In this document: in pieces, positions 1 through 64,000 of the stretch
How positions within the stretch are numbered: the first letter of the stretch is position 1
How the letters are laid out: every line of letters begins with the position of its first letter
Source of the DNA: an uncultured Gemmatimonadales bacterium
GTDB lineage: Bacteria > Gemmatimonadota > Gemmatimonadetes > Longimicrobiales > RSA9
Direction of reading: 5' to 3'
Assembly: GCA_963816355.1 (NCBI GenBank)
Contig: CAWFKH010000005.1
Span: forward strand, 340,074-404,073
DNA: 64,000 nucleotides
Position numbers and translations under genes: made by a program
The notes under the pieces: generated by a model
What the model was told of the DNA's origin: nothing
Databases searched by the model: none
The model's input: only the letters and a program-made list of their open reading frames with translations

Positions 1-834
1 CCACAGCACGATCGGGCGGTCGCTGCGCGTCCAGCCGGCGTTGTCCGTCGCGTAGCCGTAGTCCTCCACGCCGTCGGTCGTGAGCTGCGTGTCCTCGCCG
101 GTCGCGAAGTCGCGCACCCACAGGTTCCAGTCGCGGATGAAGGCGGCGCGGCGGCCGTCGGGCGACAGGACGAACGGGCTGCGCCGGCCGCCGCGCCGGA
201 TCGCGCGCGTGCGGCGGGAGACGGCGTCCTCCTGCTCCGCCGGCGCGCAGCGGGCGCCGTGGATGTCACACGTGTAGCGGCGGCCGTGGATCGTGACGCC
301 GAAGGTCTGCCCCGCCGCGGGCAGCACGAGCTCGGTGATCGGCAGGTCGAGCGCTTCGAAAGTGGTATCCGCCGCCGCCGACAGCGCCGCCGCAATGCGG
401 GCGTGGTCGAAGGCGCGGGTGCGCGAGCGCTTCGTCGGGTCGACGAGGACGAATTCGTGGCCGCCTGCGATCGAGGTCCGGTACCAGAAGCGGTCCGCGC
501 GGTCGGCCGGCAGCCAGTTCGGTTCGGCGTTGTCGCCCGCGACGAGCGGCCGCGTGGCCCGAGCCAGGAACGACTCGGCGCGCGCGTACGCCGCCGCGGT
601 GACGGAGTCCGGCGCGTAGGGCGTCGTCTGGGCCGCGGCCGCGCGCGGCGCGAGGGCCACGCCGAGGAGCGGCGCGAGCGCCGCGGCGATCGCCCACGGG
701 AGCGGCGCGCGGGTCGCGCCGGCGTGCGGCGCCGGGCGGGACGCCGGCGCGAATGATGTCTCCGGCGAGGGCGGCGTGAGACGGGAGCGGCGCCCGCGCG
801 CGGAAGGCGAGGGCGGGACGAGGCGATGTCGCAT
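1..834 (-). CDS. S9-family peptidase, DPP-IV-like N-terminal beta-propeller region (partial; C-terminus lies beyond the window start)
   Basis: Reverse-strand translation from position 1 gives ...FIRDWNLWVRDFATGEDTQLTTDGVEDYGYATDNAGWTRSDRPIVLW, a DPPIV_N-type motif. It is preceded by a signal peptide (PLPWAIAAALAPLLGVALAPRAAAAQ). An in-frame ATG at 834 is the putative start, but the start is uncertain. It is absent from the ORF track because it runs off the window edge. Confidence 0.7.
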   Translation of the reverse strand, partial: MRHRLVPPSPSARGRRSRLTPPSPETSFAPASRPAPHAGATRAPLPWAIAAALAPLLGVALAPRAAAAQTTPYAPDSVTAAAYARAESFLARATRPLVAGDNAEPNWLPADRADRFWYRTSIAGGHEFVLVDPTKRSRTRAFDHARIAAALSAAADTTFEALDLPITELVLPAAGQTFGVTIHGRRYTCDIHGARCAPAEQEDAVSRRTRAIRRGGRRSPFVLSPDGRRAAFIRDWNLWVRDFATGEDTQLTTDGVEDYGYATDNAGWTRSDRPIVLW

Positions 835-955
835 GCGTCTCCTGCGGTCGGACGACGGGGCTAGGAACCGGGCCGGTGACGCGCGGAAGAGCGGCCGCCG
901 TGCTCCGGACACGGGACGCGCCAAGTTGGGACGAAGCGGGAGAGGCGGCAAGACG

Positions 956-1366
956 ATGACGCGAGACGGGGAGGGCGGTCCGCCGGAAGCCGGCGCGGGC
1001 GGCGCTGCGGGCTGGCGCACGCACGAGGTGGCGGGCTACGAGGTGCGGGTGGGCAAGGGCGCGAAGGACAACGACGCGCTCACCTTCGGCGCCGCGGATC
1101 CGCGCGACTTCTGGCTGCACGTGGCGGGCTACCCGGGCAGCCACGTGGTGGTGCGCAACCCGGCCGGCGTCGCGGAGCTGCCGCGCGAGGTGGCGGAGCG
1201 CGCGGCCGAGCTGGCGGCGTGGCATTCGAAGGCGCGCAACGCGCGCGGCAAGGTGGAGGTGCACCTCTGCCGGGTGGCCGACGTGAGCAAGCCGCGCGGC
1301 TTCGCGCCGGGCGAGGTGCGGCTGAGGGCGTGGCAGAAGGTCCGCGTGTATCCGAAGCGGGGCTGA
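956..1366 (+). CDS. DUF814 / NFACT-R RNA-binding domain protein
   Basis: The C-terminal 110 aa of ORF 776..1366 (WRTHEVAGYEVRVGKGAKDNDALTFGA...HVAGYPGSHVVV...) match the NFACT-R/DUF814 fold. An internal ATG at 956 avoids overlap with the divergent peptidase gene. Confidence 0.55.
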   Translation: MTRDGEGGPPEAGAGGAAGWRTHEVAGYEVRVGKGAKDNDALTFGAADPRDFWLHVAGYPGSHVVVRNPAGVAELPREVAERAAELAAWHSKARNARGKVEVHLCRVADVSKPRGFAPGEVRLRAWQKVRVYPKRG

Positions 1367-1411
1367 CGGAGCCCGAAGAGGGACTGACGGAAGGCGCCCC
1401 GCGAGGCAGCT

Positions 1412-2968
1412 TCAGCGAGGGAGCCGCGGAAAGCGCTGCGGCGGCCGCCGCCAACGGGTCGCCTGCTCGTAGGCGTACGCGACGCGGAAGATGGTGCCCT
1501 CCGCCCACGGCCGGGCGAGGATCTGCAGGCCGGCGGGCAGGTTCCCGTACGTGAAGCCCATGGGCACGGTGGCGGCGGGCATGCCGGTGGCCGGCGCGAT
1601 GAGTTGGCTGTTGTCGCCGCGGTACTCCTCGCGCGCGCGGTCGAGGTGCGCGGGCGGGTACGTCCACGTCGGGTAGACGACGACGTCGACGCGCGCGCTG
1701 TCCATCGCCGCCACGACGTCGCGCAGAAAGCGCTGGCGCGGCGCGTTGTCGGCGAAGTCGGGGCATGGCGGGTCCCACTCCGACGGCGGCGTGTCGGCCG
1801 GCTGCTTCACGAGCGAGCGCAGGCTCTCCTCGACGTAGGAGGAGTACTGGCCGGACTCGAGGACCTCGGCGACGTCGTGGATCGGCGCGCCGGCACCGAG
1901 CGAGGCGAGGTAGCGGTGCATGTCGTAGCGGAACCGCGGGCAGAACATGTCGCGCGAGCGCAGGTCCTCCTCGAGGTCGGGCACCACGAACGGGTCGACG
2001 ATGCCGGCGCCGTGCGCGCGCAGGTCGGCGACGGCGCGGTCGAAGAGCGCGAGCACCGCGGTGTCGCTCCTTGCGGGATCCGCGAGCGCGCGCAGCACGC
2101 CGATGCGGACGCCGCGCAGGCCCGCGGTGTCGAGAAAGGCCGTGTAGTCGGCGGCGACGTGGCCGCGCCCGGCCGCGGTGTACGGGTCGGCCGGGTCGTA
2201 GCCAGCGATCACGTTGAGCACGCGCGCGGCGTCGGCGACGGTGCGCGCCATCGGCCCGGCGACGTCACGGTCGAAGGCGAGCGGCACGATGCCGTCGCGG
2301 CTGACGAGGCCGATCGTCGAGCGGATCCCGAACAGGTCGAGGTGGGACGACGGCCCGCGGATCGAGTTGCCGGTGTCGGTGCCGAGGCCGACGGCGGCGA
2401 AGCTGGCCGCGATGCCCGAGGCCGTGCCGCCGCTCGAGCCCGCCGGCACGCGGTCGAGCGCGTACGCGTTGGCGGTCGTGTCGAAGGAGGAGCTGACCGT
2501 CTGCCGTGGGCTGAACGCCCACTCCGCCATGTTCGTCTTGGCGACGACGACCGCGCCCGCGTCGCGGATTCGCCGCACCACGAACGCGTCGTCCGGCGGC
2601 CGGCTGTGCAGCAGCGCGACCGATCCGCCCGTGGTCGCCAGGTCGTGCGTGTCGTAGTTGTCCTTCACCAGCATCGGCACGCAGAAGAGCGCGCCGCCCG
2701 CGCGCCCGTCGGCGAGCGCGTGGTCGAGCGAGTCCGCGCGCGCGAGCGCGTTCGGATTCACCACGGTGATCGCGTTGAGCCCGGTCGAGTCGTCGTACGC
2801 CGCGATGCGGTCGAGGTACGCCTGCACGACCCCCCGGCACGTCACGTCACCGGAGCGGATCGCCGCCTCGATCCCCGGAATCGTAGCCTCCACCGGCTCG
2901 AACCCCCGCCCCCCGCCCCCGCCCGCGCGGCCGCCCGCGCACCCCCCCAGCCAGAGCCCGCCCACCAT
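1412..2968 (-). CDS. amidase (amidase-signature family), probable lipoprotein
   Basis: The C-terminal 518 aa of the giant ORF 1412..5353 carry the AS signature (GGSSGGTASGIAAS, K...S...S). The N-terminus MVGGLWLGGC is lipobox-like. The ATG at 2968 is in frame. Confidence 0.85.
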   Translation of the reverse strand: MVGGLWLGGCAGGRAGGGGGRGFEPVEATIPGIEAAIRSGDVTCRGVVQAYLDRIAAYDDSTGLNAITVVNPNALARADSLDHALADGRAGGALFCVPMLVKDNYDTHDLATTGGSVALLHSRPPDDAFVVRRIRDAGAVVVAKTNMAEWAFSPRQTVSSSFDTTANAYALDRVPAGSSGGTASGIAASFAAVGLGTDTGNSIRGPSSHLDLFGIRSTIGLVSRDGIVPLAFDRDVAGPMARTVADAARVLNVIAGYDPADPYTAAGRGHVAADYTAFLDTAGLRGVRIGVLRALADPARSDTAVLALFDRAVADLRAHGAGIVDPFVVPDLEEDLRSRDMFCPRFRYDMHRYLASLGAGAPIHDVAEVLESGQYSSYVEESLRSLVKQPADTPPSEWDPPCPDFADNAPRQRFLRDVVAAMDSARVDVVVYPTWTYPPAHLDRAREEYRGDNSQLIAPATGMPAATVPMGFTYGNLPAGLQILARPWAEGTIFRVAYAYEQATRWRRPPQRFPRLPR

Positions 2969-2989
2969 GCCGAGGATTCCGAGCGCAAC

Positions 2990-3180
2990 GCCTCCCCTCG
3001 CCGAAGGCGAGCTTCCCCGCCGCAGGCGGCCCCCCCGCGCGGAGCGCGGCCCCCGCCGCAGGCGGTTTCCCCGCGCGCAGCGCGGCCCCCCGCCGCAGGC
3101 GGGCTTCCCTCGCGAAGCGAGCTTCCCCGCGCCCAGCGCGGCTTCCCTCGCAACGCGAGCTTCCCTCGCGCAGCGAGCGC
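2990..3180. repeat. tandem hairpin-repeat array (GCGAGCTTCCC / CTCGCGCAGCGAG units), B-orientation member of the GGCGAG-GGAAG-CTCGCC family
   Basis: Direct reading shows repeated palindromic units between the prolyl oligopeptidase stop and the amidase start. The same family occurs at 29.9-31.2 kb and 43.7-44.3 kb. Confidence 0.7.
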
Positions 3181-5295
3181 TCACCGCAGCCGCTTCCACA
3201 GGTACGTGAAGACGAGCGCCTGTTCGCGCGCCCGTTGTGCGTTGGTGACGCCCGCGCCGTGGCCGCCCTCGGTGTTCTCGTAGAACCAGACCGGGTGGCC
3301 GAGCGCCTTCATGCGCGCGGCGAACTTGCGCGCGTGGCCGGGATGGACGCGGTCGTCGCGCGTCGTCGTATAGATGAACGGCCGCGGGTAGTCCGCGTTC
3401 GGGCTGATGTTCTGGTACGGCGAGTACTCGCTGATGTAGGCCCACTCGTCCGGCCTGTCGGGGTCGCCGTACTCGCCCATCCAGCTCGCGCCGGCGAGGA
3501 GGTGGTTGAAGCGCTTCATGTCGAGGAGCGGATTCAGGATGACGACGGCGTTCCACAGGTCCGGCCGCTCCGTCAGCATGACGCCCATCAGCAGGCCGCC
3601 GTTGCTGCCGCCCATGATCCCGAGGTGCGCGGGCGAGGTGATGCGGCGCGCGATCAGGTCCTCGGCGACGGCGATGAAGTCGTCGTAGGCGCGCTGCCGG
3701 TGCTCCTTCATCGCGGCGCGGTGCCACGTCGGCCCGAACTCGCCGCCGCCGCGGATGTTGGCGACCACGTAGACGCCGCCGCGCTCGAGCCAGTCGGCGC
3801 CGTTTGCGGCGTTGTAGTTCGGCGTCAGCGAGATCTCGAAGCCGCCGTAGCCGTAGAGCAGCGTCGGGTCGTTCCCGTCGAGGGAGATGTCCTTCCGGTG
3901 CACGATGAAGTAGGGCACCTTCGTGCCGTCCTTCGACGTCGCCTCGTGCTGCTCGGTGACGAGGCCGGCGGCGTCGAACTGGGCGGGCAGCCGGCTCACC
4001 TCGCGGACCGCGCCGTCGTCCCCGGCGAAGTAGAGCGTGGAGGGCTGGGTGAACGCGCTGTAGGTGAAGAAGAAGCGGTCGCTCGACGGCGACGTCGCGA
4101 CCACGCCGGCGCTGCCGATGCCGGGCACCGGGATCGTGTCGGCGCTCCACGTGCCGTCGTCGAAGTGGAAGCGGAGGAGCGACGGCCGCACGTTCTCGAG
4201 GCGGTCGACGAGCAGGTAGTTCTCGGTGCTGCTGACGCCGTCGATCGTGGCGCGCGGGTCCGGCTGGAGCACGACCTGGAAGTCGCGGCCGCCGGCGAGG
4301 AAGGCGTCGATGCCGGTCGCGATCAGGGCGTCGGCGGCGAACGTGTGTCCGCCGACGTCCCAGGGGGAGCGGAGCCGCAGCACGAGCTGGTCGCCGACGA
4401 GCGAGATGTCGGAATCGAGCGGCACGTCGAGCTTCACCAGCGAGTCGCCGCGCAAGACGTAGTACATCGTCTCGAAGAAGGTGGGCGAGCGGACGACGAG
4501 GCCCCACGTGCGGCCGCCGCTGCGGGTGGCGCCGACGCCGACGAGCACGTCCGTGGTGTCGCCCTCGAGCAGCGTGCGCGCGGCGGAGAGCGGCGTGCCG
4601 CGGTGCCACAGCTTCGCGATGCGCGCGTAGCCGGACGTGGTGCGGGTGCCCGGCCCGAAGTCGGTCGAGACGAGGACGTCGTCGGGCCCGAGCCAGGCGA
4701 CGCCGAGCTTCGCCTCCGGAAGGGCGAAGCCGCCGTCGACGAACGCGGCGTGCTCGACGTCGAACTCGCGCACCTGCACGGCGTCGGCGCCGCCGCGCGA
4801 GAGGCGGACGAGGCAGCGGCGGTACGCGGGCGGCAGGCAGCTCGCGCCCTTCCACGCCCAGTCGACGCCCTCCGCCGCGGCGAGCGAATCCACGTCGAGG
4901 ACGGTGGTCCAGCGCGGCGAGCCGGCCAGGTACGCGTCCCATGTGGTGCGGCGCCAGATGCCGCGCGGGTGGTCGCCGTCCTGCCAGTAGTTGAAGATCG
5001 CGTCGCCGAGGATCGACGGGAACGCGATGCGGTCGTGCGAATCGTAGATGCGCAGCGTGCGCTCGTAGATCGGCTGGTAGAGTGGGTCGGCGCCGAGGAC
5101 CGCCATCGTCGAGTCGCTCTGCGCCTTGACCCACGCCAGCGAGCGCGGCGCTTCGACGTCCTCGAGCCAGCGGAACGGGTCGGACGATTGGCGCGGCGAC
5201 GCCGTGGCGCGCCCGGTGGAGCTCGGCTGCTGCGCCGAGAGGCCGCTCGTCGCGACGATCGCCGCGATCGCGAGCAACGCGGGAAACCGCTTCAT
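3181..5295 (-). CDS. prolyl oligopeptidase family serine peptidase (S9A), secreted
   Basis: ORF 3181..5493 has an internal start MKRFPALLAIAAIVATSGLSAQQ (signal peptide) at 5295. It has a beta-propeller N-terminal half plus a catalytic domain (GGSNGGLL, ...D...H), typical of prolyl endopeptidase. Confidence 0.85.
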   Translation of the reverse strand: MKRFPALLAIAAIVATSGLSAQQPSSTGRATASPRQSSDPFRWLEDVEAPRSLAWVKAQSDSTMAVLGADPLYQPIYERTLRIYDSHDRIAFPSILGDAIFNYWQDGDHPRGIWRRTTWDAYLAGSPRWTTVLDVDSLAAAEGVDWAWKGASCLPPAYRRCLVRLSRGGADAVQVREFDVEHAAFVDGGFALPEAKLGVAWLGPDDVLVSTDFGPGTRTTSGYARIAKLWHRGTPLSAARTLLEGDTTDVLVGVGATRSGGRTWGLVVRSPTFFETMYYVLRGDSLVKLDVPLDSDISLVGDQLVLRLRSPWDVGGHTFAADALIATGIDAFLAGGRDFQVVLQPDPRATIDGVSSTENYLLVDRLENVRPSLLRFHFDDGTWSADTIPVPGIGSAGVVATSPSSDRFFFTYSAFTQPSTLYFAGDDGAVREVSRLPAQFDAAGLVTEQHEATSKDGTKVPYFIVHRKDISLDGNDPTLLYGYGGFEISLTPNYNAANGADWLERGGVYVVANIRGGGEFGPTWHRAAMKEHRQRAYDDFIAVAEDLIARRITSPAHLGIMGGSNGGLLMGVMLTERPDLWNAVVILNPLLDMKRFNHLLAGASWMGEYGDPDRPDEWAYISEYSPYQNISPNADYPRPFIYTTTRDDRVHPGHARKFAARMKALGHPVWFYENTEGGHGAGVTNAQRAREQALVFTYLWKRLR

Positions 5296-5384
5296 GAGCC
5301 CTCTCCTGTTGGGTCGGAGTGGAGAGAGTGGGGCGCCGGCGTACGGAACGCAATGCCGCGCCGCCCGATGGAGGCTCGCGTGTT

Positions 5385-5480
5385 TGCTCGAGGGCTTGCT
5401 CGGGCGCTTGCTTGAGCGCTTGCGTGAGCGTTTGCTCGCGCGCTTGATTGAGCGCTTGCTCGCGCGCTTGTCGGATCGCG
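5385..5480. repeat. 12-bp tandem repeat x8 (consensus CTTGCTCGAGCG)
   Basis: Eight units read directly (tttgctcgaggg cttgctcgggcg cttgcttgagcg cttgcgtgagcg tttgctcgcgcg cttgattgagcg cttgctcgcgcg cttgtcggatcg). They lie in the divergent intergenic region between the POP gene (-) and msrB (+). Confidence 0.7.
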
Positions 5481-5727
5481 CGCCGCCGCGCACATTCCGT
5501 CCCGGACGTCCCTTTCTCGCCGGCGAGCCGCGACGGCCCAGCGGGACTCCATTTTCCTCAGCATCGAGCCGCTCGGCCAGACGCTGATCGCGCTGCGCGA
5601 CGCGATCCTCGGCCGGCCTCCAGAGCGGACCGGCACCCGCGGCTCGACGCTCCGAGGAACCCGGCCGGCCGGCTCGGGTTCGATACGACGATCGGCGCGG
5701 TCGTCACAATGGATCCGGAGGATCGGA

Positions 5728-6306
5728 ATGGAGCGCAGGCACTTCCTGCTGGGACTCTTCTCGCTGGCGCTGCCGACGGGCGGGCTGCTCGAGCGCCTCG
5801 GACGCCTGCCCGGCACGGACGCGGCGGCGGCGCGGCGTGCCACGTCGAGCGCGGCCGGCAGCCGCACGGCGATGCCCCCGCAGCAGGGGATCGCGAAGCT
5901 CGAGAAGTCGGATGGGGAATGGCGCAAGCTCCTGCCGTCCGCGGCGTTCGCCGTCCTCTTCCGCGAGGCGACGGAGCGGCCGGGCACCAGCCCGCTCAAC
6001 GACGAGCACCGTCCCGGCACGTTCATCTGCGCGGCGTGCTACCTGCCGCTCTTCGACGCCGCGACGAAGTTCGACAGCGGCACCGGCTGGCCCAGCTTCT
6101 ACACGCACATCGACGGGCGGCTCGGCTTCAAGAAGGACTACAAGCTGATCGCACCGAGAACGGAGTACCACTGCGCCCGGTGCGGCGGACACCAGGGGCA
6201 CGTCTTCGACGACGGTCCGCCGCCCACCGGCAAGCGCTACTGCAACAACGGCGTCGCGCTGCGCTTCGTGCCCGAGGGCAGGGCGCTGCCGGCGCTGCGC
6301 ACCTGA
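5728..6306 (+). CDS. msrB: peptide-methionine (R)-S-oxide reductase MsrB with Tat signal
   Basis: It has a twin-arginine N-terminus (MERRHFLLGLFSLALP) and the SelR domain with CxxC...CxxC (CAACYLPLF...HCARCGGHQGHVFDDG). Confidence 0.85.
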   Translation: MERRHFLLGLFSLALPTGGLLERLGRLPGTDAAAARRATSSAAGSRTAMPPQQGIAKLEKSDGEWRKLLPSAAFAVLFREATERPGTSPLNDEHRPGTFICAACYLPLFDAATKFDSGTGWPSFYTHIDGRLGFKKDYKLIAPRTEYHCARCGGHQGHVFDDGPPPTGKRYCNNGVALRFVPEGRALPALRT

Positions 6307-6392
6307 CCGCGCATCCGCGCTCATCCTCGGAGCTCATCCTCGAGCCCATCCTCGCGCCCGTCGACGACGCGACCCAACGATCGGGAGGTGCC

Positions 6393-6908
6393 ATGGCGAA
6401 CAACCCTGAGGGCGGCAAGGAGATCGAGCGGCTCGACCCGCGACCCGTCGACATCGTGCTGCGCGACGGCCGCGAGGTCGAGGGCCGCCTCGCCGTAGGC
6501 AGCGGCCAGACCCTCGTGCGCTACCTCGCCACCCGCCGCATCCTGATCAACCTCACCGACGTGCGCGCCCACTGGTCCGACGACCGCCCGCTCGAGCACC
6601 TCGCCGTCCCGCTCCAGCACATCCGCTGGGTCCGCTCCACCGACGGCCAGATCCCGCTCACGCCGCTCGCCGCCATGCCGATGCTCACCCCCGTCGCCGT
6701 CCACCTCGACGACGGTACCTCCATTCACGCCTTCGTCGACCTCGCCTTCAACGAGCGCTTCAGCGACCACCTCGACATCGCGCGCCCCTTCATCCCGCTC
6801 TTCCGCGCAAGCGTCGGCGGCGAGTGGATCGGCGACGTCGCCCTGAACGCCACCTGCGTCGTCGCCGCCCGCGAGGCGCGTGACGACGAGCCGGCGGAAA
6901 AGGCGTAG
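6393..6908 (+). CDS. hypothetical protein
   Basis: The C-terminal 171 aa of ORF 5448..6908 begin at an ATG preceded by GGGAGG. The upstream part of that ORF overlaps msrB out of frame and is treated as spurious. I recognised no domain. Confidence 0.45.
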   Translation: MANNPEGGKEIERLDPRPVDIVLRDGREVEGRLAVGSGQTLVRYLATRRILINLTDVRAHWSDDRPLEHLAVPLQHIRWVRSTDGQIPLTPLAAMPMLTPVAVHLDDGTSIHAFVDLAFNERFSDHLDIARPFIPLFRASVGGEWIGDVALNATCVVAAREARDDEPAEKA

Positions 6909-7180
6909 CCGGGGCGCGCATCCAGGCGCGGTCAAGCGCCGTGGCGTGGCCCGGCGGCGTGGCGGCGCGGCCCGGCGGCAGGTGCGCCGCGGCGCGGCCC
7001 GCTCGGCCATGAGAATTCCTTCAGCGCGGCCTCGCGCTCCTCGGATCTGGCCCGGGCGCCGCGGAGCGGCCCGCTTGGCCATGGGAATGCCCCGGCGCGC
7101 CGTGCATCATGGCGTGTCGACGGAGCGGCTGGAGCGCCGTCGCGAGGATGACCGCGAGAGCGTTCGGGAGGTCCGATTCG

Positions 7181-8113
7181 ATGCGCGCCGATGTGGAGCA
7201 GCGGGTTCGCGACGTCGCCGCAAGCCAGCACGGGGTGGTCACCCGCAACCAGCTCGTTCGGGCGGGCCTTTCCTCGGCCGCCATCGGTCGCAAGGTGATG
7301 CGCGGGCAGCTGCAGACGCGCCATCGGGGCGTGTATCAGCTGGGGCCGCTCGCGCTTCCCGGCGCCTCCCACATGGCTGCCGTGCTCGCCGGCGGGCCCG
7401 CCGCAACCCTGAGCCACCTTTCCGCAGCGAGCCTCTCCGGGTTGCGCCCGCGGCCGGACGTCCCGGGGCCGATCCACGTCAGCGTTCCGGGAGCGGGCCG
7501 GAGTCGCAGGCCCGGCATACGCTTCCACCGCGTCGCCCTCGCCGACGACGAGCGGACGATCGTCGACGGCATTCCCATCACGGCACCGGGACGCACGCTC
7601 GTGGACATCGCCGGCATGCTGGGCCGGCGCGAGATCGAGCACGCCGTCGCCTGCGCCGAACGGGAACGCCTCATCGATCACGAGCAGCTCGCCGCGCTTC
7701 CGGAGCGCTACCGCAGCCGTCCCGGCATCGGCCTGTTGCGAGAAGTGACGCAGCGGCTCGCGGAGCCGGCGTTCACGCGCTCCGAGGCGGAGAACCGATG
7801 TCTCGAGATGCTGGACGCCGCCCGGATCCCCCGGCCGCACTCCAACGTGCCGATCGGACCCTACGAGCTGGACCACTTCTGGCCCGTGGAGGGGATCGCC
7901 ATCGAGATCGACGGCCGCGCATACCATTCCGCTCGCGGCCGCTTCGAGGGCGATCGCCGCAAGGATGCATGGCTCCGCGCCCGCGGCATCGAGGTGATCC
8001 GCCTCACCTGGAGGCAGATCACGCGCGAAGCGATGCCCACCGCCGTCCAGATCGGTCAGATCCTCGCTCTCGCCCGGGCCCGCAAAGCCGCGACCCCGCG
8101 GGAGGCGTCGTAG
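7181..8113 (+). CDS. DUF559 endonuclease-like domain protein with AbiEi-type N-terminal domain
   Basis: ORF 7109..8113 has an N-terminal wHTH-like AbiEi_4 region (HGVVTRNQLVRAGLS...). Its C-terminus carries the DUF559/Vsr-like fold motifs (FTRSEAENRCLEML...IEIDGRAYH...DRRKDAWLRARGIEVIRL). The internal ATG is at 7181. Confidence 0.75.
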   Translation: MRADVEQRVRDVAASQHGVVTRNQLVRAGLSSAAIGRKVMRGQLQTRHRGVYQLGPLALPGASHMAAVLAGGPAATLSHLSAASLSGLRPRPDVPGPIHVSVPGAGRSRRPGIRFHRVALADDERTIVDGIPITAPGRTLVDIAGMLGRREIEHAVACAERERLIDHEQLAALPERYRSRPGIGLLREVTQRLAEPAFTRSEAENRCLEMLDAARIPRPHSNVPIGPYELDHFWPVEGIAIEIDGRAYHSARGRFEGDRRKDAWLRARGIEVIRLTWRQITREAMPTAVQIGQILALARARKAATPREAS

Positions 8114-8265
8114 GCGACGTCGTCGCAACGCATTCGCAGGCGACGTCGTCGCAACGCATCGCAGGCGACGTCGTCGCAACGCATCGCAGGCGACGTCGTC
8201 GCAACGCATCGCAGGCGACGTCGTCGCAACGCATCGCAGGCGACGTCGTCGCAACGCCGCATCGG
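8112..8265. repeat. 25-bp tandem repeat x6 (AGGCGACGTCGTCGCAACGCATCGC) with palindromic core CGACGTCG
   Basis: Six near-identical units read directly, starting at the stop codon of the DUF559 gene. Confidence 0.8.
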
Positions 8266-8404
8266 CGCCTGGGGCGCAGGGGCCCAGGGCGTTCAACGCA
8301 AGCGTACCGGCCGGACGAACCCAACCGTTCTCGCGACTCACGGCGAACGGCTGGGATTCGGCCGCGTCGAGGACGGCCCGTGCGAGAAGAATCTCGTAAT
8401 CGGC

Positions 8405-8432
8405 GCCGGTCGGATGCTCGCCATCCGGATTT
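8405..8432 (+). terminator. candidate intrinsic terminator (CGGATG-ctcgc-CATCCG stem-loop followed by GATTTTT)
   Basis: A GC-rich 6-7 bp stem plus a T5 run, which is rare in a 70% GC sequence. It lies inside a low-GC island with no ORF. Confidence 0.35.
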
Positions 8433-8677
8433 TTCTCGGAATCCGGGAAGAATCTCGTAACGAACACCCTGGTCCTGGATCGCAAACGAGATATTGCTCG
8501 ATTTCCGAGACAAAACCGGATAGCGATCCCCGAGACGCCATCCATTACGAGAAATTGCTCACTTCTCGGAGCACGAACCGGCCGAGACGTGCTCGACCTC
8601 GACCGCGAGTCCGGGAAACCCTCGCCCACGGAGGACCACCGCAATGTGTAGCCCGGGCAGAGTGGACGCGCATGCTC

Positions 8678-8808
8678 GGGCGGACGCAAGCGGGGCGGAC
8701 GCATGCTCGGGCGGACGCAAGCCGGGCGGACGCAAGCGGGGCGGACGCAAGCCGGGCGGACGCAAGCGGGGCGGACGCAAGCCGGGCGGACGCAAGCGGG
8801 GCGGACGC
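8678..8808. repeat. 15-bp tandem repeat x~8.5 (GGGCGGACGCAAGCS)
   Basis: Read directly. It is flanked by two copies of GCATGCTCGGGCGGACGCAAG. Confidence 0.75.
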
Positions 8809-8849
8809 CCCGATTGGAGCGCCCGCCCCGCAATCGCTCACCTGCGTTC

Positions 8850-9015
8850 GGCGACGATCGCGCGAGACGGCTCAGCGCACCGCCTGCCCCTCAGCGCATC
8901 GCCCGCAACCTGGGCGACGATCGCGCGAGACGGCTCAGCGCACCGCCTGCCCCTCAGCGCATCGCCCGCAACCTCGGCGACGACGGCGCGAGACGGCTCA
9001 GCGCACCGTCCGCAC
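8850..9015. repeat. 63-bp tandem repeat x~2.6
   Basis: Unit GGCGACGATCGCGCGAGACGGCTCAGCGCACCGCCTGCCCCTCAGCGCATCGCCCGCAACCT is repeated twice, followed by a degenerate partial copy. That partial copy also encodes the last codons of the minus-strand lipoprotein gene. Confidence 0.7.
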
Positions 9016-10008
9016 CTCGACGCGGTTCCCCTGGAAGATCGGGATGAGCACGCGAGACCGCTTCGAGTCCCATCCGATGTCGGCGGGGGATGGCGTACCG
9101 GAGACGGCGGTGGTCGGCGCGCCGCCTCCGGCCGGGATGCGGTAGACAGCCTGGCCGCTCCAGCTCGAGACGAGCAGCGATCCGTCGGGCAGCTTGACGA
9201 CGCCGTCGAGCTGGCCGTGCGGGAGCGCGGTGCCGATCGAGGGTGAGGCGCCGGCCGACGGAGAGGGGTTGGCGCCGACGGCGCTGGCGACGCGCATCAC
9301 CGTGCTGTCGGCGAACGGGACGAGGACGAGCGAGTCGCCGTCGACCAGGACGCCGTTCGGCCCCTTGAGCGCGGCACCGTGCGCGACCGCCTGCGCTCGG
9401 CCGCCGCTGAAGCGGTAGACGGCGTCGGTCCCGGTCGAGCCGAAGCTCGCGTTCAGGCCGCTGTCGGTGACGTAGAGCGTGCCGTCGGGCCCGACGTCGG
9501 CGTCGTTGAGGAAGGTGGCGCCGGGGACGGCCATGGCGCCGAGCGGCGCGCCGGAGTTGCGGTCGAAGGCGCGCACGGAGTCGATGTCGGTGACGAAGAT
9601 CGTGTCGCCGTGGATGGCGAGGCCCTTCGGCGCGTTGAGCGTGACGCTGTCGGAGGCGGCGTCGATCCACTTGAGCGACTCGATCGAGCCGTCCGGCCGC
9701 ACGCGCGAGATGAAGCCGTTGTCGTCGCGGTCGAGCGGCTGGCCGTTGATGTTGGATACGAGGTAGACGTCTGCGACGGAGTCCCACAGCACGGATTCCG
9801 GAGTCTGGAACCCGTCGATCGTGAGTGAATCCGCGGGCGTAGACTCAGCCATCATCGCACCGCCGGCGGTGTCGGCGGCCATGGCGCCACCCGCGCCGCC
9901 CTCGTCGGACGCGCCGCCGCAAGCCGCGAGCGTCGCGATCGAGCCGAGCGCGAGCATGGCCGCGCGAGCGGACGGGCGACCGTGGAAGCTCCGGAGAACC
10001 TCGATCAT
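8998..10008 (-). CDS. lipoprotein with beta-propeller (SMP-30/gluconolactonase/NHL-like) fold
   Basis: ORF 8998..10236 has an internal start MIEVLRSFHGRPSARAAMLALGSIATLAACGG (lipobox LAAC) preceded by GGAGG. It contains repeated ...GPDGTLYVTDSG / ...GDTIFVTD... blades. Confidence 0.6.
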   Translation of the reverse strand: MIEVLRSFHGRPSARAAMLALGSIATLAACGGASDEGGAGGAMAADTAGGAMMAESTPADSLTIDGFQTPESVLWDSVADVYLVSNINGQPLDRDDNGFISRVRPDGSIESLKWIDAASDSVTLNAPKGLAIHGDTIFVTDIDSVRAFDRNSGAPLGAMAVPGATFLNDADVGPDGTLYVTDSGLNASFGSTGTDAVYRFSGGRAQAVAHGAALKGPNGVLVDGDSLVLVPFADSTVMRVASAVGANPSPSAGASPSIGTALPHGQLDGVVKLPDGSLLVSSWSGQAVYRIPAGGGAPTTAVSGTPSPADIGWDSKRSRVLIPIFQGNRVEVRTVR

Positions 10009-10250
10009 CGCTGCCTCCATTGAACGTAGTGTCGAGAGGGGGGACGCTATCAAAAGCGCGCCGCGGCGGCAACCCGCAGGCAATCGCCCCGCGCCAACCG
10101 CAGCAAGACGGCCCGCGAGCCGCGCCACCGCGGCCGCAGATCGCCCCGCGCCAGCCCGCGGCAAGGCGGCCGCGCCACCGGCGGGCGCATCGCGCCGCGC
10201 CGGCCCGCGGCGGCAACCCGCGACCGCGCATCGCATAGCGCCGCACGGGC

Positions 10251-13200
10251 TCAGAATCTCCAGTCGCGGAAGACGAAGAGGCCGAACACGCCGGTGGTGA
10301 TCGGCGAGCTGAAGCGCACGAGCGACGGCGCGCTGGGCAGGAAGCGCGGCTCGAAGGATACGCGGCCGCCGTAGCCGCCCTGCGTCTTGTACTCGAGCCG
10401 GAGGCCGGGCTGGACGGCGGTGGGACGCACCTGCGCGGAGAGGAAGAGGTCGCTGGTGAGGTACTTCCCCACGTCGAACTCGGTGCCGCGCAGCACGGTG
10501 CCGAAGCCGCCGAGCGAGAGCTCGGGCGGCAGGTCGGCGGGGGTGATGCTGAAGACGTCGAGGCCGAGTCCGCGGGTGGCGTTGCGCTGCGCCTGTCCGA
10601 CGAGCGCGCCGAACGCGACCGTCGTGAGCTGCTGCGTCGCGAGCGCGGCCACGGAGCCGACGAGCTGTCCGCTGCTCGTGCCCTGTCCGGAGAGGGCCGA
10701 GCCCTGCTGCTGCAGCAGGGAGGAGGAGGAGCGGCCGAACGCGAGGTAGCTGATCAGGTCGGACTGCGAGATCGGCGGCTGCGCGTCGCTATCGAGGGAG
10801 ACGCGGAGCTGGTCGAGCGTGCCGCCCACGAGGATGCGGATCTCCAGCGCCTCGCGGCCGGGGAGCTGCACCTGGTGGGCCGCGGTGATCTGCACCTGTG
10901 GATCGACCGGCGTGGTGCCGATGAAGCGGACCGACCCGTTCTTGAGCAGGAATCGACGGCCCATGAAGGTGTAGTCGCCGCGCTCCGTCGCCACCACACC
11001 CCTCAGCTGCAGGCCGCGGCCGCTCGGCGCGTAGTGCACCGCGACGTGGCCGAACTCCTCCGGCGTGTACACCTCGACGTTGGCCGCGCTGGTGCGCACC
11101 CACGTGTCGCGCGCGACGGTCATGTCCACGGCGACATCCAGGTTGCGCAGGAGCGGTGACGCGTAGCGTGGCAGCAGCACGCGCTCCGCCGCGACCGTCG
11201 TGTCCGCGAGCGCGATCAGCGCGGGGTCGTCGTCCGAAATGAGCCGCTGCTGCGTCTGGTCGAGGTAGAGCGTGCCGCCCTCGATGCGGGCGTCGCCGGT
11301 GACGCGCACGGAATCGGGCGGGCCGCGGATCGCGAGGTCGAGATCGGCGCGCAGGCGGCCGTGCTCGTTGTCCAGGACGACGGCCTCGTCCGTCGTGATC
11401 GCGAGGGCGAGGCGCGGATTCGCGAGGGAGGCGAGCCCGATGCCGCCGGTCACACGAACGAGCCCGCCGCCGCTGCGGCCGACGAGCGAGTCGACCGCGA
11501 TCGAATCGCCGGCGAACTCGAGGCGTCCCACGGCGGCGTCCAGGGCGACGCCCAGCGGCTCGATCCGGAAGCCGCCGTGGCCCAGCGTGACCTCGCCGTC
11601 GAGCTTCGGCGCCTGGACCGTTCCGCCGACCTGCACGTCGCCTGCGACGACACCGCGCAGGGCGCTGATGGCGGGGAAGACGTCCGGCAGCCGCTCGAGC
11701 GGCAGGCTGTCGGTGACGATCTCGGCGTCCACGGGCCGGTCGGGCAGCAGCGGGCCGGTGCGGTCCGTGAAGGCGAGGTCGATCGGCATCGTACCGCGGA
11801 GGCGGGCGATGCGCTGCTCGCCCGCGAGGACGGGCGGCGGCGCGGCGCTGTCGGCGAGGTCGAGCGGCGGCCGGCTCCACGCGCCGGCGGTGTCCGCGCG
11901 CGCGGCGAGGCGGGCGGCGACGGTGTCGGCGAGCGGCGTGAAGAGGCCGGCGTCGGCGCGCAGTGTCCGGTCGGCGTAGGCGAAGCGGGCCGACGAGGTC
12001 GGGGAGCGGACGCTCGCCGTAGGCGGCGCCGAGGAGCGTCGCGCTGCCGTCGAAGAGCGGGGCCTGGCGGGTTCCGCGGAGACGCGTGTGGAGCGAGAGC
12101 ATGCCGCGGGCGGGGATCGAGTCCTGGAGCAGGGCGAGGACGTGGCCGACCTGCAGGCGGTCGATCGCGACATCGAGCCGCGACGGGCCCTGCACGGGCA
12201 GGCGGCCGTCGACGTAGATGCGGCCGCCCGCGTCGTCGCGCAGCTCGATCGAGTCGACGGCCACGCCGCGGCCGCGCCACGTGACGGCGCCCGGGTGGGC
12301 GGAGTGCCAGCGGGTGGAGTCGAAGCGGAGCGCGACGTCGTGGAGGCGCACGTCCCGGCGGTCGAGTTGCAGCGTGTAGTCCGCGGCGAGCTCGTAGTCG
12401 CGCAGCGTGTCCTGCCAGATGGCGACCTTGGCAGTGCCCGTGCCGCCGCCCGGGCTGGAGGGGAAGCCGCTCTGCCCCACCTGTGCGTGCACGCTGTCGA
12501 GGGCGAAGCCGAGTGCGAATACGGAGTCGAGCTGCGCGTCCAGCTCGACGCGCTGCGCCGACGTGCTCACGCCGAGCCACGCGTAGTCGAGGTCTCCCGC
12601 CCGCACCGCGTTGCCGGCGATCACGACGCGGTCGAGGCGGGCGCGGCCGTGCAGGTCGAAGCCGTCGAGGCTGCCGGCGAGCGTGCCCTCGGCGCGCAAG
12701 GCGCCGGCGAGGGAGTCCTTCGGCAGGGGTGTCACGGTATCGACGGGCGGCATCGGCGGCGGCGCCTGGTTCGTCGCGGCGCGCGCGACGGCGGTGGCGT
12801 TGGCGATGCGGACCGAGTCGGCGCGGGCGCTCTCGATGCGGGAGCGCGCGATCGCCGGCCGCGGGCTCACCACGCCGGTGTCGCCGGGCAGCCACGCCGC
12901 AAAATCGCGCAGCGAGTCGACGTTCACCACGTAGTGCAGCGTGCCGGTGCGGCCGCCCACGAGGCCGAAGCGGCCGTCGAGCGAGGTGGTGCCGGAGGCG
13001 AGCGCGACGCGCGCGGTGTCGACGACGGCGAGGCCGTCCGCGACCGAGCCGCGCAGCAGGACCGTGTCGACCGCGACACCGCGGGTGGAGAAGCGGGCGA
13101 GGTCCGCGTCGACGTGCGCGTTCATCGTCGCCGGGTCGAAGCCCCGCCCGCGGGCGACGATGCGGCCGGTGAGCGACGCCGCCGGCGCGCGTTCGGACAG

Positions 13201-14952
13201 CGCGTCGGTGCGCACGCCGCGCAGCTGCGTCGCGACGTCGTAACGCACCGGCCCACCGCCGAGGCCGACGCTGCCCTGCGCCTCGATGGCGCCGCCCTGC
13301 GCGAGCGCCAGGTCGGTGGTGAAGCTCAGGTCGGAGAGCGCGCCGCGGGCTCGCAGCGTTCCGGTCGCGTCGCCGCGCAGCCGCGCGCCGGGCGCGAAGC
13401 GGTTGACGACGGCGAGGTCGAGCGGTTGCGCGCGCAGCGCGAGGTCGATGCGCGTCGGATGCAGCGCGACGGTGCCGTGGCCGGTGAGGTGGGAGCGCAG
13501 CGAACCGTTCCGGTGCACGAGGTCGGCGTCCGCGGCGAGGCGCGTCCTAGTCGAGCCGGTGAGCGTGGCCGTGCCGGTGAGCGTGCCGCCGAGCGGCAGC
13601 CCCGGCCACGCGACGCGGGCGAGGTCGACCTGCAGCGGCTCGAGCCGCACGCGCAGCGCCCGCGCCTCCACGCCGCCGCCGAAGCCGACGGTGCCGTTCG
13701 CGGCGACGTGGCTGCGGCCGGAGCGCGCGCCGTCGAAGACAATGTCGCCGTTCACGGCCAGCGCGCGCGGCGTGCCGGCGAGGCGGACGTCGCCCGCGAG
13801 CGCGCCGCGGCGCGGGAAATCGAGCGCGGGCACGAGCCGCTCGAGCAGGGCGGTGCCGACGTGGCCGAAGCTCAGGTGCGTGTCGTGGAAGCGGAGCGTG
13901 TCGCCGAAGACGACGCCGAGGTCGCCCTCGACGCGGGCATCGCCGATGCGCACGCGGGAGTCGCGCGCCACGACCTCCATCAGGCGCTGGCCGCGGCGGA
14001 AGGTGCCGCGGAAGACGGCGGTGCCGCTGTCCGGCAGCGCCGGGTAGGCCCAGCGCAGGTCGGCGAGCGCGGCGGGGTCGGCGGCGGCGCCGATCCTCAC
14101 GCGTCCCTCGGCCGTGTTGATGGCGCCGTCGAGCGCGATCGCGGACGCGGGCAGGCGGACGCGCACATCGTGGATGCGCAGCGTGTCGCCGACCACGGTG
14201 ATGGCGCCGCGCAGGTCCTGGACGTGAGCCACGGGCGGCAGCCACGGGGCGGCGATCATGCGCAGCCGCGCGATCTCGGCGCGGATGCCGGCGCTGTCCG
14301 GGTCGACGAGGCGAAGCAGCGGCAGGCGGGCGTACACATCGCGGAAGAGCATCACCTGCTGCAGGCCGCCGGGCACGCGCTCGACGCGCAGGCGCGTGCT
14401 GTCCGAGAGCGCGGCCGCGACGGCCGCGCGGCGCGTCGCCTCGCCGAGCGAGTCGGGGGGAGACCACGGGCGCCGCAGCGTGAAGCGCGCGTCGTCGAGG
14501 ACGAGGTCGTGGATGTGGATGTTGGCGGCGAAGCCGGTCTTCGGCCCCGTCGCGCTCGCATTGCCGGGGAAGATGCGCGCGTAGTTCCACTCGCCGCCGG
14601 GCCGCTTGTCGAGCACGACGCGCGCGTTCACCAGCCGCAGCCCCTGCAGGTCGAGGCGGCGCGACAGCAGCGTCGCGAGGCGGTACCGTCCGGCCACCGT
14701 GTCAGCGCTGAGGAACGGCCGGCCGGCGCTGTCGGCAATCGCGAGATCCGTGAGCGTGATGCCGTTCAGCAGGTTGCCGCTCACGCCGCCAATGTGGACG
14801 CGGCCGTGGACGCTTTTCTCGAGCTGCTGAAGGGCGAGGCGGCGGATGCGCTCGTGGCCGAAGCGCGTCTGCGTCAGCACGAAGATCGCGACAACGACCA
14901 GCGCGAGCAGTCCGCCGATCACGTACAGCCCGACGCGGGCGGCGCGCCGCAT
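10251..14952 (-). CDS. tamB: translocation and assembly module subunit TamB (AsmA/DUF490 family), apparently frameshifted near 11990
   Basis: The N-terminal 980 aa of ORF 10789..14952 (MRRAARVGLYVIGGLLALVVVAIFVL...) are TamB-like. The C-terminal DUF490 region continues in another frame as ORF 10251..12173 (...GDVQVGGTVQAPKLDGEVTL...FRDWRF). It lies immediately downstream of tamA. Confidence 0.75.
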
Positions 14953-17246
14953 CAGAACGCCTGCCCGATGGAGAGGTGGAGGCGGAGCCGGTCGATGACC
15001 TGGCGGAAGAGGCCGCCGCCACCGCCGATCGGGTCGAACAGCTTGGTCTGCTGCAGCCGCACGAGCTGCAGCGTGCCGTCGGGGCCGGGCACCTGCGTCA
15101 CCACGGGAAGCCGCTCGCGCAGCGTCGGCTTGATGCCGAGGTCGACGCGGATCGCGCCGACCGGAGAGCGATAGCGCACGCCGAAGCCGGGGGTGGCCGC
15201 GGCGTGGCCGCCGCGGAACGGGTTGCCGGCGTTGCCCACGGCGCCCGCGTCGAGGAAGACGGCGCCGGCGAGCGCGCCGAAGAGCGGGAATCGGTACTCG
15301 ATGCTGCCCTCGACCACGCTGTTGCCGCCGAGCGGCGCGGGGTTGAAGGCGCTGGAAGGCACGCCGGCCGGATCACAGGTAGCGGCGGCGATCGTCTCGA
15401 TCGTGCAGGGATTCGCCCGCGTGGTGTCGGTCAGCTCCGTGGGATCGATCGTGAGCACGCGGGGGCCGAGCTGGTTCTCGCCGTAGCCGCGGACGGAGCG
15501 GGAGCCGCCGGCGTAGAAGCGCTTGCGCGGGTGCACGAGGTCCGCCGCCCCGCTCACGCCGAGCGCCGCTTCGGTGCTGGAGAGGGGGCCGATCCAGCCG
15601 AAGCGGAGGTGGCCGGCAAGCACGCGGCCGCCGGAGAGCGGCAGGTAGCGCGTCCCTTCGGCCGCGACGCGGTCGTAGCGGAAGTCGGAGGCGGTCAAGC
15701 GGGACGCGTGCTCGAGGTCGACGCGGATGCGGTAGCCGGAGCTGGGGTCGAGCGGCTGGTCGGTGCGCGCGGCGTTGAAGCTGAGCGTGAGCGGCGACAG
15801 CGTGCGCGAGCCGCGCAGCGCCTCGATCGTCTGCGGCACGCAGATGCCGTAGTCGACGCAGTAGTAGACGTCGCCCGCGGCGACGCGCGTCACCTCGAAG
15901 TGGTAGTCGAGGCTGGCGGTGATGTCGCTGGCGACGTGGCGGGTGAAGGAGGCGCTGGCGCCGTAGCCGCGGTCGACGACGATGCCCGGCACGATGCGGC
16001 GGTGGGCGAACACGCTCACGCCGATCGAGTTGCGCGGCGAGTTGAACCACGGCTGCCTCACCTCGACGCTCGCCTGCCAGGTGGGCACCAGGAACGAGCG
16101 CTCCGCGCCCGCGATGAAGCCGCTGGCGACGCTGTGCTGGAAGATACCCGCGCCGTTGAGCTGCGGCGCGAGCAGGTTGCCGAAGACGCCCCGGAGCTCC
16201 AGATGGCGCGCGCCGCCGCCCAGGTTGTACGCCGTGTACTGCGCTTCCGCCTGGCCGAAGTCGAGCGTGTTGAAGCCGGCGCTCAGCCGCGCGCCGTGCA
16301 TTGGCGCCTCGTGCACGCTCACGACGACCTGCTTGGAGGAGTCCCCCTGCGGCGCGACCTCGATCGTCGCGAGCCGGAAGAGGTCCGACGTGTAGAGGTT
16401 GCGCTGGCTCTCCACCACGTCCTTCAGGCGGTAGAGCTTGCCCGGTCCGAGCGTCAGCAGGTTGCGGATCGTCGCGGCGCTGACGTTCTCGTTGCCGCGC
16501 ACCACGATCGTGTCCACCGTCGTCAGCGCGCCGGGAACGAGGTAGACGCGCACCTCCGCCCGCCGCGAGTCCGGCGCGATCGCGATCGTGTCCGTCACGA
16601 GCGCGTCGGCGTAGCCGCGGTCCCACAACGCGTTGCGCAGCTTCAGCTCGGCGGAGTCCAGCTTGATCAGGTCGAGCCGCTCGTCCGGCCGCGGCACGCG
16701 CGCGCCCCGCACGGTGCCGGACGGCAGCACGGAGTCGTGCTGCACGACGCGGCTCCGCGCGACGAGCGTGGGCGGCCCCTCCGTGACATCGAAGACGACA
16801 TCGACCTCGTCGGCGTCCGCGCCTCCGACGACGTGCGACGCGACCGCGGCCTCGCGATAGCCGCGCTCGTAGTAGAGCACGCGCAGGCGCAACTCGTCGC
16901 GCGTCAGCTCGGCCCGATCGAGGAAGTGGCGCTCGACGAAGCTGGGCGAGTCGCTGATCCAGCAGAACGGCGCGATCAGCACGCTGCGGCACCGCGAGGC
17001 GTGCGTCGCGATCGCCTGCTTCAACTGGTCCTCGTCGATGCGGTGCACGCCGTTGAACCGGATCGACACGATGCGAGGGTGCTCGACCGCCTGAGCCCGG
17101 CCCGCGGCCACCGCCGCCTGCGAAAGCGCGAGCGCCAACGCGACAGCCACCCCAACGCGCACGGCCGACTCCTTCGTCCCTGCGGTTCCACCACCGGCCC
17201 CCCGCCAGCGGTCCGGGGGCTTCGTGCGCAAGAGTCGTTCTAGCAC
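14952..17246 (-). CDS. tamA: outer membrane protein assembly factor, BamA/TamA family (POTRA + Omp85 barrel)
   Basis: A 764-aa protein with signal peptide, POTRA-like repeats and a C-terminal Omp85 barrel (...GLFRQVIDRLRLHLSIGQAF). Its stop overlaps the tamB start by 1 nt. Confidence 0.8.
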   Translation of the reverse strand: MLERLLRTKPPDRWRGAGGGTAGTKESAVRVGVAVALALALSQAAVAAGRAQAVEHPRIVSIRFNGVHRIDEDQLKQAIATHASRCRSVLIAPFCWISDSPSFVERHFLDRAELTRDELRLRVLYYERGYREAAVASHVVGGADADEVDVVFDVTEGPPTLVARSRVVQHDSVLPSGTVRGARVPRPDERLDLIKLDSAELKLRNALWDRGYADALVTDTIAIAPDSRRAEVRVYLVPGALTTVDTIVVRGNENVSAATIRNLLTLGPGKLYRLKDVVESQRNLYTSDLFRLATIEVAPQGDSSKQVVVSVHEAPMHGARLSAGFNTLDFGQAEAQYTAYNLGGGARHLELRGVFGNLLAPQLNGAGIFQHSVASGFIAGAERSFLVPTWQASVEVRQPWFNSPRNSIGVSVFAHRRIVPGIVVDRGYGASASFTRHVASDITASLDYHFEVTRVAAGDVYYCVDYGICVPQTIEALRGSRTLSPLTLSFNAARTDQPLDPSSGYRIRVDLEHASRLTASDFRYDRVAAEGTRYLPLSGGRVLAGHLRFGWIGPLSSTEAALGVSGAADLVHPRKRFYAGGSRSVRGYGENQLGPRVLTIDPTELTDTTRANPCTIETIAAATCDPAGVPSSAFNPAPLGGNSVVEGSIEYRFPLFGALAGAVFLDAGAVGNAGNPFRGGHAAATPGFGVRYRSPVGAIRVDLGIKPTLRERLPVVTQVPGPDGTLQLVRLQQTKLFDPIGGGGGLFRQVIDRLRLHLSIGQAF

Positions 17247-17399
17247 GCCGCGCGCACGGCGCCGAGGCCACCCGGCCGCCCGCTGCGGCGGCCGCCGGGC
17301 TGCGTGGCGGCGCGGCCCGAACGGCGGCCACCACGCGGCGTGGCGGCGGCGGCGTTATCTTGCTCGACGGACCGATCGCTCCCCGAAACCCGAGTGACG

Positions 17400-17849
17400 A
17401 TGTCGTTCTTCTTCATGGCGCACTCCGGCGTCCGCTACCTCGTGCTCCTCGCGGCCGTCGCCGTTCTCGTGCAGGCGCTCGTCGCCGCCGCGCGCGGCCG
17501 GCCGTACGACCGCGCGGGGTCGCTGCTCATGCGCGTCTTCGTCGGCGTCGTCGATCTGCAGGTGCTGCTCGGCGTGCTCACGCTGCTGACGCGTCCGTTC
17601 TTCCCGGCGCTGGCCGGCCACATCACGATGATGGTGCTCGCCGCCGCCGTCGCCCACGTCACGGTGGCGATCAACCGGCGGCGCCCGGATGGGCGCGGCT
17701 ACCGGCGGCAGCTCGTCGGCGTGGCGCTCTCGCTGGTCCTCATCGTGGGCGGCATCCTCGCGATCGGCCGGCCGCTGATCGGAGGGGGAACGCCGGCGGC
17801 GGCGGGGGTATCCGGTAGCTCAGGGGCACAAGGTCCCGAGCGCGGCTGA
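17400..17849 (+). CDS. hypothetical membrane protein
   Basis: A 149-aa product (MSFFFMAHSGVRYLVLLAAVAVLV...) with about 4 predicted TM helices. The ATG at 17400 is in frame in ORF 17304..17849. Confidence 0.45.
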   Translation: MSFFFMAHSGVRYLVLLAAVAVLVQALVAAARGRPYDRAGSLLMRVFVGVVDLQVLLGVLTLLTRPFFPALAGHITMMVLAAAVAHVTVAINRRRPDGRGYRRQLVGVALSLVLIVGGILAIGRPLIGGGTPAAAGVSGSSGAQGPERG

Positions 17850-17863
17850 GGGCGGCGGAGCCG

Positions 17864-19729
17864 ATGATGAAGGAGAACGGAAAGAAGCGGGGGCTGGGCG
17901 ACGCGAGCGTGCGGCGCGACGCGCGCGCGCTGATGTGGACGCACCGGCGGCCGCTCGCGATCGGCTTCGCCATCATGCTCGTGAACCGGCTCGCCGGCCT
18001 CGTCCTGCCCGTCAGCTCGAAGTACGTGGTCGACGACGTGCTGGGCCGCGGCCGCTCCGACCTCCTGATCCCGCTCGCCATGGCGGCGCTCGCGGCCACG
18101 CTGGTGCAGGCGGTCTCCTCCTTCGCGCTGTCGCAGGTGGTGAGCGTGGCCGGGCAGCGCGCGATCGCGCGCATGCGACGCCGCGTCGAGGCGCACGTGC
18201 TGCGGCTGCCGGCGTCGTATTTCGACAACACCAAGTCCGGCATCCTGATCTCGCGCGTGATGACCGACCCGGAGGGGATCCGCAACCTCGTCGGGACGGG
18301 GATCGTGCAGCTCGTGGGCGGGCTGATCACCGCGTCGATCGCCCTCGCCTGGCTCTACCACCTGAACTGGCGTCTCACGTCGATGACGCTGGTGCTGCTG
18401 CTCTCCTTCGCCGGCGCCATGACGTTCGCGTTCCGCTACCTGCGGCCGATCTTCCGCGAGCGCGGCGAGCTGACGGCGCAGACGACCGGGCGCCTGGCCG
18501 AAGCGCTGGGCGGCGTTCGTACGGTCAAGATCTACACCGCCGAGAAGCGCGAGGAGCGCGTCTTCGGGCGCAACGTGCACCGGCTCTTCCGCAACATCGC
18601 GCGCACGATCACCGGCGCCTCGGCCATCTCGGCGGTGTCGTCCGTGATCGTCGGCGGCGTGGGCATCCTGATCATGGTGGTGGGCGGACGCGCCGTGCAG
18701 GCGGGCACGATGACGGTGGGCGACCTGGTGCAGTACACGATCTTCGTCGGCATCATGGTGGCGCCGCTGGTCCAGATCGCGGGGATCGGCACGCAGATCA
18801 GCGAAGCGTTCGCCGGCCTCGACCGCATCCGCGAGCTGCTGCAGATGCCGACGGAGGTGGCGAGCGACGGCGAGCGCGCGCGCATAGGCGAAGTGGAGGG
18901 CGACGTCGTCTTCGAGGAGGTGGACTTCGAGTACAGGCCGGACACGCCGGTGTTGCGATCGGTCTCCTTCCGGGCGCCGGCGGGCACGACGACGGCGCTG
19001 GTCGGGCCGAGCGGGTCGGGGAAGAGCACGCTGATCGGGCTGGTGATGGGGTTCCAGACGCCCGCGGCGGGGCGCGTCATGGTCGACGGCCACGACCTGC
19101 GCGCGGTGCGCCTGCGCGACTACCGCGCGCAGCTCGGCGTGGTGTTGCAGGACAACTTCCTCTTCGACGGCACGGTCCAGGAGAACATCGCCTTCTCGCG
19201 GCCGGGCGCGACTCCTGCAGAGGTGCGCGAAGCAGCCCGCATCGCCCACGCCGACGAGTTCATCGGCCGCTTCGAGGACGGCTACGACACGGTGGTGGGC
19301 GAGCGTGGCGTGAAGCTGTCCGGCGGCCAGCGCCAGCGCATCGCGATCGCGCGCGCGATCCTCGCCGACCCGCGGATCCTGATCCTCGACGAGGCGACGT
19401 CGTCGCTCGACAGCGAGAGCGAGGCGCTGATCCGCGACGGGCTCCGCTCGCTGCGCCGCGGCCGCACGACGTTCGTGATCGCGCACCGGCTCTCGACGAT
19501 CCAGAGCGCGGACCAGATCCTGGTCCTCGACGACGGTCGCATCGTGGAGCGGGGCTCGCACGCGGAGCTGCGCAACGCGGGCGGCCTCTACCAGCGCCTC
19601 TACGAGACGCAGTACCGCGCGGAGCTGGACAGCTTCATCAACCCGGGTGAGGATTTCACGCCCGAGCCGGAGGAAGCCGGGAGGAAAGGGGCCGCGCGCA
19701 TGGGCGCGGCGGGTCTCCGTTCGCTATAG
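17864..19729 (+). CDS. ABC transporter ATP-binding protein/permease (type I exporter, MsbA-like)
   Basis: It has 6 TM helices plus an NBD with Walker A GPSGSGKST, signature LSGGQRQR and Walker B ILILDEATS. Confidence 0.9.
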   Translation: MMKENGKKRGLGDASVRRDARALMWTHRRPLAIGFAIMLVNRLAGLVLPVSSKYVVDDVLGRGRSDLLIPLAMAALAATLVQAVSSFALSQVVSVAGQRAIARMRRRVEAHVLRLPASYFDNTKSGILISRVMTDPEGIRNLVGTGIVQLVGGLITASIALAWLYHLNWRLTSMTLVLLLSFAGAMTFAFRYLRPIFRERGELTAQTTGRLAEALGGVRTVKIYTAEKREERVFGRNVHRLFRNIARTITGASAISAVSSVIVGGVGILIMVVGGRAVQAGTMTVGDLVQYTIFVGIMVAPLVQIAGIGTQISEAFAGLDRIRELLQMPTEVASDGERARIGEVEGDVVFEEVDFEYRPDTPVLRSVSFRAPAGTTTALVGPSGSGKSTLIGLVMGFQTPAAGRVMVDGHDLRAVRLRDYRAQLGVVLQDNFLFDGTVQENIAFSRPGATPAEVREAARIAHADEFIGRFEDGYDTVVGERGVKLSGGQRQRIAIARAILADPRILILDEATSSLDSESEALIRDGLRSLRRGRTTFVIAHRLSTIQSADQILVLDDGRIVERGSHAELRNAGGLYQRLYETQYRAELDSFINPGEDFTPEPEEAGRKGAARMGAAGLRSL

Positions 19730-19757
19730 CGGATCGCCGGATCCGCCGGAGGTCGAG

Positions 19758-20483
19758 ATGGACGACGACGTGAAGAGGGGGGAGACCTTCCTCGCCGCGT
19801 TGCACGCGCGCGGCGTGCGCCGCATCCGGCACGTGCGCTTCAAGGAGAACCGGCACGTGCTGCTCTCGGTTTCGCGCGACCGCTCCACGCTGAACGCGCA
19901 CCGCTGCTTCGCACGCGCGCCGCGCTCCGTACTCGACGCGATCGCAGCCTTCCTCAAGGCGCGCCGCGGCAGCCCCGAGTACCGCGAGGCGCTCGAACGC
20001 ATCCGCTCCTGGCCGGGCGGCGTCGCCGCCATCCGGGAGACCCGGCGACGGGCGCGCGACGCCGCGATCCGGGCCGCGGCGCGCGCCGGCGCCACGCGCG
20101 ACGGCGTCGCGATGGAGGAGCACCGGCGACTGCGCTCGCTCTACCTGCGCCTCAACCGCGTCCATTTCCGCGGCCGCCTTCCCGACGACCTGCCGCTCCG
20201 CATCAGCTTCCGCATGTCGCGCCGCTTCGGCCAGGTGCAGCTCCACAACGGCGAGCGCGGCGAGCGCATCGCCCTCGAGCTCGCCGTCAACGCGGACCTG
20301 CTCCTGGCCGAGAACGAGCGCGAGCTCGTCGACACGCTGCTCCACGAGATGGCCCACGTCGAGGCGTGGATGCGCCACGGCGACCGCGGCCACGGCCCCG
20401 TGTGGAAGGCGGTCGCGCGCCGCGTCGGCTGCGAGGACAGCGCGTGCACCGCCACGCGCATCCGGCGCCGGCGTCGTCGCTAG
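19758..20483 (+). CDS. SprT-like zinc metalloprotease domain protein
   Basis: It carries HEMAHVEAWMRHGDRGHGPVW (HExxH) in a SprT-like context. The internal ATG at 19758 lies just after the ABC gene. Confidence 0.7.
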   Translation: MDDDVKRGETFLAALHARGVRRIRHVRFKENRHVLLSVSRDRSTLNAHRCFARAPRSVLDAIAAFLKARRGSPEYREALERIRSWPGGVAAIRETRRRARDAAIRAAARAGATRDGVAMEEHRRLRSLYLRLNRVHFRGRLPDDLPLRISFRMSRRFGQVQLHNGERGERIALELAVNADLLLAENERELVDTLLHEMAHVEAWMRHGDRGHGPVWKAVARRVGCEDSACTATRIRRRRRR

Positions 20484-20508
20484 GGCCGCCGCGCCGCCTT
20501 CCACGTCC

Positions 20509-20751
20509 ATGATCCTCCCCGCCCACGACCCGCTCGACGAGCGCTTCCCGCTCGGCGACGGCACGGCCGAGACGAGCGGCGCCGCCCTCTGCCCGTACTG
20601 CGGCGAAGCGGTCGAGCTCGCGCTCGATCCCGGCGGCGGCGCGGACCAGCGCTACATCGAGGACTGCCCCGTGTGCTGCCGGCCGTGGCACGTCCGCGTC
20701 CGCTACCAGGACGACGGCTCCGCCCGCGTGGAGCTCGCCCCCGAGGATTGA
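20509..20751 (+). CDS. CPXCG motif-containing cysteine-rich protein
   Basis: An 80-aa product with CPYCG...CPVCC. Confidence 0.65.
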   Translation: MILPAHDPLDERFPLGDGTAETSGAALCPYCGEAVELALDPGGGADQRYIEDCPVCCRPWHVRVRYQDDGSARVELAPED

Positions 20752-21026
20752 GCCGGCGGCGGTCGGCCGGCGGCGACCGACGGCCGCACCGGATCGTGCG
20801 GGGGCGAGCGGCCGGACACCGCCCGCGGGCCGCCCGTACCGCCGCCGCAACGCACCGTCCCGCCCTACCCCACGGCGGGCCCGCGCGTCCGCTATCTTTC
20901 CGCCCTCACGGCGCTTGCGACGGCGGCGGTTCCCGGCTATACCCTGAGCATCCGCGAGGCGCCGGGGAACCGTGCCAGACCGTCGCGGCTTCGCGATTCC
21001 GGACCCTTTCCGACGTACGACACCGA

Positions 21027-21803
21027 ATGGAGACGACCATGCATCCTACGTCCTGGACGCGATCCCTCGCGCGCGGCGCGACCATCGCCGCCCTTCTCTG
21101 CTGCGCGGCGGCGCCCGCGCGCGCCCAGATTCCGGACACCTTCGTCAATCTGAAGGTGCTGCGGAAGGACATCAGCCGGCAGGAGCTGATCGGCGTCATG
21201 CGGGGCTTCTCGCTGGGCCTGGGCGTTCGCTGCAACTTCTGCCACGTGGGTGGCGACGGCACGTCGCTGCGCGGCGTCGACTTCAAGGCGGACAGCAGCA
21301 TCCACAAGCGCAAGGCGCGCTTCATGTTGCGCATGGTCCGGATGCTCAACGACACGACGCTCGCGGGGCTCGAGGGGCGCTCCGACCCGCCGGTGCGCGT
21401 GAGCTGCGTGACGTGTCACCACGGCCAGTCGAAGCCGCGCCAGCTCGACGACGTGCTCGCCGAGACGGTCGCGCGGGCGGGGGCCGACAGCGCGATTGCG
21501 CAGTACCGCGACCTCAGGGAGCGCTACTACGGTCAGGGCGTCTTCGACTTCGGTCCGCGCAGCCTGAACGACCTGGGCGAGACGCTCGCACGCGGCGGCA
21601 AGATGGACGAGGCGATCGCGATGCTGAAGCTGAACACGGAGCAGAACCCGGACTTCATGCCCTCCTACGAGGCGATCGGCGACGTCTACCTGCTGAAGAA
21701 GGAGCCGGCGAGCGCGATCCCGTTCTACGAGAAGGCGCTCGAGTTGCAGCCGAACAACGACCGCGTCAAGGCGAAGCTGGAGCGGGTCAGGTCGGGCGGC
21801 TGA
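21027..21803 (+). CDS. c-type cytochrome (photosynthetic reaction-centre cytochrome c subunit-like) with C-terminal TPR-like region
   Basis: It has a signal peptide, two CxxCH haem motifs (CNFCH, CVTCH) and a VNLKVL...M..F...GV.C.FCH pattern. Confidence 0.7.
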   Translation: METTMHPTSWTRSLARGATIAALLCCAAAPARAQIPDTFVNLKVLRKDISRQELIGVMRGFSLGLGVRCNFCHVGGDGTSLRGVDFKADSSIHKRKARFMLRMVRMLNDTTLAGLEGRSDPPVRVSCVTCHHGQSKPRQLDDVLAETVARAGADSAIAQYRDLRERYYGQGVFDFGPRSLNDLGETLARGGKMDEAIAMLKLNTEQNPDFMPSYEAIGDVYLLKKEPASAIPFYEKALELQPNNDRVKAKLERVRSGG

Positions 21804-22764
21804 GCCACGCCGCGCCGAAGCGCCGGACGATCGCGCCGGCGCTCTCGATCGAGCGGATCGCCGCGACGCTGCGGCCGGCCTGCCAGAAGTCCTTCGTGCC
21901 GCGCGGGTCGAGCGACGCGCGCTTGAGACGCCACGCGGAGCGCAGCGCGTAGATCGTCCGCATCGCCTTCTTGCGACGGCGGCCGCGCAGCATCCAGCGC
22001 GCGAGCGGACCCGCATGCGTTCCCATCCGCTCGATGTACGGCGTGCGGATGACGGCGAGCGGCACGCCGGTGATGCGCTCGCTGAGCACGATGTCGTCCT
22101 CGGCGGCGTCGACGATGGCGCGCTTGTAGGCGTCGCTCGCCGCGCACTCCGTGGTCGCGATGAAGCGCGTGCCCATCTGGACGCCGTCGTAGCCCAGCCG
22201 TAGCGCCTCGACGAAGCCGGCCTGGTCGCCGACGCCGCCCGCGCACACGAGCGGCACGCCGAGGCCGCCCAGCTCGTCGATCAGCTCCGCGGCGCTCTTC
22301 GGCCCGGCGTGGCCGCCCGCGCGGCGGTTCACCGCGATCAGGCCGTCCGCGCCGGCCTCGAGCCCCTTCTCCGCCCACTTCCGCTCCGTTACGTCGTGAT
22401 AGACGACGCCGCCGACCGCGTGCACGGCGTCGGCGACCCAGCGCGGCTTGCCCAGCGATGTGACGAAGAAGCGGACGCCCTCCTCGAGCGCGACGTCGAC
22501 ATAGGCGACCATGCGCTCGTGGTAGCGGCGCGAGGAGGACTCGATCAGCGCGTTCATGCCGATCGGCTTCGTCGTCAGGGAGCGGATGCGGCGCAGCCCG
22601 TCGCGCAGGTCGTAGCCGTAGACGTACGTAAGGCTGACCGGCTGCACGACGCCGATGCCGCCCGCCTCCGACACCGCGGCGACCAGCTCCGGGTTGCTGC
22701 ACGGGAACATCGCGCCGCAGACGAGCGGGATCTCGATGCCCGCATCGCGGGTGAGGCGGGTCAC
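21787..22764 (-). CDS. nitronate monooxygenase (NMO/2-nitropropane dioxygenase family)
   Basis: A 325-aa TIM-barrel FMN enzyme with motifs (GAMFPCSNPELVAAVSEAGGIGV...GG.G...). It overlaps the cytochrome gene by about 17 nt in convergent orientation. Confidence 0.85.
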   Translation of the reverse strand: MTRLTRDAGIEIPLVCGAMFPCSNPELVAAVSEAGGIGVVQPVSLTYVYGYDLRDGLRRIRSLTTKPIGMNALIESSSRRYHERMVAYVDVALEEGVRFFVTSLGKPRWVADAVHAVGGVVYHDVTERKWAEKGLEAGADGLIAVNRRAGGHAGPKSAAELIDELGGLGVPLVCAGGVGDQAGFVEALRLGYDGVQMGTRFIATTECAASDAYKRAIVDAAEDDIVLSERITGVPLAVIRTPYIERMGTHAGPLARWMLRGRRRKKAMRTIYALRSAWRLKRASLDPRGTKDFWQAGRSVAAIRSIESAGAIVRRFGAAWLSRPT

Positions 22765-22776
22765 GCGCGCCGCCTC

Positions 22777-24918
22777 CTAGCGGCTGCCATCGGCCCGCAG
22801 CTTCTCCGCGCCGCCCTGCCGCAGCATGCGGTCGAAGAAGTCGGCGGCGGCGTGGTACGCGGCCAGCCAGCTCCGCTCCAGCAGGAAGTCGTGGACCTCG
22901 TCCGGGAAGACGAGCTCCTCGAAGTGGACGCCGCGCCGGCGGAGCGCCTCCGCCAGATCGACGGTTTCGCTGAACGGCACGTTGCGGTCGTCGTCGCCCT
23001 GGATCAGCAGCACCGGCGAGCGCCAGCGGTCGACCGCCGCGAGCGGCGAAGACTCGAAGGCGAGCTTCGCCACGTCGGCACGCGCGGCCGCGTCGTAGCC
23101 GGAAGCGAAGTTGCGGATCACGACGTTCCAGTCGTGGACGCCGTGCAGGTCGACGCCCGCGGCGAAGAGGTCGGAGGCGCGCGCCAGGCCGAGCGCGGTC
23201 AGGTAGCCGCCGTACGAGCCGCCCCACAGCCCGATGCCGTCGGGGTCGACGTCGTCGCGCGAGCGCAGGTAGAGGCCGGCGCCCTGCACGTCGCGGTACT
23301 CGCTGGCGCCGCGCGCGCCGTAGTCGAGCGCCTCGCGGAAGTCGAGGCCGTAGCCGATGCCGCTGCGGTAGTTCACGGCCAGCACGATGTAGCCGCGGCT
23401 GGCGAGGTACTGATTCATCGCGTACGCGTTGTGATAGTAGTACATGTAGTGGAAGCCGAGCAGCATCTGGCGCCGCGAGCCGCCGTGGAAGAAGACGACG
23501 GCCGGCCGCTTCTCCCCCGGCTTGATTCCCTTCGGCAGGAAGAGCTGCGCGTGGATGCGCACGCCGTCGGAGGCGGAGAAGACGACCGGCCGCGGGGCCA
23601 CCAGGTCGGCGCTCGGGAAGTCCGCGGGGGGCCCCGAGATCGCGCGCCGCCCGCCGCCGGCGAGCACCTCCGCGTGCGCCGGCGTGCGCGGACCCGAGGC
23701 GAGGAAGACGACGTCGTCGTCCGCAGCGACCGGTGACCACTCCAGCCCCTCTCCGCTCGTCAGCGCGCGCGGCGCGGCATCGCCGGCGCTGGACACGCGC
23801 CACAGGTGGCGGCGGTCGATGTCGCCCTGGTTCGAGGAGAAGAGGAAGCCGCGCTGGTCGGACGTGAGCGCGACGTGCTGGATCTCGAAGTCGCCGGGCG
23901 TCAGGTCCACCGCCGCGCCGCCCACCGCCGGGACCGACCAGAGGTGGAGCCAGCCGGTCTTCTCCCACGGGAACGCGATGCGGCCGTCCGCCGTCCAGAA
24001 GATGCGGCCGCCCTCGTCGTTCGACGCGAAGGCGCTGCCCGGTCCCTCGTCCGCCTTCCAGATCGCGTGGCCCTCGCCGCTCGCGGGGTCCGCGACCACG
24101 ATCGACCACGGCAGCGCCGTTCGCCGCGCGATGAACGGCAGCGGCGCCTTCTCGTTCGGCACGCGGACGAACGCGACGCGCCGGCCGTCCGGCGACCACA
24201 CGGGGGCGCGATCGTGGTCCGTGCTCGGCGCCATGTAGCGCACGCGCTTCGCCGCGAGATCGTAGACGCCGACGAAGCCGTGGTCGCCGCGCCGGCTGGC
24301 GAAGGCGAGCCGGGCGCCGTCCGGCGACCAGGCGAGATCGCCCGCGGAGCCGCGGATGGTGAGGAGCTGCTTCGCGGCCGCCGAGCCGTCGAGCGGCGCC
24401 GTCCAGATCTGGCCGCGGCGCACCAAGGCGACCACGTCGCCTCCCGGCGACACCGCCAGCTCGCGGCCCTCGCCCAGCTTCTTCGGCGCGCCGCCGTCCA
24501 GGCGGACCACCCACACCGCCTGCTCCGGCCACTCGGGATCGCTCGTCGGATTCGGGATCTCGCCCGCGCGGTTCGCGTTGCCGCCGCGCACGTAGACGAC
24601 GGCGTCGCCGCCTGGCGTGAGTGCCGGCTCGGTGAGCTCCTGGCCGTCGTCCCGGTCGTAGGCGGTGACGCGCCGCGGCTTCCACTCCGGCGCCGAGGCC
24701 ACCCACACGTTCCGCATGCCGCGGTCGTCGCGGACCCACACCACCGCGCGGCCGTCCGCCGACGCCGTCAGGTCCGTGGGGAACGGGTCGCTCAGGACCT
24801 GCTCCAGCGTGAAGGCCTGCGCCAGCGCGGGCGCGGGGGCGATCGCCGCCACCGTCCAGATGGACGCGGCGGCGATGGCCGCGGCGGTCGCGGCGGTGGA
24901 TCTGCGGGGATCCGTCAT
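22777..24918 (-). CDS. S9-family peptidase (beta-propeller + prolyl oligopeptidase/acylaminoacyl-peptidase catalytic domain)
   Basis: ORF 22777..24990 has an internal start MTDPRRSTAATAAAIAAASIWTVAAIAPAPALA (signal). It contains TolB-like WSPDG repeats and a catalytic GGSYGGY...D...H triad. Confidence 0.85.
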   Translation of the reverse strand: MTDPRRSTAATAAAIAAASIWTVAAIAPAPALAQAFTLEQVLSDPFPTDLTASADGRAVVWVRDDRGMRNVWVASAPEWKPRRVTAYDRDDGQELTEPALTPGGDAVVYVRGGNANRAGEIPNPTSDPEWPEQAVWVVRLDGGAPKKLGEGRELAVSPGGDVVALVRRGQIWTAPLDGSAAAKQLLTIRGSAGDLAWSPDGARLAFASRRGDHGFVGVYDLAAKRVRYMAPSTDHDRAPVWSPDGRRVAFVRVPNEKAPLPFIARRTALPWSIVVADPASGEGHAIWKADEGPGSAFASNDEGGRIFWTADGRIAFPWEKTGWLHLWSVPAVGGAAVDLTPGDFEIQHVALTSDQRGFLFSSNQGDIDRRHLWRVSSAGDAAPRALTSGEGLEWSPVAADDDVVFLASGPRTPAHAEVLAGGGRRAISGPPADFPSADLVAPRPVVFSASDGVRIHAQLFLPKGIKPGEKRPAVVFFHGGSRRQMLLGFHYMYYYHNAYAMNQYLASRGYIVLAVNYRSGIGYGLDFREALDYGARGASEYRDVQGAGLYLRSRDDVDPDGIGLWGGSYGGYLTALGLARASDLFAAGVDLHGVHDWNVVIRNFASGYDAAARADVAKLAFESSPLAAVDRWRSPVLLIQGDDDRNVPFSETVDLAEALRRRGVHFEELVFPDEVHDFLLERSWLAAYHAAADFFDRMLRQGGAEKLRADGSR

Positions 24919-25073
24919 GGCCACTCTCCGTCTTGATTCGCGTGGAGGACGCGGGTAATCTGGACCCGCGGCGACGGCGCGCGCCAGCACGGCGCGGCGC
25001 GGCCCGCACCGCGGCGGCGGCGCCGCGCGGCTGCTCCCCTCCCCCTGCGACGTCCCTCGCTGGCACGAAGCCG

Positions 25074-26144
25074 ATGACGAGAACCACGCTGCTCGCCCTC
25101 CTCCTCGCGGTGCCGGTCGCCGCGAGCGCGCAGACGCGGCGCGACACGGAGCTGCGGAGCCTCGTCGCGCGACTGCTGCCGGTGGTCGAGCGCGTGAGCG
25201 GACTCGAGGCGCGACGCCCGATCCACGCGTCGTGGCGCTCGCGAGCGCAGCTCGCGGTCTTCCTGCGCGCGAGCATCGAGGAGCACCTGGAGGACGAGAT
25301 CGAGCCGCAGGAAGCGGCGTTCCGCGCGCTCGGCCTGCTGCCGGACACGTTCACCGTCGCGGCCTCCGCGGTCGACATCGACACGACCGCCCTCGCGGGC
25401 TACTACGACCCGAAGACCGACACGCTATACGTCATCGAGGGGGGCCCGCTCGCGACGCTCCACCAGGTGGTGGCCCACGAGATGACGCACGCGATCCAGG
25501 ACCAGAACTTCCACCTCGACTCGCTCCTCGCCCACGCCTCCGACGACGACCACTCCCTCGCCGTGCGCGCCGCCGTCGAGGGACACGCGCTCGTCACCGG
25601 CGTCCTCGTCGACCTCGGGGAACGGCTGCACCGGCCGGTCGACGCCTCGGAGCTGATCGGCCTCAGCGCGATGATGGGGATGGTCCCGGCCGTCCCCGCC
25701 GCCATGCGCGAATCCGTGCCGCGCATCGTCCGCGAGACGATGGTCTTTCCCTACATCGCCGGCGGCGGCTACGTCCAGACGCTTCGGGCGCACGCCGTGG
25801 AGGTGAACACACTCGGCCAGTTCCAGCTCTCCGTCCTGCTGATGGAGCACCTCGGGCTGCAGTCCGAGGCGCTCGCCGACGGCTGGGGCGGCGATCGCTA
25901 TGTGTTGCTCACCGACGGCGCCCGGCACGCGCTCGTCTGGTACGTCGTCTGGGACGACGGCCACTCCGCCTTCCGCTTCGCGCGCGCCTACCAGCGCATC
26001 CTCGCCCGGCGTCACCGCGCCGGCGCCGCCGAGGAGGTCACCATCGACGGCCATCCCGGCGTGCGCATCGTCGACGCCGACGCGGGTGTCGATCCGGCCA
26101 CCCTGCCGCCGCTCGCCGCCCACGCGCTCGCCCCCTCGCGATGA
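25074..26144 (+). CDS. putative secreted zinc-dependent peptidase (HExxH)
   Basis: It starts with signal peptide MTRTTLLALLLAVPVAASAQT and carries VVAHEMTHAIQDQ. Confidence 0.6.
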   Translation: MTRTTLLALLLAVPVAASAQTRRDTELRSLVARLLPVVERVSGLEARRPIHASWRSRAQLAVFLRASIEEHLEDEIEPQEAAFRALGLLPDTFTVAASAVDIDTTALAGYYDPKTDTLYVIEGGPLATLHQVVAHEMTHAIQDQNFHLDSLLAHASDDDHSLAVRAAVEGHALVTGVLVDLGERLHRPVDASELIGLSAMMGMVPAVPAAMRESVPRIVRETMVFPYIAGGGYVQTLRAHAVEVNTLGQFQLSVLLMEHLGLQSEALADGWGGDRYVLLTDGARHALVWYVVWDDGHSAFRFARAYQRILARRHRAGAAEEVTIDGHPGVRIVDADAGVDPATLPPLAAHALAPSR

Positions 26145-26834
26145 TCGAGCTGATCGGGATCGACGCCGACGACACGCTCTGGCACAACGAGCCGCTCTTC
26201 ACCGACACGCAGGCGCGTTTCCGCGCGCTGCTGTCGCGCTACGTCGAGCCCCCGATCATTGAGCAGCGCCTCTTCGAGACCGAGACCCGCAACCTCGCCC
26301 ATTTCGGCTACGGCGTGAAAGCGTTCACGCTGTCGATGATCGAGACCGCGGTCGAGCTGACCGACGGCGCCGTCACGGCGCGCGAGATCGGCGAGGTGCT
26401 GCGGCTGGGACGCCAGAATGCTGATGGCGCCCGTGCGGCTGATCGACGGCGTCGCCGAAACGGTGGCCGAGATCGCCCACGACCACACGCTCGCGCTGAT
26501 CACGAAGGGGGACCTGCTCGATCAGGAGACGAAGCTCGCGCGCTCCGGACTCGGCGACCACTTCGCGCACCTCGAGGTCGTCTCGCGCAAGGACCGCGGC
26601 ACGTACGAGCGGATCCTCGACGCGCACGGCGTCCCGCCCGCCGCGTTCGTCATGGTGGGCAATTCGATCCGCTCCGACATCCTGCCGGTGCTCGAGACCG
26701 GCGCCGCCGCCGTCCACATCCCGTACCCGGAGACGTGGGCGCACGAGGAGGTGCCGGCGCACGCGGTGCGGGAGCGCAGCTTCCTGACCATCGAGGACTT
26801 CCGGGAGCTGCCGCGGGTGCTGCGCGAGATGTGA
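26141..26834 (+). CDS. HAD-family hydrolase (apparent frameshift near 26420)
   Basis: The N-terminus MIELIGIDADDTLWHN (DxDxT) is in one frame up to about 26420. The C-terminus (ORF 26418..26834, ...ALITKGDL...VMVGNSIRSDILPV...) is in a second frame. Confidence 0.6.
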
Positions 26835-26861
26835 GGGGCGGCGGGCACCCGCGACGCGCCG

Positions 26862-27581
26862 TCAGCCGTCGCGCGGCGGCGCCACCCCCTCGACCGCCTC
26901 GCCGGCAATGTGCGGCGCGACGACCGGCGCGGCGACCCGGAAGCGGGCGATCTCGACCCGCGAGAACCCCGCCGCCTCGATCGCTCCCGCGGTCTCACGG
27001 TCCGGCTCGCAGCCATCCGCGGCGATGCGCCACAGCGGCCGGATCCAACGCTGCAGCCGCCGCAGACCGCTGCCGCGCGGCGCCGCCACGTGCTCGACGA
27101 AGACGAAGCGGCCGCCCGGCCGCAGCACCCGCCGCACCTCGCGCAGCGCCGCCCGCGGGTCCCGCACGCTGCACAGGACGAGCGTCATGACGACGGCGTC
27201 CGCGAAATGGTCCGGCAGCGGCAGCGCCTCGGCGACGCCGCGACGCACTTCCACATCGATCCCCATCCGCGCCGCTTCCCGCCGCAGCCCCCGCTCCATG
27301 AACGGGTTCGGCTCGACGCCGATCCAGGCGACATCGCTCGCGTAGTAGCGGAGGTTCGCGCCGATGCCCGGGCCCACTTCGACGATGCGGCCGCGCAGCC
27401 CGCCCAGCAGCGCCCGTTTGCGCGGCTCGACCTCGCGCTCGTACGCCTCGGTCGTGCGCGCCAGCAGCCACGCCTGCAGCCGGCGGTACCAGCCGAAACG
27501 GCCCAGCAGGGCGGCGCCTCCACCTGCCCCCGACGCCCGGGGATGCCGCCCCGCCCCGTTCACGTCGCCGCCCATCCGCAC
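26862..27581 (-). CDS. class I SAM-dependent methyltransferase
   Basis: It has the motifs VEVGPGIGANLRYY, LRPGGRFVFVEH. Confidence 0.75.
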   Translation of the reverse strand: MRMGGDVNGAGRHPRASGAGGGAALLGRFGWYRRLQAWLLARTTEAYEREVEPRKRALLGGLRGRIVEVGPGIGANLRYYASDVAWIGVEPNPFMERGLRREAARMGIDVEVRRGVAEALPLPDHFADAVVMTLVLCSVRDPRAALREVRRVLRPGGRFVFVEHVAAPRGSGLRRLQRWIRPLWRIAADGCEPDRETAGAIEAAGFSRVEIARFRVAAPVVAPHIAGEAVEGVAPPRDG

Positions 27582-27676
27582 GCCCCTGTCACGGGTGGTG
27601 CCGCGCCGGGCGGCCGCCTATGTTGGCCGCGCGTGCGACGTCGTACGCGAGCCGTTCCGCCCGACCAGGAGACGCG

Positions 27677-28150
27677 ATGCCCAACCGCACCGCCCGATTC
27701 GACACGACCGAAGGCAGCTTCGCCGTCGAGCTCTTCGAGGAGCGCGCACCGAAGACGACCGGCAACTTCGTCAAGCTCGCCGAGGAGGGCTTCTACGACG
27801 GCACGATCTTCCACCGCGTGATCGACGGCTTCATGATCCAGGGCGGCGACCCGACCGGCACCGGCCGCGGCGGGCCCGGCTACTCCATCCCCGACGAGTT
27901 CCACCCGGAGCTGCGCCACGCCGCCGAGGGCGTGCTCTCCATGGCGAACGCCGGCCCGAACACCGGAGGCTCCCAGTTCTTCGTCACCCTCGCCGCCACG
28001 CCGTGGCTCGACGACCGCCACGCCGTCTTCGGAAGGGTGAGCGAAGGGATGGACGTCGTGCATCGCATCGGGAAGGTGGCGACCGGCCGCGGCGACCGGC
28101 CCGTCGAGGAGGTCCGCATCGAGTCGATCACCGTCGCGCCCGCGCAGTAG
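27677..28150 (+). CDS. peptidyl-prolyl cis-trans isomerase, cyclophilin type
   Basis: It matches the cyclophilin pattern FHRVIDGFMIQGGDPTGTGRGGPGY...SMANAGPNTGGSQFF. The start ATG at 27677 was verified in frame. Confidence 0.9.
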   Translation: MPNRTARFDTTEGSFAVELFEERAPKTTGNFVKLAEEGFYDGTIFHRVIDGFMIQGGDPTGTGRGGPGYSIPDEFHPELRHAAEGVLSMANAGPNTGGSQFFVTLAATPWLDDRHAVFGRVSEGMDVVHRIGKVATGRGDRPVEEVRIESITVAPAQ

Positions 28151-28159
28151 CCGCGCGCT

Positions 28160-29524
28160 CTACAGCTTCACGACGTTCTCCGCCTCCGGTCCCTTGCGCG
28201 CGTCGACCCGCGTGAACTCGACGCGGTCGCCCTCGTCCAGCGTGCGGAAGCCCTCGCCGACGATCGCCGTGTAGTGGACGAAGCAATCGTCACCGCCATC
28301 CTCGGGGGTGACGAAGCCGAACCCCTTCGAGTCGCTGAACCACTTGACCGTTCCGCCGATCCGCGGCCCGGCGGCGGCGGCGGTCGCGGCGTCCGACGCG
28401 GTCTGCCGCACGCGCGGCCCTTCCCCCGCGTCGGATCCCTTCGACGACGCCGGCGCCGATTCCGCTTCGCCGCCCGAGCGCCCGCTATCCGAACGCCCGC
28501 CGCCCGAACGCCCGCCGCCCGAACGCCCGCCGCCCGAACGCCGGCCGCCACCGCGCCCGCCACCGCCCGTGCCATCGCCGCCACCGCGCCCGCCACGGGC
28601 GTCGCCATCGCCACCGTCGGTGCCGCCGCCGCGCCCGCCGCGGGCGCTGCCGGCGCCGGCCATCTCGGGCGACGACGTCGCCTCGATCCACTCCGGGCGC
28701 TGCGCGGCCCGCCGCGCCAGCTCGCCCACCGCGTCGCTCCGGGCGGAGGCGATGATCACCGTCTGGCGCGACGCCGGCAGCGCCGCCAGGACGGGATCGA
28801 GATCGCGGGCGGAGGAGCCGAGGCGATCCGCGTCGTCGACGACGAGCACCTCGACCTCGGTCAGGTCGAGGTCGCCCGAGCCGAGGAGCTCGGCGGCGCG
28901 CGTCGGCGTGGTCACCAGCAGATCGAAGCCCGCGCGCAGGTCGCGGAGCTGACGCTCCGGCGGCACCCCCGCGTGCAGGAGGCCGATCCACAGGTGCGTC
29001 TCGCCGGCGAGGGCCTCCGCTTCAGCGCCCACGGCGGCGACGGCGGCGTCGCCCGGGCAGAGGATCAGCGTGCGCAGCCCCTCCCTCCCGACCTGCCGCT
29101 CCACGACCGGCAGCATGTAGGCGCCGGTCTTGCCGGCGCCGGCGGGCGCGATGACCACGACGTCGTGGCCAGCGCCGATCTGCGGCGTGGCCGCCGACTG
29201 CACCGGCGTCGGCCGCGACCACCCGCGCGCCTCGAGCGCCTCACGCAGCGGCGCTGACGACGTCAGCTCCTCGAAGCTGCGGCGCTGCGGTACGCGCGGC
29301 GCTTCCGACTCCGGCGGCGTCGCGGTCCGCAGCTTCGGCGCCGCCGCCCCGGCCGCGCCGCGCCGCCGCCGGAGGAGCGCATACAGCACGGCCGCGCCCA
29401 CGAAGGCGACGACGACGAGCGTCCAGATCAGCGGCTGCCAGCCGAAACTATCCAAGGGCTCCCTTCCGCTCCCTTCCCAACGGACCGCATGCTCGTAACG
29501 ATCCGCACCTCCGCGAGGCATCAT
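28160..29524 (-). CDS. membrane-anchored DEAD-box helicase domain-1-like / RGG-rich / cold-shock domain protein
   Basis: It has an N-terminal TM helix ([23 protein letters not shown]), then the Q motif, Walker A (AGAGKTGAY), TPTR, VVDDAD and SAR, with no helicase domain 2. A (GGRGG)n linker follows, then a C-terminal CspA-like domain ([31 protein letters not shown]). A TTG at about 29455, preceded by AAGGGAG, is an alternative start. Confidence 0.7.
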
Positions 29525-29677
29525 TCTGGACGGCGCCGACGACGACTGTCAAGCGAGGAGGCCGGCACGCCATCGCGCGCCGGCCTCTCGCATTGTCCCG
29601 GACGTCGGCCCGGGAGCCGATCGGCCGGCGCTACGCCCGGCCGGTCGCGTCGCGGCCACCGAGCCGCGGCGAGCGCC

Positions 29678-29866
29678 TCAGTGGCGCAGCAGGAACCAGG
29701 CACCCACCGGCACCGCGAGCGCGGCCGCGGCGAGACCGGCCGTCTGCGTCCGGCTCAGGTTGTGGTACGCCGTATAGGCGACCGCCCCCTTCACGGGATG
29801 CTTCAACATGAACGTCGCCTTCGGCGCCTTCGTGTATCCGATCAAGGTCCCGATCTTCCTCAACAT
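29678..29866 (-). CDS. hypothetical small membrane protein (62 aa)
   Basis: It sits in a lower-GC stretch, with GGAGG 2-3 nt upstream of the ATG. The sequence MLRKIGTLIGYTKAPKATFMLKHPVKGAVAYTAYHNLSRTQTAGLAAAALAVPVGAWFLLRH has a C-terminal TM segment. Confidence 0.3.
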   Translation of the reverse strand: MLRKIGTLIGYTKAPKATFMLKHPVKGAVAYTAYHNLSRTQTAGLAAAALAVPVGAWFLLRH

Positions 29867-29929
29867 GCGCTATCCTCCCGGTCAACGGACACCAGATTGT
29901 GATGGGATGCAATGCAAGGGACGCGCCGG

Positions 29930-30375
29930 GGGCTCGCCTTCGGCGAGGGAAGCTCGCCTGGCGGCGAAGGAAGCTCGCCTGCGGCGAGGGAAGCCCGCCT
30001 GCGGCGGGGGAAGCCGCCTCCGGCGGGGGCCGGCTGCGCCGGGGAGGCTCGCCTGACGGCGAGGGAAGCTCGCCTCCGGCGGGGGCCGGCTGCGCCGGGG
30101 AGGCTCGCCTGACGGCGAGGGAAGCTCGCCTGCGGCGAGGGCCGGCTGCGCCGGGGAAGCCCGCCTGACGGCGGGGGAAGCCGCCTGCGGCGGGGGCCGG
30201 CTGCGCCGGGGAAGCCCGCCTGGCGGCGGGGGAAGCCCGCCTCCGGCGGGGGCCGGCTGCGCCGGGGAGGCTCGCCTGACGGCGAGGGAAGCCGCCTCCG
30301 GCGGGGGCCGGCTGCGCCGGGGAGGCTCGCCTGACGGCGAGGGAAGCTCGCCTCCGGCGGGGGGCCGCCTGCGGG
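29930..30375. repeat. tandem hairpin-repeat array, A orientation (units GGCGAGGGAAGCTCGCC and the 32-nt nested variant, organised in ~57-bp higher-order repeats x6-7)
   Basis: Read directly. Each unit is a 6-bp stem with a GGAAG loop, and the longer unit nests a CCGGC..GCCGG hairpin. Confidence 0.8.
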
Positions 30376-30384
30376 TCTTTCAGG

Positions 30385-30816
30385 TCAGGGGCGATCCGAG
30401 GAGGCCCGACGTTGCATGGCGCGGCAGTGGTGGACGAGCACTATGCCGAGACGGCGCGCGGCGGCCCGGCACGGGGCGAGCGACTCGGCGGGCTCGATGC
30501 CTTTGATCGCGAGCAGCGCCAATGCGTTCTCCGCTTCGGAGACGGAGCGGCGGGCGATTCGGTAGATGCGTGCCTTTTCCGCCGGCCGATACTCACCGAT
30601 CGCTTCGCCCACGTTCAGGACCGCCGAATCGACCGCCCGATCGAGCTGGTCGCTCAACGCGGGCCACGATCGCCTCACCCGATTGACGATCGGCAACGCC
30701 GCCGCCGCGAATCCCTCGGCCAGCCGCCGCACGGCAAGCCCCTCATACTCAGCGCCCAAACCCTCCTCCTCTCCGTCCGTCATCACAACATCCACTCCCT
30801 GCCCGGCCAGATCCAT
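30385..30816 (-). CDS. four-helix-bundle protein (TIGR02436 / 23S rRNA intervening-sequence protein / Avd-like family)
   Basis: The C-terminal 143 aa of ORF 30385..32376 align to the family consensus (WPALSDQLDRAVDSAVLNVGEAIGEY...KARIYRIARRSVSEAENALALLAIKGI versus FPKEE.YGLTSQIRRSAISIPSNIAEGYGR...EFVHFLYIALGSATELDTQLIIACELGYI). An alternative ATG lies at 30783. Confidence 0.75.
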   Translation of the reverse strand: MDLAGQGVDVVMTDGEEEGLGAEYEGLAVRRLAEGFAAAALPIVNRVRRSWPALSDQLDRAVDSAVLNVGEAIGEYRPAEKARIYRIARRSVSEAENALALLAIKGIEPAESLAPCRAAARRLGIVLVHHCRAMQRRASSDRP

Positions 30817-30837
30817 GTCCCCGTGAGCCCTAACCAA

Positions 30838-31195
30838 GGCGGTTTGCCCCGGCGCAGCCGGCCCCTCGCCGCCAGGCGAGCTTCCCCGGCGCAGCCGGCC
30901 CCTCGCCGAAGGCGAGCTCCCCCGGCGCAGCCGGCCCCTCGCCGAAGGCGAGCTCCCCCTCGCGAAGCGAGCTTCCCTCGCCGAAGGCGAGCTCCCCCGG
31001 CGCAGCCGGCCCCTCGCCGAAGGCGAGCTCCCCCTCGCGAAGCGAGCTTCCCTCGCCGAAGGCGAGCTCCCCCGGCGCAGCCGGCCCCTCGCCGAAGGCG
31101 AGCTTCCCTCGCGAAGCGAGCTTCCCTCGCCGCCAGGCGAGCTTCCCCGGCGCAGCCGGCTTCCCTCGCCGCAGGCGAGCGCTCCGCGCTTGCGC
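30838..31195. repeat. tandem hairpin-repeat array, B orientation (reverse complement of the 29930-30375 array)
   Basis: Units AGGCGAGCTTCCCTCGCC and CCGGCGCAGCCGGCCCCTCGCC are the reverse complements of the A-array units. Confidence 0.8.
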
Positions 31196-31260
31196 CACCC
31201 GCCCGCCTCCCTCATCATCGCCACCCCGGGCCGGACCGACCCACGACGGAGCAGCCCATC

Positions 31261-32400
31261 ATGCGCGTGATCCTCCTCGGCGCGGGCCGCGTCGGCGCTG
31301 CCATCGCCCGCGACCTGGCGGACGACGACGCCTTCGACCTGAGCGTCGCCGACGCCGACGCGAGCGCGCTCGAGCCGATCGCGCGCGCCGGCGTGCGCGT
31401 GGTCGCGGCCGATCTCTCCCGGCCCGGCGCCATCGCCGACGTGACGGCCGGCCACGACCTGGTCGTCTGCGCCGTGCCGGGCCCGATCGGTTTCGAGACG
31501 GTGCGGAGCGCGCTCGAGGCCGGCCACGACGTCGTCGACATCTCGTTCTTCGAGGAGGACGCGTTCGAGCTCGACGCGCTCGCGCGCGAGCGGGGCTGCA
31601 CGGCGATCGTCGACTGCGGCGTCGCGCCCGGCTTCAGCAACCTCGTGCTCGGGCACCTCGAGGCCACGCTCGAGACGACGGCGCGTTTCCGCTGCGTCGT
31701 GGGCGGGCTGCCGCGCGTGCGCCGCTGGCCGTACGAGTACCGGGCGCCGTTCTCGCCGATCGACGTGCTGGCCGAGTACACGCGGCCGGCCCGGCTGCGC
31801 CGCGGCGGGCGCGAGGTGGTGTTGCCGGCGCTGTCCGAGGTCGAGCTCGTGGACTTCGACGGCGTCGGCACGCTGGAGGCGTTCAACACGGACGGCCTGC
31901 GCACCCTGCTCCGCACCGCGCGCACGCCGGAGCTGGCGGAGAAGACGCTCCGCTACCCCGGCCACGCCGACCGCATGCGGATGCTGCGCGACAGCGGCTT
32001 TTTCGACGCCGCGGCGATCGACGTCGCGGGCACGCCGGTGCGGCCGCTCGACGTGACGGCGCGGCTGCTCTTCGAGGCGTGGCGGTTCGAGCCGGGCGAG
32101 GCGGACCTGACCGTGATGCGCATCGAGGTGGATGGGACGGAGGCCGGCGAGCCGGTGCGCCACACCTGGGAGCTGCTCGATCGGTACGACGACGCCACCG
32201 CCACGCTGTCGATGGCGCGCACGACCGGCTACACCTGCACCGCCGTCGTCCGCCTGCTGGAGCGCGGGCTCTACCGGCGGCCCGGCGTCTCGCCGCCCGA
32301 ATACGTCGGTGCGCAGCCCGGCTGCTTCGAGTTCGTCGTCGAGCGGCTGGCGGAACGTGGCGTCGCCTGGCGCCACACGCGGACGAGTCCGCCGGCCTGA
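31261..32400 (+). CDS. saccharopine dehydrogenase NADP-binding domain protein
   Basis: It has the Rossmann motif MRVILLGAGRVGAAIARDLADDD. The ATG at 31261 is in frame in ORF 30412..32400. Confidence 0.85.
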   Translation: MRVILLGAGRVGAAIARDLADDDAFDLSVADADASALEPIARAGVRVVAADLSRPGAIADVTAGHDLVVCAVPGPIGFETVRSALEAGHDVVDISFFEEDAFELDALARERGCTAIVDCGVAPGFSNLVLGHLEATLETTARFRCVVGGLPRVRRWPYEYRAPFSPIDVLAEYTRPARLRRGGREVVLPALSEVELVDFDGVGTLEAFNTDGLRTLLRTARTPELAEKTLRYPGHADRMRMLRDSGFFDAAAIDVAGTPVRPLDVTARLLFEAWRFEPGEADLTVMRIEVDGTEAGEPVRHTWELLDRYDDATATLSMARTTGYTCTAVVRLLERGLYRRPGVSPPEYVGAQPGCFEFVVERLAERGVAWRHTRTSPPA

Positions 32401-32600
32401 GATCGCGCGCTTCTGCCGCCGGCGGCTTGCGCGCCCCCCCGAGCGCTCTCCGCGGACCCGCGGCCCGGCTCCGGAGTAGGAGATCGGCTCTCAACGTTAT
32501 TCGCCACCCCGGCGTCAGAAACCTGGATGCGCGACTGGTGCCGCGACGACGCCGGGGCTCGCCCGGCGCAGCCGCGTTCGAACGGAGAAGCCACACGAGG

Positions 32601-34061
32601 ATGAAGATTTCGGCCGGACGCGTGCTCGCGCCCGTGCTGCTCGCCGGCTGTGTCCATGGCCCGCCTTCCGTCGCCGGCGTGGCGGGCGCGCCCGCCACGC
32701 CGCACGACGTGTGGACGCCGCCCGCGGAGGCCGTCGAACCGTCGCTCGTGCCGATGCCGGCGGCGGTGCCGGCGCCGCTTCCGGCGGACGTCGCCGCGCG
32801 CGTGCGGCAGTTGCGCCTCGCCGACGTGGTCGACCTGGCGCTGCGCGGCAACCCGGCGACGCGCGCTTCGTGGGCGCAGGCGATCGCGGCCGCGGACGCG
32901 TACGGCGTGCAGCGCGGGCGCTGGTTTCCCACGTTCGACCTGAACGTGGCGGCGACGCAGACGCAGTCGCTCTCGACCGCGACGCGTTTCGGCGGCCGCC
33001 GCCGCCAGCTCAACCCCGGCGTCAGCCTCTCGTACGTGCTCTTCGACCTGGGCGGCCGCGGCGGCGCCGTGGACGCGGCGAAGCAGGCCGCCGTCGCCGC
33101 CGGCCTCACGCACAACAGCGTCCTCCAGACGGTCGTGCTGCAGGCGGAGACGGCGTACTTCGACTACATGTCGACACGCGCGCTGCTCGACGCGCAGCAG
33201 GCGTCCGTGCGGGAGGCGCAGGCGAACCTCGAGTCGGCGCAGCATCGCCACGACGTCGGCCTCGCCACGATCGCGGACGTGCTGCAGGCGAAGACCGCCG
33301 CGTCGCAGGCGCAGCTCGCGCTCGAGACCGTGAGCGGTCAGCTGCGCGCGGCGCAGGGCGCGCTCGCCGTCGCGATGGGCTTGCCGGCGAACGTGAGCTA
33401 CGACGTGGTGCCGCCCGCGGCGCCCGTCGAGGTGCGCGACGTCGCGGAGAGCGTCGATTCGCTGATCGCGGCCGCGGTGAGCAGCCGTCCGGACCTTGCG
33501 GCGGCGGCGGCGCAGGCGCGGCAGGCGGCGGCGGCGGTGCGCCGGACGCGCGGCGCGTCGCTGCCCACGCTCTCCTTCTCCGGCAACGCCGGCGAGGTCT
33601 ACAGCGACCTCCCCGAGTTCAGCGGCAACAACTACAACCTCTCGCTCACGGTCCAGGTCCCGGTGTTCAGCGGCTTCTCGCTGCGCTACGCGACGCTCGC
33701 CGCGCGGGCCGAGGCGGACGCGGCCCGGGCGCGCGCGGAGGGCGTGCGGCAGCAGGTCGTCAACCAGGTCTTCACTTCGTACTACGCGCTGCAGACCGCG
33801 ACGCAGCGGGCGCACACGAGCGACGACCTGCTCGCCAGCGCCACGCAGTCTGAGGAGGTGGCCACCGGCCGCTACCGCGAAGGCGTCGGAACCATCCTCG
33901 ACCTGCTCACCGCCCAGCGGGCGCTCGCCGACGCGCGCGCGCAGCAGGTACAGGCCCGCTGGGACTGGTACGCCGCCCTCGCCCGTCTCGCCTACGACGT
34001 CGGCGTCCTCGGGCCGGCCGGCGAAACGCCCATCCCCCTCTCGCCCCCCACGCACGAATGA
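32601..34061 (+). CDS. efflux transporter outer membrane factor lipoprotein (NodT/OprM family)
   Basis: It has lipobox VLLAGC and two TolC-like repeats. The ATG at 32601 is preceded by GAGG. Confidence 0.85.
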   Translation: MKISAGRVLAPVLLAGCVHGPPSVAGVAGAPATPHDVWTPPAEAVEPSLVPMPAAVPAPLPADVAARVRQLRLADVVDLALRGNPATRASWAQAIAAADAYGVQRGRWFPTFDLNVAATQTQSLSTATRFGGRRRQLNPGVSLSYVLFDLGGRGGAVDAAKQAAVAAGLTHNSVLQTVVLQAETAYFDYMSTRALLDAQQASVREAQANLESAQHRHDVGLATIADVLQAKTAASQAQLALETVSGQLRAAQGALAVAMGLPANVSYDVVPPAAPVEVRDVAESVDSLIAAAVSSRPDLAAAAAQARQAAAAVRRTRGASLPTLSFSGNAGEVYSDLPEFSGNNYNLSLTVQVPVFSGFSLRYATLAARAEADAARARAEGVRQQVVNQVFTSYYALQTATQRAHTSDDLLASATQSEEVATGRYREGVGTILDLLTAQRALADARAQQVQARWDWYAALARLAYDVGVLGPAGETPIPLSPPTHE

Positions 34062-35368
34062 GCATGCGCAGCGATGGATCTCTTGCGGGCACCGCGGGCG
34101 CCGGCGCCACGGGCGACACGGGCGTGGGCACTGCGGGCGCCACGGGCGCCGCGGGCGTAGGCCCTGCGGGCGCCGCGGGCGTAGGCCCTGCGGGCGCCGC
34201 GGGTGTTGGCCCTGCGGGCGCCGCGCGCGTTGGCGCGCGCGTCTTTCGCGCCGTTGGGGCGGTGCTCCTCGTCGGGCCGCTGGCGGGCGCCTGCGGCCGG
34301 CAGCCGCAGCGCGGCGCGGCGCCGGTCCCCGTCACGGTCGCGGTCGCGGAACGGCGCGCCGCGCCGTTCACGATCACCGCCAACGGCGTCGTGGAGCCGC
34401 TGCAGACGGTGGCGGTGGAGCCGCAGGTCAACGGGATCGTCACGAGCGTCGATTTCGCCGAGGGCGACGATGTGCGCGCGGGGCAGCCGCTGTTCCACAT
34501 CGATGCGCGCCCGTACGAGGCCGCGCTGCAGCAGGCGGAGGCGACGCTCGCCAGGGACGCGGCGCAGGCGGAGAACTCGCGTCGCGACGCCGAGCGCTAC
34601 CGCACGCTGGTGAAGCAGGACTACGTCACGCAGGCGCAGGCGGACCAGGCGGCCGCCACGGCGGTGGCGCAGGCGGCCGCCGTCAAGGCGGACAGCGCCG
34701 CGGTGCGGACGGCGCGGCTGAACCTCGCCTACACGGTGATCCGCGCGCCGATCGCCGGGCGCACCGGCTCGCTGCTCGTGCACGAGGGCAACGTGGCCAG
34801 GGCGACTGGCTCGCCGCTCGTCGTGATCAACCAGATCCGGCCGATCCTGGTGCGCTTCCCCGTCGCCGCGCGCGACTTCCCGGAGGTACAGCGGCACGCG
34901 GCAGGCCGCGCGCTGCCGGTCTCCGTCGCCGTCGCCGAAGGCGACCAGGGCGACCCGATCACCGGCGAGCTCAGCTTCGTCGACAACGCCGTCGACCCGC
35001 AGACCGGCACGGTGCTGCTCAAGGCGCGCTTCGCCAACGAGCGGAGCCTGCTGTGGCCGGGAGAATACGTCACGGCGAGCCTGCAGCTCTACGTCGAGCA
35101 GGGCGCCATCGTGGTGCCGGCGTCGGCGATCATCGTGACGCAGACCGGCAGCTCGGTGTTCGTCGTGGACTCGGCGGAGGTCGCGCACCAGCGCGACATC
35201 ACGCCCGGCCGCCCGCTCGCCGACCAGGTGATCGTCGCGGCTGGCGTGCAGGCGGGCGAGCGCGTGGTCACCGACGGACAGTCGCGCCTCGCCGACGGGG
35301 ACCGCGTCGTCATCCGCACCGTGCCCGCCGCCGCGCCGGGCGCGACGGAGGAAGGCGCGGCGCGATGA
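34058..35368 (+). CDS. efflux RND transporter periplasmic adaptor subunit (MFP)
   Basis: It has the motifs AcrA-like barrel-sandwich/lipoyl (GIVTSVDFAEGDDVRAGQPLFHID...VIRAPIAGRTG). The N-terminus is a Gly/Ala-rich repeat encoded by the 24-bp DNA tandem repeat, before a lipobox (LAGAC). ATGA overlaps with the OMF gene upstream and the RND gene downstream. Confidence 0.8.
   Translation: MSMRSDGSLAGTAGAGATGDTGVGTAGATGAAGVGPAGAAGVGPAGAAGVGPAGAARVGARVFRAVGAVLLVGPLAGACGRQPQRGAAPVPVTVAVAERRAAPFTITANGVVEPLQTVAVEPQVNGIVTSVDFAEGDDVRAGQPLFHIDARPYEAALQQAEATLARDAAQAENSRRDAERYRTLVKQDYVTQAQADQAAATAVAQAAAVKADSAAVRTARLNLAYTVIRAPIAGRTGSLLVHEGNVARATGSPLVVINQIRPILVRFPVAARDFPEVQRHAAGRALPVSVAVAEGDQGDPITGELSFVDNAVDPQTGTVLLKARFANERSLLWPGEYVTASLQLYVEQGAIVVPASAIIVTQTGSSVFVVDSAEVAHQRDITPGRPLADQVIVAAGVQAGERVVTDGQSRLADGDRVVIRTVPAAAPGATEEGAAR
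34100..34235. repeat. 24-bp tandem repeat x~4 (GGGCGCCGCGGGCGTAGGCCCTGC) inside the 5' end of the MFP gene
   Basis: Read directly. In frame it encodes AGVGPAGAAGVGPAGAAGVGPAG. Confidence 0.6.
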
Positions 35369-38300
35369 GCATCGCGGGCCTCTTCATCCGCAGGCCGGTG
35401 ATGACGACGCTCGTCATGCTGGCCATCCTCTTCTTCGGCATCATGTCGTACCGCCGCCTGCCGGTGAGCGACCTGCCGAACGTCGACTATCCGACGATCT
35501 CCGTCTCGGCATCGCTCCCGGGTGCGAGCCCGGAGACGATGGCGGCCGCCGTCGCGACGCCGCTCGAGAAGCAGTTCTCGACGATCGCGGGCATCGACAA
35601 CATGACGTCGAGCAGCGGCGTCGGCTCGACCAACATCACGCTGCAGTTCTCGCTCGACCGCGACATCGACGCCGCCGCGCAGGACGTCCAGGCCGCGATC
35701 TCGAAAACGCTGCGCCAGCTGCCGCGCGACATCGTCCCGCCCTCGTACCAGAAGGTGAATCCGGCCGACGCGCCGATCATGTACATGGCGCTGACCACGG
35801 ACGTCATGCCGCTCTCGCAGCTCGACGAGTACGCCGAGACGGTGCTCGCGCAGCGCATCTCGACCGTCGCCGGCGTCGCCTCCGTAAACGTGTTCGGCTC
35901 CGCGAAGTACGCCGTCCGCGTCGAGCTCGACCCCGCCGCGCTCGCGGACCGCGGCATCGGCATCGACGAGGTCGCCGGCGGCATCGCGAGCGGCAACGTG
36001 AACCTGCCTTCCGGCGTGCTGTGGGGGCCCGAACGCGCCTACACCGTGCAGGCGAGCGGGCAGCTCCACGACGCCGCCGCGTTCCGCGACCTCGTCGTCG
36101 CCTACCGCAACGGCGCCCCCGTCCATCTGCGCGACGTCGGCCAGATCAAGGACGACGTGCAGGACGACAAGTCGGCGAGCTGGTACGACGGCAGCCGCTC
36201 GATCGTGCTCGCGGTGCAGCGGCAGCCGGGCACCAACACCGTCGCCGTCGCGCGCGCGGTGCGCTCGATGGTCGACCGGCTGCAGGCGCAGATCCCGCCG
36301 GGCGTCCACATCCACAACCTGTACGACCGCTCGGAGTCGATCGGCGAGTCGGTGCGCGACGTCAAGTTCACGCTGCTCCTGACCCTCGCCCTCGTGGTGA
36401 TGGTCATCTTCCTCTTCCTGCGCAACGTCTCGGCGACGGTCATCCCGAGCCTCGCGCTGCCGATGTCGCTCGTCGGCACGTTCGCCGTGATGTACCTGCT
36501 CGGCTACAGCCTCGACAACCTCTCGCTCATGGCGCTCACGCTCGCCGTCGGCTTCGTCGTCGACGACGCGATCGTCATGCTCGAGAACGTCGTGCGCCAC
36601 ATGGAGATGGGGAAGCCGCCGATGCAGGCGGCGCTCGACGGCGCCCGCGAGATCGGCTTCACCATCGTCTCGATGACGCTGTCGCTCACCGCCGTCTTCA
36701 TCCCGATCCTCTTCATGGGCGGCATCATCGGCCGCCTCTTCCACGAGTTCGCCGTCACGATCGGCGCGGCGATCCTCGTCTCCGGATTCGTCTCGCTCAC
36801 GCTCACGCCGATGCTCGGCAGCCGCTTCCTGAAGCGGCAGAGCACGGAGCGCCACGGCCGCTTCTACCAGGCGACGGAGCGCGCCTACGAGCGTCTGCTC
36901 GGCTTCTACGAGCGCACGCTCGCCGGCGTGATGCGGCACCGGCGCGCGACGATGGCCTTCTCCGCCGCCATCCTCGTCGCGACCGTCGTGCTCTTCCTCC
37001 TCGTTCCCAAGGGATTCCTGCCCAGCGAGGACTCCGGCCGCATCTCCGTCACCACCGAGTTCGCCCAGGGCACGTCCTTCGACGCGATGCTGCGACACCA
37101 GCAGGAGGTCGCCGCCGTCGTGGCGAAGGACCCCAACGTCGCGGACTTCATGTCCTCGATCGGAGGCGGCCGCGGCACCGGCAACCAGGGCCGCATGTTC
37201 CTCCACCTCAGGGCGCGCGCCGAGCGCGTCTCCGCCGACGAGGTGATCCGCGAGCTGACGCCCAAGCTGAACGCGTTCCCCGGCGTGCGCGTCTTCATGC
37301 AGAACCCGCCGCCGATCCGCATCGGCGGCCGCACCTCCAAGTCGCTCTACCAGTTCACGCTGCAGGGCGCCGACATCGCCACGCTCTACGCCGAGTCGGA
37401 CCGCCTGCTGGACCGGATGAAGCGGATCCCGCAGATCGTCGAGGTGACGAGCGACCTGCAGATCGGCAACCCGCAGGTGGACGTGCAGATCGACCGCGAG
37501 CGCGCCGCCTCCCTCGGCGTCACCGCGCAGCAGGTCGAGAGCGCGCTCTACGACGCCTACGGCGCGCGCCAGGTCTCCACCATCTACACGCCGAACAACG
37601 AATACTGGGTCGTGATGGGCCTGCAGCCGCAGTACCAGCAGGACCTCGCCGCACTCAACCTGCTCTACATCCGCTCGCAGAACGGCGCGCTCGTACCGCT
37701 CAACTCCGTCGCCTCGCTGAGCAAAAGCCTGGGACCGCTCACCGTCAACCACTCCGGGCAGCTCCCTTCCGTCACGCTGTCGTTCGACGTCGCGCCCGGC
37801 GCTTCGCTCAGCGACGCGACTGCGGCGATCCAGCGCGCGGCGCGCGAGGTTCTGCCGTCGGCGATCACGACCGCCTTCTCCGGCACCGCGCAGGCGTACC
37901 AGGACACGCAGCAGGGGCTGCTCTTCCTGCTCCTCATGGCGATCTTCGTCATCTACGTCGTGCTCGGCATCCTCTACGAGAGCTTCATCCACCCGCTCAC
38001 GATCCTTTCCGGGCTGCCGTTCGCCGCCTTCGGTGCGCTCCTCACGCTCCTGCTCACGCGCACCGAGCTCGACGTCTACGCCTTCGTCGGCGTCATCATG
38101 CTCGTCGGGCTCGTCAAGAAGAACGCGATCATGATGATCGACTTCGCGCTCGACGCGGAGCGCAACGAGGGGAAGCCCGCGCGCGAGGCGATCCTGCAGG
38201 CGTGCAGCATCCGGTTCCGCCCGATCATGATGACGACGATGGCGGCGCTCATGGCCGCGCTCCCGATCGCGCTCGGCACCGGCGCCGGCGCCGAGGCGCG

Positions 38301-38499
38301 CCGCCCGCTCGGCATCGCCGTCGTCGGCGGGCTCGCCTTCTCGCAGGTGATCACGCTCTACGTGACGCCCGTCGTCTACACCTACCTCGACGCGTTCCAG
38401 CACCGCGCCGGCCGCCGCTTCACGCGGCGCCGCGGCGCCGCCGGCGAGGAGCGGGAGCGGCCGCACTGGCAGCCGCAGCCGGTCGCCGCCGGCGAGTAG
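35365..38499 (+). CDS. efflux RND transporter permease subunit (AcrB/HAE1 family)
   Basis: A 1044-aa, 12-TM protein with a typical N-terminus MSIAGLFIRRPVMTTLVMLAILFFG. It occupies the downstream part of ORF 33496..38499. Confidence 0.92.
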   Translation: MSIAGLFIRRPVMTTLVMLAILFFGIMSYRRLPVSDLPNVDYPTISVSASLPGASPETMAAAVATPLEKQFSTIAGIDNMTSSSGVGSTNITLQFSLDRDIDAAAQDVQAAISKTLRQLPRDIVPPSYQKVNPADAPIMYMALTTDVMPLSQLDEYAETVLAQRISTVAGVASVNVFGSAKYAVRVELDPAALADRGIGIDEVAGGIASGNVNLPSGVLWGPERAYTVQASGQLHDAAAFRDLVVAYRNGAPVHLRDVGQIKDDVQDDKSASWYDGSRSIVLAVQRQPGTNTVAVARAVRSMVDRLQAQIPPGVHIHNLYDRSESIGESVRDVKFTLLLTLALVVMVIFLFLRNVSATVIPSLALPMSLVGTFAVMYLLGYSLDNLSLMALTLAVGFVVDDAIVMLENVVRHMEMGKPPMQAALDGAREIGFTIVSMTLSLTAVFIPILFMGGIIGRLFHEFAVTIGAAILVSGFVSLTLTPMLGSRFLKRQSTERHGRFYQATERAYERLLGFYERTLAGVMRHRRATMAFSAAILVATVVLFLLVPKGFLPSEDSGRISVTTEFAQGTSFDAMLRHQQEVAAVVAKDPNVADFMSSIGGGRGTGNQGRMFLHLRARAERVSADEVIRELTPKLNAFPGVRVFMQNPPPIRIGGRTSKSLYQFTLQGADIATLYAESDRLLDRMKRIPQIVEVTSDLQIGNPQVDVQIDRERAASLGVTAQQVESALYDAYGARQVSTIYTPNNEYWVVMGLQPQYQQDLAALNLLYIRSQNGALVPLNSVASLSKSLGPLTVNHSGQLPSVTLSFDVAPGASLSDATAAIQRAAREVLPSAITTAFSGTAQAYQDTQQGLLFLLLMAIFVIYVVLGILYESFIHPLTILSGLPFAAFGALLTLLLTRTELDVYAFVGVIMLVGLVKKNAIMMIDFALDAERNEGKPAREAILQACSIRFRPIMMTTMAALMAALPIALGTGAGAEARRPLGIAVVGGLAFSQVITLYVTPVVYTYLDAFQHRAGRRFTRRRGAAGEERERPHWQPQPVAAGE

Positions 38500-38664
38500 C
38501 TCGCGCGGCCGGCGCGCGCCGACCACGACCACGCGGCCGTCCGCGCCGACCATGCGGCCGCCGCGCGCGGACCGTGCGGCCGCGGCGCGCGCATCCTATC
38601 TTGGACATCGGTACCCCTGTGCCGGCTATCCAACGTCACGTCCCCTCCGACGAGGAGCCCGACG

Positions 38665-39216
38665 ATGAGCGGACTGCTGCTGCTCGCCCTCCTTCTCGTG
38701 CTGATCGTGCTGTGGGCGATCGTCATGTACAACCGGCTCGTGTCGCTGCGCGTGCGCGCGGACAACGCGTGGTCCGACATCGACGTCCAGCTCAAGCGGC
38801 GCCACGACCTCGTACCCAACCTCGTCGAGACCGTGAAGGGCTACGCCGGCCACGAGCGCGGCACCCTCGAGGCGGTCGTCAACGCGCGCAGCGCCGCCAT
38901 GAGCGCGACCGGCCCCGCCGAGCAGGCGAAGGCCGAGAACGTGCTGACCGGCGCGCTGAAGTCGCTCTTCGCCCTCTCGGAGAACTACCCGCAGCTGCGC
39001 GCCGTCGAGTCCTTCACCAGCCTGCAGCAGTCGCTGCAACACCTCGAGGAGTCGATCCAGAGCGCCCGCCGCTACTACAACGCGGTCGTGCGCGACCTGA
39101 ACACCCGCATCGCGCAGGTCCCGTCGAACCTCGTCGCGGACACCTTCGGCTTCAAGCCGCGCGAGTTCTTCGAGACCGGCGACGAGGAGCGCGAGACCCC
39201 CAAGGTCCAGTTCTGA
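38665..39216 (+). CDS. lemA: LemA family protein
   Basis: An N-terminal TM helix followed by the LemA domain (YNRLVSLRVRADNAWSDIDVQLKRRHDLVPNLVETVKGYAGHE). Confidence 0.85.
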   Translation: MSGLLLLALLLVLIVLWAIVMYNRLVSLRVRADNAWSDIDVQLKRRHDLVPNLVETVKGYAGHERGTLEAVVNARSAAMSATGPAEQAKAENVLTGALKSLFALSENYPQLRAVESFTSLQQSLQHLEESIQSARRYYNAVVRDLNTRIAQVPSNLVADTFGFKPREFFETGDEERETPKVQF

Positions 39217-39229
39217 GCGACGCGGTCCG

Positions 39230-39886
39230 ATGCTCGCGCTCTACTGGTTCAGCCTGATCGTCGGCGGCGGCATTCTCGCCGTCTCCACGCTCGGCGACCT
39301 CTTCGGCGGCCACGCCGACGTGGCCGGCGGCCACGACCTCGACATGGGTGGCCACGACCTCGACGTCGGCGGCCACGACCTCGAGGCGGGCGACGGCGTG
39401 CAGGGGGCGGGTGCGGCGATGGGCCACGCGGCGGCCGGCGCGCACGGAGCCGACTCGACGCCGCACGCGGCGCGCATCCTGTCGCTGCGCACGCTCACCT
39501 ACTTCCTCTTCGGCTTCGGCGCGACGGGCCTGCTGCTTACGGCGTCGTGGGCGGGGTTCCGCCCGTTCCCGGCGTTCGTCGCGAGCGCGCTCGTGGGGGC
39601 GACGACGGGCGCGCTGAGCGTCGCGATCTTCGGGTGGCTGCGTCGCACGGAGGCGGGCGCGACGGCAGGCGAGGCCAGCTTCGTCGGCCTGCCGGCGCGC
39701 GTGGTGCTCCCGCTCGCCGCCGGCCGCTCGGGACGTGTCGTCGTGCGCCGCGGTGACCGCGAGTACGAGCTGCGCGCGCGGCCGTTCGAGACGGAGGCGG
39801 GCGATAGCGCCGGCTGGGGCGACGTCGTCATCGTGGACATGCGCGACGGCACGGCGTTCGTCGCCCCGCTCGAGTCGGCGCAGTGA
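39230..39886 (+). CDS. NfeD-like (YqiJ family) membrane protein
   Basis: TM helices plus a C-terminal OB-fold (GRSGRVVVRRGDREYELRARP). It lies upstream of a flotillin gene, the typical nfeD-flotillin pair. Confidence 0.7.
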   Translation: MLALYWFSLIVGGGILAVSTLGDLFGGHADVAGGHDLDMGGHDLDVGGHDLEAGDGVQGAGAAMGHAAAGAHGADSTPHAARILSLRTLTYFLFGFGATGLLLTASWAGFRPFPAFVASALVGATTGALSVAIFGWLRRTEAGATAGEASFVGLPARVVLPLAAGRSGRVVVRRGDREYELRARPFETEAGDSAGWGDVVIVDMRDGTAFVAPLESAQ

Positions 39887-39972
39887 CGCGGCTCGAACCG
39901 GCTGAGTGACGCGGCCGTGATGCACCGGGGCTCACCCTACCTCAATCAACGCGGCGCACGGGAGGCGCAGCC

Positions 39973-41295
39973 ATGATACAGACACTCGGCATGACGGCGG
40001 GACTGATCGTCCTCGTCGCGATCCTCGTCATCCTGTGGACCGTGAAGGCCCTCATCATCATCGTGCCGCCGAACGCGGCAGCGGTCATCACGGGACGGCG
40101 CCGCCACCTGGACGACGGCCGCGCCGTCGGCTACCGCGCGGTGATCGGCGGCCGCACGATCCGCGTACCGATCCTCGAGAGCGTCGACTACGTCTCGCTG
40201 GAGACGATCCCGCTCGAGATCACCGTGCAGAACGCGTTCTCGAAGGGGAACATCCCGCTCAACGTGCAGGCGATCGCGAACGTGAAGATCGCCTCGGAGC
40301 CGGAGACGGACTTCAACAACGCGGTCGAGCGGCTGCTGGGGAAGACGGCGGACGAGATCAAGCGGCTGGCGCAGGAGACGCTCATGGGCAACCTGCGCGG
40401 CGTCCTCGCCACGCTCACGCCCGAGCAGGTCAACGAGGACCGCCTCATGTTCGCCGGCAACCTCGCCGAGGAGGCCGAGAACGACCTGAAGAAGCTCGGC
40501 TTCAGCCTCGACGTGCTCAAGATCCAGAACGTCACCGACGAGGTCGGCTACCTCGACGCGATGGGCCGCAAGAAGACCGCGCAGGTGAAGAAGGAGGCCG
40601 AGGTCGCCGAGGCGGAGAACGAGTCCGAGACCCGCCGCGCCAAGGCCGCCGCCGACCAGTCCGCCGCCATCGCCGAGGCGGAGGCCAACATCCAGATCTC
40701 GGAAGCGCAGAACAAGCTCAAGGTCCGCCAGGCGCAGCTCCGTCAGGAGTCCGAGACCGCCGACAAGGTGGCCCGCGTCGAGGCCGAGCGCGCCGAGGTC
40801 GAAGCGCAGCGCGAGCTGCAGCAGCGCCGCACCGAGACCGAGCGCGAGCGGCTGAACGCCGACGTCGTCACGCCCGCCGAAGCGGAGCGCGCCGCCGCCG
40901 AAGCGCGCGCCCGCGCCGCCGCCGCCCCGATCCTCGAGAGCGGCAAGGCGCAGGTCGCGGTGCTCCAGCTCCTGCTCGGCCAGATCCGCGCCGGCGGCGA
41001 GCAGGGCTTCGCCGTCTTCCTCGCGGAGAAGCTGCCGCAGCTCATGCAGATGACGACGGAGGCCGTGAAGGGGATCGACATCGAGCGCATGGTCGTGCTC
41101 GACGCCGGCGACGGAAGGGGGCTCGGCAACGCCGCCAATCAGCGCGTCGTCGCCTCGCTCGCGCTGCTCGAGCAGTTCGCCGCCGCCATGGGGATCGACG
41201 TGACCGCCGTCCTCCGCTCCGCCGCCCACCGCATCGCCGACGGCGGCACCGGCGACGCGGGGTCGGGCGCCATCGAGGAGATCACGGTGCCCTGA
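39973..41295 (+). CDS. flotillin family protein (SPFH/band-7, YqiK-like)
   Basis: An N-terminal TM segment, an SPFH domain and a long coiled-coil with EA-rich repeats. Confidence 0.88.
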   Translation: MIQTLGMTAGLIVLVAILVILWTVKALIIIVPPNAAAVITGRRRHLDDGRAVGYRAVIGGRTIRVPILESVDYVSLETIPLEITVQNAFSKGNIPLNVQAIANVKIASEPETDFNNAVERLLGKTADEIKRLAQETLMGNLRGVLATLTPEQVNEDRLMFAGNLAEEAENDLKKLGFSLDVLKIQNVTDEVGYLDAMGRKKTAQVKKEAEVAEAENESETRRAKAAADQSAAIAEAEANIQISEAQNKLKVRQAQLRQESETADKVARVEAERAEVEAQRELQQRRTETERERLNADVVTPAEAERAAAEARARAAAAPILESGKAQVAVLQLLLGQIRAGGEQGFAVFLAEKLPQLMQMTTEAVKGIDIERMVVLDAGDGRGLGNAANQRVVASLALLEQFAAAMGIDVTAVLRSAAHRIADGGTGDAGSGAIEEITVP

Positions 41296-41433
41296 GCCGG
41301 CGACCGCGGGTGGGGGACGGCGCAGCGCCCCACCCGCTCCGCCCGCCGACCGTCATGCCGGCCACCGTCCGGCTCCGTCCCGCCGCCGGCCCGCCCGCGG
41401 CCGGCCCGCCGCGCGGCCGCCCGCCGCGTCGCC

Positions 41434-41778
41434 TCAGGACGCGAAGAGATCGTCCGTCCGCGCGGCCATCACGAAGTCGTTGCGGTGCAGACCGCCGATC
41501 GCGTGCGTCCACCACGTCACGGTCGTGCGGCCCCACTCCGTCAGCAGCGCGGGGTGATGGCCCTCCTCCTCAGCCAGAGCGCCGACGCGGTCCGTGAACT
41601 CCAGCGCGCGTGCGAAGTCCGGAAAGGTGAAGACGCGCTCCAGCCGCTCCTCGCCGCCGCGCTCCACGATCCGCCATTCGGGGATCTGCGGCAGCAGCAG
41701 CGACTTCTCCTCCGCGTTCACCGCCGGCGCGTCCGGCCGGCAGGCGACGCAATGCTCGAATTCCAGTGACTTCGCCAT
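41434..41778 (-). CDS. phhB: 4a-hydroxytetrahydrobiopterin dehydratase (pterin-4-alpha-carbinolamine dehydratase)
   Basis: A 114-aa product matching the family ([109 protein letters not shown]). Confidence 0.8.
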
Positions 41779-41893
41779 CGTTCCTCCCGTTCGATCGATT
41801 CCCGCCCCGCTCGGCGACCAGATCCGCAGCCGTCGCACGCGGCGTCCGCGGCCGGCACGCGGCGTCCGCGGCCGGCATGCGGCTTCCGCGGTC

Positions 41894-43255
41894 TCAGCCG
41901 CCGACGTCGACGCTCTCCCCCTCTTCCGCGACGCTGCACGACCAGTGCAGCGTCTCCTCAATGCGGCGCCGCAGCGCGTCGGCCGCCTCCGGCTCGCCGT
42001 GGGTCAGGTAGGTGTGACGCGGCGGCGCCTCGAAGTGGCCGAGCCAGGCGATCAGCTCGTCGGCGTCGGCGTGGGCCGACAGGCCGTGCAATGCCACGAC
42101 CTCCGCCCGCACCGGCACGTGCTGGCCGTGGATCTTGATCGTCTGCGCGCCCGCGAGCATCGCCGCGCCGCGCGTCCCTGCCGCCTGGTAGCCCGCGAAG
42201 AGGACCGTGTTGCGGTGGTCCGGCGCGAACACCTTCAGGTGATGGATGACGCGGCCGCCGGTCGCCATGCCGCTCGCCGAAACGACGATCATCGGGCCGC
42301 GTCGCCGATCCACGGCCTTCGACTCCTCCACCCCGTTCACGATCTGGACGTCCGCCTCCACGTCGCGCCACTGCTCCGCCGTGAGCCGGTGCTCGTCCGG
42401 ATAGCGCGCGTACAGGTGCGTGACCTTCGTCGCCATCGGACTGTCCAGGAAGATCGGCAGGCGCGGGATCGCGTTCTCCGCCGCCAGCCGGTGCAGGTGG
42501 TAGAGCAGGACCTGCGTGCGCCCCACGGCGAAGGCGGGGATGACGACGACGCCGCCTCGCGACGCCGTCCTCCGCACGACCTCGCCCAGCAACGCCTGCG
42601 CGTCCTCGCCGCCGTGCGTGCGGTCGCCGTACGTCGACTCGAGCACGAGGTTCGCCGCGTGGCGCGGCTGCGCCGGCGGCAGCAGCACCGCGCCGTCCGG
42701 CCGCCCGAGGTCGCCGCTGAAAAGGACCTCTCCGCCGCTCGCCCGCAGCCGCACCAGCGAGGAGCCGAGGATGTGGCCCGCGCGCTCGAGGTGCGCCGTG
42801 ACGCCCGCCGCCACCTCGAAGTCGACACCGCGCTCGACCGCCCGGAACGACTGCAGGGACTGCCTCGCGTCCGCCTCCGTGTAGAGCGGCAGGGCTGGGT
42901 GGTGCCGGCTGAAGCCATGGCGGTTCGCGAACTCCGCCTCCTCTTCCTGCAGGTGGCCGCTGTCCGGCAGCAGGATCGCGCACAGGTCCCGCGTAGCCGC
43001 CGTGCAGTAGATCGGGCCGCTGAAGCCCTCCCGCACCAGCAGCGGCAGGTACCCCGTATGGTCAATGTGCGCGTGCGTAAGCACCACCGCGTCGATCGAC
43101 GACGGCTCGACCGGAAACGGCCGGCGGTTGCGCAGCCGCAACTGCTTCAGGCCCTGAAAGAGGCCGCAGTCGACCAGCACCCGACGCTCGCCCGCCTCGA
43201 CCAGGTATTTCGACCCGGTCACCGTGCCCGCCGCCCCGAGGAACTTCAGTCGCAT
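41894..43255 (-). CDS. MBL-fold metallo-hydrolase with beta-CASP / RNA-metabolising C-terminal domain
   Basis: It carries [13 protein letters not shown] (HxHxDH) plus beta-CASP motifs. The ATG at 43255 is preceded by GGAGGTGG. Confidence 0.85.
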
Positions 43256-43312
43256 CGCGCCACCTCCCCGCGCCTCCGTGGATGCCGTCGTCGCCGCACG
43301 CTCACCCGTCCC

Positions 43313-43395
43313 CGCGCCCTGGCCCGTCGGCGCGCCCTCGCTCGTCGCCGCGCCCTGGCCCGTCGGCGCGCCCTCGCTCGTCGGCGCGCCCTCGT
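43313..43395. repeat. 33-bp direct repeat x2 (CCCTGGCCCGTCGGCGCGCCCTCGCTCGTCGCCGCG)
   Basis: Read directly, just upstream of the MBL hydrolase start. Confidence 0.5.
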
Positions 43396-43405
43396 TCATG
43401 GGGCG

Positions 43406-43636
43406 CTACCACTCCTCGATGTCCGGCTCCCAGTCGTCCCAGAAGCGCTCCTCCTCCTCCCGGATCGACTCGCGATCGAGCGGCTCCTCCCCCGCTTCGA
43501 CCGGATCGCCCCGCTCGATGCTGCGGACGACGTCGTCCGTCACCCTCGGCGCACCGCCCCGCCCCGCCCGCGCCCGCGAGCGGATCAGCCATCCCCCGAT
43601 CACCGCCAGTGCCGCCGCACCGATCCAGAAGAACAT
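43406..43636 (-). CDS. hypothetical small protein (76 aa: one TM helix plus an acidic Trp-containing tail)
   Basis: It is the C-terminal segment of ORF 43406..44314 (MFFWIGAAALAVIGGWLIRS...EEERFWDDWEPDIEEW). The upstream part of that ORF is antisense to the repeat array and is treated as spurious. Confidence 0.35.
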   Translation of the reverse strand: MFFWIGAAALAVIGGWLIRSRARAGRGGAPRVTDDVVRSIERGDPVEAGEEPLDRESIREEEERFWDDWEPDIEEW

Positions 43637-43669
43637 GCCACGGAATCTGCCGATCCTCGGCCGGGACGC

Positions 43670-44280
43670 AAGGCGCTCGCCTGGCGGCGAGGGAAGCTCG
43701 CCTGGCGGCGAGGGAAGCTCGCCTGGCGGCGAGGGAAGCTCGCCTGCGGCGAGGGGAGCTCGCCTGCGGCGAGGGCCTCGCCTGGCGGCGTGGGAAGCTC
43801 GCCTGCGGCGAGGGCCCGGGCTCGCGCCGGGGGAAGCTCGCCTGCGGCGAGGGTCGCGCGTCGGCCGGCCTCCCTCGCGCAGCGAGCTTCCCCCGCGCAG
43901 CGGGCCCCGGCGCAGCCGGCCTCCCTCGCGCAGCGAGCTTCCCCCGCGCAGCGGGCCCCGGCGAAGCCGGCCTCCCTCGCGCAGCGAGCTTCCCCCGCGC
44001 AGCGGGCCCCGGCGCAGCCGGCCTCCCTCGCGCAGCGAGCTTCCCCCGCGCAGCGGGCCCCCGGCGAAGCCGGCCTCCCTCGCGCAGCGAGCTTCCCCCG
44101 CGCAGCGGGCCCCGGCGCAGCCGGCCTCCCTCGCGCAGCGAGCTTCCCTCGCGCAGCGGGCTTCCCCTGCAGAGCAGGTCCCCGGCGAAGCCGGCTTCCC
44201 TCGCGCAGCGAGCTTCCCCGGCGGAGCCGGCTTCCCTCGCGCAGCAAGCTTCCCTCGCGCAAGCGAGCGCCACGCGCAGC
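43670..44280. repeat. composite palindromic hairpin-repeat array: A-orientation units (43670-43860) abutting B-orientation ~57-bp units x5-6 (43870-44280)
   Basis: The left half is GGCGAGGGAAGCTCGCCTG units. The right half is CCTCCCTCGCGCAGCGAGCTTCCCCCGCGCAGCGGGCCCCGGCGCAGCCGG units, which is the same family as 29930-31195 but with no gene between the halves. Confidence 0.8.
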
Positions 44281-44315
44281 GAGCTCTCAACGTTCTCCCC
44301 AACCAGGGCGTCATT

Positions 44316-44885
44316 ATGGCGATGACGGAATCGGACGGTCGACTCGTCGAGCGGGCCCGTACGGGCGACGCGGCGGCCTTCGAGGAGTTGGTGAGACGCC
44401 ACCTGCGCGGAGCCTACGCCGTCGCGCTTGCCGCCCTGGGCGAGCCGGCCGATGCGGAGGACGCGGTCCAGGATGCGTTCATCACGGCCCTCGAGCGGCT
44501 GGAGGAGTGTCGCGAGCCGGACCGCTTCGGAGCGTGGGTCCTGCGGATCGCGCGCAACCGGGCGCACAGCCTGCGCCGCCGCCGTCACGTGCGGCAGGCG
44601 CAGCCGCTCGACGAGCTGCGCGCCGCAGCGACGGAGGACGACCCGCTCGCGGAAGCGTCGCGCGCGGAGACGCGGGAGCGACTGATCTCGGCGCTCGACG
44701 TGCTGAGCGATACACAGCGGGAGGTCTTTCTGATGCACGACCTGGAGGGCTGGCGCCACCGCGAGATCGCGGACCGAATGGGGCTGCCCGAGGGCACCGT
44801 GCGCTCGCACCTGTTTCACGCCCGCCGCGCGCTGCGGCGGACGCTCGGACCCGGCATGGCGGAGGAGCTCGATGACCGACACTGA
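44316..44885 (+). CDS. RNA polymerase sigma-70 family ECF sigma factor
   Basis: A 189-aa product with region 2 (AFEELVRRHLRGAYAVALAALG...DAVQDAFI) and region 4 (SDTQREVFLMHDLEGWRHREIADRMGLPEGTVRSHLFHAR). Confidence 0.88.
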   Translation: MAMTESDGRLVERARTGDAAAFEELVRRHLRGAYAVALAALGEPADAEDAVQDAFITALERLEECREPDRFGAWVLRIARNRAHSLRRRRHVRQAQPLDELRAAATEDDPLAEASRAETRERLISALDVLSDTQREVFLMHDLEGWRHREIADRMGLPEGTVRSHLFHARRALRRTLGPGMAEELDDRH

Positions 44886-45261
44886 CCTGACGCCTCTCGA
44901 CCCGCTCGGCAGGGGAGCGCGCTTCGAGTCGCTCGTCGCCGGCATCATGGCCGCGGCCGGCCCCGAGCTCGCCCGGCGTGCCGGGCTGCGCGCCACGCCG
45001 CTGCTCGTGCTGACCCAGTGGACGCGGCCGATGCTTGCCGCCGCGGCGGTGATCGCACTCGCGTCCGCCGCCGCGCTCGGCCTCGCCGGCCGCGGCGCGG
45101 GACCCACGACGATGCAACTGGCCACGGTGGTCGCGGCGCCGACACCCGGCATGGCGGAGGCGCTCAATGTGCCCGCGCCCGTCGACGCCTGGATCGCAGG
45201 GGACCGCGACCCCACGAAGGGGGACCTCATCGCGGCCATCGAACAAGGAGGAGGACGGTGA
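44872..45261 (+). CDS. putative anti-sigma factor (membrane-spanning)
   Basis: It overlaps the sigma gene by ATGA. The 129-aa product has a central TM segment (MLAAAAVIALASAAALGLA). Confidence 0.6.
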   Translation: MTDTDLTPLDPLGRGARFESLVAGIMAAAGPELARRAGLRATPLLVLTQWTRPMLAAAAVIALASAAALGLAGRGAGPTTMQLATVVAAPTPGMAEALNVPAPVDAWIAGDRDPTKGDLIAAIEQGGGR

Positions 45262-45689
45262 TCACCGGCAAGGATGCCCCGCGCCGCACCCGCTGGCTCG
45301 GCTTCGGCCTGCTGCTCGCGACGTTCCTCGTCGGCGCCCTCGCCGGCGCCGCGACGATCCGCGTCGTCAGCGCCCGCGAGCCCACCGCGGCGCAGCGTCG
45401 CGATCGGGACGACGCGCGCGGGCAGAGGAATTCGCTGCTCGACCGGCTCGACCTGACCGCCGCACAGCGCGCGCAGGCCGATTCGATCCTCGAGCGCCGG
45501 CACGCGCAGCTCGACGCGTTCTGGAAAGACCACGGACCGTGGATGCGCGCCGTCGTCGACTCGACGCGGCAGGAGATCCGCGCGATCCTCACGCCCGAAC
45601 AGCGCCAGAAGGAGGAGCGCATCCGCGCCGAGCGACGCGCCTATTACCATGACAGGGACCATGATGGCACCGGGAGGAGACCGCAGTGA
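45258..45689 (+). CDS. periplasmic LTXXQ-motif protein (Spy/CpxP/ZraP-like)
   Basis: A GTG start is preceded by GGAGGAGGA. It has a signal/TM (WLGFGLLLATFLVGALAGAA), then LTAAQRAQADSILERRHAQLDAF and LTPEQRQKEERIRAERR. Confidence 0.6.
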   Translation: MITGKDAPRRTRWLGFGLLLATFLVGALAGAATIRVVSAREPTAAQRRDRDDARGQRNSLLDRLDLTAAQRAQADSILERRHAQLDAFWKDHGPWMRAVVDSTRQEIRAILTPEQRQKEERIRAERRAYYHDRDHDGTGRRPQ

Positions 45690-47020
45690 TGGAGCATAGA
45701 CGCACCCGACGACGCGCGCTGCTCGCGCTCGCCGCCGCGGCCGCGCTGATCGCCGCCGCACCCGTCCTCGCCCAGACCGAGCCGGGCTCGCCGCAGCCGG
45801 GGGACAGCATCTCCCTCGACGACGCGGTGCGCCTCGCGCTGGAGCACAGCCCGACGATCGCGCAGAGCGAGGGCGCGGTGCAATCCGCGGCCTGGGGAGA
45901 GCGCGCCGCCATCGGCAACTTCCTCCCGTCGCTGTCGGTCAACTCCGGCGCCTCGAAGGCGAGCACGCAGCGCTTCAACTCGCAGACGAACACGATCACG
46001 AGCGGCTCGTCCGACAGCTACTCGGCGAGCGCGTCGGCGTCGATCGACATCTTCACCGGCGGCCGCCGCATGGCGGAGCTGAAGCAGGCGAAGGCGCAGA
46101 CCAACTCGGCCGAGGCGAGCCTCGTGCAGCAGCAGTTCCAGACCGTGCTGCAGACGAAGCAGGCGTTCTTCGACGTGCTCAGCGCGGACGAGCTGATCCG
46201 CGTCGCGAACTCGCGCATCGAGCAGGCGCAGGAGGCGCTCACCGCCGCGCAGCGCAGGTCCGACGTCGGCACCGCGACGCGCTCCGACGTGCTGCGCTCG
46301 CAGCTCGAGCTGACCACCGCGCGCAGCTCGCTGCTGCAGGCGCGGACGACGAAGAAGACCGCCACCTTCGCGCTCGGCCGCCTCGTGGGCACCGAGGGTC
46401 CGGTGGAGGCGCTGGGCGGCACGCTTGACGAACCCGCTCCGCTGGCGCTGCCGGACTCGCAGATCGTCGCCCTGGTCGTCGGCGACGCCCCCACGGTCGT
46501 CGCCGCCAAGGCTGCGGTGAGCTCGGCGGACGCCTCGGTGCGCGCGCAGCGGGCGCAGTACCTGCCTTCGGTGCGGCTGTCGAGCGGCTATGACTGGTTC
46601 AACAACGTGGCCGCGCTCGCCAACGGCACCAAGAGCTGGTCGATGCGGCTCTCGCTCTCCTACCCGATCTTCAACGGGTTCCAGCGCGAGCAGTCGAACG
46701 CGCAGGCGAGCATCGACGCCGACGTCGCCCGCTACAGACTGGAGGACACGCGGCGCCAGGCGCGCGCGCAGGTCGCCAGCCTGCTCGCCTCGCTCGAGCT
46801 CGCGAACGAGCAGGTGAACCTCGCGAAGGAGGCACTCGCGGTCGCGCAGGAGGACATGCGCGTGCAGGAGGAGCGCTACCGCCTCGGCGCGTCGACGATC
46901 CTCGACCGCATCACGTCCCAGATCAACCTCGTCCAGGCCGAGACCGACCTGGTCGACGCCAAGCACAACTACCAGATCCAGCGCGCGCAGATCGAGGCGC
47001 TGGTAGGAAGGGAACTCTGA
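45686..47020 (+). CDS. TolC family outer membrane efflux protein
   Basis: A signal peptide and two TolC repeats, 444 aa. Confidence 0.85.
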   Translation: MMEHRRTRRRALLALAAAAALIAAAPVLAQTEPGSPQPGDSISLDDAVRLALEHSPTIAQSEGAVQSAAWGERAAIGNFLPSLSVNSGASKASTQRFNSQTNTITSGSSDSYSASASASIDIFTGGRRMAELKQAKAQTNSAEASLVQQQFQTVLQTKQAFFDVLSADELIRVANSRIEQAQEALTAAQRRSDVGTATRSDVLRSQLELTTARSSLLQARTTKKTATFALGRLVGTEGPVEALGGTLDEPAPLALPDSQIVALVVGDAPTVVAAKAAVSSADASVRAQRAQYLPSVRLSSGYDWFNNVAALANGTKSWSMRLSLSYPIFNGFQREQSNAQASIDADVARYRLEDTRRQARAQVASLLASLELANEQVNLAKEALAVAQEDMRVQEERYRLGASTILDRITSQINLVQAETDLVDAKHNYQIQRAQIEALVGREL

Positions 47021-48621
47021 TGATCGGACGCAACGGAGACCGCGCCGCCGAGCGGCGGCCGCGGCGGGAGCGGCGTCGGCTTCGCTCGCTGCTCGCCGCC
47101 TCGCTGCTCGCCGGCACCGGCGCCCTCGGTGTCGTCGCGTGCGGCCGCAACGCCTCGGGCGAGCAGAGCCCGGCCGCCGAGATCGCCACGGTCGAGAAGC
47201 GCGACCTCAACGTCGAAGCGGAGGCGTCGGGCACGATCGAGCCGATCCGCGTCGTCGAGGTGAAGTCGAAGGCTTCGGGCGAGATCCTGAAGCTGCACGT
47301 CGACACCGGCGACAAGGTGGCGCAGGGCGCGCTCCTCGCCGAGGTCGATCCGCGCGACGTCCGCAACGCGCTCGACCAGGCGAAGGCGGACCTCGCCGTC
47401 GCCGAGGCGAACTACGACACCAAGAAGGAGCAGCGCGAGCGCGAGCAGCAGCTCCTCGCCGCCAAGGTCGTGACCGAGCAGGAGTTCGAGTCCTCGAAGC
47501 TCGACGAGGCGACCGCCCAGGCGCAACTCGTCAAGGCGCGCACGAACCTGCAGCTCGCCGAGGAGCGCCGCGGTGACGTGACGATCCGCGCCCCGCTCGA
47601 CGGCACGATCATCGAGAAGGACGTCGAGGTGGGCCAGATCATCGCCTCCGCCAGCAACAACATCTCGGGCGGCACGACCCTGCTCAAGATGGCCGACCTC
47701 TCCGAGATGCAGGTGCGGACGCTGGTCGACGAGACCGACATCGGCCGCATCCGGGCCGGCCAGTCGGCCACCGTCACCGTGGAAGCCTACGCCGGACGCC
47801 GCTTCGTCGGGACGGTCCTCAAGATCGAGCCGCAGGCGGTCCTCGATCAGAACGTGACCATGTTCCCGGTCCTCGTCCGCCTCGACAACCGCGAGGGGCT
47901 GCTCAACCCCGGCATGAACGCCGAAGTCACCATCGAGATCGCCAACCGGCCCGGCGTCGTCGCCGTGCCCAACGCCGCGGTCGTCAGCCCCCGCGACGCC
48001 GCGGCCGCCGCGGCGACGCTCGGCCTCGACCCGGCGACGCTGCGCAGCGCCTTCGCCGGTGGCCCGAACGGCCGCAACGGCGACGCCGCGCAGGCCGGCG
48101 GACAGCGGAGCGGCGCCGCGAGCGCGGCCGCCGCTCCGGCCAGCCCGGGCGCCGCCGGCACCGTCGCGTCGAACGGCATCCCGTCCGAGTGCCGCGGCCT
48201 GCGCGAGAAGATGCAGGCGGGCAGCCTCTCCGAGGCGGACCGGGCCCTGATGGAGAAATGCCGCGCCGCCTTCCGCGCCGCGCGCGGGGCCGGCGGCGGC
48301 GGCGCGGACGGCGCCTTCGGCGGCGCCGGCAGCGGCGCGAGCGGCGCGGGCGCGCAGGTCTCGGAGAGCGGGGTGGGCGTGACGCCACGGCCCGGCATCG
48401 TCTTCGTCTCGGGCGCCCAGGGCCCCGAGCCGCGGCGCGTCATGCTCGGCCTCAACGACTGGGACTTCACGGAGGTCCTGCGCGGCCTGGAGCCGGGCGA
48501 CAAGGTGATCCTCATGTCCGTCGCCCGCATGCAGCAGCAGCAGGAGGAGCTGACGAACCGGATCCGCCAGCGCGCGAGCGGTCCTCTGGGCGGCAGCAGC
48601 GGCGGCCGCAGGGGACGGTAG
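47020..48621 (+). CDS. efflux transporter periplasmic adaptor subunit (MacA/HlyD family)
   Basis: It has a signal-anchor, coiled-coil hairpin and lipoyl/beta-barrel motifs (VKSKASGEILKLHVDTGDKVAQGALLAEVD). An extra Gly/Ala-rich insert follows. Confidence 0.85.
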   Translation: MIGRNGDRAAERRPRRERRRLRSLLAASLLAGTGALGVVACGRNASGEQSPAAEIATVEKRDLNVEAEASGTIEPIRVVEVKSKASGEILKLHVDTGDKVAQGALLAEVDPRDVRNALDQAKADLAVAEANYDTKKEQREREQQLLAAKVVTEQEFESSKLDEATAQAQLVKARTNLQLAEERRGDVTIRAPLDGTIIEKDVEVGQIIASASNNISGGTTLLKMADLSEMQVRTLVDETDIGRIRAGQSATVTVEAYAGRRFVGTVLKIEPQAVLDQNVTMFPVLVRLDNREGLLNPGMNAEVTIEIANRPGVVAVPNAAVVSPRDAAAAAATLGLDPATLRSAFAGGPNGRNGDAAQAGGQRSGAASAAAAPASPGAAGTVASNGIPSECRGLREKMQAGSLSEADRALMEKCRAAFRAARGAGGGGADGAFGGAGSGASGAGAQVSESGVGVTPRPGIVFVSGAQGPEPRRVMLGLNDWDFTEVLRGLEPGDKVILMSVARMQQQQEELTNRIRQRASGPLGGSSGGRRGR

Positions 48622-48625
48622 CGCC

Positions 48626-49837
48626 ATGGTCATCGGCGAAGTCCTGCGCGTGGCGTTCGGCGCCATCCGCGCCAACAAGATGCGCTCGTTCCTGACGATG
48701 CTCGGCATCATCATCGGCATCGCCGCCGTGATCGCCATGGTCGCGCTCGGACAGGGCGCCCAGAAGTCCGTCCAGGACCGCCTCGCGAGCATGGGCACCA
48801 ACGTCCTCACGGTGCGCCCCGGCGCGCAGTTCTTCGGTGGCGTCGACCGCGGCGACAACAAGATGACCGCGCGGGACGCCGACGCGCTGCTCCGGGAGCC
48901 GGAGGACATCCGCGCGGTCTCGCCGGAGATGTCGCGGCGCCTGCAGGTCGTCTACGAGCGCGGCAACGCCAACCTCCAGGTCTACGGCATCTGGCCGGAC
49001 TACTTCCCGATCCAGAACAGCCACCTCGCCGCCGGCCGGCTGTTCACGCCGGGCGAAGAGCGCGGCCGGCGCCGCGTCGCGGTGCTCGGCGCCTCCGTCG
49101 GAGATCGGCTGCAAGCCGCGTCGACCGCCGCGCTGATCGGCCAGACGATCCGCATCAAGAACGTGCCCTTCGAGGTGATCGGCGTCCTCGACGTCAAGGG
49201 CGACGAGGGCTTCAACAACCCGGACGAGGCGGTCTACATCCCGCTCGGGACGGCGCAGTTCCGCGTCTTCGGCACCGACCGCGTCTCCTCGATCCTCGTG
49301 CAGGCGACATCGGAGAGCGCGCTCGACCCCGCGTTCGCGCAGATCGACCGCGTGCTCCGCCGCGAGCACCGGCTCCGCCCCGGCGAGGCGAGCGACTTCA
49401 CGATCCGCAACCAGGCGACGCTCCTCAACACGTTCCAGGAGACCGCCCAGACGTTCACGTTCCTGCTCGCCGGGATCGCGCTCGTGTCGCTGCTCGTGGG
49501 CGGCATCGGCATCATGAACATCATGCTCGTCTCCGTCACCGAGCGTACGCGCGAGATCGGCATCCGCAAGGCGATGGGCGCACGCCGGCGCGACATCCTG
49601 CTGCAGTTCCTCGTCGAGGCGCTCACCCTCTGCCTCGCCGGCGGCTTCCTCGGCAGCGCGCTCGGCATCGGCGGCGCCCTGGTCATGCAGCACATCGCCG
49701 GCTGGAACATCGCCGTCTCCACCACCGCCGTCAGCGTCGCCTTCGGCTTCGCGGGCGTGGTTGGCGTCTTCTTCGGCATGTGGCCCGCCCGCCGCGCGGC
49801 GAGTCTCGACCCGATCCTCGCGCTACGCTACGAATGA
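48626..49837 (+). CDS. ABC transporter permease (MacB/FtsX family, permease-only; no fused ATPase)
   Basis: It has the MacB periplasmic core domain and a 4-TM FtsX domain (MVIGEVLRVAFGAIRANKMRSFLTMLGIIIGIAAVIAMVALG). Confidence 0.85.
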   Translation: MVIGEVLRVAFGAIRANKMRSFLTMLGIIIGIAAVIAMVALGQGAQKSVQDRLASMGTNVLTVRPGAQFFGGVDRGDNKMTARDADALLREPEDIRAVSPEMSRRLQVVYERGNANLQVYGIWPDYFPIQNSHLAAGRLFTPGEERGRRRVAVLGASVGDRLQAASTAALIGQTIRIKNVPFEVIGVLDVKGDEGFNNPDEAVYIPLGTAQFRVFGTDRVSSILVQATSESALDPAFAQIDRVLRREHRLRPGEASDFTIRNQATLLNTFQETAQTFTFLLAGIALVSLLVGGIGIMNIMLVSVTERTREIGIRKAMGARRRDILLQFLVEALTLCLAGGFLGSALGIGGALVMQHIAGWNIAVSTTAVSVAFGFAGVVGVFFGMWPARRAASLDPILALRYE

Positions 49838-50370
49838 GCGACTTCGCGAGGCGGACGGCGATCGCCGCGGCCGGGGCGCTTGCGCTCGCGGCGTGCAGCT
49901 ACACCCCGCCGCCGGTGCCGCTCGAGGGCGTGCCCGGCGACGTCTCCGCCCTGATCGGCGCGTGGGAGGGCGAGTACTCGAGCCGCGACACTGGCCGCTC
50001 CGGCTACATCGCCTTCAGCCTGGTCGAGGTGGGCGACACTGCGCGCGGCGACGTGCTGATGCTGCCGCCCGGCGAGCCGCGCCCGGAGTGGAGGCGGGAC
50101 CGTGACGGCGGCATCGTCCTCACCGCTCCCACGCGCGGCCGCTCGCAGCTCCTCACGATCGCCTTCGTGCGCGCGCAGGCCGGCCGGGTCGCCGGCGCGC
50201 TGTCGCCCTATCGCGATCCCGCGTGCGGTTGCCTCCTCGAGACGCGCTTCTACGGCACCGTCGCCCGCGACTCCGTCTACGGCACCTTCGACTCGCACCA
50301 CGTCGACACCGGCGCGAACGCGCGCGGCACGTGGGTCGTCCACCGCCGCCCCCCGGCGCCGTCGCCCTGA
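49834..50370 (+). CDS. lipoprotein of unknown function
   Basis: It starts with MSDFARRTAIAAAGALALAACSY (lipobox LAAC). ATGA overlaps with the permease gene. Confidence 0.55.
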   Translation: MSDFARRTAIAAAGALALAACSYTPPPVPLEGVPGDVSALIGAWEGEYSSRDTGRSGYIAFSLVEVGDTARGDVLMLPPGEPRPEWRRDRDGGIVLTAPTRGRSQLLTIAFVRAQAGRVAGALSPYRDPACGCLLETRFYGTVARDSVYGTFDSHHVDTGANARGTWVVHRRPPAPSP

Positions 50371-50546
50371 GCCCGCACGGGCCGCCGCCTCCGCCGCTCC
50401 ATGGCACCGCGCGCGCCGTCTCGCCGCGCGCAGCCGCGCCGTGATGCGAACCCGGCCGCCCTCGCTTATCTTCCTCCGGCCGCCGGGCGCCCCGGCCCGC
50501 GGCAGGAGAACGGGCGAGCCTCCGCGAGCGCCCCCGCCAGCGACCC

Positions 50547-52454
50547 ATGCCGAGCGAGCCGACGTCGCACGCCGCCAACGATTCCGAGCCGAGGGGCAGG
50601 TACCTCTACCTGCTCACGCTCACCGCGCTCGGCGTCGTCTACGGCGACATCGGCACCAGCCCGCTGTACGCGATCCGCGAGTGCTTCTACGGCGAGTTCG
50701 GCATCCCGGTCAGCCACGCCAACGTGCTCGGCGTGCTTTCGCTCATCCTGTGGTCGCTGATCCTCGTCATCTCCTTCAAGTACCTCGTGTTCATCACACG
50801 CGCCGACAACCGCGGCGAGGGCGGCATCCTGGCGTTGATGTCGCTGGTCGCGCCGGCGCGCGATGCGCGCGGGAAGCGTGCGCTGATCCTCGTCGCAATG
50901 GGGATCTTCGGCGCCGCGCTGCTCTACGGCGACGGCATGATCACGCCGGCGATCTCGGTGCTCAGCGCGGTCGAGGGGCTCGGCGTCGCCACCACGCTCT
51001 TCGACCCCTACATCATCCCGATCACGATCGTCATCCTGATCGGGCTCTTCTTCTTCCAGAGCCGCGGCACCGCGAGCGTGGGCGCCATCTTCGGCCCGAT
51101 CACGCTCGTTTGGTTCGCCGTCCTCGCCGTGCTGGGCGTCGTCTCGATCGCGGGCCACCCGGCGGTGCTCGCCGCGGTGAGCCCGACGTACGCCGCCGTC
51201 TTCTTCGTGCGCAACGGGCTGCCCGGCTTCTTCGTGCTCGGCGCGGTCTTCCTCGTCGTCACGGGCGGCGAGGCGCTCTACGCGGACATGGGCCACTTCG
51301 GCCGCCGTCCGATCCGGCTCGGCTGGTTCGCCATCGTGCTGCCCGCGCTGCTCCTCAACTACTTCGGCCAGGGCGCGCTGTTGCTCGCCAACCCGGAAGC
51401 GGCGCACAACCCGTTCTACCGCATGGCTCCCGGCTGGGCGCTCTACCCGCTCGTGGCGCTGGCGACGCTGGCCACGATCATCGCGTCGCAGGCGGTGATC
51501 TCCGGCTCCTTCTCGCTCACGATGCAGGCGATCCAGCTCGGCTACAGCCCGCGCCTCAACATCGAGCACACGTCGGCGGAGGAGATCGGCCAGATCTACA
51601 TCCCGTCGATCAACTGGATCCTGATGCTCGCCACGATCGGCCTGGTCCTCGGCTTCAAGTCCTCCACGAACCTCGCCGCCGCGTACGGCGTCGCCGTCAC
51701 CACGACGATGGTGATCACGACGCTCATCTTCTACGTGGTCGCGCGCCGGCTGTGGAACTGGAGCGTCCTGAAGGCGGGCTCCCTGTGCGTCTTCTTCCTC
51801 TGCTTCGACCTTTCGTTCTTCGGCGCGAACCTGCTCAAGGTCACCGACGGCGGCTGGTTCCCGCTCCTCGTCGCCGGCATCGTATTCACCGTCCTGATGA
51901 CGTGGAAGCGCGGCCGCCAGATCCTGCAGGGGCGCCTCTCCGCCGCCGCCGTGCCGATCGACTTCTTCAAGCGCAACGTCCTGGCCGACGCGCCGATCCG
52001 CGTCCCCGGCACCGCCGTGTTCATGACCGGCAACCCGAACACCACGCCGCCGGCGCTGCTGCACCACCTGCAGCACACGAAGGTGCTGCACGAGAGGATC
52101 ATCCTGCTCACGGTCGTCACGGAGGAGATCCCGCACGTCGCGCCGGACGACCGCCTCGACGTCAGTGACCTCGGCGACGGCTTCTACGTGATGACGATCC
52201 ACTACGGCTTCATGCAGGACCCGAACGTGCCGCGCGAGCTGATGCGCGCGAAGAAGTTCGGCTTCGACTACAAGCCGATGCAGACCTCCTTCTTCCTCGG
52301 CCGCGAGCGGCTGCTCGCCACGAAGAAGGCGGGGATGGCGATATGGCGCGAACACCTCTTCGCCTTCCTCTCGCGCAACTCGCAGCCGGCCACCGCCTTC
52401 TTCCACCTGCCGCCGAACCGCATCGTCGAGCTCGGCATGCAGGTCGAGCTCTAG
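50547..52454 (+). CDS. kup: KUP/HAK/KT family potassium transporter
   Basis: It carries the signature GDIGTSPLY in a 12-TM core plus a cytoplasmic C-terminal domain, 635 aa. Confidence 0.92.
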   Translation: MPSEPTSHAANDSEPRGRYLYLLTLTALGVVYGDIGTSPLYAIRECFYGEFGIPVSHANVLGVLSLILWSLILVISFKYLVFITRADNRGEGGILALMSLVAPARDARGKRALILVAMGIFGAALLYGDGMITPAISVLSAVEGLGVATTLFDPYIIPITIVILIGLFFFQSRGTASVGAIFGPITLVWFAVLAVLGVVSIAGHPAVLAAVSPTYAAVFFVRNGLPGFFVLGAVFLVVTGGEALYADMGHFGRRPIRLGWFAIVLPALLLNYFGQGALLLANPEAAHNPFYRMAPGWALYPLVALATLATIIASQAVISGSFSLTMQAIQLGYSPRLNIEHTSAEEIGQIYIPSINWILMLATIGLVLGFKSSTNLAAAYGVAVTTTMVITTLIFYVVARRLWNWSVLKAGSLCVFFLCFDLSFFGANLLKVTDGGWFPLLVAGIVFTVLMTWKRGRQILQGRLSAAAVPIDFFKRNVLADAPIRVPGTAVFMTGNPNTTPPALLHHLQHTKVLHERIILLTVVTEEIPHVAPDDRLDVSDLGDGFYVMTIHYGFMQDPNVPRELMRAKKFGFDYKPMQTSFFLGRERLLATKKAGMAIWREHLFAFLSRNSQPATAFFHLPPNRIVELGMQVEL

Positions 52455-52466
52455 AACGCCAGCGAG

Positions 52467-55400
52467 GTGAACGCCATGCCGCGCAATCGCACTCCGACAT
52501 CGCGCAGCGCCCCCGTCGCGCTCGCCGCGCTCGCCCTCCTCGTGGCCTTCGCCGCCCCCGCCTCCGCCCGCGCACAGGCGATCGACACCACGCTCTACGA
52601 CCGGCTGCCCTTCCGCTTCATCGGACCGGAGGGCAACCGCGCCATCGCCGTCGCCGGCGAGCCCGGCAACCCCATGGTCGCCTACGTCGGCGCGGCTTCG
52701 GGCGGCCTCTTCAAGACCGAGGACGGCGGCGTCGACTGGCGGCCGGTCTTCGACGCCCAGGACGTCTCCTCCGTCAGCGCCCTCGCCGTCGACCCGGTCC
52801 ATCACAACGTCGTGTGGGCCGGTACCGGCGAGACGTTCATCATCCGGCCCGCGCTCTCGATCGGCGACGGCATCTACAAGAGCACGGACGGCGGCGAGAC
52901 GTGGCGCCGGATGGGGCTCGAGAAGACCGGCCGCATCGGGCGCATCGACGTCGATCCGAACGACCCGGACGTCGTCTTCGCGTGCGCGCTCGGCCACGGC
53001 TTCGGCCCGCAGCAGGAGCGCGGCGTCTACCGTACGAAGGACGGCGGCCGCACGTGGGAGAGGGTGCTCTTCGTCGACGAGAACACCGGCTGCGCGGACC
53101 TCGACGTCGACCCGAACGATCCGCGCGTCGTCTTCGCCGGCATGTGGCCGCTCCGCATCGACCCGTGGAAGCTCGCCAGCGGCGGCGCCTCCGGCGGCGT
53201 CTACGTCTCGCGCGACGGCGGCGACACGTGGGCGAAGATCGCGGGCCACGGCCTGCCCGCCGCCGGCGACTCCGTCGGCAAGGTCGCCGTCCGCATCGCG
53301 CCCAGCGACTCCCGCCGCGTCTACGCACTCCTCGAGCGCCACGACCCCACCCTCTACCGCTCCGACGACGGCGGCCACGAATGGCGGCTCGTCAGCCGCG
53401 ACCACGACATGGCCGAGCGCGCCCCCTACTACACCCGCTTCGCCGTCGACCCGCGCGACCCCGACCGCCTCTACTTCGTCTCCGTTCGCTTCAGCATCTC
53501 GCGCGACGGCGGCGAGACGCTCGGCGAGCGCGGCTTCGGCGCGGGCGGCGACAACCACGACGTGTGGATCGACCCGACCGACCCGGACCGCTACATGGTC
53601 GCCTCGGACGGCGGCGCGACCATCACGCTGAACCGCGGGAAGAGCTATCAGCGCGTCGTGCTGCCGATCGCGCAGATGTACCACGTCCACATTGACGACG
53701 AGATCCCCTACAACGTCTACGGCAACCGCCAGGACGGGTACTCCTACAAGGGCCCGAGCAACAGCCTCTCGGGCGCCATCACGGAAGGGATGTGGCACTC
53801 CGTCGGCGGCTGCGAGAGCGGCTTCGCCATCCCCGACACCGCCGGCGGCGACAAGGTGTGGTCCGGCTGCTACGACGGCGGCCTCGAGCTCTACGACCCC
53901 GCCACGCGCCAGAGCCGCAACGTCCGCGTCTGGCCGGAGGCCGGCTACGGCTGGCCGCCCGCCGAGCTCAAGGAGCGCTGGCACTGGACGTTCCCGATCG
54001 CCATCTCGCCCCACGACCACAACACGGTCTACGTCGGCAGCCAGTACGTCCACCGCACCACCGACGGCGGCGCCTCCTGGCAGGTGATCAGCCCCGACCT
54101 CACGCTCAACGACAGGAGCCGCCAGCAGAGCTCCGGCGGCGTCACCACCGACAACCTGATGACGTTCGACGGCTCCGTGCTCTACGCCATCGCCGAGTCG
54201 CCGGTGCAGGCGGGCGTCGTGTGGGCGGGCACGAACGACGGCCAGCTCAGCCTCACGCGCGACGGCGGCCGCACCTGGTCCAACGTCACGGCGAACCTCC
54301 GCGGCCTCGGCGCCTACGGCACGATCAGCAACGTCGAGCCCTCGCGCTGGGACGCCGGCACCGCCTACATCTCGGTCGACCGCCACCAGATGGCGGACTT
54401 CGAGCCCTACATCTACGAGACCACCGACTTCGGCCACACCTGGCGCCGCGTCAGCGGCGACCTGCCACGCTCCGTCTTCGGCTACGTCCACGTGGTGCGC
54501 GAGGACCCGCGCCGAAGAGGGATGCTCTACGCCGGCACCGAGAACTCGACCTACTTCTCCCTCGACGACGGCGCGCACTGGAACCCGCTGCGCAACGACA
54601 TGCCGCCCGCGCCCGTCTACTGGCTCACGATCCAGCCCCGCTTCGACGACCTCGTCGTCGGCACCTACGGCCGCGGCTTCTGGATCCTCGACGACGTCGG
54701 CGCCCTGCGCGGCCTCGACGCCGCCACCCTCGCCGCCGACGCGCACCTCTTCGCCCCGCGCGACGCCTACCGGTTCCAGCCGATCCACTCCGTCTCCAGC
54801 GCGCCGAACAGCAACGTCACCGGCCGCAGCCCCCGCTACGGCGCCGACATCGACTACTTCCTCGGCGCCGCGCCGGACGGCGACGTGAAGCTCGAGGTGC
54901 TGCAGGCGGATTCCGTCATCCGCACACTCCGCACGACGAAGCGGAAGGGGATCAACCGCGCGTGGTGGGACCTGCGCTACGAGCCGCCCGCCCGGCCCAC
55001 GCTCCGCACCACGCCGCCCGACAAGCCGTGGGTCCGCTTCCGCGAGGACGAGACGCGCCCGCTCGTGACGTGGGACCTCGACCTCGTCGGCGGCCAGATC
55101 GGCCCGCTCGCCCCCCCGGGCCGCTACACCATCCGCCTCACCGTCGCCGGCCACACCTACACGCAGCCGCTCACCGTGCTCAAGGACCCCCACTCCGCCG
55201 GCACCGCGCAGGAGATCGCCGCGCAGGTCCGCCTCGGCCTCCAGCTCCGCGACGAGCTCGGCGACGTATCACGCATGATCGACCGCCTCGAATGGCTGCG
55301 GAAACAGCTCGGCGACGCGCGCGCGCAACTCGCCGGCGACTCCTCCGCCGCCGGCGTCGTCGCCGCCGCGCGCGACCTCGAGGAGCAGGTGGTCGACGTC

Positions 55401-55667
55401 GAAGCACAGCTCTTCGACGTCCACCTCACCGGCTCGCGTGAGGACGCCTTTCGCAACCCGATGAAGCTCTACGGCCGCATCTCCGCGCTCGCCAGCGATG
55501 TCTTCGCCAACGGCGCCGACTTCGCGCCCACCCAGCAGCAGCGCGAGGTGCACGAGATCCTGAAGAAGCGGCTCGACGCCGCCCGCGCGCAGTTCGAGCG
55601 GATTCTGGAGACGGAGCTGCCGCGGCTGCAGGAGAAGATGACGGCGAAGGGGGTTGTGGTGACGTGA
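52467..55667 (+). CDS. secreted BNR/Asp-box repeat protein (sortilin/VPS10-like, glycosyl-hydrolase-like beta-propellers)
   Basis: It has a signal peptide and at least 9 S/T-x-D-G-G-x-T-W Asp-box motifs (KTEDGGVDW, KSTDGGETW, RTKDGGRTW, VSRDGGDTW, RTTDGGASW, LTRDGGRTW...). Confidence 0.8.
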   Translation: MNAMPRNRTPTSRSAPVALAALALLVAFAAPASARAQAIDTTLYDRLPFRFIGPEGNRAIAVAGEPGNPMVAYVGAASGGLFKTEDGGVDWRPVFDAQDVSSVSALAVDPVHHNVVWAGTGETFIIRPALSIGDGIYKSTDGGETWRRMGLEKTGRIGRIDVDPNDPDVVFACALGHGFGPQQERGVYRTKDGGRTWERVLFVDENTGCADLDVDPNDPRVVFAGMWPLRIDPWKLASGGASGGVYVSRDGGDTWAKIAGHGLPAAGDSVGKVAVRIAPSDSRRVYALLERHDPTLYRSDDGGHEWRLVSRDHDMAERAPYYTRFAVDPRDPDRLYFVSVRFSISRDGGETLGERGFGAGGDNHDVWIDPTDPDRYMVASDGGATITLNRGKSYQRVVLPIAQMYHVHIDDEIPYNVYGNRQDGYSYKGPSNSLSGAITEGMWHSVGGCESGFAIPDTAGGDKVWSGCYDGGLELYDPATRQSRNVRVWPEAGYGWPPAELKERWHWTFPIAISPHDHNTVYVGSQYVHRTTDGGASWQVISPDLTLNDRSRQQSSGGVTTDNLMTFDGSVLYAIAESPVQAGVVWAGTNDGQLSLTRDGGRTWSNVTANLRGLGAYGTISNVEPSRWDAGTAYISVDRHQMADFEPYIYETTDFGHTWRRVSGDLPRSVFGYVHVVREDPRRRGMLYAGTENSTYFSLDDGAHWNPLRNDMPPAPVYWLTIQPRFDDLVVGTYGRGFWILDDVGALRGLDAATLAADAHLFAPRDAYRFQPIHSVSSAPNSNVTGRSPRYGADIDYFLGAAPDGDVKLEVLQADSVIRTLRTTKRKGINRAWWDLRYEPPARPTLRTTPPDKPWVRFREDETRPLVTWDLDLVGGQIGPLAPPGRYTIRLTVAGHTYTQPLTVLKDPHSAGTAQEIAAQVRLGLQLRDELGDVSRMIDRLEWLRKQLGDARAQLAGDSSAAGVVAAARDLEEQVVDVEAQLFDVHLTGSREDAFRNPMKLYGRISALASDVFANGADFAPTQQQREVHEILKKRLDAARAQFERILETELPRLQEKMTAKGVVVT

Positions 55668-55851
55668 GGGGGTGGGGAGGCGCGAGGACTTGGGGCGGCG
55701 GGGACGGGACGGTACAGGGCGCGGCGTACCCCGGACCGGTCTGGGGTCTGCGGAGGGGGTCTGGGGAGGGTCTGGGGTACGAGGGTCTGCGGGGGGTGTG
55801 GGGTACGGGGGTCTGCGGGGGTCTGGGGTACGGGGGTCTGGGGGGGCTGCC
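55668..55851. repeat. G-rich tandem repeat block (GGGTCTGGGG / TACGGGGGTCTGCGGGGG units), left copy of an inverted-repeat pair
   Basis: Read directly. Its reverse complement recurs at 60055-60226, including the identical 27-mer CGGTCTGGGGTCTGCGGAGGGGGTCTG. Confidence 0.75.
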
Positions 55852-56676
55852 TTACGCGAACAGGAGGCGGAACGCGACCACGATCAGTGCCACCGACAGC
55901 AGGCGGACGACCACGCCGCCGTGGAGGCGGCGGGAGAGGCGGGCGCCGAATTGGGCGCCGACCACGACGCCGAGTCCCATGAACGCGGCGGGACCGAGCA
56001 GGACGTGGCCGAGCGCGAGGTGGGTCGAGGCGCCGACGAAGGCGGAGATCGCCAGGATGAAGTGCGACGTCGCCGTCGCGACGTGGGGCGGGAAGCCGAG
56101 CAGGAAGACGAGCGCCGGTACGTGGATGATGCCGCCGCCGATGCCGAGGATGCTCGACAGGAAGCCGACACCGATGCTGAGCACGATGCCGATCAGGATG
56201 TTGTAGCGGTAGTGGAAGCTCTCGCCGCCGGCGTCCGCGAAGCGGTGCTCGATGTGGTACCATCGCGGCGGCGGCCCGCCTTCCGTAGGCGGGACGCCGG
56301 CCCGCGCCGTCGTCGGGCGCCACATCAGCAGCGCCGCGATCAGGAGGAGGAGCACGCCGAACACGATCTCGAACGTGCGGCCGTGGAACAGCTCGGCGAG
56401 GAACGCACCCGCGATCGCGCCCGGCACCGTCGCGAGCGCGAAGGCGAGACCGGCGCGGTAGTCGATCCTCCGCTGGCGCGCGTAGGAGAACGAGCCGGAC
56501 GCGGCGTTCAGGAAGACGACGGTGATCGACGTGCCGGCTGCCTGCGCGGGGTCGGCGTGATAGAGGAGCAGGAGAACCGGCACCACCAGGAAGCCGCCGC
56601 CGGCGCCCACCAGCGTGCCGTACGCCCCGACGCCGAGTCCCAGCGCGAGGAACTCCATCGCTTCGACCCAGCCCAT
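55852..56676 (-). CDS. sulfite exporter TauE/SafE family protein
   Basis: Two DUF81 halves with GGG motifs (VGAGGGFLVVPVL, LGIGGGIIHVPAL). The second ATG is preceded by AAAGGGGAG. Confidence 0.8.
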   Translation of the reverse strand: MGWVEAMEFLALGLGVGAYGTLVGAGGGFLVVPVLLLLYHADPAQAAGTSITVVFLNAASGSFSYARQRRIDYRAGLAFALATVPGAIAGAFLAELFHGRTFEIVFGVLLLLIAALLMWRPTTARAGVPPTEGGPPPRWYHIEHRFADAGGESFHYRYNILIGIVLSIGVGFLSSILGIGGGIIHVPALVFLLGFPPHVATATSHFILAISAFVGASTHLALGHVLLGPAAFMGLGVVVGAQFGARLSRRLHGGVVVRLLSVALIVVAFRLLFA

Positions 56677-56844
56677 CGCTCCCCTTTCGCCTGTCACGCG
56701 ACGCCTCGCCGCCGGTCACGCGACGCCCCGCCGCCTCGCCGATACCGCGCGACCGGCAACCGATCGGCGCCGCGGCGGCATCCATCGTCTGCGACCGCCG
56801 CAGTATGAAACGCTCACACTCCCCGACGCACAAGGAGCAGATCG

Positions 56845-57318
56845 ATGAGGCGATGCGCTGCACTCCTCCTCACGGCGGCCGTCGCCGCCGCCGGGCTGGC
56901 GGTGCCTGCGGGCGCGAGCGCGCAGGAGCCGCGCCAGCCGCCGCCACCGCCGCCGGCCCCGGTGTCGACCTTCGGCGGCGGCGTACCGAATCCCGTTCTG
57001 GACCTGCTGCGCAGCGGCGACGAGCTCCACCTCACCGCGGAGCAGCGCGCGCGGATCGACAGGATCGGCAAGGCGCTCGACGCGAGGAACGCGCCCGCGT
57101 GGAAGGAGATCACCGCCGAGCTGGCGAGGATGCGCGCGCAGCGGGCGAGCGACGACGACACCGCCGCCACCCGCACGCGCACCTACGTCCGCCCCGATTT
57201 CACCCGCGTCCGCCCTTTGATGACGCAGGTCCGCGTCAACAGCGCCGCCGCCATGGACTCCGTCGTCGCGCTCCTCGACCCCGCGCAACGCAAGATCCTG
57301 CAGGAACGCGTGCACTGA
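56845..57318 (+). CDS. periplasmic LTXXQ-motif protein (second Spy/CpxP-like paralogue)
   Basis: It has a signal peptide, a Pro-rich linker, LTAEQRARIDRIGKALDARN and DPAQRKILQERV. Confidence 0.55.
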   Translation: MRRCAALLLTAAVAAAGLAVPAGASAQEPRQPPPPPPAPVSTFGGGVPNPVLDLLRSGDELHLTAEQRARIDRIGKALDARNAPAWKEITAELARMRAQRASDDDTAATRTRTYVRPDFTRVRPLMTQVRVNSAAAMDSVVALLDPAQRKILQERVH

Positions 57319-57331
57319 CGCGGCCCGTCCG

Positions 57332-58162
57332 ATGAGAGACCGATCCCGCTCGCGACGCACCACGCCGCTTCGCCTCGCCGGCGCGTGCGTCACCCTGCTC
57401 GCCGCGACGGCACCCGCGCGCGCGCAGGCGCCGCCCGCTCGGCCGCCCGCCCCCGCCGACCGCGTTCCGGCCTCCGCGTCGCCGTCGCTGCTGCCGCACC
57501 AGACCGCGTGGATCGGCGCGGCAGCGGCGCTCACGGCCGCGGCGCTGCTCGACGGGGAAGCCCGCGAGGAGCTGTTCGTCGAGCGCTCGACGCGCCTCTC
57601 CGGCGTCGAGCGCGTGGGCAACCACCTCGGCAACCCGCTCTACACGCTGCCTCCGCTCGCCGTCCTCGCCGGCGTCGGCGCGCTGCTCCACCGGCCGGCG
57701 ATCGCGCGCGGCGTCGGCCAGTCGGTCGCCGGCCTGCTCGCGACCGGCATCGTCGACGGCGCGATGAAGACGCTCGTGGGCCGGCAGCGCCCGAAGGTCG
57801 CGGGGGCGCGCGCGGCGTTCCACCCGCTCGAGCTCGACAACGCGTGGCAGTCGTTCCCCTCCGGGCACACGGCGGTCGCCTTCTCGCTCGCCACCGCGCT
57901 CGCGGAAGAGGTGCACGGCGTGCTCCCGGCGGCGCTCGCGTACGGCGCGGCCGGCGTCGTTGGCTGGTCGCGCATCTACAGCGACAACCACTGGGCGAGC
58001 GACGTGGTCGGCGGCGCGCTCGTGGGCGTCGTCACCACGCGCGCGACGATCCTCTGGCTCCGCCGCCACGACGACGCGCGGGCGCCTTCCACGCGCGAGG
58101 GCGCGGCGCCGCGCCTGTCGATCACGGCGACCGGCATCGCCCTGAGCATCCCCTCCCGCTGA
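57332..58162 (+). CDS. PAP2-family phosphatase
   Basis: It has the motifs KTLVGRQRP...PSGH...SRIYSDNHWASDV. Confidence 0.8.
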   Translation: MRDRSRSRRTTPLRLAGACVTLLAATAPARAQAPPARPPAPADRVPASASPSLLPHQTAWIGAAAALTAAALLDGEAREELFVERSTRLSGVERVGNHLGNPLYTLPPLAVLAGVGALLHRPAIARGVGQSVAGLLATGIVDGAMKTLVGRQRPKVAGARAAFHPLELDNAWQSFPSGHTAVAFSLATALAEEVHGVLPAALAYGAAGVVGWSRIYSDNHWASDVVGGALVGVVTTRATILWLRRHDDARAPSTREGAAPRLSITATGIALSIPSR

Positions 58163-58166
58163 CGCC

Positions 58167-59552
58167 GTGACCGGATCGTCGCCGTCCTCGCCGTCCTCGC
58201 CGGACGCCGCCGCCGCCGGCAGCGCCGCCACGCGCGAAGAGCGCCTGCCCCGCCGCCTGGGCGTGTGGAGCGCCGCCGCCGTCCTCGTCGGCTCGACGAT
58301 CGGCAGCGGCATCTTCCGCGTCCCGAGCACCGTCGCGGGCGACGTCGGCACGGTCGGCGCGGCGGCGCTGCTCTGGGTCGTCGGCGGCGGCGTCGCCCTC
58401 TTCGGCGCGCTCACGATCGCCGAGCTCGCGACGCTCTTCCCGCGCTCCGGCGGCATCTTCGTCTACCTCAAGGAGGGCTACGGGGATCTGCCCGCCTTCC
58501 TCTTCGGCTGGACGGAGCTGCTGGTGATCCGGCCCTCCGCGTACGGCGCGATCGCGATGATCTTCGCCGAGTACCTGCAGACGTTCGTGCCGATGAGCGA
58601 CGTCGGGGTCCACCTCGTCGCCGCCGCCGCGATCGCGTTCGTCGCGGCCGCCAACTACCGCTCCGTCCTCTTCGGCGCCGCGATCGAGAACTCGACCACG
58701 CTCGCCAAGGTCCTCGCGCTCGTCGCGGTCGCGGTCCTCGCCTTCGCCTTCGGCGACCCGTCGCGCGGCGCGCTCGCCGGCGCGATCGCGTTCTCGCCCT
58801 CGAGCTGGTCCGGCTTCGGCGTCGCGCTCATCGCCGTGCTGTGGGCCTACGACGGCTGGGCCGACCTGACGTTCATGGCCGGCGAGGTGAAGGACCCGTC
58901 GAGGACGCTGCCGCGCGCGCTGCTCGGAGGCACGCTCGCGATCCTCGCCGTCTACCTCGTCGTCAACGCCGCCTACTTCTACGTGCTGCCGCTCGCCGAC
59001 ATGGCCGGCTCCCAGCTCGTCGCCGCCGACGCCGCCGTCCGCATCTTCGGCCAGGCCGGCGCCTCCGTCATCGCCGCGCTCGTCATGCTCTCCACCTTCG
59101 GCACGCTCAACGGATCGATGATGACCGGCCCCCGCATCCTGTGGGCGATGGCGGACGACGACCTGCTCTTCCGCCCCATCGCCGCCGTGCACCCGCGCTT
59201 CCGCACGCCGCACGTCGCGATCGCGCTCGCCGCCCTGCTCGGCATCGCCTACGTCTCGATCCGCAGCTTCGAGCAGCTCGCCGACGCCTTCATCCTCGGC
59301 ATCTGGCCCTTTTACGCGCTCGCCGTCGGCGCCGTCTTCCTCGTGCGCTCACGCCGACCGAACCTCGAACGGCCGTACCGCACCCTCGGCTACCCGGTCG
59401 TGCCGCTTGTCTTCCTCCTCGCCAGCGTGCTCATGCTGCTCAACGCGCTCTTTCGCCAGCCGCTCTCCACCGCCTTCGACTTCGCCGTCATCCTCGTCGG
59501 CATCCCCGTCTTCTACGGCTGGCGCGCGTGGCGCGCGCGCGGCGGGAGATAG
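58167..59552 (+). CDS. APC-family amino acid permease
   Basis: It has the motif GSGIFRVPSTVA and a 12-TM topology, 461 aa. Confidence 0.88.
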   Translation: MTGSSPSSPSSPDAAAAGSAATREERLPRRLGVWSAAAVLVGSTIGSGIFRVPSTVAGDVGTVGAAALLWVVGGGVALFGALTIAELATLFPRSGGIFVYLKEGYGDLPAFLFGWTELLVIRPSAYGAIAMIFAEYLQTFVPMSDVGVHLVAAAAIAFVAAANYRSVLFGAAIENSTTLAKVLALVAVAVLAFAFGDPSRGALAGAIAFSPSSWSGFGVALIAVLWAYDGWADLTFMAGEVKDPSRTLPRALLGGTLAILAVYLVVNAAYFYVLPLADMAGSQLVAADAAVRIFGQAGASVIAALVMLSTFGTLNGSMMTGPRILWAMADDDLLFRPIAAVHPRFRTPHVAIALAALLGIAYVSIRSFEQLADAFILGIWPFYALAVGAVFLVRSRRPNLERPYRTLGYPVVPLVFLLASVLMLLNALFRQPLSTAFDFAVILVGIPVFYGWRAWRARGGR

Positions 59553-59618
59553 CGGGCCCTCCCCCTCGTCGCGGCCCTGCGCCTCCTCGTCGCGGCCCTG
59601 CGCCTCCTCATCGCGCTC

Positions 59619-60053
59619 CTACTCTTCCTCCGGCCGCGGCCGCCCGCGCTTCCGCTTCAACTCCGCCCGCTTCTTCTTCTCCCGCAGCCGCTTCTCCTTC
59701 TCCCGGCGCGGAACCGCGGTCCGCTTCCGCTTGCGACGCGGCCGCAACGCGCGCTCGACGACGCCCCGCAGCCGCTCCATCGCCTCCACCCGGTTGCGGT
59801 GCTGGCTCCGATGCACCGCCGCCACGATGCGCAGCGTGCCCGCCGCGTCCAGCCGCTTCGCCAGCCGCTCCAGCAGCAGCACCCGCCACTCCTCCGGGAG
59901 CGCCCGCGACTCCGCCACGTTCCACAGCAGCTCCACGCGCGTCGCCGACGTGTTGACGTGCTGCCCCCCCGGCCCGCCCGCCCGCGTGGCCCGGAACTCC
60001 AGCTCCCCGCCCGGAATCGTCAGATCCTCCGAAACCACCAGATCGTCCGCCAT
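59619..60053 (-). CDS. arfB: alternative ribosome-rescue factor ArfB (peptidyl-tRNA hydrolase, GGQ)
   Basis: It carries GGPGGQHVNTSATRVEL and a Lys/Arg-rich C-terminal tail. The ATG at 60053 is in frame in ORF 59619..60314. Confidence 0.85.
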   Translation of the reverse strand: MADDLVVSEDLTIPGGELEFRATRAGGPGGQHVNTSATRVELLWNVAESRALPEEWRVLLLERLAKRLDAAGTLRIVAAVHRSQHRNRVEAMERLRGVVERALRPRRKRKRTAVPRREKEKRLREKKKRAELKRKRGRPRPEEE

Positions 60054-60054
60054 C

Positions 60055-60226
60055 TCCCCCGCCGTTCCTCCGTCCCCCAGACCCCCGTCCCCCAGACCCC
60101 CCCAGACCCCCCCCGTACCCCAGACCCCCCGCAGACCCCCTCCGCAGACCCCAGACCGCTCCCCTCCCACCCGTCCCTGTCCCCACCCCTGCCTCTCCAC
60201 CACCAACCCCCCTAAATTCCCCCCCC
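60055..60226. repeat. C-rich (minus-strand G-rich) tandem repeat block, right copy of the inverted-repeat pair
   Basis: It is the reverse complement of the 55668-55851 block. It lies in the divergent arfB/dinB intergenic region. Confidence 0.75.
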
Positions 60227-61447
60227 ATGCCCCGCCGCCTCCTCCTCGCCGACTGCGACGCCTTCTTCGTCCAGGTCGCCCGCCTGGCCGACCCCGACGG
60301 CGCCGGCCGCGCACCGCTGCTGCTGGTCGGCGGGCGTCCCGAGCGGCGCGGCGTCGTCACCTCCGCCTCGTACGAGGCGCGGCCGTACGGCGTGCGCTCC
60401 GGCATGCCCTCCGCCCGCGCGCTCCGCCTCTGCCCCGGCGCCACGCTCGTCCCCGTCCCGCGCGCCGAGTGCGTGCGGCGCAGCCGCATGGTGCGCGACG
60501 TCCTGGAGCGCCACGCGCCGGTGGTCGAACCCGCCTCGATCGACGAGTTCTACCTCGACCTGAGCGGCACGGAGCGGCTCTACCGTGACGAGCCGCTCGA
60601 GGCGACGTGCCACGCGATCCGGGAAGCGGTGCTCGCCGAAACGGAGATCTCGATCTCGATCGGCGCCGCCACGAACCGGCTCGTCGCCAAGCTCGCCGTC
60701 CGCCTCGCGAAGCCGGCCGGCGTCCACGTCGTCCCGCCCGGCGGCGAGGCCGACTTCATGCGCGGCCTCGAGCTGCGAGACATCCCGGGCGTCGGACCGC
60801 GCACGGCGGAGCGCCTCGCCCGCTTCGGCATGCGCGCCGTCGTCGACGCGCTGCCGCACGACGAGGACACGCTCGTCCGCTGGCTCGGCGCCCGCGAAGG
60901 CCGCTGGCTCTTCCGGCGCGTCCGCGGCATCGACGGCACGCCCGTCCGCCCGCGCGAACGCGCCCGCTCCATCTCGAGCGAGGAGACGTTCGCGCGCGAC
61001 ATCGAGGACGACGACGCGCTCCACCGCGCGCTGCTCTCGCTCGCCGCGCACGCCGCCGCCCGCATGCGGGACGAAGGGTTGTCCGCGCGCACGGTCACCG
61101 TCAAGCTGCGCGACCACGACTTCCGCACCCGCCTCGCCAGCCGCACCCTCGCCGGCCCCGTCCGCTCCGACCGCGCGATCCACGACGCCGCCCGCGCCCT
61201 GCTCGACCGCCTCCGCGCCGCCCGGCGCACGGGCGCGCGCCTGCTCGGCGTCGCGCTCTCCCACCTCGAAGGCGAGGCGGATGGCGGCGGCGCACAGCTC
61301 CCGCTCTTCGACGGCCACGCCCCCGCCGCCGAGAGCGAGCGCGACCGCTCCCTCACGCGCGCCGTCAATGCAGTGCGCGAGCGCTTCGGCGACGGCGCCG
61401 TCGTGCGCGGTGGAACGCTGGAACCCAGACGGGACGCGGACGGGTAG
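60227..61447 (+). CDS. dinB: DNA polymerase IV
   Basis: It begins LLADCDAFFVQVA and contains SIDEFYLDLSG, an HhH and a little-finger domain, 406 aa. Confidence 0.9.
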   Translation: MPRRLLLADCDAFFVQVARLADPDGAGRAPLLLVGGRPERRGVVTSASYEARPYGVRSGMPSARALRLCPGATLVPVPRAECVRRSRMVRDVLERHAPVVEPASIDEFYLDLSGTERLYRDEPLEATCHAIREAVLAETEISISIGAATNRLVAKLAVRLAKPAGVHVVPPGGEADFMRGLELRDIPGVGPRTAERLARFGMRAVVDALPHDEDTLVRWLGAREGRWLFRRVRGIDGTPVRPRERARSISSEETFARDIEDDDALHRALLSLAAHAAARMRDEGLSARTVTVKLRDHDFRTRLASRTLAGPVRSDRAIHDAARALLDRLRAARRTGARLLGVALSHLEGEADGGGAQLPLFDGHAPAAESERDRSLTRAVNAVRERFGDGAVVRGGTLEPRRDADG

Positions 61448-61455
61448 AGGCAGCC

Positions 61456-62817
61456 ATGCATCGACATCGCCGCCCGACCGCCGCCGGCATCCTCGCGGCC
61501 GCCGCCATCGCCGCCGCCGCCGCGTGCGCGCCGTCCGCCGCCGCCGCGCCGCGCACGCACGCGCCGCGCCCGCACGCGCTGCGCACCGTCGTCTTCATGC
61601 TCGACGGCGTGCCGTTCGCGCTGGTCGACTCGCTGCGCGACGCCGGCCGCTTCGCCGCCTTCAGCCGCCCCGCCCGCGTGGTCAGCAGCTTCCCCTCGAT
61701 CACCGGCGTCGCCTTCTCCGAAGAGTGGGACGACGCGCCGCCCCCCGGCTACGAGGACCTCTGGTTCGACGCGGCCTCGAACCGCGTGCGCGGCGGCCTG
61801 CTCGACCACGTGAGCGGCGGCGCGGAAACGCCGGCGTTCCACCGCCACGTCGACGCCGCGCTCGCCGGCTCCGCGGCCACGCTCGGCTATCTCGCACCCG
61901 AGATCCTCGCCGACGTCGAGCTCGCGCACATCCGCGACGCCATCCTCGAGCGCGCCGATCGCGACACCGCCGTCGTCGCCTACGTGATGGCGACCGACGC
62001 GCTCGGCCACCGCGCCGGCGCGGCCGGCGTGGCGCACGCGCTCGGCCGCGTCGACGCGCTCGTTGACGAGCTGCGCGCCCGCTTCCCGGGCCTCGAGGTG
62101 ATCCTCTTCTCCGACCACGGCAACGATTACCTGCCGTCCCGCCAGGCGCCCACCGCCGCGACGCTGCGCCGCGCCGCTTTCCGGCTCACGCGCCGGCTCG
62201 AGCGGCCGCGCGACGTCGTGCTGCCCCGCTTCGGCCTCGTCGGCGGCAGCTTCCTCTACTGCCGCCCCGCCGACGAACGCGCCGTCGCCTCGACGCTCGC
62301 GCGGCAGGAAGGCGTCGACGTCGCGCTCTATCAGGACGACGCCGGCCGCGTCCACGTCCTCGGGCGCCGCGGCGAAGCGCTCATCGAGCGGCGCGGCCGG
62401 GCGTACCGCTACGCGCCCGCCTCCGGCGACCCGCTCTCGCTCGCCCCCGCGCTCGCCGAGCTGCGCGCCGCCGGCCGCCTCGACCGCGACGGCTTCGCCG
62501 GCGACGACGCGTGGCTCGACGCGACCGTCGAAGGCCCCTTCGTCGACGCGCCACGCCGCATCGTGCACGCCTTCGACGGCGGCGTGCGCCACCCCGCAAA
62601 CGTCATCGTCAGCTACGCGCCCGGCTACTATCACGGCGACCCCGGCGCCGACCTGCTCGTCGACGTCGCCGGCACCCACGGCTCGCTGCGCACCCGCTCC
62701 TCGCTCGCGTTCTTCATGACGACCGGCGCCCCCCCGCCGCCGCTGCTCCGCGCCGCCGACGTCGCCGCGCTCCTGCCCGCTGCGGCGCGCGCGCCCGCCA
62801 GCCCGCAGGATCGTTGA
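61456..62817 (+). CDS. alkaline phosphatase family protein (type I phosphodiesterase/nucleotide pyrophosphatase-like)
   Basis: It has a signal peptide and motifs FMLDGVPF, ATDALGH and FSDHG. Confidence 0.75.
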   Translation: MHRHRRPTAAGILAAAAIAAAAACAPSAAAAPRTHAPRPHALRTVVFMLDGVPFALVDSLRDAGRFAAFSRPARVVSSFPSITGVAFSEEWDDAPPPGYEDLWFDAASNRVRGGLLDHVSGGAETPAFHRHVDAALAGSAATLGYLAPEILADVELAHIRDAILERADRDTAVVAYVMATDALGHRAGAAGVAHALGRVDALVDELRARFPGLEVILFSDHGNDYLPSRQAPTAATLRRAAFRLTRRLERPRDVVLPRFGLVGGSFLYCRPADERAVASTLARQEGVDVALYQDDAGRVHVLGRRGEALIERRGRAYRYAPASGDPLSLAPALAELRAAGRLDRDGFAGDDAWLDATVEGPFVDAPRRIVHAFDGGVRHPANVIVSYAPGYYHGDPGADLLVDVAGTHGSLRTRSSLAFFMTTGAPPPPLLRAADVAALLPAAARAPASPQDR

Positions 62818-64000
62818 GCCGGAACGGCGAAGCCGCGGCCCGCGCCGCGACGGGCGCCCGCGACGCCGCCGGCGCCGCCGCGGCGGACGTCGCAGCCGCC
62901 GAGCCCCGCGGCCGCTGGCGCGTGCTCGCGCTGCTGTGCGCCGCGGAGCTGCTCGGCATGTCGCTCTGGTTCACCGCCAGCGCCGTCGCGCCGCAGCTCG
63001 AACGCCTGTGGAGCCTTTCGCCCGGACAGGCGGCGTGGCTCACCACACTGGTCCAGCTCGGCTTCGTCACCGGCACCGCCCTCGCCGCGCTGCTCAACCT
63101 CGCCGACCTCGCCCCCGACCGCTTCTACTTCGCCGGCGCCGCCCTCCTCGGCGCCGCCGCCAACGCCGCGCTCCTCGTCGCCCCCGGCTACGCCACCGGC
63201 CTCGCCCTGCGCTTCCTCACCGGCTTCTTCCTCGCCGGCGTCTATCCGCCCGCCATGAAGATGGCCGCCACCTGGTTCCGCTCCGCGCGCGGCCTCGCCA
63301 TCGGCGCCATCGTCGGCGCGCTCACCATCGGCAAGGCGACGCCGTACCTCGTCCACGCCCTCGCCACCGCCGGCATCGCCTCCGTCGTCCTCACCGCGTC
63401 CGCGGGCGCCGTGCTCGCCGCCCTCGTCGTCGGCCTCACGTACCGCGACGGGCCACACGCGTTCGAACGCCGCGAGTTCTCCTGGGGCCTCGTCGGCACC
63501 GTGCTCCGCCACCGCGAGACGCGCCTCGCCATAGCCGGATACCTCGGCCACATGTGGGAGTTGTACGCCATGTGGGCGCTCGTGACGACGTTCCTCACCG
63601 ACTTCTTCGCCGCGCACGCCGACGGCGGCGCCGCGCCTCGCCAACCTCGTCGGGTTCTCCGTGATCGCGATCGGCGGCCTCGGCGCCGTCCTCGCCGGCG
63701 CGTGGGCCGACCGGCTCGGCCGCGAGCGCGTCACCATCTGGGCCATGGCCGTGAGCGGCGCCTGCTCCCTCGCCATCGGCTGGCTCCTCGCCGCGCCCGC
63801 CGCGATCGTCCTGCCCATCGCGCTCGTCTGGGGCTTCGCCATCGTCGCCGACTCCGCCCAGTTCAGCGCCGTCGTCACGGAGGTCGCGCCCAGGCACGCC
63901 GTCGGCACCGCGCTCACGCTGCAGACGTCGCTCGGCTTCGCCCTCACCGCGCTCGCGATCTGGCTCACGGTCGAGGTGTCCGGACGCTTCGGCTGGGGGC
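62814..64000 (+). CDS. MFS transporter (partial, continues beyond the window; apparent +1 frameshift near 63640)
   Basis: The TM-rich translation (LALLCAAELLGMSLWFTASAV...GFFLAGVYPPAMKMAATWF...) runs in frame 0 to about 63640. It continues in frame +1 (ANLVGFSVIAIGGLGAVLAGAWADRLGRERV...). The start is uncertain (TTG at 62814, GTG at about 62919 or ATG at about 62958). Confidence 0.55.
   Translation, partial: MSRNGEAAARAATGARDAAGAAAADVAAAEPRGRWRVLALLCAAELLGMSLWFTASAVAPQLERLWSLSPGQAAWLTTLVQLGFVTGTALAALLNLADLAPDRFYFAGAALLGAAANAALLVAPGYATGLALRFLTGFFLAGVYPPAMKMAATWFRSARGLAIGAIVGALTIGKATPYLVHALATAGIASVVLTASAGAVLAALVVGLTYRDGPHAFERREFSWGLVGTVLRHRETRLAIAGYLGHMWELYAMWALVTTFLTDFFAAHADGGAAPRQPRRVLRDRDRRPRRRPRRRVGRPARPRARHHLGHGRERRLLPRHRLAPRRARRDRPAHRARLGLRHRRRLRPVQRRRHGGRAQARRRHRAHAADVARLRPHRARDLAHGRGVRTLRLG

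Follow-up and report, generated by a model that had tools for sequence, protein, structure and literature searches.

Is a membrane-anchored protein that joins the first half of a DEAD-box helicase to a cold-shock domain (CSD) a genuine gene product, and if so, what might it do? The question is raised by a minus-strand open reading frame (ORF) of 454 aa at 28160..29524 of the window, the 64-kb (64,000-nucleotide) stretch of DNA that was analysed. The ORF list confirmed that this frame is intact. The gene within it most likely starts at TTG 29455, giving a protein of 431 aa, rather than at ATG 29524; the frame given in the initial annotation, which reached 29524, is 69 nt longer than this model.

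28160..29455, minus strand: coding sequence, 431 aa plus stop, in the order transmembrane (TM) segment, RecA1, linker, CSD
29459..29465, minus strand: Shine–Dalgarno-like AAGGGAG, 3 nt 5' of the TTG start, read from the sequence
29523..29552, minus strand: Sigma-70-like promoter, TTGACA, 18 nt, CAGAAT

The choice of start is supported by the N-termini of the orthologues, which line up at M-[DE]-S-F-x-W, and a database entry that is 100% identical (P0001) has the same TTG 29455 start and 431 aa. The putative promoter, which matched at 10 of 12 positions as compared with 0.0 expected in shuffled sequence, would place transcription initiation near 29516. Its position agrees with the TTG start and disfavours ATG 29524, since the −10 element overlaps ATG 29524/29521. 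Inspection of the sequence revealed no Shine–Dalgarno-like element before ATG 29524. CTTGACA and AGAAT are invariant and equally spaced in the upstream DNA of L001 and L002, the rest of which has diverged. A scan of the sequence for an intrinsic terminator found none.

The encoded protein is divided as follows, residue numbers being those of the 431-aa model.

29372..29449, minus strand: N-terminal TM anchor, aa 3–28, followed by RRRR
29282..29371, minus strand: disordered tether, basic and Pro/Ala-rich, aa 29–58
28670..29281, minus strand: DEAD-box RecA1-like domain, aa 59–262 (Pfam DEAD, AF2, Foldseek)
28370..28669, minus strand: disordered linker with a Gly/Arg-rich (RGG/GGRSG) core, aa 263–362
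28163..28369, minus strand: CspA-type CSD, aa 363–431, with RNP1 KGFGFV and RNP2 CFVHY

A Pfam search with the 454-aa ORF, in whose numbering its matches are given, found DEAD (PF00270; aa 106–261, E 1.2e-23, profile positions 1–158 of 167) and CSD (PF00313; aa 391–453, E 2.1e-26, 92 bits, profile positions 3–65 of 66), while Helicase_C (PF00271) had no Pfam match in the protein. The NCBIfam helicase models RhlE, CsdA, DbpA and CshA were matched over their first ∼210–215 positions only, and just ∼100 residues separate RecA1 from the CSD. The initial annotation had proposed a TM anchor, a DEAD-box RecA1 domain with no domain 2, and a CSD; the HMM search that it called for bears out the two domains and the lack of domain 2, and the whole layout is shared by the orthologues.

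Selection was assessed from dN/dS values, which are approximate (dS is near 1 and the genome is 73% G+C) but indicate purifying selection on RecA1 (0.05–0.39); values were 0.04–0.35 for the CSD, 0.24–0.94 for the poorly conserved tether and 0.3–1.4 for the weakly conserved TM sequence.

An artefact or a gene in decay has to be considered: a helicase might have been frameshifted or truncated, the assembly might be chimeric, or the ORF might be the functionless remnant of a pseudogene. The helicase motifs are indeed decayed, as described below, and the repeat-rich linker could cause assembly errors. A RecA2 domain hidden by a frameshift can nevertheless be excluded. The ∼100-aa linker is too short to hold one, and tblastn with a full-length related helicase, run over the 64-kb window in six-frame translation, matched query residues 20–222 only, so that none of the frames holds a trace of RecA2. 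The orthologues agree, motif VI being missing from all family loci. About 28 orthologues have the TM–RecA1–CSD layout, and an assembly artefact is ruled out because the layout without domain 2 recurs in ∼27 independent ones, from ∼27 independent assemblies made in different studies. Given also that the ORF is intact, the promoter conserved and dN/dS in RecA1 as low as 0.05, the artefact reading is effectively refuted, and we assign it a negligible probability.

Every orthologue with a named source comes from a Gemmatimonadota metagenome-assembled genome (MAG); the named sources are all metagenome-derived, with no cultured isolate among them. The family, known to date only from Gemmatimonadota, is small: it accounts for about 8 of the 50%-identity clusters in a set of 1.84 billion representatives. 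A literature search for the TM–RecA1–CSD architecture found nothing relevant. Pfam and NCBIfam have no model of their own for it and the NCBI name is merely ‘DEAD/DEAH box helicase’, in line with the earlier remark that no such family had been described. The architecture is undescribed, yet assembled from well-known parts.

No conserved operon or gene neighbourhood was found across the annotated family loci. L001 and L002, the closest relatives, alone have in common an ORF of 62 aa upstream and, in divergent orientation, a saccharopine-dehydrogenase-like gene; in other clades the neighbours are unrelated. A PADLOC search for defence systems gave merely weak generic matches to helicase and CSD, and Rfam at gathering thresholds gave 0 matches in the 64-kb window.

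The anchor itself is a stretch of 26 residues without charge, with a Kyte–Doolittle 19-mer mean of 2.49; no Lys or Arg precedes it and six follow within 15 residues. A comparable stretch (2.45–3.07), followed by 3–7 Lys/Arg, is present in 16/16 of the first-found orthologues, and AF2 models a helix at residues 7–34 (pLDDT ∼90), so that the single N-terminal TM helix of the initial annotation stands. The segment thus has the form of a membrane anchor, a hydrophobic helix of at least ∼20 residues with a positive flank on the cytoplasmic side, its insertion and topology being predicted. By the positive-inside rule, the topology would be N-out/C-in, with RecA1 and the CSD in the cytoplasm and an extracytoplasmic portion of ∼2 residues. 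The tether that follows has pLDDT < 50 in AF2 at residues 34–55. Two other readings of the hydrophobic stretch were rejected. It does not arise from a wrong start, because no in-frame ATG, GTG or TTG lies between it and the Q motif, and it is conserved in the orthologues. Nor does it resemble a signal peptide, since it lacks a positive n-region, and Lys and Arg come after the hydrophobic residues instead.

The RecA1 domain carries the following motifs (431-aa numbering):

F61 and 78–86 (GWSRPTPVQ): Q motif
103–110 (APAGAGKT): Walker A
183–187 (TPTRA): motif Ib
207–210 (DDAD): motif II
A-S-A: at the position of motif III (canonical SAT)

The fold is clearly that of a DEAD-box N-terminal domain. 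AF2 models it with a pLDDT of about 85–97, and Foldseek aligned it with the N-terminal domains of Staphylococcus aureus CshA (6aic; target-normalised TM score 0.93, rmsd 1.4 Å, 200 columns) and Hera (2gxs; target-normalised TM score 0.91). The Q motif, Walker A, TPTR and the change of DEAD to DDAD were all found in the motif table as first described; the ‘SAR’ reported alongside them has to be shifted by one residue, as it is A-S-A that aligns with motif III. This copy therefore combines the RecA1 fold, a Q motif and Walker A with a motif II and a motif III that depart from DEAD and SAT. Motif Ia (PGDAAV) and GG (HAGV) are likewise not canonical, Ib is partly kept (TPTR for TPGR), and the second RecA domain that would hold Helicase_C and motifs IV–VI is missing.

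Comparison across the family shows that the departures are general. DEAD is kept in 2/28 members, its replacements including DPID, DRAN, EDAA and TGAH, and neither SAT nor the PTRELA of motif Ia is found in any of the 28. The catalytic Glu is Asp in this copy and Pro, Arg, Gln or missing in other members. The Walker A Lys is present in 22/28 and replaced by H, G, R or V in the remaining 6. Most members, including this one, have an intact GKT P-loop, Q-motif aromatic and first Asp of motif II, so that this copy may bind nucleotide and may show some ATP-dependent behaviour. In P0125 and P0126 neither the P-loop Lys nor motif II is left, and yet the architecture is kept. A fold under selection whose catalytic motifs are not conserved is what defines a pseudohelicase, and the comparison indicates that in this family the fold has been kept under purifying selection while the ATPase motifs I and II, the coupling motif III and the RNA-contact motifs Ia and GG have ceased to be conserved. 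With RecA2 gone and the motifs decayed, we predict that RNA-dependent ATPase and unwinding activities are absent.

These observations bear directly on the function first suggested for the protein, that of an ATP-dependent RNA clamp at the membrane, in which RecA1 would bind ATP and would join the CSD in holding RNA fast in a nucleotide-dependent manner. The closing of a DEAD-box clamp on ATP and RNA needs both RecA domains, motifs IV–VI and the arginine finger of motif VI being in RecA2. Without RecA2 there would be neither clamping nor hydrolysis, the catalytic Glu is not maintained in the family, decay has reached the RNA-contact motifs Ia and GG, and the two members lacking P-loop Lys and motif II retain the layout all the same. 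The Gly/Arg-rich linker is specific to this copy. What speaks for the clamp is the presence here of the Q motif, Walker A GKT, TPxR and the first Asp of motif II, the retention of the Walker A Lys in most of the family, and the existence of crystal structures in which an isolated DEAD-box N-terminal domain holds AMP or ADP (PDB titles 2gxs, 3ber, 2oxc). On balance a clamp is improbable, and it is this want of support, arising from the absence of RecA2 and the decay of motifs in the family, that leads us to prefer a membrane-tethered RNA chaperone or adaptor, in which RecA1 would act as a pseudo-helicase scaffold. We consider the chaperone/adaptor reading somewhat better than an even bet.

Genomes with the family also encode a canonical RhlE/CshA-like helicase of ∼415 aa, examples being L007 5980–7236 (418 aa) and L013 6007–7251 (414 aa), whose RecA1 is on average 47% identical to that of the family. 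Common to both are the signature ERQxxREGLHTL (extending to ERQxxREGLHTLVLCP), signature elements of 14 and 21 letters, and DPEWVEA. Unlike the family, the canonical helicase has a RecA2 with motif VI HRIGRTGR, lacks a TM segment and CSD, and keeps AQTGTGKT, PTRELA, TPGRL, DEAD and SAT in 20/20 sequences. In a neighbour-joining tree of RecA1 (201 columns), the family was monophyletic in 100/100 bootstraps, as was the family joined with this paralogue, whereas the paralogue alone was monophyletic in just 5/100. It is this difference that places the family within the paralogue clade, and by this tree it sits inside a clade of canonical RhlE/CshA-like helicases specific to Gemmatimonadota. From the nested position we conclude that the compact helicase of the phylum was duplicated and that the copy then shed RecA2 and acquired the anchor and the CSD.

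The co-occurrence of the two proteins in single genomes (L002 with L013, L005 with L007 and L028 with L012) and their common, clade-specific surface signature also invite the idea of a split helicase, in which the anchored RecA1 would pair in trans with a RecA2, from a separate gene or from the canonical paralogue, to give an active enzyme at the membrane. No RecA2-only gene is present in the 64-kb window or in four annotated neighbourhoods, and decay has struck precisely the motifs of the interdomain ATP site, namely I, II and III. We regard a split helicase as very unlikely.

The linker between RecA1 and the CSD differs from copy to copy. Here it has pLDDT < 50 in AF2 at residues 265–347 and contains 37% Gly and 13 RG/GR dipeptides, and the DNA that encodes it is repetitive:

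28468..28612, no strand assigned: DNA tandem repeats (Tandem Repeats Finder), encoding peptide repeats given as 10 letters

A 15-nt unit is present in 5.5 copies with 88% matches at 28468–28549, together with 12- and 33-nt arrays. The RG-rich stretch of the initial annotation is thus present, although its core is ∼60 aa rather than the ∼70 aa of GGRGG repeats proposed. In the orthologues the linkers are 17–50 aa and not rich in RG, and we rejected the Gly/Arg-rich linker as a feature of the family; to judge from these comparisons, it is a repeat expansion confined to this copy.

The nucleic-acid-binding residues of the CSD are nearly invariant in the family. The description of a canonical CspA-type domain is upheld by the Pfam match and by intact RNP1 and RNP2, and AF2 gives a full-length, OB-fold five-strand barrel (pLDDT about 90). 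Among family members, 96% conserve W372, F373, K377, G378, G380, F381, F392, V393 and H394, and the figure for the residues of RNP1 and RNP2 is 96% or more. The domain is not a free-standing Csp. Over the last 66 residues of the protein, the CSD and CspE models are matched at full length, a likeness to the bacterial CspA, CspE and CspB; those are soluble proteins of ∼70 aa, while the domain here is the C-terminus of a membrane-anchored protein of 431 aa, and its score of 98.3 bits with the NCBIfam CspE model is under the equivalog cut-off of 120.

A CSD on a membrane anchor could serve regulation instead. The TM helix might hold a chaperone or antiterminator inactive, or sense the state of the membrane, such as rigidity induced by cold, with proteolysis or a conformational change releasing or activating the CSD. 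CSD proteins are classically tied to cold adaptation, the tethers are long and disordered in AF2, and with so little of the chain outside the cytoplasm the TM helix would be the sole possible sensor facing the membrane. Its dN/dS of up to 1.4 nevertheless speaks against a specific sensing helix, no conserved protease or sensor gene lies nearby, and the purifying selection on the RecA1 fold would be left unexplained. A sequestered, regulated Csp is consequently unlikely in our estimation.

We return to the membrane-tethered chaperone or adaptor. The anchor would put RecA1 and the CSD at the cytoplasmic face of the membrane, where the CSD, as the working part, would bind single-stranded RNA and keep it unfolded in the manner of free Csp proteins. 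RecA1 would be a pseudo-helicase scaffold or docking module, possibly with some binding of adenine nucleotide left where, as here, the Q motif and GKT are intact; alone, it should hydrolyse ATP inefficiently and not unwind RNA. In this copy the Gly/Arg-rich linker, from a recent expansion of the 15-nt repeat, may add non-specific affinity for RNA. The likely role would be to chaperone or capture RNA at the membrane; membrane-associated translation and RNA turnover are examples of where this might take place. More tentatively, and with a little less than even confidence, we propose that this is the first bacterial family of single-RecA-domain pseudo-helicases, in which a non-catalytic RecA1 scaffold holds a CSD at the inner membrane face, forming a membrane-proximal site of RNA chaperoning or capture in Gemmatimonadota that possibly docks partners of the parental helicase.

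Parts of this arrangement have parallels elsewhere. RNase Y, through its N-terminal TM helix, and the membrane-bound RNase E degradosome are anchored proteins of RNA metabolism, in which an N-terminal anchor puts an RNA-binding or processing module at the cytoplasmic face of the membrane, as predicted here. The analogy is of layout only; there is no kinship in sequence or fold, and the family has no nuclease domain. Helicase and CSD are also found in one chain, in both orders, in other bacteria: P0140 is CSD–DEAD–Helicase_C and P0148 is DEAD–Helicase_C–CSD. Unlike the family, these retain two RecA domains with the full set of motifs and are not anchored by a TM segment, and they are independent fusions, as judged from their position outside the Gemmatimonadota clade in the RecA1 tree. 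Such fusions echo reported partnerships between helicases and Csp proteins, namely that of AtRH7 with AtCSP3 (PMC4846089) and that of Bacillus subtilis CshB, which appears as a CspB interactor in a listing that cites Hunger 2006 (PMC6178137). Yeast Utp25 is a pseudohelicase that cannot do without its DEAD-box fold, although its helicase motifs have degenerated or can be dispensed with (PMC9539457). The likeness lies in a fold kept and catalysis lost, the loss here being read from sequence; Utp25, however, is a soluble eukaryotic protein of the SSU processome with both RecA-like domains, in contrast to a bacterial, one-domain, membrane-anchored family fused to a CSD.

The significance of the family is limited by its small size, its restriction to one phylum and the very familiar nature of its domains, with its cellular role inferred. 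It nevertheless offers what appears to be a clean natural case of the passage from helicase to pseudo-enzyme, in which one RecA domain disappeared outright, the catalytic and RNA-contact motifs of its counterpart drifted under a fold that stayed selected, and an intact RNA-binding CSD and an anchor were added; the survival of the unchanged parental helicase in the same genomes makes direct comparison possible. For annotation, these proteins, now named ‘DEAD/DEAH box helicase’, are functionally almost certainly not helicases. Gemmatimonadota are common in soil and almost unstudied as a phylum; if RNA-chaperone activity at the membrane proves true, the family would be a new component in the spatial organization of bacterial RNA metabolism.

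The initial annotation had recognized here a membrane-tethered half-helicase, with an N-terminal transmembrane (TM) helix, the first RecA-like domain (RecA1) of a DEAD-box helicase and a cold-shock domain (CSD), without the second helicase domain (RecA2). The ORF list, Pfam, NCBIfam, AlphaFold2 and Foldseek together confirmed this composition. The gene lies in a window with a G+C content of ~73%, among the following features.

27620-28150, downstream of and convergent with the gene: cyclophilin gene
28160..29524, minus strand: the ORF of the gene, 454 aa
28468-28549: tandem repeat, 15-nt unit, 5.5 copies, 88% matches, encoding the RGG linker together with neighbouring 12/33-nt arrays
29552-29523, minus strand: σ70-like promoter, TTGACA, 18 nt, CAGAAT (10/12 matches; 0.0 expected by chance)
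29678-29866, minus strand, just upstream of the gene: ORF of 62 aa, hydrophobic at its C-terminus

In the 454-aa protein, the Pfam search matched DEAD at residues 106-261 (E 1.2e-23; profile positions 1-158 of 167) and CSD at 391-453 (E 2.1e-26), with no match to Helicase_C. Among NCBIfam models, RhlE, RhlE1/2, CsdA, DbpA and CshA were matched over only their first ~210 positions, while the C-terminus matched CspE, CspC and CspA over their full length. The AlphaFold2 model, built on 16 orthologues and numbered on a 431-aa protein, has a TM helix (7-34), disorder (34-55), a confident RecA-like domain (~60-260; pLDDT about 85-97), further disorder (265-347) and a five-strand barrel (366-430). 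Its best Foldseek matches in the PDB were isolated DEAD-box N-terminal domains, including those of Staphylococcus aureus CshA (6aic; target-normalised TM 0.93, rmsd 1.4 Å over 200 columns) and Thermus thermophilus Hera (2gxs; target-normalised TM 0.91).

A RecA2 hidden by a frameshift was ruled out, as the stretch between RecA1 and the CSD is only ~100 residues long and tblastn with a related full-length helicase found no match to the RecA2 half in any frame of the whole window; the sole match was of query residues 20-222, at 29278-28676. The TM segment is likewise no artefact of a wrong start. In-frame start candidates are ATG 29524, ATG 29521, TTG 29455 and two GTGs within the TM segment, after which the next is a GTG inside the Q motif; any protein with a full RecA1 therefore also has the TM segment. 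The annotated ORF is real, but its start at ATG 29524 is not favoured. Translation most likely begins at TTG 29455, because this codon is preceded by AAGGGAG (no such element precedes ATG 29524), the N-termini of orthologues line up there with the pattern M-[DE]-S-F-x-W, the identical database protein P0001 begins there, and the σ70-like promoter overlaps the upstream ATG. Both promoter hexamers are invariant in the two closest relatives (loci L001 and L002), whose upstream DNA has otherwise diverged.

The gene has a promoter of its own; comparison of the family neighbourhoods revealed no conserved operon. The 62-aa ORF has a counterpart at this position in L001 and L002 (66-69% identity), alone among family loci; L084 carries a gene call for it, Pfam gives no match, and more distant family loci lack it. 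In other clades the flanking genes bear no relation to these (they encode GH15 and a deacetylase, an iron-transport protein, a DUF5117 protein, an S9 peptidase). The defence-system search with PADLOC gave only weak, generic helicase and CSD matches, and Rfam gave none in the window. Two G+C-rich intergenic tandem arrays, at 29923-30373 (56-nt unit, 8 copies; units of 111 or 167 nt are alternative readings) and 30847-31180 (36/75-nt unit, ~9 or 4.5 copies), give rise to long spurious ORFs on both strands. They bracket a small minus-strand ORF (~30385-30840) matching PF05635, the 23S rRNA-intervening-sequence protein/four-helix-bundle family (E 8e-9; 36.1 against a cut-off of 33.8 bits).

The TM segment comprises 26 uncharged residues (Kyte-Doolittle 19-mer mean 2.49), with two residues before it and RRRR after. 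The same pattern recurs in all 16 of the first-found orthologues, with an uncharged stretch of 20-27 residues (2.45-3.07) and 3-7 Lys/Arg within the following 15 residues; in most, only ~2 residues precede it. A signal peptide does not fit, since the basic n-region is missing. In the TM segment dN/dS is 0.3-1.4, the hydrophobic property being kept and the sequence not, as expected of a plain anchor. Under the positive-inside rule, by which a Lys/Arg flank predicts the cytoplasmic side, the predicted topology is N-out/C-in, which would place RecA1 and the CSD in the cytoplasm.

A search of a 5.8-billion-protein collection returned the identical protein and 15 orthologues of 328-392 aa, all with DEAD and CSD and without Helicase_C. 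Scanning one genome per GTDB species turned up ten loci with this architecture (L001, L002, L003, L005, L010, L020, L022, L025, L027 and L028), every one in a Gemmatimonadales, Longimicrobiales or unclassified Gemmatimonadota MAG. Among 1.84 billion 50%-identity representatives, a profile search recovered only about eight full-length clusters (P0009, P0002, P0121, P0122, P0123, P0125 and P0126, plus the partial P0133). In L010 (5797-7014) the family reading frame loses the CSD after GTVRWF (…RTARGSGSSSRTT…), and an ORF resembling a CSD overlaps this frame at 6843-7025; the MAG contig therefore probably contains a frameshift or a sequencing error. Literature searches found no paper on this architecture, and NCBI names the members only 'DEAD/DEAH box helicase'. 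The family has, as first proposed, an undescribed architecture, built from known parts, and is narrowly distributed.

Many loci of the GTDB-species scan match only residues ~60-260; their product is a canonical DEAD-box helicase, compact at ~415 aa (L004, L006-L009, L011-L019, L021, L023, L024, L026 and L029-L031; for example at 5980-7236 in L007). It carries AQTGTGKT, PTRELA, TPGRL, DEAD, SAT and HRIGRTGR; in NCBIfam it comes closest to RhlE and CshA, under every equivalog cut-off. Single MAGs hold both family and canonical paralogue (L002 with L013, L005 with L007, L028 with L012), and the two have in common the unusual, clade-specific signatures LPALERQxxREGLHTLVLCP, DPEWVEA and a 14-residue stretch. 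RecA1 sequences were placed in a neighbour-joining tree (62 sequences, 201 columns, 100 bootstraps), in which the family was monophyletic in 100/100 bootstraps, as was the family together with the Gemmatimonadota helicase, whereas that helicase alone was monophyletic in only 5/100; family branches are longer. The family is therefore nested inside the helicase clade, which on this phylogeny is its parent. The simplest history is that the phylum's helicase was duplicated, lost RecA2 and gained a TM anchor and a CSD.

In other bacteria a complete DEAD-box helicase is joined to a CSD at either end (P0140, P0148 and P0156). Unlike the family, P0140 (CSD-DEAD-Helicase_C) and P0148 (DEAD-Helicase_C-CSD) keep Helicase_C, and their grouping with outgroups in the RecA1 tree indicates independent events. 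A Syntrophorhabdales MAG (L034) has the unfused form of this pairing, a free-standing csp (5986-6195) directly upstream of a DEAD-box helicase (6560-7894) on the same strand.

Helicase motifs intact in the canonical paralogue (20 copies) have decayed in the family (28 members).

Conservation of RecA1 motifs, canonical paralogue; family
Walker-A Lys: 20/20; 22/28 (remaining six H, H, G, R, R, V)
Motif Ia PTRELA: 20/20; 0/28
Motif II DEAD: 20/20; 2/28
Motif III SAT: 20/20; 0/28

Motif II variants are DDAD, DDVD, DETH, DEV[DE], DPID/DPLD, DRAN, DQAE, EDAA, TGAH and HDAD, and little of the GG loop survives. In P0125 and P0126 the P-loop Lys is missing and motif II can no longer be recognised, yet both proteins retain TM, RecA1 and CSD. 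The RecA1 fold is nevertheless still under constraint, with dN/dS of 0.05-0.39 (0.05 in the closest pair) and scaffold positions conserved at ≥85%, among them a Trp (LWxG) that is invariant in the family and specific to it. Constraint is strongest in the CSD (dN/dS 0.04-0.35), whose RNP1/RNP2 residues (W372, F373, K377, G378, G380, F381, F392, V393, H394) show 96% conservation. Throughout one subclade (P0005-P0012; Q motif PTPIE) the Q-motif Gln is Glu, the same change as in the engineered Hera Q28E crystallised with 8-oxo-ADP (PDB 3mwj and 3nbf in the Foldseek listing); this might point to a change of nucleotide specificity rather than to loss alone.

The RGG linker of the initial annotation is present in this gene (108 aa, 37% Gly, 13 RG/GR dipeptides) but is not a family feature. 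Orthologue linkers measure 17-50 aa; they are acidic, rich in Pro or mildly basic, and none is RG-rich, so the RGG linker arose recently and only in this lineage. Since several outgroup helicases end in similar RG-rich C-terminal tails, it plausibly adds non-specific RNA affinity.

A lone DEAD-box RecA1 is without the arginine finger and second RNA-binding surface of RecA2, and so can serve neither as helicase nor as ATP-driven clamp. That the ATP and RNA motifs were lost across the family shows that the conserved function is independent of them. This gene's own product, with Q motif, GKT and first Asp intact, may still bind nucleotide. The original observation, with its start codon corrected, is confirmed, and at the sequence level its interpretation has partial support: the architecture is indeed undescribed, and the proposed ATP-dependent RNA clamp is unsupported. 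Helicase-Csp partnerships have been reported for CshB-CspB (as cited in PMC6178137) and AtRH7-AtCSP3 (PMC4846089), and Utp25 is a precedent for the pseudohelicase concept (PMC9539457). In this family, a catalytically dead RecA1 scaffold would hold a Csp-type ssRNA-binding CSD at the cytoplasmic face of the membrane.

Follow-up and report, generated by a model that had tools for sequence, protein, structure and literature searches.

A four-helix-bundle gene between inverted arrays of hairpin repeats in a Gemmatimonadota genome: a candidate free-standing intervening-sequence-type cassette

Within the window (the whole stretch of DNA that was analysed, 64 kb in length), a gene on the minus strand at 30385–30816 encodes a 143-aa four-helix-bundle (4HB) protein of the S23p, or 23S rRNA intervening sequence (IVS) protein, family. 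The preliminary description had recognised this gene as a member of TIGR02436, and HMM searches confirm the assignment, with scores above the cut-offs for both PF05635 (E 6.9e-9; 36.3 bits against a cut-off of 33.8) and TIGR02436 (E 6.4e-9; 36 bits against 24). An AF2 monomer model of the protein has four helices and a pLDDT of 91.2; the PDB folds closest to it are 2rld and 2gsc, followed by Avd. A profile of the subfamily matches 2gsc with an E-value of 3.3e-20, and the residues that are invariant in the subfamily are kept in the window protein. At E < 1e-3 there are 571 representative relatives. We found no close relative of the gene or of its arrays: the identical protein in the public collection comes from the source contig, and a word-based homologue search returned only the self-match. 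Two protein-guided scans of viral contigs and a tblastn search of plasmids with P0371 gave no match. The gene is compositionally foreign, having a GC3 of 0.80 against 0.95 ± 0.025 for window genes. Across the window, L013, L015, L017 and L019, the GC3 of 4HB genes is 0.58–0.80, against 0.93–0.98 for their neighbours.

The gene is enclosed by two tandem-repeat arrays. Beyond an 11-nt trailer after the stop codon (30374–30384, minus strand) lies the left array of 451 bp (29923–30373, plus), which has G-rich linkers on the plus strand and, read in the direction of the 4HB gene, forms the 3' arm; TRF reports it with a period of 56 (also 111 and 167), 8.1 copies and 89% matches. On the other side, a 30-nt leader (30817–30846, minus) separates the start codon from the right array of 334 bp (30847–31180, minus), which has C-rich linkers on the plus strand, forms the 5' arm and is reported with periods of 36 and 75 and 84–93% matches. 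TRF, module parsing and the complementarity of the arms all confirm the earlier claim of a gene between two oppositely oriented arrays of one hairpin family: left and right consist of the same modules inverted, the best arms being 55 nt at 89% and 45 nt at 96% complementarity, and the outermost 31 nt of the two ends of the unit are 87% complementary. The two arms are not simple mirror copies, given that their higher-order periods differ (56 against 36 and 75). Of the dimensions given previously, the left array of about 450 bp stands, while the right array was overestimated at about 360 bp, and the gaps put at 10 bp and about 20 bp are the 11 and 30 nt given above.

With up to two mismatches allowed, the window contains 20 occurrences of the 17-mer GGCGAGGGAAGCTCGCC, where 0.17 are expected. 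The hairpin had been read as GGCGAG-GGAAG-CTCGCC, but this is the wrong phase. Stem variation favours hairpins in which CTCGCC is followed by a loop of TGC, TTC, TCC, TGAC or TGGC and then by GGCGAG, with GGGAAG or GGGG as the linker between hairpins: at least five of the six stem pairs are present in 76 of 79 candidate hairpins in the CTCGCC-first phase, against 18 of 74 in the GGAAG-loop phase. We considered and rejected the possibility that the arrays are coding sequence, since the period of the left array, 56, is not a multiple of three. Long ORFs do traverse the arrays, but these are artefacts of a kind common at a GC content of 73%.

The repeat family is not confined to the cassette. A single array of the same family (2995–3178, minus) lies between two minus-strand genes, for an amidase and a prolyl oligopeptidase, and TRF and module parsing, together with 17-mer matches in the left half, reveal a mirrored pair without a gene. 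Its left half (43675–43853, plus) is in the G-linker orientation and is followed after ∼10 nt by the inverted right half (43864–44285, minus); the pair sits between divergent genes, a small gene starting at 43636 (minus) and an ECF sigma factor gene starting at 44316 (plus). All three loci of the family are intergenic, and as two of them lack a 4HB gene, the arms may belong to a generic class of host repeats and not to a cassette. The filled pair at the 4HB locus and the gene-less one at 43.7 kb share the repeat family, the G-to-C arm order and the orientation toward flanking genes, and cofolding of the gene-less pair gives 139–145 inter-arm pairs. We also sought a strand rule relating array orientation to neighbouring genes, and rejected it because the seven window arrays fit no single rule, the exceptions being the array at 2995–3178 and the arrays viewed in the 4HB gene's own sense. 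Searching GTDB species genomes and JGI metagenomes for the repeat dimer pattern yielded single chance matches, mostly intragenic, and no arrays; from these comparisons of sequence, the family looks lineage-specific.

The surroundings of the 4HB locus are conserved in two relatives, L003 and L005. To the left are a gene for a DEAD-box helicase with a C-terminal cold-shock domain (28160–29524, minus; Pfam DEAD and CSD) and a 62-aa small gene (29678–29866, minus) on the same strand as the 4HB gene, whose product has an exact match in the public collection and none in a Pfam search; to the right is a saccharopine dehydrogenase-family gene (31261–32400, plus; Pfam Sacchrp_dh_NADP and Sacchrp_dh_C), homologues of which at 60–69% identity are annotated as Longimicrobiales/Gemmatimonadota. 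Both relatives keep the dehydrogenase gene and the helicase gene, the latter adjoining a counterpart of the small gene (62/63 aa) in the same place, yet have neither arrays nor a 4HB gene: the small gene and the dehydrogenase gene are 1394 bp apart in the window, against 165 bp in L003 and 147 bp in L005. From the comparison of flank lengths, the 56 nt (29867–29922) and 80 nt (31181–31260) outside the arrays appear to be the left and right remnants of an ancestral divergent intergenic region, being close to the 147–165 nt of the relatives. The absence of the unit between the same neighbours agrees with the earlier proposal of a single cassette, and supports the conclusion that arrays and 4HB gene behave as one inserted unit. 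Since no close relative of the gene or arrays was found, mobility of the window copy is inferred only from synteny at 64–69% protein identity.

We see no sign in the window of machinery that might have moved the unit. Rfam and tRNA scans of the whole 64 kb found no rRNA or tRNA, and among roughly 55 genes there is no reverse transcriptase, transposase, integrase or Y1 (RAYT-type) gene, so that the absence of rRNA, reverse transcriptase, transposase and integrase reported earlier for the vicinity holds for the entire window. No direct repeat that could be a target-site duplication flanks the arms at the L017 or L020 junctions, or at those of the window, which are placeable only to within a few nucleotides; with no duplication seen and no transposase found, the label "MITE-like" is not upheld. 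Promoter, terminator and PADLOC scans of the 4HB locus were uninformative.

ORF-bearing IVSs of 23S rRNA occur in Coxiella, Leptospira, Xanthomonas and Brucella, and their design, an ORF in a stem, has been known since the 1990s. We examined 15 other independent loci of the 4HB family, namely six of the subfamily, eight on cyanobacterial plasmids and one true 23S rRNA IVS, and at all 15 the ORF is flanked by complementary arms of short tandem repeats. The arms of the subfamily loci (L013, L015, L017, L018, L019 and L020) are 27–55 nt long, 88–100% complementary and made of hexamer or 14-mer units; those of the cyanobacterial loci are made of heptamers; and the Azospirillum IVS (L023) has 36-nt arms of GGACRGA units. 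Arm sequences vary between loci while complementarity is kept. In the scored set, all seven 4HB loci have a flank-complementarity score of 19–36, whereas the median of 98 control genes is 10 and only two of these reach 19 (Fisher p = 1.6e-9). On the Anabaena plasmid pANA02, the highest score (26; plasmid median 8) is that of the 4HB gene, and AGGTGAC arrays are confined to the two flanks of this gene; the plasmid's DGR Avd gene lacks complementary arms and scores at background (8). The link to IVSs drawn in the preliminary description was therefore apt, given that the true IVS and every other family locus examined share complementary tandem-repeat arms, far above controls. Our data suggest, from sequence comparison, that IVS-type elements also live outside ribosomal RNA. 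The same description had named, as what would count against it, arrays that are common without a link to 4HB genes at a locus invariant in relatives; arrays do occur gene-less, but the locus varies and 4HB genes are strongly associated with arms.

Other features of the family loci bear on how such units behave. Terminal dipeptide repeats, mostly C-terminal, are present in 80 of 268 subfamily proteins and in 1 of 121 control proteins, and are read as gene calls running into hexamer arrays. An identical 4HB cassette is found inside a 1250-bp segment in two different contexts, beside DDE transposases. At two cyanobacterial loci, L025 and L030, the 4HB gene runs antisense to the operon around it, and co-transcription with the host is therefore not a general rule. 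On both strands, the hexamer loci have their C-rich arm 5' and their G-rich arm 3', an order that is reversed in the window, at L018 and at the cyanobacterial loci; a telomere-like origin of the arms was rejected because arm order differs between loci. In the relative L003 there are two mirrored pairs of arrays that consist of other units and enclose no gene. A gene-less pair at L013 was considered as a simple empty site and rejected, as its arms run G then C whereas those of the cassette run C then G. Small as it is, the sample already points to 4HB genes lying between inverted arrays beyond the expectation from array density.

The reading that we favour, to which we assign a probability of roughly 0.55, takes the 1.3-kb unit for a free-standing selfish cassette of the IVS type, in which the ORF occupies the "loop" between complementary arms. 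The S23p/4HB ORF would have been acquired horizontally, and the cassette would have entered the short intergenic stretch that separates the divergent 62-aa and saccharopine dehydrogenase genes. Its arms (334 and 451 bp) are exceptionally long in this lineage and consist of a lineage-specific tandem hairpin repeat, which is also present gene-less elsewhere in the genome. Transcription would cover the ORF and both arms, starting probably in the ancestral promoter region and sharing its direction with the 62-aa gene downstream; the two arms would then pair in the transcript to give a long imperfect duplex which, by analogy with 23S rRNA IVSs, may serve as an RNase III-type stem. Cutting of this stem would release the ORF RNA or insulate it from the host transcript, and we propose that the insertion would be tolerated for this reason. 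Slippage would not prevent the pairing of arms made of tandem repeats, since they stay complementary when displaced by one unit. In silico, 298 of the 520 pairs in the minimum-free-energy fold of the modelled sense transcript join the 5' arm (right array) to the 3' arm, and the arms cofold at −760 kcal/mol against −506 kcal/mol when folded apart. Local hairpins would form first during transcription, competing with the long-range stem.

There are three other explanations to be weighed. The first, which we regard as unlikely, is a mobile element acting at the level of DNA: the inverted arrays would be terminal inverted repeats or homology arms, and the unit would have been moved either by a transposase in trans or by homologous recombination; in the latter case gene-less mirrored pairs would be its targets, as empty sites or non-autonomous derivatives. 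This is the MITE-like reading. The block insertion relative to L003 and L005, the foreign GC3, the complementary 31-nt ends, the repeat family and G-to-C arm order shared by the filled and 43.7-kb empty pairs, and the identical cassette beside DDE transposases would all fit. Set against these are the lack of a visible target-site duplication at the window, L017 and L020 junctions and of a transposase, integrase or Y1 gene in the 64 kb, the opposite arm order of the L013 pair, and the free variation of arm length and unit among loci.

The second, which we hold to be improbable, is coincidence. The arrays would be ordinary lineage-specific intergenic repeats, of the REP/BIME or Xanthomonas heptamer kind and often in inverted pairs, and either an unrelated acquired 4HB gene landed inside one such pair or arrays later filled both new spacers. 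The array at 2995–3178 and the gene-less pair at 43675–44285, with its like orientation toward flanking genes, speak for this, as do the two mirrored pairs of other units in L003 and the difference in higher-order period between the arms. In Xanthomonas there are 70–75 convergent pairs of GGGAATC arrays, for which no link to a gene family is described (PMC4692102). Against it stand the complementary tandem-repeat arms at 16 of 16 independent family loci (in the scored set, 7 of 7 against 2 of 98 controls) and the restriction of the arm repeat to the 4HB gene on pANA02; moreover, chance would have had to produce the arrangement separately in Gemmatimonadota, in Myxococcota-type MAGs, in Cyanobacteria and in an alphaproteobacterial rRNA gene.

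The third, that the arm repeats are iterons, putative sites at which a pentameric 4HB protein would act in autoregulation or nucleoprotein assembly, with complementarity a by-product of oppositely oriented sites, we consider most improbable: arm units do change between loci along with protein sequence, short arms have ∼4–6 units, S23p and Avd form homopentamers (five chains each in 2gsc and 2rld; PMC4990558) and Avd-type folds are the best structural matches, but arms of 17 nt to 450 nt, built from anything between hexamers and 56-nt hairpin modules, are hard to fit to one binding geometry, rRNA IVS arms are a demonstrated RNase III substrate, and the protein is perhaps not even made in Coxiella (PMC4990558).

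Returning to the IVS-type cassette, its nearest known counterparts are the ORF-bearing 23S rRNA IVSs, among them that of Coxiella, where an S23p ORF lies within a stem cut by RNase III and variable tandem heptamers (GACAGAT) stand beside the ORF (PMC4990558). The window unit shares with 23S rRNA IVSs the S23p/PF05635 family, an ORF within complementary arms with short tandem repeats, and the sporadic distribution and foreign composition of horizontally acquired selfish elements. It differs in lying between two protein-coding genes rather than in a 23S rRNA helix (no Rfam match in the window), and in arms that are ∼10 times longer and consist of hairpin modules instead of heptamers, with a repeat that is also found gene-less elsewhere; moreover, RNase III processing is known for the rRNA elements, whereas the window stem is predicted in silico. 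The arrays resemble REP/BIME and REPIN-RAYT elements as short GC-rich palindromic units in tandem, intergenic and lineage-specific, and in RAYT systems, too, a gene is flanked by inverted REPs. The window gene, however, encodes a four-helix bundle and not a Y1 (IS200/IS605-like) transposase, no RAYT gene is present in the window, and unlike in REP/BIME elements, purine-rich linkers stand between the units, which are grouped in higher-order repeats of 36–75 nt.

The heptamer arrays of Xanthomonas (GGGAATC) and Nostoc (GGGGAYT) are likewise abundant, intergenic, lineage-specific and G-rich on one strand, but the window units are hairpins. Those of Xanthomonas often occur as two arrays in convergent orientation capable of forming stem-loops, in a report that makes no mention of S23 or four-helix proteins (PMC4692102). 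PF05635 and Avd are treated as homologous (PMC10053308); the window protein has the same fold as Avd of DGRs, yet no RT domain is encoded among the roughly 55 window genes, and the one DGR Avd gene tested, on pANA02, is armless. Compared with MITEs and transposons with terminal inverted repeats, the window unit has inverted arrays and complementary outermost ends but lacks a target-site duplication at its junctions. The earlier description of the arrangement as undescribed is only partly accurate: the ORF-in-stem is known from rRNA IVSs (PMC4990558), while we found no paper describing the layout of an ORF in complementary arms outside rRNA.

We suggest, as a speculation that we think unlikely, that S23p/4HB ORFs and their complementary tandem-repeat arms make up a widespread and hitherto unrecognised class of autonomous selfish element, "free-living intervening sequences", for which 23S rRNA IVSs would be only the best-tolerated sites. 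The 4HB protein would recognise, maintain or spread the arms, and its non-autonomous derivatives would be the gene-less mirrored arrays of the window (43675–44285), L003 and L013, perhaps together with the heptamer pairs of Xanthomonas and cyanobacteria. The function and origin of 23S rRNA IVSs and of their S23p ORFs have, to our knowledge, been in question since the early 1990s, and we know of no role assigned outside DGRs to the very large family PF05635. If the layout of an ORF between complementary tandem repeats is general, it would account for the tails of dipeptide repeats in many gene calls annotated as "four helix bundle protein", and would connect one particular gene family with the inverted tandem arrays, lineage-specific and puzzling, that are known from several phyla. 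IVSs would then be one manifestation of a broader type of element that inserts in intergenic regions and operons, CRISPR-cas and nrd included.

The gene at 30385-30816 on the minus strand encodes a 143-residue protein that scores above the curated cut-offs of both PF05635 and TIGR02436, bearing out the four-helix-bundle (4HB) assignment made in the preliminary description. The profile of its subfamily matches the Xanthomonas S23p structure 2gsc (E 3e-20), the AlphaFold model has four helices with a pLDDT of 91, and its top structural matches are, in order, 2rld, 2gsc and Avd. The residues invariant in the subfamily are retained, while even the nearest relatives in a set of 1.8 billion representatives show no more than ∼40-48% identity. 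The gene is foreign by composition to the window, which has a GC content of 73% and a saccharopine dehydrogenase gene whose homologues are annotated as Longimicrobiales/Gemmatimonadota: its GC3 is 0.80, compared with a mean of 0.95 ± 0.025 and a minimum of 0.873 for window genes of at least 100 residues. Of the five other subfamily loci tested, four (L013, L015, L017 and L019) again have a 4HB gene whose GC3 is far below that of its neighbours.

Tandem Repeats Finder (TRF) places the flanking arrays at 29923-30373 (451 bp) and 30847-31180 (334 bp). That they lie in opposite orientation and have modules in common is confirmed, the best arms measuring 55 nt (89% complementary) and 45 nt (96%). 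The hairpin phase originally proposed has to be replaced, since at least 5/6 pairs form in only 18 of its 74 candidates, compared with 76 of 79 in an alternative phase. Stems vary with compensation (CTCGCC/GGCGAG, CCCGCC/GGCGGG, CCGGC/GCCGG and CTCGC/GCGAG), which argues for hairpins that have TGC, TTC, TCC, TGAC or TGGC as the loop, with GGGAAG or GGGG as the linker between one hairpin and the next. The higher-order periods of the two arms are unlike.

The order and orientation of the DEAD-CSD helicase, 62/63-residue and saccharopine dehydrogenase genes are common to the window and two relatives, L003 and L005, whose saccharopine dehydrogenases are 69% and 64% identical to that of the window. 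The corresponding spacer, which contains neither arrays nor a 4HB gene in L003 and L005, measures 165 bp and 147 bp there, compared with 1394 bp in the window, where the non-repeat outer flanks (56 + 80 nt) sum to approximately the ancestral spacer length. Judged from this comparison, the arrays and the 4HB gene are one insertion. Within the helicase gene itself, 15-nt tandem repeats (28468-28612) code for a Gly/Arg/Ser-rich linker (GGRSGGGRS...) joining the helicase to the cold-shock domain. In the window, the interval from the saccharopine dehydrogenase gene to the LemA gene holds an RND efflux operon (32622-38499) of outer-membrane factor, membrane-fusion protein and a 1044-residue putative RND pump; at this position L003 has only a 268-bp spacer (11131-11399) with a mirrored array pair inside. 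The two gene-less mirrored pairs of L003 (1-244 and 11131-11315) consist of tandem arrays whose 13-14-nt unit is similar to that of the 14-mer arrays beside the 4HB gene of L018; in one example, (GGCGAGGCGCGCAC)n stands opposite (CAGCGCCTGCCGT)n.

It was correctly noted that no rRNA, reverse transcriptase, transposase or integrase is nearby; this holds for the whole 64-kb window, whose ∼55 genes include none of the three enzymes and which has no rRNA or tRNA. The repeat family of the cassette occurs at two further window sites, as a single array (2995-3178) and as a gene-less mirrored pair with halves almost touching (43675-43853 and 43864-44285), with a small gene on the minus strand to one side and an ECF sigma factor gene to the other; arrays of this kind are thus not peculiar to the 4HB gene. 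When GTDB species genomes and JGI metagenomes were scanned for the exact pattern, isolated chance matches alone came up, and the family therefore looks lineage-specific. A second family, (GGGGTCTG...)n at 55743-55846 and its complement (CCCCAGACC...)n at 60070-60204, lies in opposite orientation 4.2 kb apart around five genes (TauE, LTXXQ, PAP2, amino-acid permease and RF-1 domain). An 884-bp intergenic region (8108-9008), following an AbiEi/DUF559-type gene (7193-8113), holds three distinct tandem arrays (25-mer x6, 15-mer x8.7 and 63-mer x2.6) and a lower-GC stretch of repeated GAATCTCGTAA motifs.

At all six other independent subfamily loci examined, the ORF lies between complementary short-tandem-repeat arms of 27-55 nt (88-100% complementarity): (CCCTTG)n and (CAAGGG)n at L013, (CCCGTG)n and (CACGGG)n at L015, L017 and L020, a 55-nt arm with hexamer periodicity at L019, and a 14-mer array at L018, where the short contig stops within the inverted copy. 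The flank-complementarity score is 19-36 at 7/7 4HB loci, compared with a median of 10 for 98 further genes on these sequences, only two of which reach 19 (Fisher p = 1.6e-9); one of these is transposase-like, and the other borrows a neighbouring 4HB arm. Terminal dipeptide repeats (GT, GS, GK, GR and others, mostly C-terminal), found in 80 of 268 subfamily proteins and one of 121 controls, we read as the translation of hexamer arrays into which the called gene runs. L013 also has, 1.7 kb from its cassette and between convergent genes, a gene-less hairpin (GGGCAA)5-loop-(CCTTGC)5 (5120-5195) with the same hexamer and the opposite arm order.

A tblastn search of plasmids added nine loci, one an rRNA intervening sequence (IVS) and eight cyanobacterial. 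The former, L023 (plasmid AZO_p2 of Azospirillum lipoferum 4B), has an Rfam LSU match that identifies it as a true IVS within a 23S rRNA gene; the S23p-type ORF (1420-1907), which the gene table of the plasmid collection does not list, lies ∼1150 nt into that match, and the 36-nt arms consist of GGACRGA units. The eight cyanobacterial genes have inverted heptamer arms, the weakest 17-29 nt (L028, L029 and L030), and lie inside cas6-cas4 (Anabaena sp. 90 and Pseudanabaena), cas10-cmr3 (Picosynechococcus), nrdB-nrdA (Nostoc, between the ribonucleotide reductase subunit genes) and other gene pairs, the CRISPR-cas and nrd examples being L024, L026, L028 and L025. On Anabaena pANA02, AGGTGAC arrays (30 and 273 nt) are confined to the two flanks of the 4HB gene, and the DGR Avd gene has no arms. 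Complementary tandem-repeat arms are thus present at 16/16 loci examined, complementarity being kept while arm sequences vary.

Mobility of the cassette as DNA could account for the presence, in two distinct settings, of a 1250-bp segment (99.7% identical in L020, 1741-2990, L021, 1742-2990, and L022, 470-1718) containing a 4HB cassette and its (CGTGCC)5/(GGCACG)5 arms; the L021 and L022 copies lie immediately downstream of DDE transposase genes. We nevertheless consider such mobility unlikely, as no target-site duplication was seen and the window has no transposase. Chance association with generic intergenic arrays appears less probable again: Xanthomonas is known to have tandem arrays in inverted pairs (PMC4692102), and gene-less pairs occur in L003 and L013, but coincidence leaves the 16/16 loci unexplained. 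That the arms are putative binding sites of a pentameric 4HB protein seems the most doubtful proposal.

For a mechanism beyond the architecture, insertion, foreign composition and recurrent layout, we favour, with a probability of about 0.55, that the arms would form an IVS-like stem, processed by RNase III, which would keep a selfish ORF insulated from the host transcript. The analogy is with Coxiella, where an S23p ORF lies within an RNase III-cut stem, next to tandem heptamers whose number varies (PMC4990558). When the sense transcript of the window unit is modelled, 298 of its 520 pairs connect arm to arm, and cofolding of the arms gives -760 kcal/mol, compared with -506 when they fold separately. 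At L013 and L017 the upstream arm occupies nearly the entire gap to the preceding co-oriented gene, leaving little room for a promoter, so that transcription from the host gene probably continues through the ORF and its two arms; in the window, the 4HB gene and the 62-residue gene downstream of it have the same orientation. Against such a stem, local hairpins compete with long-range pairing and the arm periods differ, arrays are also present without the gene, and two cyanobacterial 4HB genes (L025 and L030) are antisense to their operons.

The cassette had been proposed as undescribed. The S23p family and the ORF-in-a-stem design are established from rRNA IVS, and to that extent the claim falls; what stands is that the searchable literature yielded no account of S23p/4HB genes lying systematically within complementary tandem-repeat arms outside rRNA. 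Among examples of this layout the window copy is extreme, its arms of 334 and 451 bp being built from hairpin modules that are found also without the gene.

Follow-up and report, generated by a model that had tools for sequence, protein, structure and literature searches.

What keeps the two arms of a short hairpin complementary when the sequence of the arms differs from one copy to the next, and why should more than twenty such hairpins stand in a row beside a small gene? Both questions are raised by array A2, which lies in a window of 64 kb (the whole stretch of DNA that was analysed; 73% G+C). The first-pass annotation of this locus had reported base changes in the 5' arms of the hairpins accompanied by matching changes in the 3' arms, and had drawn from them conclusions about selection, about the origin of the repeats and about their function. 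We followed these conclusions through the arrays, the gene beside A2 and related loci in other genomes.

Five arrays of one hairpin family

Hairpin parsing of the 64-kb window revealed five arrays of a single hairpin family, where the first-pass annotation had counted four, with a total of about 83 units (Table 1); no isolated units were found in the window outside these arrays. Tandem Repeats Finder placed A2 at 29923–30373 with periods of 56, 111 and 167 nt, and further arrays gave periods of 36 and 75 nt and of 51 and 103 nt. Each unit was 15–21 nt long and consisted of a purine spacer, a 5–6-bp stem built almost solely of G and C, and a 3–4-nt loop beginning with T. The spacers, which separate one unit from the next by 2–6 nt, were GGAAG, GGAGG or GG/GGG, with GGAAG as the constant unpaired motif of the units; the loops were TGC, TCC, TTC, TGAC or TGGC. 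In all five arrays, every unit was arranged head-to-tail within its own array.

Table 1. Positions of the hairpin arrays and of the gene module in the window. For arrays, the strand given is the GGAAG-sense strand.
Feature	Position	Strand	Description
Array A1	2994..3178	-	About 11 units, solitary; same unit family as A2
Array A2	29923..30375	+	23 head-to-tail hairpin units; 56-nt three-unit blocks; downstream arm of the putative cassette
Four-helix-bundle gene	30385..30816	-	143 aa, PF05635; intact at family-invariant residues
Array A3	30847..31180	-	18 hairpin units; 75-nt four-unit blocks; upstream arm of the putative cassette, inverted relative to A2
Whole module (A2, four-helix-bundle gene, A3)	29923..31180		1.26 kb
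Array A4	43675..43853	+	About 9 units, CTCGCC stem in nearly all
Array A5	43864..44285	-	About 24 units; 51-nt three-unit blocks (CTCGC, CCGGC, CCCGC); inverted relative to A4

All five arrays were intergenic. A1 fills the gap between two co-directional genes, an S9 peptidase gene with its stop codon at 3181 and an amidase gene starting at 2968, and begins 3 nt past the stop; A2 likewise starts 11 nt past a stop codon. A4 and A5 stand head to head, separated by about 10 nt that contain no gene, and are flanked by a divergent 76-aa gene on one side and the gene of an ECF sigma factor on the other. A3, A4 and A5 are located upstream of divergently transcribed genes and not downstream of any gene. 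Degenerate units were present at several array ends (in A5, for example, they are the first three), and none of the array boundaries showed a recognisable target-site duplication. The higher-order blocks of 51, 56 and 75 nt marked the units as copies by descent, and blocks of two to four units are gained and lost by slippage or unequal exchange. Since it is by these very processes that the arrays grew, as the blocks show, the earlier argument against slippage fails.

Three other identities for the arrays were rejected. They are not coding, since they lack the frame-specific third-position GC (GC3) signal seen in their neighbours and their unit length varies; they are not a CRISPR array, as the units abut with a constant 2–6-nt spacer and there are no unique spacers; and a fold-back artefact of assembly was rejected because paired arrays differ in unit composition. 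No Rfam family, rRNA included, was found in the window at the gathering threshold. When a genome collection was scanned with the loose pattern GGAAGCYCGCCNNNGGCGRGGG, at least 115 single chance matches were obtained, with no array among the matches listed, and a two-unit pattern scan of a metagenome collection gave 10 loci, all of them chance matches in coding DNA. Elsewhere in the window, further inverted arrays at 55743–55846 and 60070–60157 surround one or more unrelated genes.

Base pairing in the hairpin stems

Perfect stems were found in about 75 of the roughly 83 units, and only about 8 units carried a single mismatch. The eight stem sequences were all perfect palindromes: CTCGCC/GGCGAG (24 copies), CCGGC/GCCGG (19), CTCGC/GCGAG (11), CCCGCC/GGCGGG (5), CCGCC/GGCGG (5), CCCGC/GCGGG (5), CCGCGC/GCGCGG (3) and CCTGC/GCAGG (1). 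About 98% of stem pairs were complementary, even though stem sequences vary about as much as the loops and spacers do and the chance of complementarity at the observed base composition is 0.30 per pair. Among distinct units, 21 of 27 were perfect; when the 3' arms were dealt randomly among units of equal arm length, a procedure that ignores the kinship of the units, the mean was 6.3 and the maximum 16, and not one of 10,000 shuffles reached 21. Chains of adjacent hairpins in the window ran to 22, 18, 16 and 10 units, whereas the longest chain in 937 kb of other high-GC DNA had 5.

To count covariation we used the gapless class of 5-bp stems and a custom parser, since MAFFT mis-registers units of unequal loop length. 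Both sides changed in three of the five pairs of this class (C:G/U:A; C:G/G:C/U:A; G:C/C:G), and the covariation score was 0.51, against 0.16 in shuffled sets (none of 500 reached the observed value) and 0.03–0.18 when the partner column was slid. As shuffles and slid partners all gave lower values, pairing is more common than expected by chance, and the report of paired variation among the units holds.

The register in which pairing is conserved is stem-TGC-stem, with the spacer and the closing C:G pairs constant and the inner stem positions variable. The register proposed earlier, GGCGAG-GGAAG-CTCGCC, in which GGCGAG pairs across the spacer with the CTCGCC of the next unit, works at only about one third of junctions because neighbouring units usually differ in stem. 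Two other details of the first reading have to be given up. The combination GGCGGG..GCCGCC, listed there as compensatory, arises because CCGCC is CCCGCC minus one C of the 5' arm with the 3' side (GGCGGGGG) unchanged, which makes it a one-sided, stem-shortening deletion, and the CCGGC-TGC-GCCGG stem, described as nested, is actually a separate unit in series. Mismatched units were of six kinds, two with G.T (on the GGAA strand), two with C.A and two with T.T; they show no strand bias, and so point to neither a functional strand nor a level, RNA or DNA, at which the hairpin acts. The unit CTCGCC-tcc-GGCGGG, which contains a G.U pair, is present twice as part of a duplicated segment. Since units have been copied in blocks of 51–75 nt, the independent compensatory events behind these counts are few, by our estimate roughly four to six.

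Single units were predicted to fold into stable hairpins, with energies of −6 to −12 kcal/mol as RNA and about −6 kcal/mol as DNA. Compared with shuffled sequences, A2 alone gave z = −1.07 for the plus strand and z = −4.4 for the minus strand. Any such GC-rich sequence folds well, so that fold energies are uninformative for single units and for the plus strand of A2; the evidence for pairing is therefore the pair counts and not the energy.

The best independent support for the proposal that pairing rather than sequence is kept came from a second hairpin family of the same design in L132, a Longimicrobiales relative, where an inverted pair of arrays surrounds a DUF6174 gene. In that family the spacer is constant (TCCGAGGGGGTC), the stems are variable and perfect (GCGGCGC, AGGGCGC, GGCGCC, GGGGCC), and the loops are TGC, TGGC, TTC or TTT. 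These results support the conclusion that the units keep base pairing and not primary sequence. Paired changes can, however, arise without selection by hairpin-templated (quasi-palindrome) correction, for which the hairpin must form and need not be useful. Of the earlier claim of selection on structure, the part that stands is that pairing is kept over sequence; selection itself is unproven, as templated correction gives the same pattern. Covariation thus shows that the hairpin matters and does not separate the two processes. The arrays are a clean case, found in nature, of repeats that conserve pairing alone, and a family of this kind should be useful for separating structural selection from hairpin-templated mutation.

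A PF05635 gene enclosed by inverted arrays

The gene between A2 and A3 encodes a small helical bundle without a catalytic motif. Its product matched PF05635, the 23S-rRNA intervening-sequence protein family, with 36.3 bits against a cut-off of 33.8, and its family profile matched PDB 2GSC with E 2.4e-17; there were 571 homologues at E ≤ 1e-3, of which the closest were 41–44% identical. GC3 was about 0.8 in this gene compared with about 0.95 in its neighbours. The stop codon of the gene lies 11 nt from the end of A2 and its ATG 30 nt from the end of A3, and segments of 40–45 nt in the two arrays are 95–96% complementary. No second copy or remnant of the gene was found in the window, including next to A1 or A4/A5; nor did the roughly 55 ORFs of the window include a transposase, a RAYT (REP-associated tyrosine transposase), a Y1 transposase, a recombinase or a nuclease. 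Avd of the diversity-generating retroelements belongs to the same four-helix-bundle superfamily (PMC10053308); the window differs from an Avd system in having no reverse transcriptase, template or variable repeats.

The neighbours of the module are a 62-aa gene and a gene for saccharopine dehydrogenase. Homologues of the dehydrogenase place this region in Gemmatimonadota, near Longimicrobiales, with the closest 69% identical. The order found in the window, a DEAD-box/cold-shock-domain helicase, a 62/63-aa gene and the saccharopine dehydrogenase, was also found in two relatives, L116 and L128, in which the spacer is 165 and 147 nt long, respectively, and contains neither arrays nor a four-helix-bundle gene. 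The spacer of the window minus the module is 136 nt, and a GTGCAAT-like motif at the left boundary of the module is common to the window and the relatives. From these short, module-free spacers and the boundary motif we concluded that the 1.26-kb module is an insertion.

The same enclosure was found at other PF05635 genes. Five further loci were chosen by similarity or by the length of the contig, blind to their flanks, so that with the window the sample covered Gemmatimonadota, Planctomycetota and metagenome contigs; at all six loci the PF05635 gene was hugged by inverted arms of short tandem repeats. The arms differ from one locus to another. In L132, (AGGCTG)5.5 lies upstream of the gene and (CTCAGC)7.7 (CAGCCT repeats) downstream; both a Planctomycetes metagenome-assembled genome (L133) and a metagenome contig (L134; ENA, ERZ795105) have (GTGCCC)n upstream and (GGGCAC)n downstream, and the proteins of these two loci are 66% identical. 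A second metagenome contig (L130; Logan, ERR8482621) has arms of 55 nt that are 89% complementary and contain internal sub-repeats, and a third (L131; NCBI, GCA_036706575.1) has nine 14-nt units, GCCTCGYAGTCTCT, past the stop codon of the gene, with their complement at the start of the contig. A flank-to-flank inverted-match score of at least 20 was reached at five of the six four-helix-bundle loci, the sixth being L131, which is cut off by the contig end, and by only 2 of 116 other genes at the same loci. One of these two control genes resembles an insertion sequence. The inverted-arm architecture therefore appears to be general for this gene family. No relative of the four-helix-bundle clade of the window was found among the plasmids and viral contigs searched. 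A literature search, of limited coverage and thus not proof of novelty, gave no description of PF05635 genes outside rRNA that are bracketed by tandem-repeat arms.

A gene inside a stem-loop is a layout known from rRNA intervening sequences, and it is found here between ordinary genes. S23p (PF05635) ORFs occur in 23S rRNA intervening sequences of Coxiella, Leptospira, Brucella and Xanthomonas. In the Coxiella element, terminal inverted repeats close a loop that holds the S23p ORF, and the stem they form is cut by RNase III (PMC4990558). The module in the window shares with these elements the ORF family, the enclosing, stem-forming terminal inverted repeats and the appearance of an insertion or selfish element. 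It differs from them in three respects: the known sequences lie inside the 23S rRNA gene, at helix 25 or 45, whereas the module lies between protein-coding genes; its arms are 335–450 nt of tandem hairpin units instead of a unique stem of about 28 bp; and its array family also occurs without the gene. The module is consequently a full member of neither the intervening-sequence family, whose 23S rRNA location it lacks, nor the REP/BIME family considered below. Folding predictions agreed with the enclosed layout: in the predicted RNA minimum-free-energy structure of the module (−1004.7 kcal/mol), A3 pairs with A2 around the ORF, and the arms of L132 and L134 are predicted to close around their ORFs in the same way (z = −6.0 and −6.2, respectively).

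We give about an even chance to the reading that A2 is the stem-forming arm of an intervening-sequence-like PF05635 cassette, built from a REP/BIME-like hairpin satellite. In such a cassette, a transcript crossing the module would be expected from the modelled folds to form either stacks of local hairpins or an arm-arm duplex of several hundred bp with the ORF in the loop. By analogy with the rRNA elements, the duplex might act as a signal for insulation or for processing of the RNase III type and so uncouple the cassette from flanking host transcripts, and this could render an insertion between two divergent promoters harmless. Stem complementarity would be kept because the strand must fold as RNA, as single-stranded DNA, or as both, and its upkeep may be due to selection, to hairpin-templated correction, or to the two together. 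The gene-free arrays A1 and A4/A5 would then be derivatives of the cassette system or substrates for it.

Several observations speak against A2 as the arm of a cassette. Arm-arm pairing alone needs no palindromic units, and local hairpins compete with it. Arrays of the same family are present without the gene in A1 and A4/A5, and other inverted arrays surround unrelated genes, both in the window and at the DUF6174 gene of L132, so that the arrays may be primary and the gene a passenger. In addition, the orientation of the arrays relative to flanking transcription is not constant, and the mismatched units are free of strand bias.

If the reading of A2 as a cassette arm were extended to the whole gene family, PF05635 genes with inverted arms might form an undescribed class of gene plus cognate repeat, analogous to RAYT-REPIN, in which a nucleic-acid-binding pentamer recognises or depends on the fold-back of the arms, gene-free arrays (A1, A4/A5 and the pairs of L116) are non-autonomous derivatives that the protein spreads or maintains, and rRNA intervening sequences are the special case of cassettes that landed in rRNA; the architecture would be conserved and the arms would vary from lineage to lineage. 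We offer this extension as a speculative one, on balance unlikely to be right. To our knowledge, neither the PF05635/S23p proteins nor the origin of the intervening sequences in rRNA has found an explanation since the early 1990s. Free-standing PF05635 copies abound, with "four helix bundle protein" as their only annotation. Should these genes prove to be enclosed by arms in general, the layout of the intervening sequences would be a property of the gene cassette and not of rRNA, and one could test directly how the cassette moves, how it is processed and what it does.

Other readings of the arrays

The arrays might instead be a REP/BIME-like element that is useful to the host and unrelated to the four-helix-bundle gene, which would have landed in, or been tolerated in, the middle of a head-to-head pair that already existed, such as A4/A5. 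Stacks of hairpins could block 3'-to-5' exonucleases, insulate transcription units or modulate supercoiling. The resemblance to REPs and BIMEs is considerable: the units are short, GC-rich extragenic stem-loops, clustered, with complementary stem changes and often past stop codons, as are A1 and A2 in the window and the arrays of L116 and L132, which begin directly past stops. Head-to-head pairs without a gene exist (A4/A5 and L116), a protein gene can be flanked by inverted repeats in REP systems as well, and REPs, which show complementary stem changes, are known targets into which other elements insert (PMC3733652). The units also differ from REPs. REPs carry GTAG or CGTC tags and favour head-to-head or tail-to-tail dimers, with head-to-tail dimers rare (PMC3733652); in the window, GTAG, CTAC and CGTC were absent from all five arrays, GACG occurred only within TGAC loops, and the arrays were strictly head-to-tail and organised in higher-order blocks. 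For want of a tag and because of this arrangement, the units are not REPs proper. They are also 15–21 nt long compared with 20–40 nt for REPs, which are dispersed through a genome in tens to thousands of copies (the 64 kb analysed here hold the five arrays with their roughly 83 units), and the bracketed gene encodes a four-helix-bundle protein and not a transposase, with no RAYT within the 64-kb window. Against a host function independent of the gene, chance landing does not predict that six of six loci across phyla should have inverted arms made of differing units; moreover, three of the five arrays in the window lie upstream of divergent genes and not in 3' untranslated regions, and A1 and A2 are not oriented alike with respect to the transcript. 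We therefore consider a host-useful element unlikely, though worth keeping in mind.

A neutral or selfish satellite without selected structure is somewhat less likely still. Palindromes promote slippage, and template switching could copy a change from one arm into the other (quasi-palindrome correction), which would produce seemingly compensatory changes by mechanism alone. Higher-order blocks are typical of satellites that evolve by unequal exchange, and the degenerate units at array ends fit the same picture, as does the absence of the family from the matches listed in the pattern scans of other organisms, which fits fast turnover. Few independent compensatory events are required, as there are three variable pair columns, and the C:G to G:C double transversions that separate CCGCC and CCCGC from CCGGC are not easily obtained from two point mutations arising independently. 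Templated correction, established in E. coli, is here a candidate mechanism only. A satellite of this kind would also leave two features unexplained, namely the constancy of the spacer and closing pairs beside a variable inner stem, and the inverted arms specific to PF05635 genes.

It is improbable, in our judgement, that a structure-specific DNA enzyme recognises the hairpins and mobilises or processes them, be it a nuclease or recombinase, as the first-pass annotation suggested, or a tyrosine transposase of the RAYT/IS200-like kind. A protein that reads structure would tolerate a free stem sequence beside constant single-stranded parts, here the GGAAG spacer and the T-initial loop, and a gene flanked by its own inverted repeats recalls the REPtrons (PMC3733652). 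The expected tags and enzymes were lacking, however, both in the arrays (GTAG or CGTC) and among the roughly 55 ORFs of the window (Y1 transposase, recombinase or nuclease); the strictly head-to-tail order is one that REPs rarely adopt, and the flanked gene has no catalytic motif.

The suggestion of a terminator or attenuator stack, made in the first-pass annotation, can be set aside as very improbable: it has been proposed that high-GC bacteria use clusters of GC-rich hairpins without a U-tract as terminators (PMC8355165), and A1 and A2 do follow stop codons directly with such hairpins, but no site with a hairpin followed by a T-run was found in 29500–31400, as many as 23 hairpins far exceed the needs of termination, three of the five arrays (A3, A4 and A5) are downstream of no gene and lie between divergently transcribed genes, the arrays form inverted pairs, and neither a leader peptide nor the alternative-pairing logic of an attenuator was present.

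The head-to-head pairs without a gene can also be compared with MITEs and foldback elements such as BOX, Correia and ERIC. They differ from these in that their arms are tandem arrays, with no target-site duplication or defined termini found and no known cognate transposase. The likeness lies in the overall shape, since A4/A5 and the L116 pairs are intergenic inverted arms that can form one long hairpin, and A4/A5 are predicted to fold in this way with z = −3.6. The L116 arrays are built of 13–14-nt units and lie directly past two stop codons, and their units resemble those flanking the four-helix-bundle gene of L131.

Spacer motif and neighboring gene at the insertion site

A GTGCAAT-like motif was conserved in three genomes, lying at 29890-29922 in the window and at 9885-9905 and ~9895 in the syntenic relatives L116 and L128, respectively, and in each it occupied the spacer between the 62-aa and saccharopine dehydrogenase genes. 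It could serve as a promoter or an operator. In the window the array module, comprising two inverted hairpin arrays and the PF05635 four-helix-bundle gene, starts directly after it. Nearby on the minus strand (28160-29524), a DEAD-box helicase and a C-terminal cold-shock domain are encoded as one fused gene, a fusion also kept in L116 and L128; the window copy contains an arginine/glycine-rich coding repeat at 28468-28612, found by Tandem Repeats Finder.

Repeats in related loci

L116, the nearest syntenic relative, carries inverted, head-to-head arrays of 13-14-nt units at 1-244 and 11131-11315, positioned immediately 3′ of two stop codons and with no gene between the arms. These units are similar to those beside the four-helix-bundle gene of the metagenome contig L131. 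In L132, a Longimicrobiales relative, inverted arrays at 948-1129 and 1812-1985 enclose a DUF6174 gene, and each begins at a neighboring gene's stop codon. In their 29-30-nt hairpin units the spacer (TCCGAGGGGGTC) is constant, the stem varies but is perfect, and the loop is TGC, TGGC or TTC. Downstream of the four-helix-bundle gene of the Planctomycetes genome L133, the (GGGCAC)n block occurs three times (1873-2200) as part of a larger repeat of ~150 nt (GGGCACGTGAAGAGCTTCGCCGGGAGCGGGGCG...).

Only two control genes were flanked by inverted repeats. One of them, at L116 12128-13393 (score 21), gave a weak HTH_32 match and is probably an insertion sequence.

Other features of the window

Three more intergenic tandem arrays, with unrelated units, are listed below; the first begins at the stop codon that ends an AbiEi/DUF559-like gene (7109-8113), and an island of lower GC lies amid the three at ~8380-8620.

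Further tandem arrays in the window
Position	Unit (nt)	Copies	Internal hairpin
8108-8257	25	6	GCGAC-gtc-GTCGC
8677-8808	15	8.7	
8848-9008	63	2.6	

GC3-based gene calling at 35368-38665, which lies downstream of OEP and HlyD, yielded only small minus-strand ORFs of odd composition with no Pfam match; this stretch probably contains a large plus-strand transporter gene. Farther along, an inverted pair encloses TauE, LTXXQ, PAP2, and amino-acid permease genes: a G-rich array (GGGGTCTG...) at 55743-55846 and, ~4.2 kb away, the reverse complement of that array at 60070-60157. These arrays might form G-quadruplexes.

Follow-up and report, generated by a model that had tools for sequence, protein, structure and literature searches.

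Opposed arrays of mini-hairpins between two divergent operons of an uncultured Gemmatimonadales bacterium, a candidate gene-less member of a palindromic element family

The block at positions 43676-44285 of the window, by which we mean the whole stretch of 64,000 nucleotides analysed here, is composed of about 33 G+C-rich mini-hairpins of 13-16 nt, which are strung into two opposed arrays of about 9 and about 24 units. The block is non-coding, and we give an even chance to the explanation that it belongs, as an arms-only form lacking a gene, to a family of palindromic elements private to this lineage. It is called arms-only because only 20 nt separate its two halves and the PF05635 ORF, which a related pair of arrays encloses elsewhere in the window, is absent. 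The two opposed hairpin arrays were already described in an earlier note on this DNA and were confirmed by Tandem Repeats Finder, by a hairpin parse and by inverted 15-mer matches, with GCGAGGGAAGCTCGC and GCGAGCTTCCCTCGC repeated as perfect inverted matches.

The halves are opposite in orientation and unequal in length (178 versus 422 nt), with units arranged head-to-tail within each half and a single orientation switch in the whole block. The left array (43676-43853, orientation A) consists of about 9 units with a 20-21-nt period, and was reported by Tandem Repeats Finder at 43675-43853 with a period of 21 and 8.9 copies (GCTCGCCTGCGGCGAGGGAA). Seven of these units, with GGAAG spacers, parse as perfect hairpins of the form CTCGCC-TG(G)C-GGCGAG; the other two are degenerate, and it is the minus strand that has the G-N-A loops. 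For the right half, in orientation B, Tandem Repeats Finder gave a period of 51 (7.7 copies) with a sub-period of 18 (24 copies) at 43864-44261/44285, and the parse yielded 21 hairpins of the type CTCGC/CCCGC/CCGGC-GNA-..., spaced by CTTCC, CC or CCTCC. The young part of this array (43869-44124) comprises 15 hairpins with G-N-A loops on the plus strand, which form five near-identical copies of a higher-order unit. The unit had been estimated at about 57 bp and is actually 51-52 nt long, a triple hairpin that reads CCTCC-CTCGC-GCA-GCGAG-CTTCC-CCCGC-GCA-GCGGG-CC-CCGGC-G(C/A)A-GCCGG; 106-nt copies within the right array are 93-98% identical. A degenerate outer part of about 160 nt follows (44125-44285), in which about 9 units mix the stems CTCGC, CCTGC and CCGGC, and which ends in ...CTCGC-GCAA-GCGAG-CGCCACGCGCAGCGAGCTC. 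A head-to-head junction is present near position 43865, where the earlier note had placed it, with its extent corrected to 43854-43873 (GGTCGCGCGTCGGCCGGCCTCC); it contains no ORF. The GC skew of the block is +0.20, followed by -0.19. The exact copy numbers of the array units are the only part of the assembly that we do not trust.

The non-coding status of the block follows from unit lengths of 21/20/39 and 51/52, which break any frame, and from the lack of a codon-position signal. The G+C content is flat over the three codon positions in all six frames (0.71-0.86); the neighbouring longer genes have a GC3 of 0.87-0.97.

The hairpin motif GCGAGCTTCCC is found 25 times in the window versus 0.18 times expected and is confined to 2995-3178, 29923-31180 and 43676-44285. 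With all arrays brought into a common orientation, there are 78 loops, of which 60 are G-N-A and a further 12 G(C/T)CA; the middle base varies (C 39, A 15, G 6) between an invariant G and A. One strand shows a G-N-A triloop or a G-YC-A tetraloop that is closed by C:G and sits on a stem of 5-6 bp, and at least six stem variants are still paired (CTCGC(C), CCCGC(C), CCGGC, CCGCC, CCGCGC and CCTGC). The spacers read CTTCC, CCTCC or CC on the G-N-A strand. A CRISPR array was rejected, the spacers being 2-6 nt long and themselves repeated. Single units are predicted to fold as DNA hairpins with -4 to -7 kcal/mol, and the 51-nt unit into three DNA mini-hairpins with -14.5 kcal/mol. A long imperfect duplex between the A and B halves is predicted for either strand (-437 and -478 kcal/mol, with z-scores of -4.2 and -7.5), the minus strand having the best predicted fold (-478 kcal/mol, z -7.5). 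In the minimum-free-energy fold, pairing occurs between the A half and a portion of the B half, with z-scores that are modest for such a G+C-rich sequence and arms that are 77% alike and unequal.

Motif, loop and array comparisons bear out the earlier view that the two halves represent one repeat family in opposite orientation, the same as that of the arrays around a four-helix-bundle gene at 29.9-31.2 kb. This gene (30385-30816, minus strand) was rightly recognized from the sequence and belongs, by profile match, to the PF05635/TIGR02436 family, named "23S rRNA intervening-sequence protein"; its GC3 is 0.80 versus 0.90-0.97 in the three flanking genes. It is enclosed by an A-orientation array (29923-30373) of about 23 hairpins with higher-order periods of 56, 111 and 167, and a B-orientation array (30847-31180) of 18 hairpins with periods of 36 and 75. 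The block at 43676-44285 has the same order and polarity, as had been proposed, an agreement that at a single locus has a one-in-two chance of being a coincidence. In the comparison with related genomes that the earlier note had suggested, the array-gene-array block at 29.9-31.2 kb is a 1.3-kb insertion relative to the genomes L041 and L042, which have kept the flanking genes with 147-165 bp between them and have no PF05635 gene. The insertion target is a spacer of about 25 bp, bounded by flank motifs that both genomes conserve, which places the element between conserved promoter-side motifs of a divergent gene pair. A third related genome (L048) carries the same design of A-type hairpins, PF05635 gene and B-type hairpins, as an independent copy in another metagenome assembly, and its arrays have 16-18-mers in common with those of the window.

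The PF05635 gene is the only one among 48 window genes with complementary flanks (score 52 versus a maximum of 15). Inverted arms of short tandem units also surround PF05635 genes at the loci L045, L046 and L049, in Nostoc (L051) and in Azospirillum (L052), the last being a true 23S intervening sequence (IVS). Of eight PF05635 loci from several phyla that we examined, seven combine a G-rich 5' arm with a C-rich 3' arm, both made of short tandem units, and in all seven loci with arms the GC skew is positive (+0.18 to +1.0) and then negative (-0.12 to -1.0). Most of the PF05635 loci with arms lie far away from rRNA genes. A word-index search for homologues of the PF05635 protein returned only the protein itself, and its relatives were found by an exhaustive HMMER search. 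The PDB sequence search with this protein gave no meaningful match, and tblastn of PF05635 proteins against plasmids gave no match at strict thresholds and two weak, informative matches at E values up to 0.5. To our knowledge, PF05635 genes have no known function outside diversity-generating retroelements.

The block had been interpreted as an empty counterpart of the full element, supporting insertion or excision of cargo at the array centre. The family and the polarity of the layout agree with the first part of this interpretation, and the sequence comparisons make it plausible; however, the halves are poorly matched and the junction carries no footprint. No other pair among the five arrays is as dissimilar as the two halves, whose alignment of 165 columns has 77% identity, 25 gap positions and no common 16-mer, and the left half is closer to the 30-kb arrays (84-86%). 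The block therefore does not amount to a plain copy of the full element that lacks only the cargo, and an arm pair recently derived from one element should be better matched than these halves. Insertion or excision of cargo between the arrays is a hypothesis at present. The test that the earlier note had proposed fails: the junction, compared with the gene-proximal ends of the 30-kb arrays, scored 20 against a null of 15.7 +/- 2.2, a score that 29 of 500 shuffles reach and that is not significant, and neither a trace of a lost ORF nor a target-site duplication at the borders was found at 43676-44285.

A solitary array of the same family, with nine hairpins in B orientation, is located at 2995-3178, where it starts 3 nt past the stop codon of an S9 peptidase gene, showing that arrays need neither a partner nor cargo. 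The L048 element also adjoins an S9 peptidase gene, but the two peptidases are unrelated, and the idea of orthologous sites was rejected. We also dropped the idea that the direction of the adjacent gene sets the array orientation, which four arrays fit and the array at 2995-3178 does not. The window has several other, unrelated intergenic tandem arrays, and the GC skew across it is uninformative on replication direction. In about 77 kb of sampled DNA from related genomes, an array detector flagged only the pair of arrays around a PF05635 gene. The exact two-hairpin pattern, which is too specific to detect the related L048 arrays, gave single chance matches in coding sequences when searched in 185,579 species genomes, JGI metagenomes and viral contigs. 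The BLAST search of the block against plasmids matched only an unrelated iteron-like Streptomyces repeat. No Rfam family was found in the window at gathering scores, and a search with E values up to 1 gave only a chance Gut-1 match (E 0.47). No RAYT or other transposase was found among about 45 window genes scanned.

The block lies between two divergent operons. On its left, a small ORF of 76 aa (43406-43636, minus strand, with the coordinates corrected from the earlier note) is the first gene of a small ORF/beta-CASP metallo-beta-lactamase operon. It has one predicted membrane helix and an acidic tail, matches no Pfam family and is 45% identical to a 78-aa ORF preceding the beta-CASP gene in the relative L001. 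On the right, an ECF sigma factor gene (44322-44885, plus strand), assigned by Pfam and 66% identical to its L001 orthologue, is followed by two small genes and by genes for an outer-membrane efflux protein, a HlyD-type adaptor and a MacB-type permease. The start of the sigma factor gene had been placed at 44316, and the orthologue alignment (MTESD... versus MTATD...) makes the ATG at 44322 most likely, with which the described distance of 36 nt from the array to the operon start holds.

A candidate ECF-type promoter CTCAACGTT (44287-44312, plus strand) has a -35 "AAC" at 44289-44291 and CGTC at 44309-44312, 9 nt before the ATG at 44322; AAC/CGT is the pattern of ECF promoters. The alignment has the block CTCAACGTTyTCC...GCGTC-N9-ATGAC in common between the window and L001. 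The candidate promoter of the small-ORF operon (43643-43671, minus strand), read from the sequence, comprises a -35-like TTGCGT (43671-43666), a 17-nt spacer and a -10-like AGATTC (43648-43643), with 6 nt to the ATG. L001 has a TTGCCT 30 nt before the small-ORF ATG, versus 29 nt in the window, when the two regions, which MAFFT left unaligned, are anchored manually at the ATG. The promoter positions are inferred from conservation in this one relative, and suggest that both divergent operons probably produce leaderless mRNAs.

The array fills the gap between the candidate -35 elements, at 3 nt from that of the ECF promoter and 4 nt from the TTGCGT of the minus-strand operon. Being upstream of both candidate core promoters, it would not be contained in transcripts from them. 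Transcription across the whole array could start from a sigma-70-like match on the minus strand (44342-44313; 1 versus 0.0 expected in shuffles). The region 43300-44500 was free of terminator-like sites, which argues against an intrinsic terminator cluster. The closest relative found, L001, which is the sole relative compared for this locus (67% protein identity), has no array at the orthologous ECF sigma and small ORF/beta-CASP genes, and its two operons are separated by two extra genes. As L001 has the ECF promoter block conserved, and perhaps the layout of the minus-strand promoter, the array appears dispensable for running both operons.

Several known systems resemble the block in part. 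REP families have units of 20-40 bp with stems of 5-13 bp, frequent clusters, mostly head-to-head dimers, and subfamilies with alternative complementary stems (PMC3733652); in Thauera, gene clusters are flanked by arrays of GTAG-1 repeats, whose stems are 5 bp long (PMC3733652, PMC3116915). The units described here are likewise short extragenic G+C palindromes, all intergenic, with an 18-21-nt period, 5-6-bp stems and 3-4-nt loops; they have at least six compensated stem types, and at 43854-43873 the tags are outside, as in a head-to-head arrangement. They differ from REPs in the stem-adjacent tag, which is GAAG, GGAG or GGG in spacers reading GGAAG, GGAGG or GGG (CTTCC, CCTCC or CCC on the other strand), with no unit having the GTAG or CGTC conserved at one end of those repeats, in their period, which puts them at the extreme small end, and in having no known RAYT, the IS200/IS605-type transposase that accompanies GTAG families. 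Furthermore, as many as about 24 of them follow one another head-to-tail in an array with higher-order periodicity, whereas BIMEs alternate orientation regularly. Gemmatimonadota is not among the phyla listed for REPs in PMC3733652.

IVS elements, for example those of Coxiella, are ORF-in-stem-loop structures that are cut by RNase III (PMC4990558). The block resembles them in its inverted halves, which may form a long stem, with the sister element at 29.9-31.2 kb carrying its PF05635 ORF in the loop, and the arm polarity is that of the true IVS of Azospirillum (L052). ORF-less IVS stem-loops occur in rRNA genes. The block differs in lying between protein-coding operons, with no rRNA or other Rfam family in the window, in its arms, which are hairpin arrays of 180-450 nt versus about 30 bp, and in that this copy is probably not transcribed. 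As in MITEs, the block has inverted ends and no gene, and the same genome contains a longer relative that does bear one; however, that relative carries no transposase as its cargo, no target-site duplication is visible, the copies are 77-86% alike and the array ends vary in length. G-N-A loops closed by C:G are thought to form a sheared G:A pair, resulting in compact, nuclease-resistant DNA hairpins (PMC5449611). The Streptomyces telomere palindromes, a series of short G+C hairpins with G-N-A loops, resemble the block in this loop chemistry only, as they form the termini of linear replicons and function in terminal-protein priming, whereas the block is internal, tandem and in both orientations.

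The block could also consist of two independent REP-like satellite arrays that merely abut and never had any cargo, with REP-type units spread by a single-strand transposase or template switching, seeded on each side and grown by slippage. We consider this unlikely, but it deserves serious weight, since the halves are the least similar pair and differ in unit types and periods, a solitary array exists at 2995-3178, and the several unrelated intergenic tandem arrays in the window suggest a genome that readily tolerates or generates arrays. REP clusters, tandem REP arrays and head-to-head dimers are also documented (PMC3733652, PMC3116915). The arguments on the other side are the G-rich-then-C-rich polarity common to all seven PF05635 elements with arms, the occurrence of such arrays beyond the window, in related genomes, only around a PF05635 gene, and the absence of a GTAG/CGTC tag from the units and of a RAYT or other transposase from the scanned window genes. 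Errors of assembly or base calling in a long-read metagenome, or a low-complexity coding segment, could be suspected from the long ORFs that cross the block in several frames and from the source, which is apparently a metagenome assembly with a 404-kb contig. Such an origin is extremely improbable in view of three loci with different, internally consistent higher-order units and compensated stems, the same design on a contig of another metagenome assembly (L048), and the frame-breaking unit lengths with no codon-position signal in any frame.

Two further explanations assign a function to the block. As a selected regulatory or insulating DNA element, it would tune or uncouple the ECF sigma and beta-CASP operons, its arrays extruding under the negative supercoiling that the two divergent promoters create or binding a nucleoid protein, gyrase or the four-helix-bundle protein. 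The block exactly fills the space between both -35 regions and touches neither, the 30-kb element is likewise positioned between promoter-side motifs of a divergent gene pair, and all variants preserve the loop G and A as well as the stem pairing; a role as topological insulators has been put forward for BIME-type REP clusters in work cited in PMC3733652. Selection of this kind is nevertheless improbable, given that the closest relative has no array at the orthologous genes, that copy number and unit types vary as widely as expected of unconstrained satellites, and that stems of 5-6 bp are generally short for cruciform extrusion. Alternatively, the block could be transcribed into a structured RNA, either a long imperfect dsRNA that RNase III would cut or the 5' leader, studded with hairpins, of the small-ORF/beta-CASP operon. 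The sigma-70-like match with 0.0 expected in shuffles and the strong predicted folds, best on the minus strand, point in this direction, as do the beta-CASP RNase-type enzyme encoded in the neighbouring operon and the precedent of IVS stems as RNase III substrates (PMC4990558). We regard a transcribed RNA as quite improbable, because L001 shows no conservation of the promoter-like hexamers, another candidate promoter is closer to the gene, in the stretch from the array to the ATG, and neither an Rfam family, even at E values up to 1, nor terminator-like sites were found.

In the explanation that we put at even chance, the arms-only member of a palindromic family, REP-like mini-hairpin units would have been strung head-to-tail into two opposite arrays that meet head-to-head, and with the arrays abutting in this way, either strand reads as a G-rich arm followed by a C-rich arm. 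The related arm pair enclosing a PF05635 gene, elsewhere in this genome and in a related Gemmatimonadota genome, would be an IVS-like layout outside rRNA genes. The block may have arrived in, or grown within, a promoter-free spacer between two divergent, probably leaderless promoters, where nothing essential would have been disrupted, and may later have been enlarged through tandem duplication of multi-hairpin units. Signs of local duplication are the five 51-52-nt units at 93-98% identity and the own higher-order period of each array. Since the block is probably outside the transcripts of both operons, any effect would be at the DNA level. The two -35 elements would be held about 620 bp apart by a stiff, hairpin- or cruciform-prone block of 80% G+C, which could absorb negative supercoils generated by divergent transcription. 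The persistence of the block would be best explained by selfish or neutral DNA rather than by a dedicated regulator.

A wider reading, possible though doubtful, is that PF05635 genes form part of a class of palindromic cassettes that is widespread and extends beyond rRNA genes, each with a G-rich 5' arm and a C-rich 3' arm of lineage-specific tandem units, and that the block is an arms-only copy between promoters. In this cassette reading, the Gemmatimonadota arms would have grown into arrays of G-N-A mini-hairpins, and the block would be a cargo-loss derivative or a non-autonomous form.

Taken alone, the block adds another case of palindromic repeats that occupy the space between bacterial genes, here in a phylum from which such repeats are not known to have been described, and provides a natural test case for 0.6 kb of hairpin-prone DNA and the coupling of two divergent promoters. 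If the cassette reading is true, the arms, not the gene, would carry whatever lets the cassette spread or persist. If the pattern of polarised arms is general, intervening sequences would be one form of a broader stem-loop cassette, and arms-only copies, if the pattern holds, would offer a way to ask what the arms alone do in mobility, RNA processing or DNA topology.

Repeats fill positions 43676-44285 of the 685-nt gap that separates the ECF sigma gene on the plus strand from the minus-strand small ORF at 43406-43636. Tandem Repeats Finder assigned a period of 21 nt in 8.9 copies to the left half (43675-43853) and a period of 51 nt in 7.7 copies, with a sub-period of 18 nt in 24 copies, to the right half (43864-44285). 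A perfect-hairpin parse resolved the left half into units of GGAAG plus CTCGCC-TG(G)C-GGCGAG, seven of them intact and two degenerate, and the right half into 21 hairpins with 5-bp stems and 3-nt loops, of the types CTCGC-GCA-GCGAG, CCCGC-GCA-GCGGG, and CCGGC-G(C/A)A-GCCGG, with CTTCC, CC, or CCTCC as spacers. The first 15 right-half hairpins make up a triple-hairpin unit of 51-52 nt that occurs five times at 43869-44124; 106-nt copies in this half share 93-98% identity with one another, and its final 160 nt consist of degenerate units. The two halves are oppositely oriented and meet at the junction 43854-43873. Repeat finding and the hairpin parse confirm the two opposed arrays described in an earlier note, whose right-half repeat stands, with a length of 51 nt rather than 57 nt, and whose divergent neighbor genes also stand, with the ECF start corrected to 44322 and the small ORF end to 43636.

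The window contains 25 copies of the 11-mer GCGAGCTTCCC, where 0.18 would be expected, and they are confined to the block, the arrays at 29923-30373 and 30847-31180, and a solitary array at 2995-3178. The latter array has no A-orientation partner nearby, and a CCCCCG repeat run (2903-2952) is located just to its left, upstream of an amidase gene. The window has a G+C content of 73%. The unit lengths in the block (21, 20, and 39 nt; 51 and 52 nt) break the reading frame, and G+C by codon position is flat over the block in all six frames, where the neighboring longer genes have GC3 values of 0.87-0.97; the block is therefore non-coding.

With all five window arrays set to one orientation, 60 of the 78 hairpin loops are G-N-A and a further 12 are G(C/T)CA. 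The middle base of the G-N-A loops varies (C 39, A 15, G 6), with the initial G, the final A, and the closing C:G pair all kept, and at least six stem types occur among the array units, every one of them still paired. Compact, nuclease-resistant DNA mini-hairpins with C:G-closed G-N-A triloops are described for Streptomyces telomere overhangs (PMC5449611), which the window units resemble in the loop and in nothing beyond it. As DNA, a single unit is predicted to form one hairpin (-4 to -7 kcal/mol) and the 51-nt unit to form three. The whole block, when single-stranded, is predicted to favor a long imperfect left-right duplex (-437 kcal/mol, z -4.2, for the plus strand; -478 kcal/mol, z -7.5, for the minus strand).

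In the operon to the left of the block (minus strand), a 76-aa ORF precedes the gene for a beta-CASP metallo-beta-lactamase-fold protein, and the operon to the right (plus strand) encodes the ECF sigma factor, two small proteins, an outer-membrane efflux protein, an HlyD-type adaptor, and a MacB-type permease. The comparison for this locus rests on one distant relative, the ENA metagenome contig L001, which is the closest found, with a beta-CASP protein identity of just 67%. Both operons are close together in L001, with two extra genes between them and intergenic regions of 107-111 bp, and no hairpin arrays are found at the orthologous genes. The window and L001 have CTCAACGTTyTCC...GCGTC-N9-ATGAC upstream of the ECF gene in common, and the alignment of the two ECF sigma factors begins at ATG 44322. 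We read AAC (44289-44291) and CGTC (44309-44312) as a candidate ECF-type promoter, which would yield a leaderless mRNA from ATG 44322. A weaker inference is that TTGCGT/AGATTC is a candidate minus-strand promoter of the small-ORF operon; the spacing in TTGCGT-N17-AGATTC-N6-ATG (43671-43634, minus strand) equals that of TTGCCT...ATG in L001, and MAFFT gave no alignment of the small-ORF upstream regions of the two. If both promoter readings are right, the array would span the exact space between the two candidate -35 elements, 4 nt and 3 nt away, and so would lie outside both transcripts. The sole sigma-70-like consensus match in the region, TCGACC-18-CATAAT (44313-44342, minus strand), overlaps the ECF gene start, faces the array, and could be the promoter of a transcript through it; it is not conserved in L001. 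An 18-nt repeat, CGTCGGCGCGCCCTCGCC, is present in 5.9 copies at 43289-43394, within an N-terminal extension of the beta-CASP ORF that is not covered by the homologues (452 aa, versus 501 aa in the window). The true beta-CASP start is probably near 43255, which would make this repeat part of the spacer from the small ORF to the beta-CASP gene.

A dedicated regulatory role of the block is unlikely, because L001 has no array and shares the ECF promoter block and, possibly, the layout of the minus-strand promoter. It is possible that the block passively separates the promoters and absorbs transcription-driven supercoils; a similar action has been proposed for BIME clusters (cited in PMC3733652).

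The gene (30385-30816, minus strand) between the arrays of the sister element at 29.9-31.2 kb matches both PF05635 (23S rRNA intervening-sequence protein) and TIGR02436 (four-helix-bundle protein) above the curated cut-offs. Its GC3 of 0.80, compared with 0.90-0.97 in three flanking genes, suggests a foreign origin. Two related genomes, with saccharopine-dehydrogenase homologues of 69% and 64% identity, keep the flanking genes; there, only 165 and 147 bp separate the DEAD-box/cold-shock gene and a 62-aa ORF from the divergently oriented saccharopine dehydrogenase gene, and both genomes lack the PF05635 gene and any array at that spacer. Conserved motifs on either side bracket the 1.3-kb element in the window, which, together with its absence from the relatives, identifies array, gene, and array as an inserted block lying between two promoter regions. 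For the minus-strand RNA of 29915-31190, the predicted fold is a single giant stem that carries the ORF in its loop (-997 kcal/mol), and in this predicted fold the element resembles an intervening sequence (IVS), for which an ORF in the loop of a stem is the described layout (PMC4990558). The neighboring DEAD-box helicase-cold-shock domain fusion (28160-29524), which is kept in the relatives L041 and L042, has an RGG-like linker from tandem repeats (28468-28612).

Compared with REP families (PMC3733652), the window units agree in stem length, compensated subfamilies, clusters, and head-to-head pairing, and thus in most descriptive criteria, but the defining GTAG/CGTC tag is missing, with GAAG/GGAG in its place. 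BIMEs alternate in orientation, whereas the window units do not. No transposase was found among the window genes scanned, and a MITE, a CRISPR array, and a terminator cluster were all ruled out as the identity of the block. Since it lies outside rRNA, it is not a strict IVS; it is a palindromic repeat cluster, or an ORF-less IVS-like stem-loop, in variant form.

An exhaustive profile search yielded 571 relatives of the window PF05635 protein, the best with 44% identity. Eight PF05635 loci, a small and unsystematic sample, were examined. L048, an 880-kb contig from the same metagenome assembly as L001, L041, and L042, carries a 121-aa PF05635 gene in an element at 2229-3060. On its 5' side, G+C mini-hairpins whose loops are TGC, TTC, or TGGC, separated by G-rich spacers, extend over about 200 nt, and on its 3' side, hairpins whose loops are GAA, GGA, GAAA, or GCCA, separated by C-rich spacers, extend over about 195 nt; 16-18-mers are common to these arrays and those of the window. 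The arms are 15-nt tandem units in L049 (2299-2986; 46 nt at 85% complementarity), a 14-nt unit in about 10 copies downstream, with its reverse complement at the contig start, in L045 (1-690), and a 55-nt inverted repeat at 89% in L046 (127-696). On a Nostoc plasmid (L051, 1127-1592), an annotated four-helix-bundle gene has GGGAAAA-type and CCCTTTT-type arms (31 nt at 94%). In Azospirillum lipoferum (L052, 2427-2895; arms of 36 nt at 86%), the PF05635 match is situated in a 23S rRNA gene, making this a true intervening sequence. It is the only such case; the PF05635 loci come from different phyla, and most of them are free-standing, with inverted arms built of short tandem units. No rRNA was found in L045-L049, and no arms were seen in L047, one short contig.

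All seven PF05635 loci with arms have G>C on the 5' side and C>G on the 3' side, independent of gene orientation, because such a palindrome reads alike on both strands. The block has the same polarity (GC skew +0.20, then -0.19). Complementarity between the 200-nt flanks, scored for 48 window genes, singles out the PF05635 gene (score 52); no other gene scores above 15 (median 9). Judged by titles and abstracts, none of the six papers found to name PF05635, TIGR02436, or the protein appears to describe inverted arms at free-standing copies. Several PF05635 proteins (P0249, P0254, P0258, and P0259; L047 481-515) end in low-complexity tails (PDTTDPDTTAPD, PTPNPQPKPKP, GSGSGSGS, GKGKGKG), which look like a 3' tandem-repeat arm translated by read-through; the ORF end and the downstream arm overlap in L049 and in L046.

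The window contains a second, unrelated inverted array pair, with G-run repeats GGGGTCTGGGGTACG on the left (55743-55846) and the reverse complement CCCCCAGACC on the right (60070-60204), flanking about 4.2 kb with five ordinary genes (TauE, LTXXQ, PAP2, amino-acid permease, and RF-1-domain protein). This pair, too, is G-rich in its first array and C-rich in its second (GC skew +0.67, then -0.69), and the G-runs are potentially quadruplex-forming. A region of about 0.9 kb without a convincing gene (8108-9008) contains three tandem arrays, with units of 25 nt (palindrome-containing; six copies at 98%), 15 nt (8.7 copies), and 63 nt (2.6 copies), which enclose a less G+C-rich island (8270-8640); an AbiEi/DUF559-like gene (7013-8113) adjoins. 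At 10251-14922, a TamB/DUF748-like coding signal passes from one long minus-strand ORF to a second one in a different frame near 11950; this switch may mark two adjacent genes, a frameshift, or a sequencing error.

The earlier note proposed that the block is an empty counterpart of the gene-bearing element. In favor of this, the two have the same repeat family and polarity, both sit between divergent promoter regions, and the gene-bearing form is real, recurrent, and inserted. Against it, no two of the five arrays resemble each other less than the block halves do (77%, with no 16-mer in common), the left half being closer to the 30-kb arrays (84-86%); the similarity of the junction to the cargo-proximal array ends, the comparison named in that note, is not significant; no duplication or footprint is visible at the block; and the array at 2995-3178 is solitary and of a single orientation. 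This junction test has low power either way, because the arrays evolve fast by duplication of multi-unit blocks. Our best reading, to which we give a roughly even chance of being correct, is that the block is an arms-only member of the gene-bearing element family, built from REP-like units and expanded at its present site. The main rival, which we consider less likely, is that two independent REP-like arrays merely abut. The polarized-arm architecture of PF05635 genes in general is a more interesting lead than the block itself.
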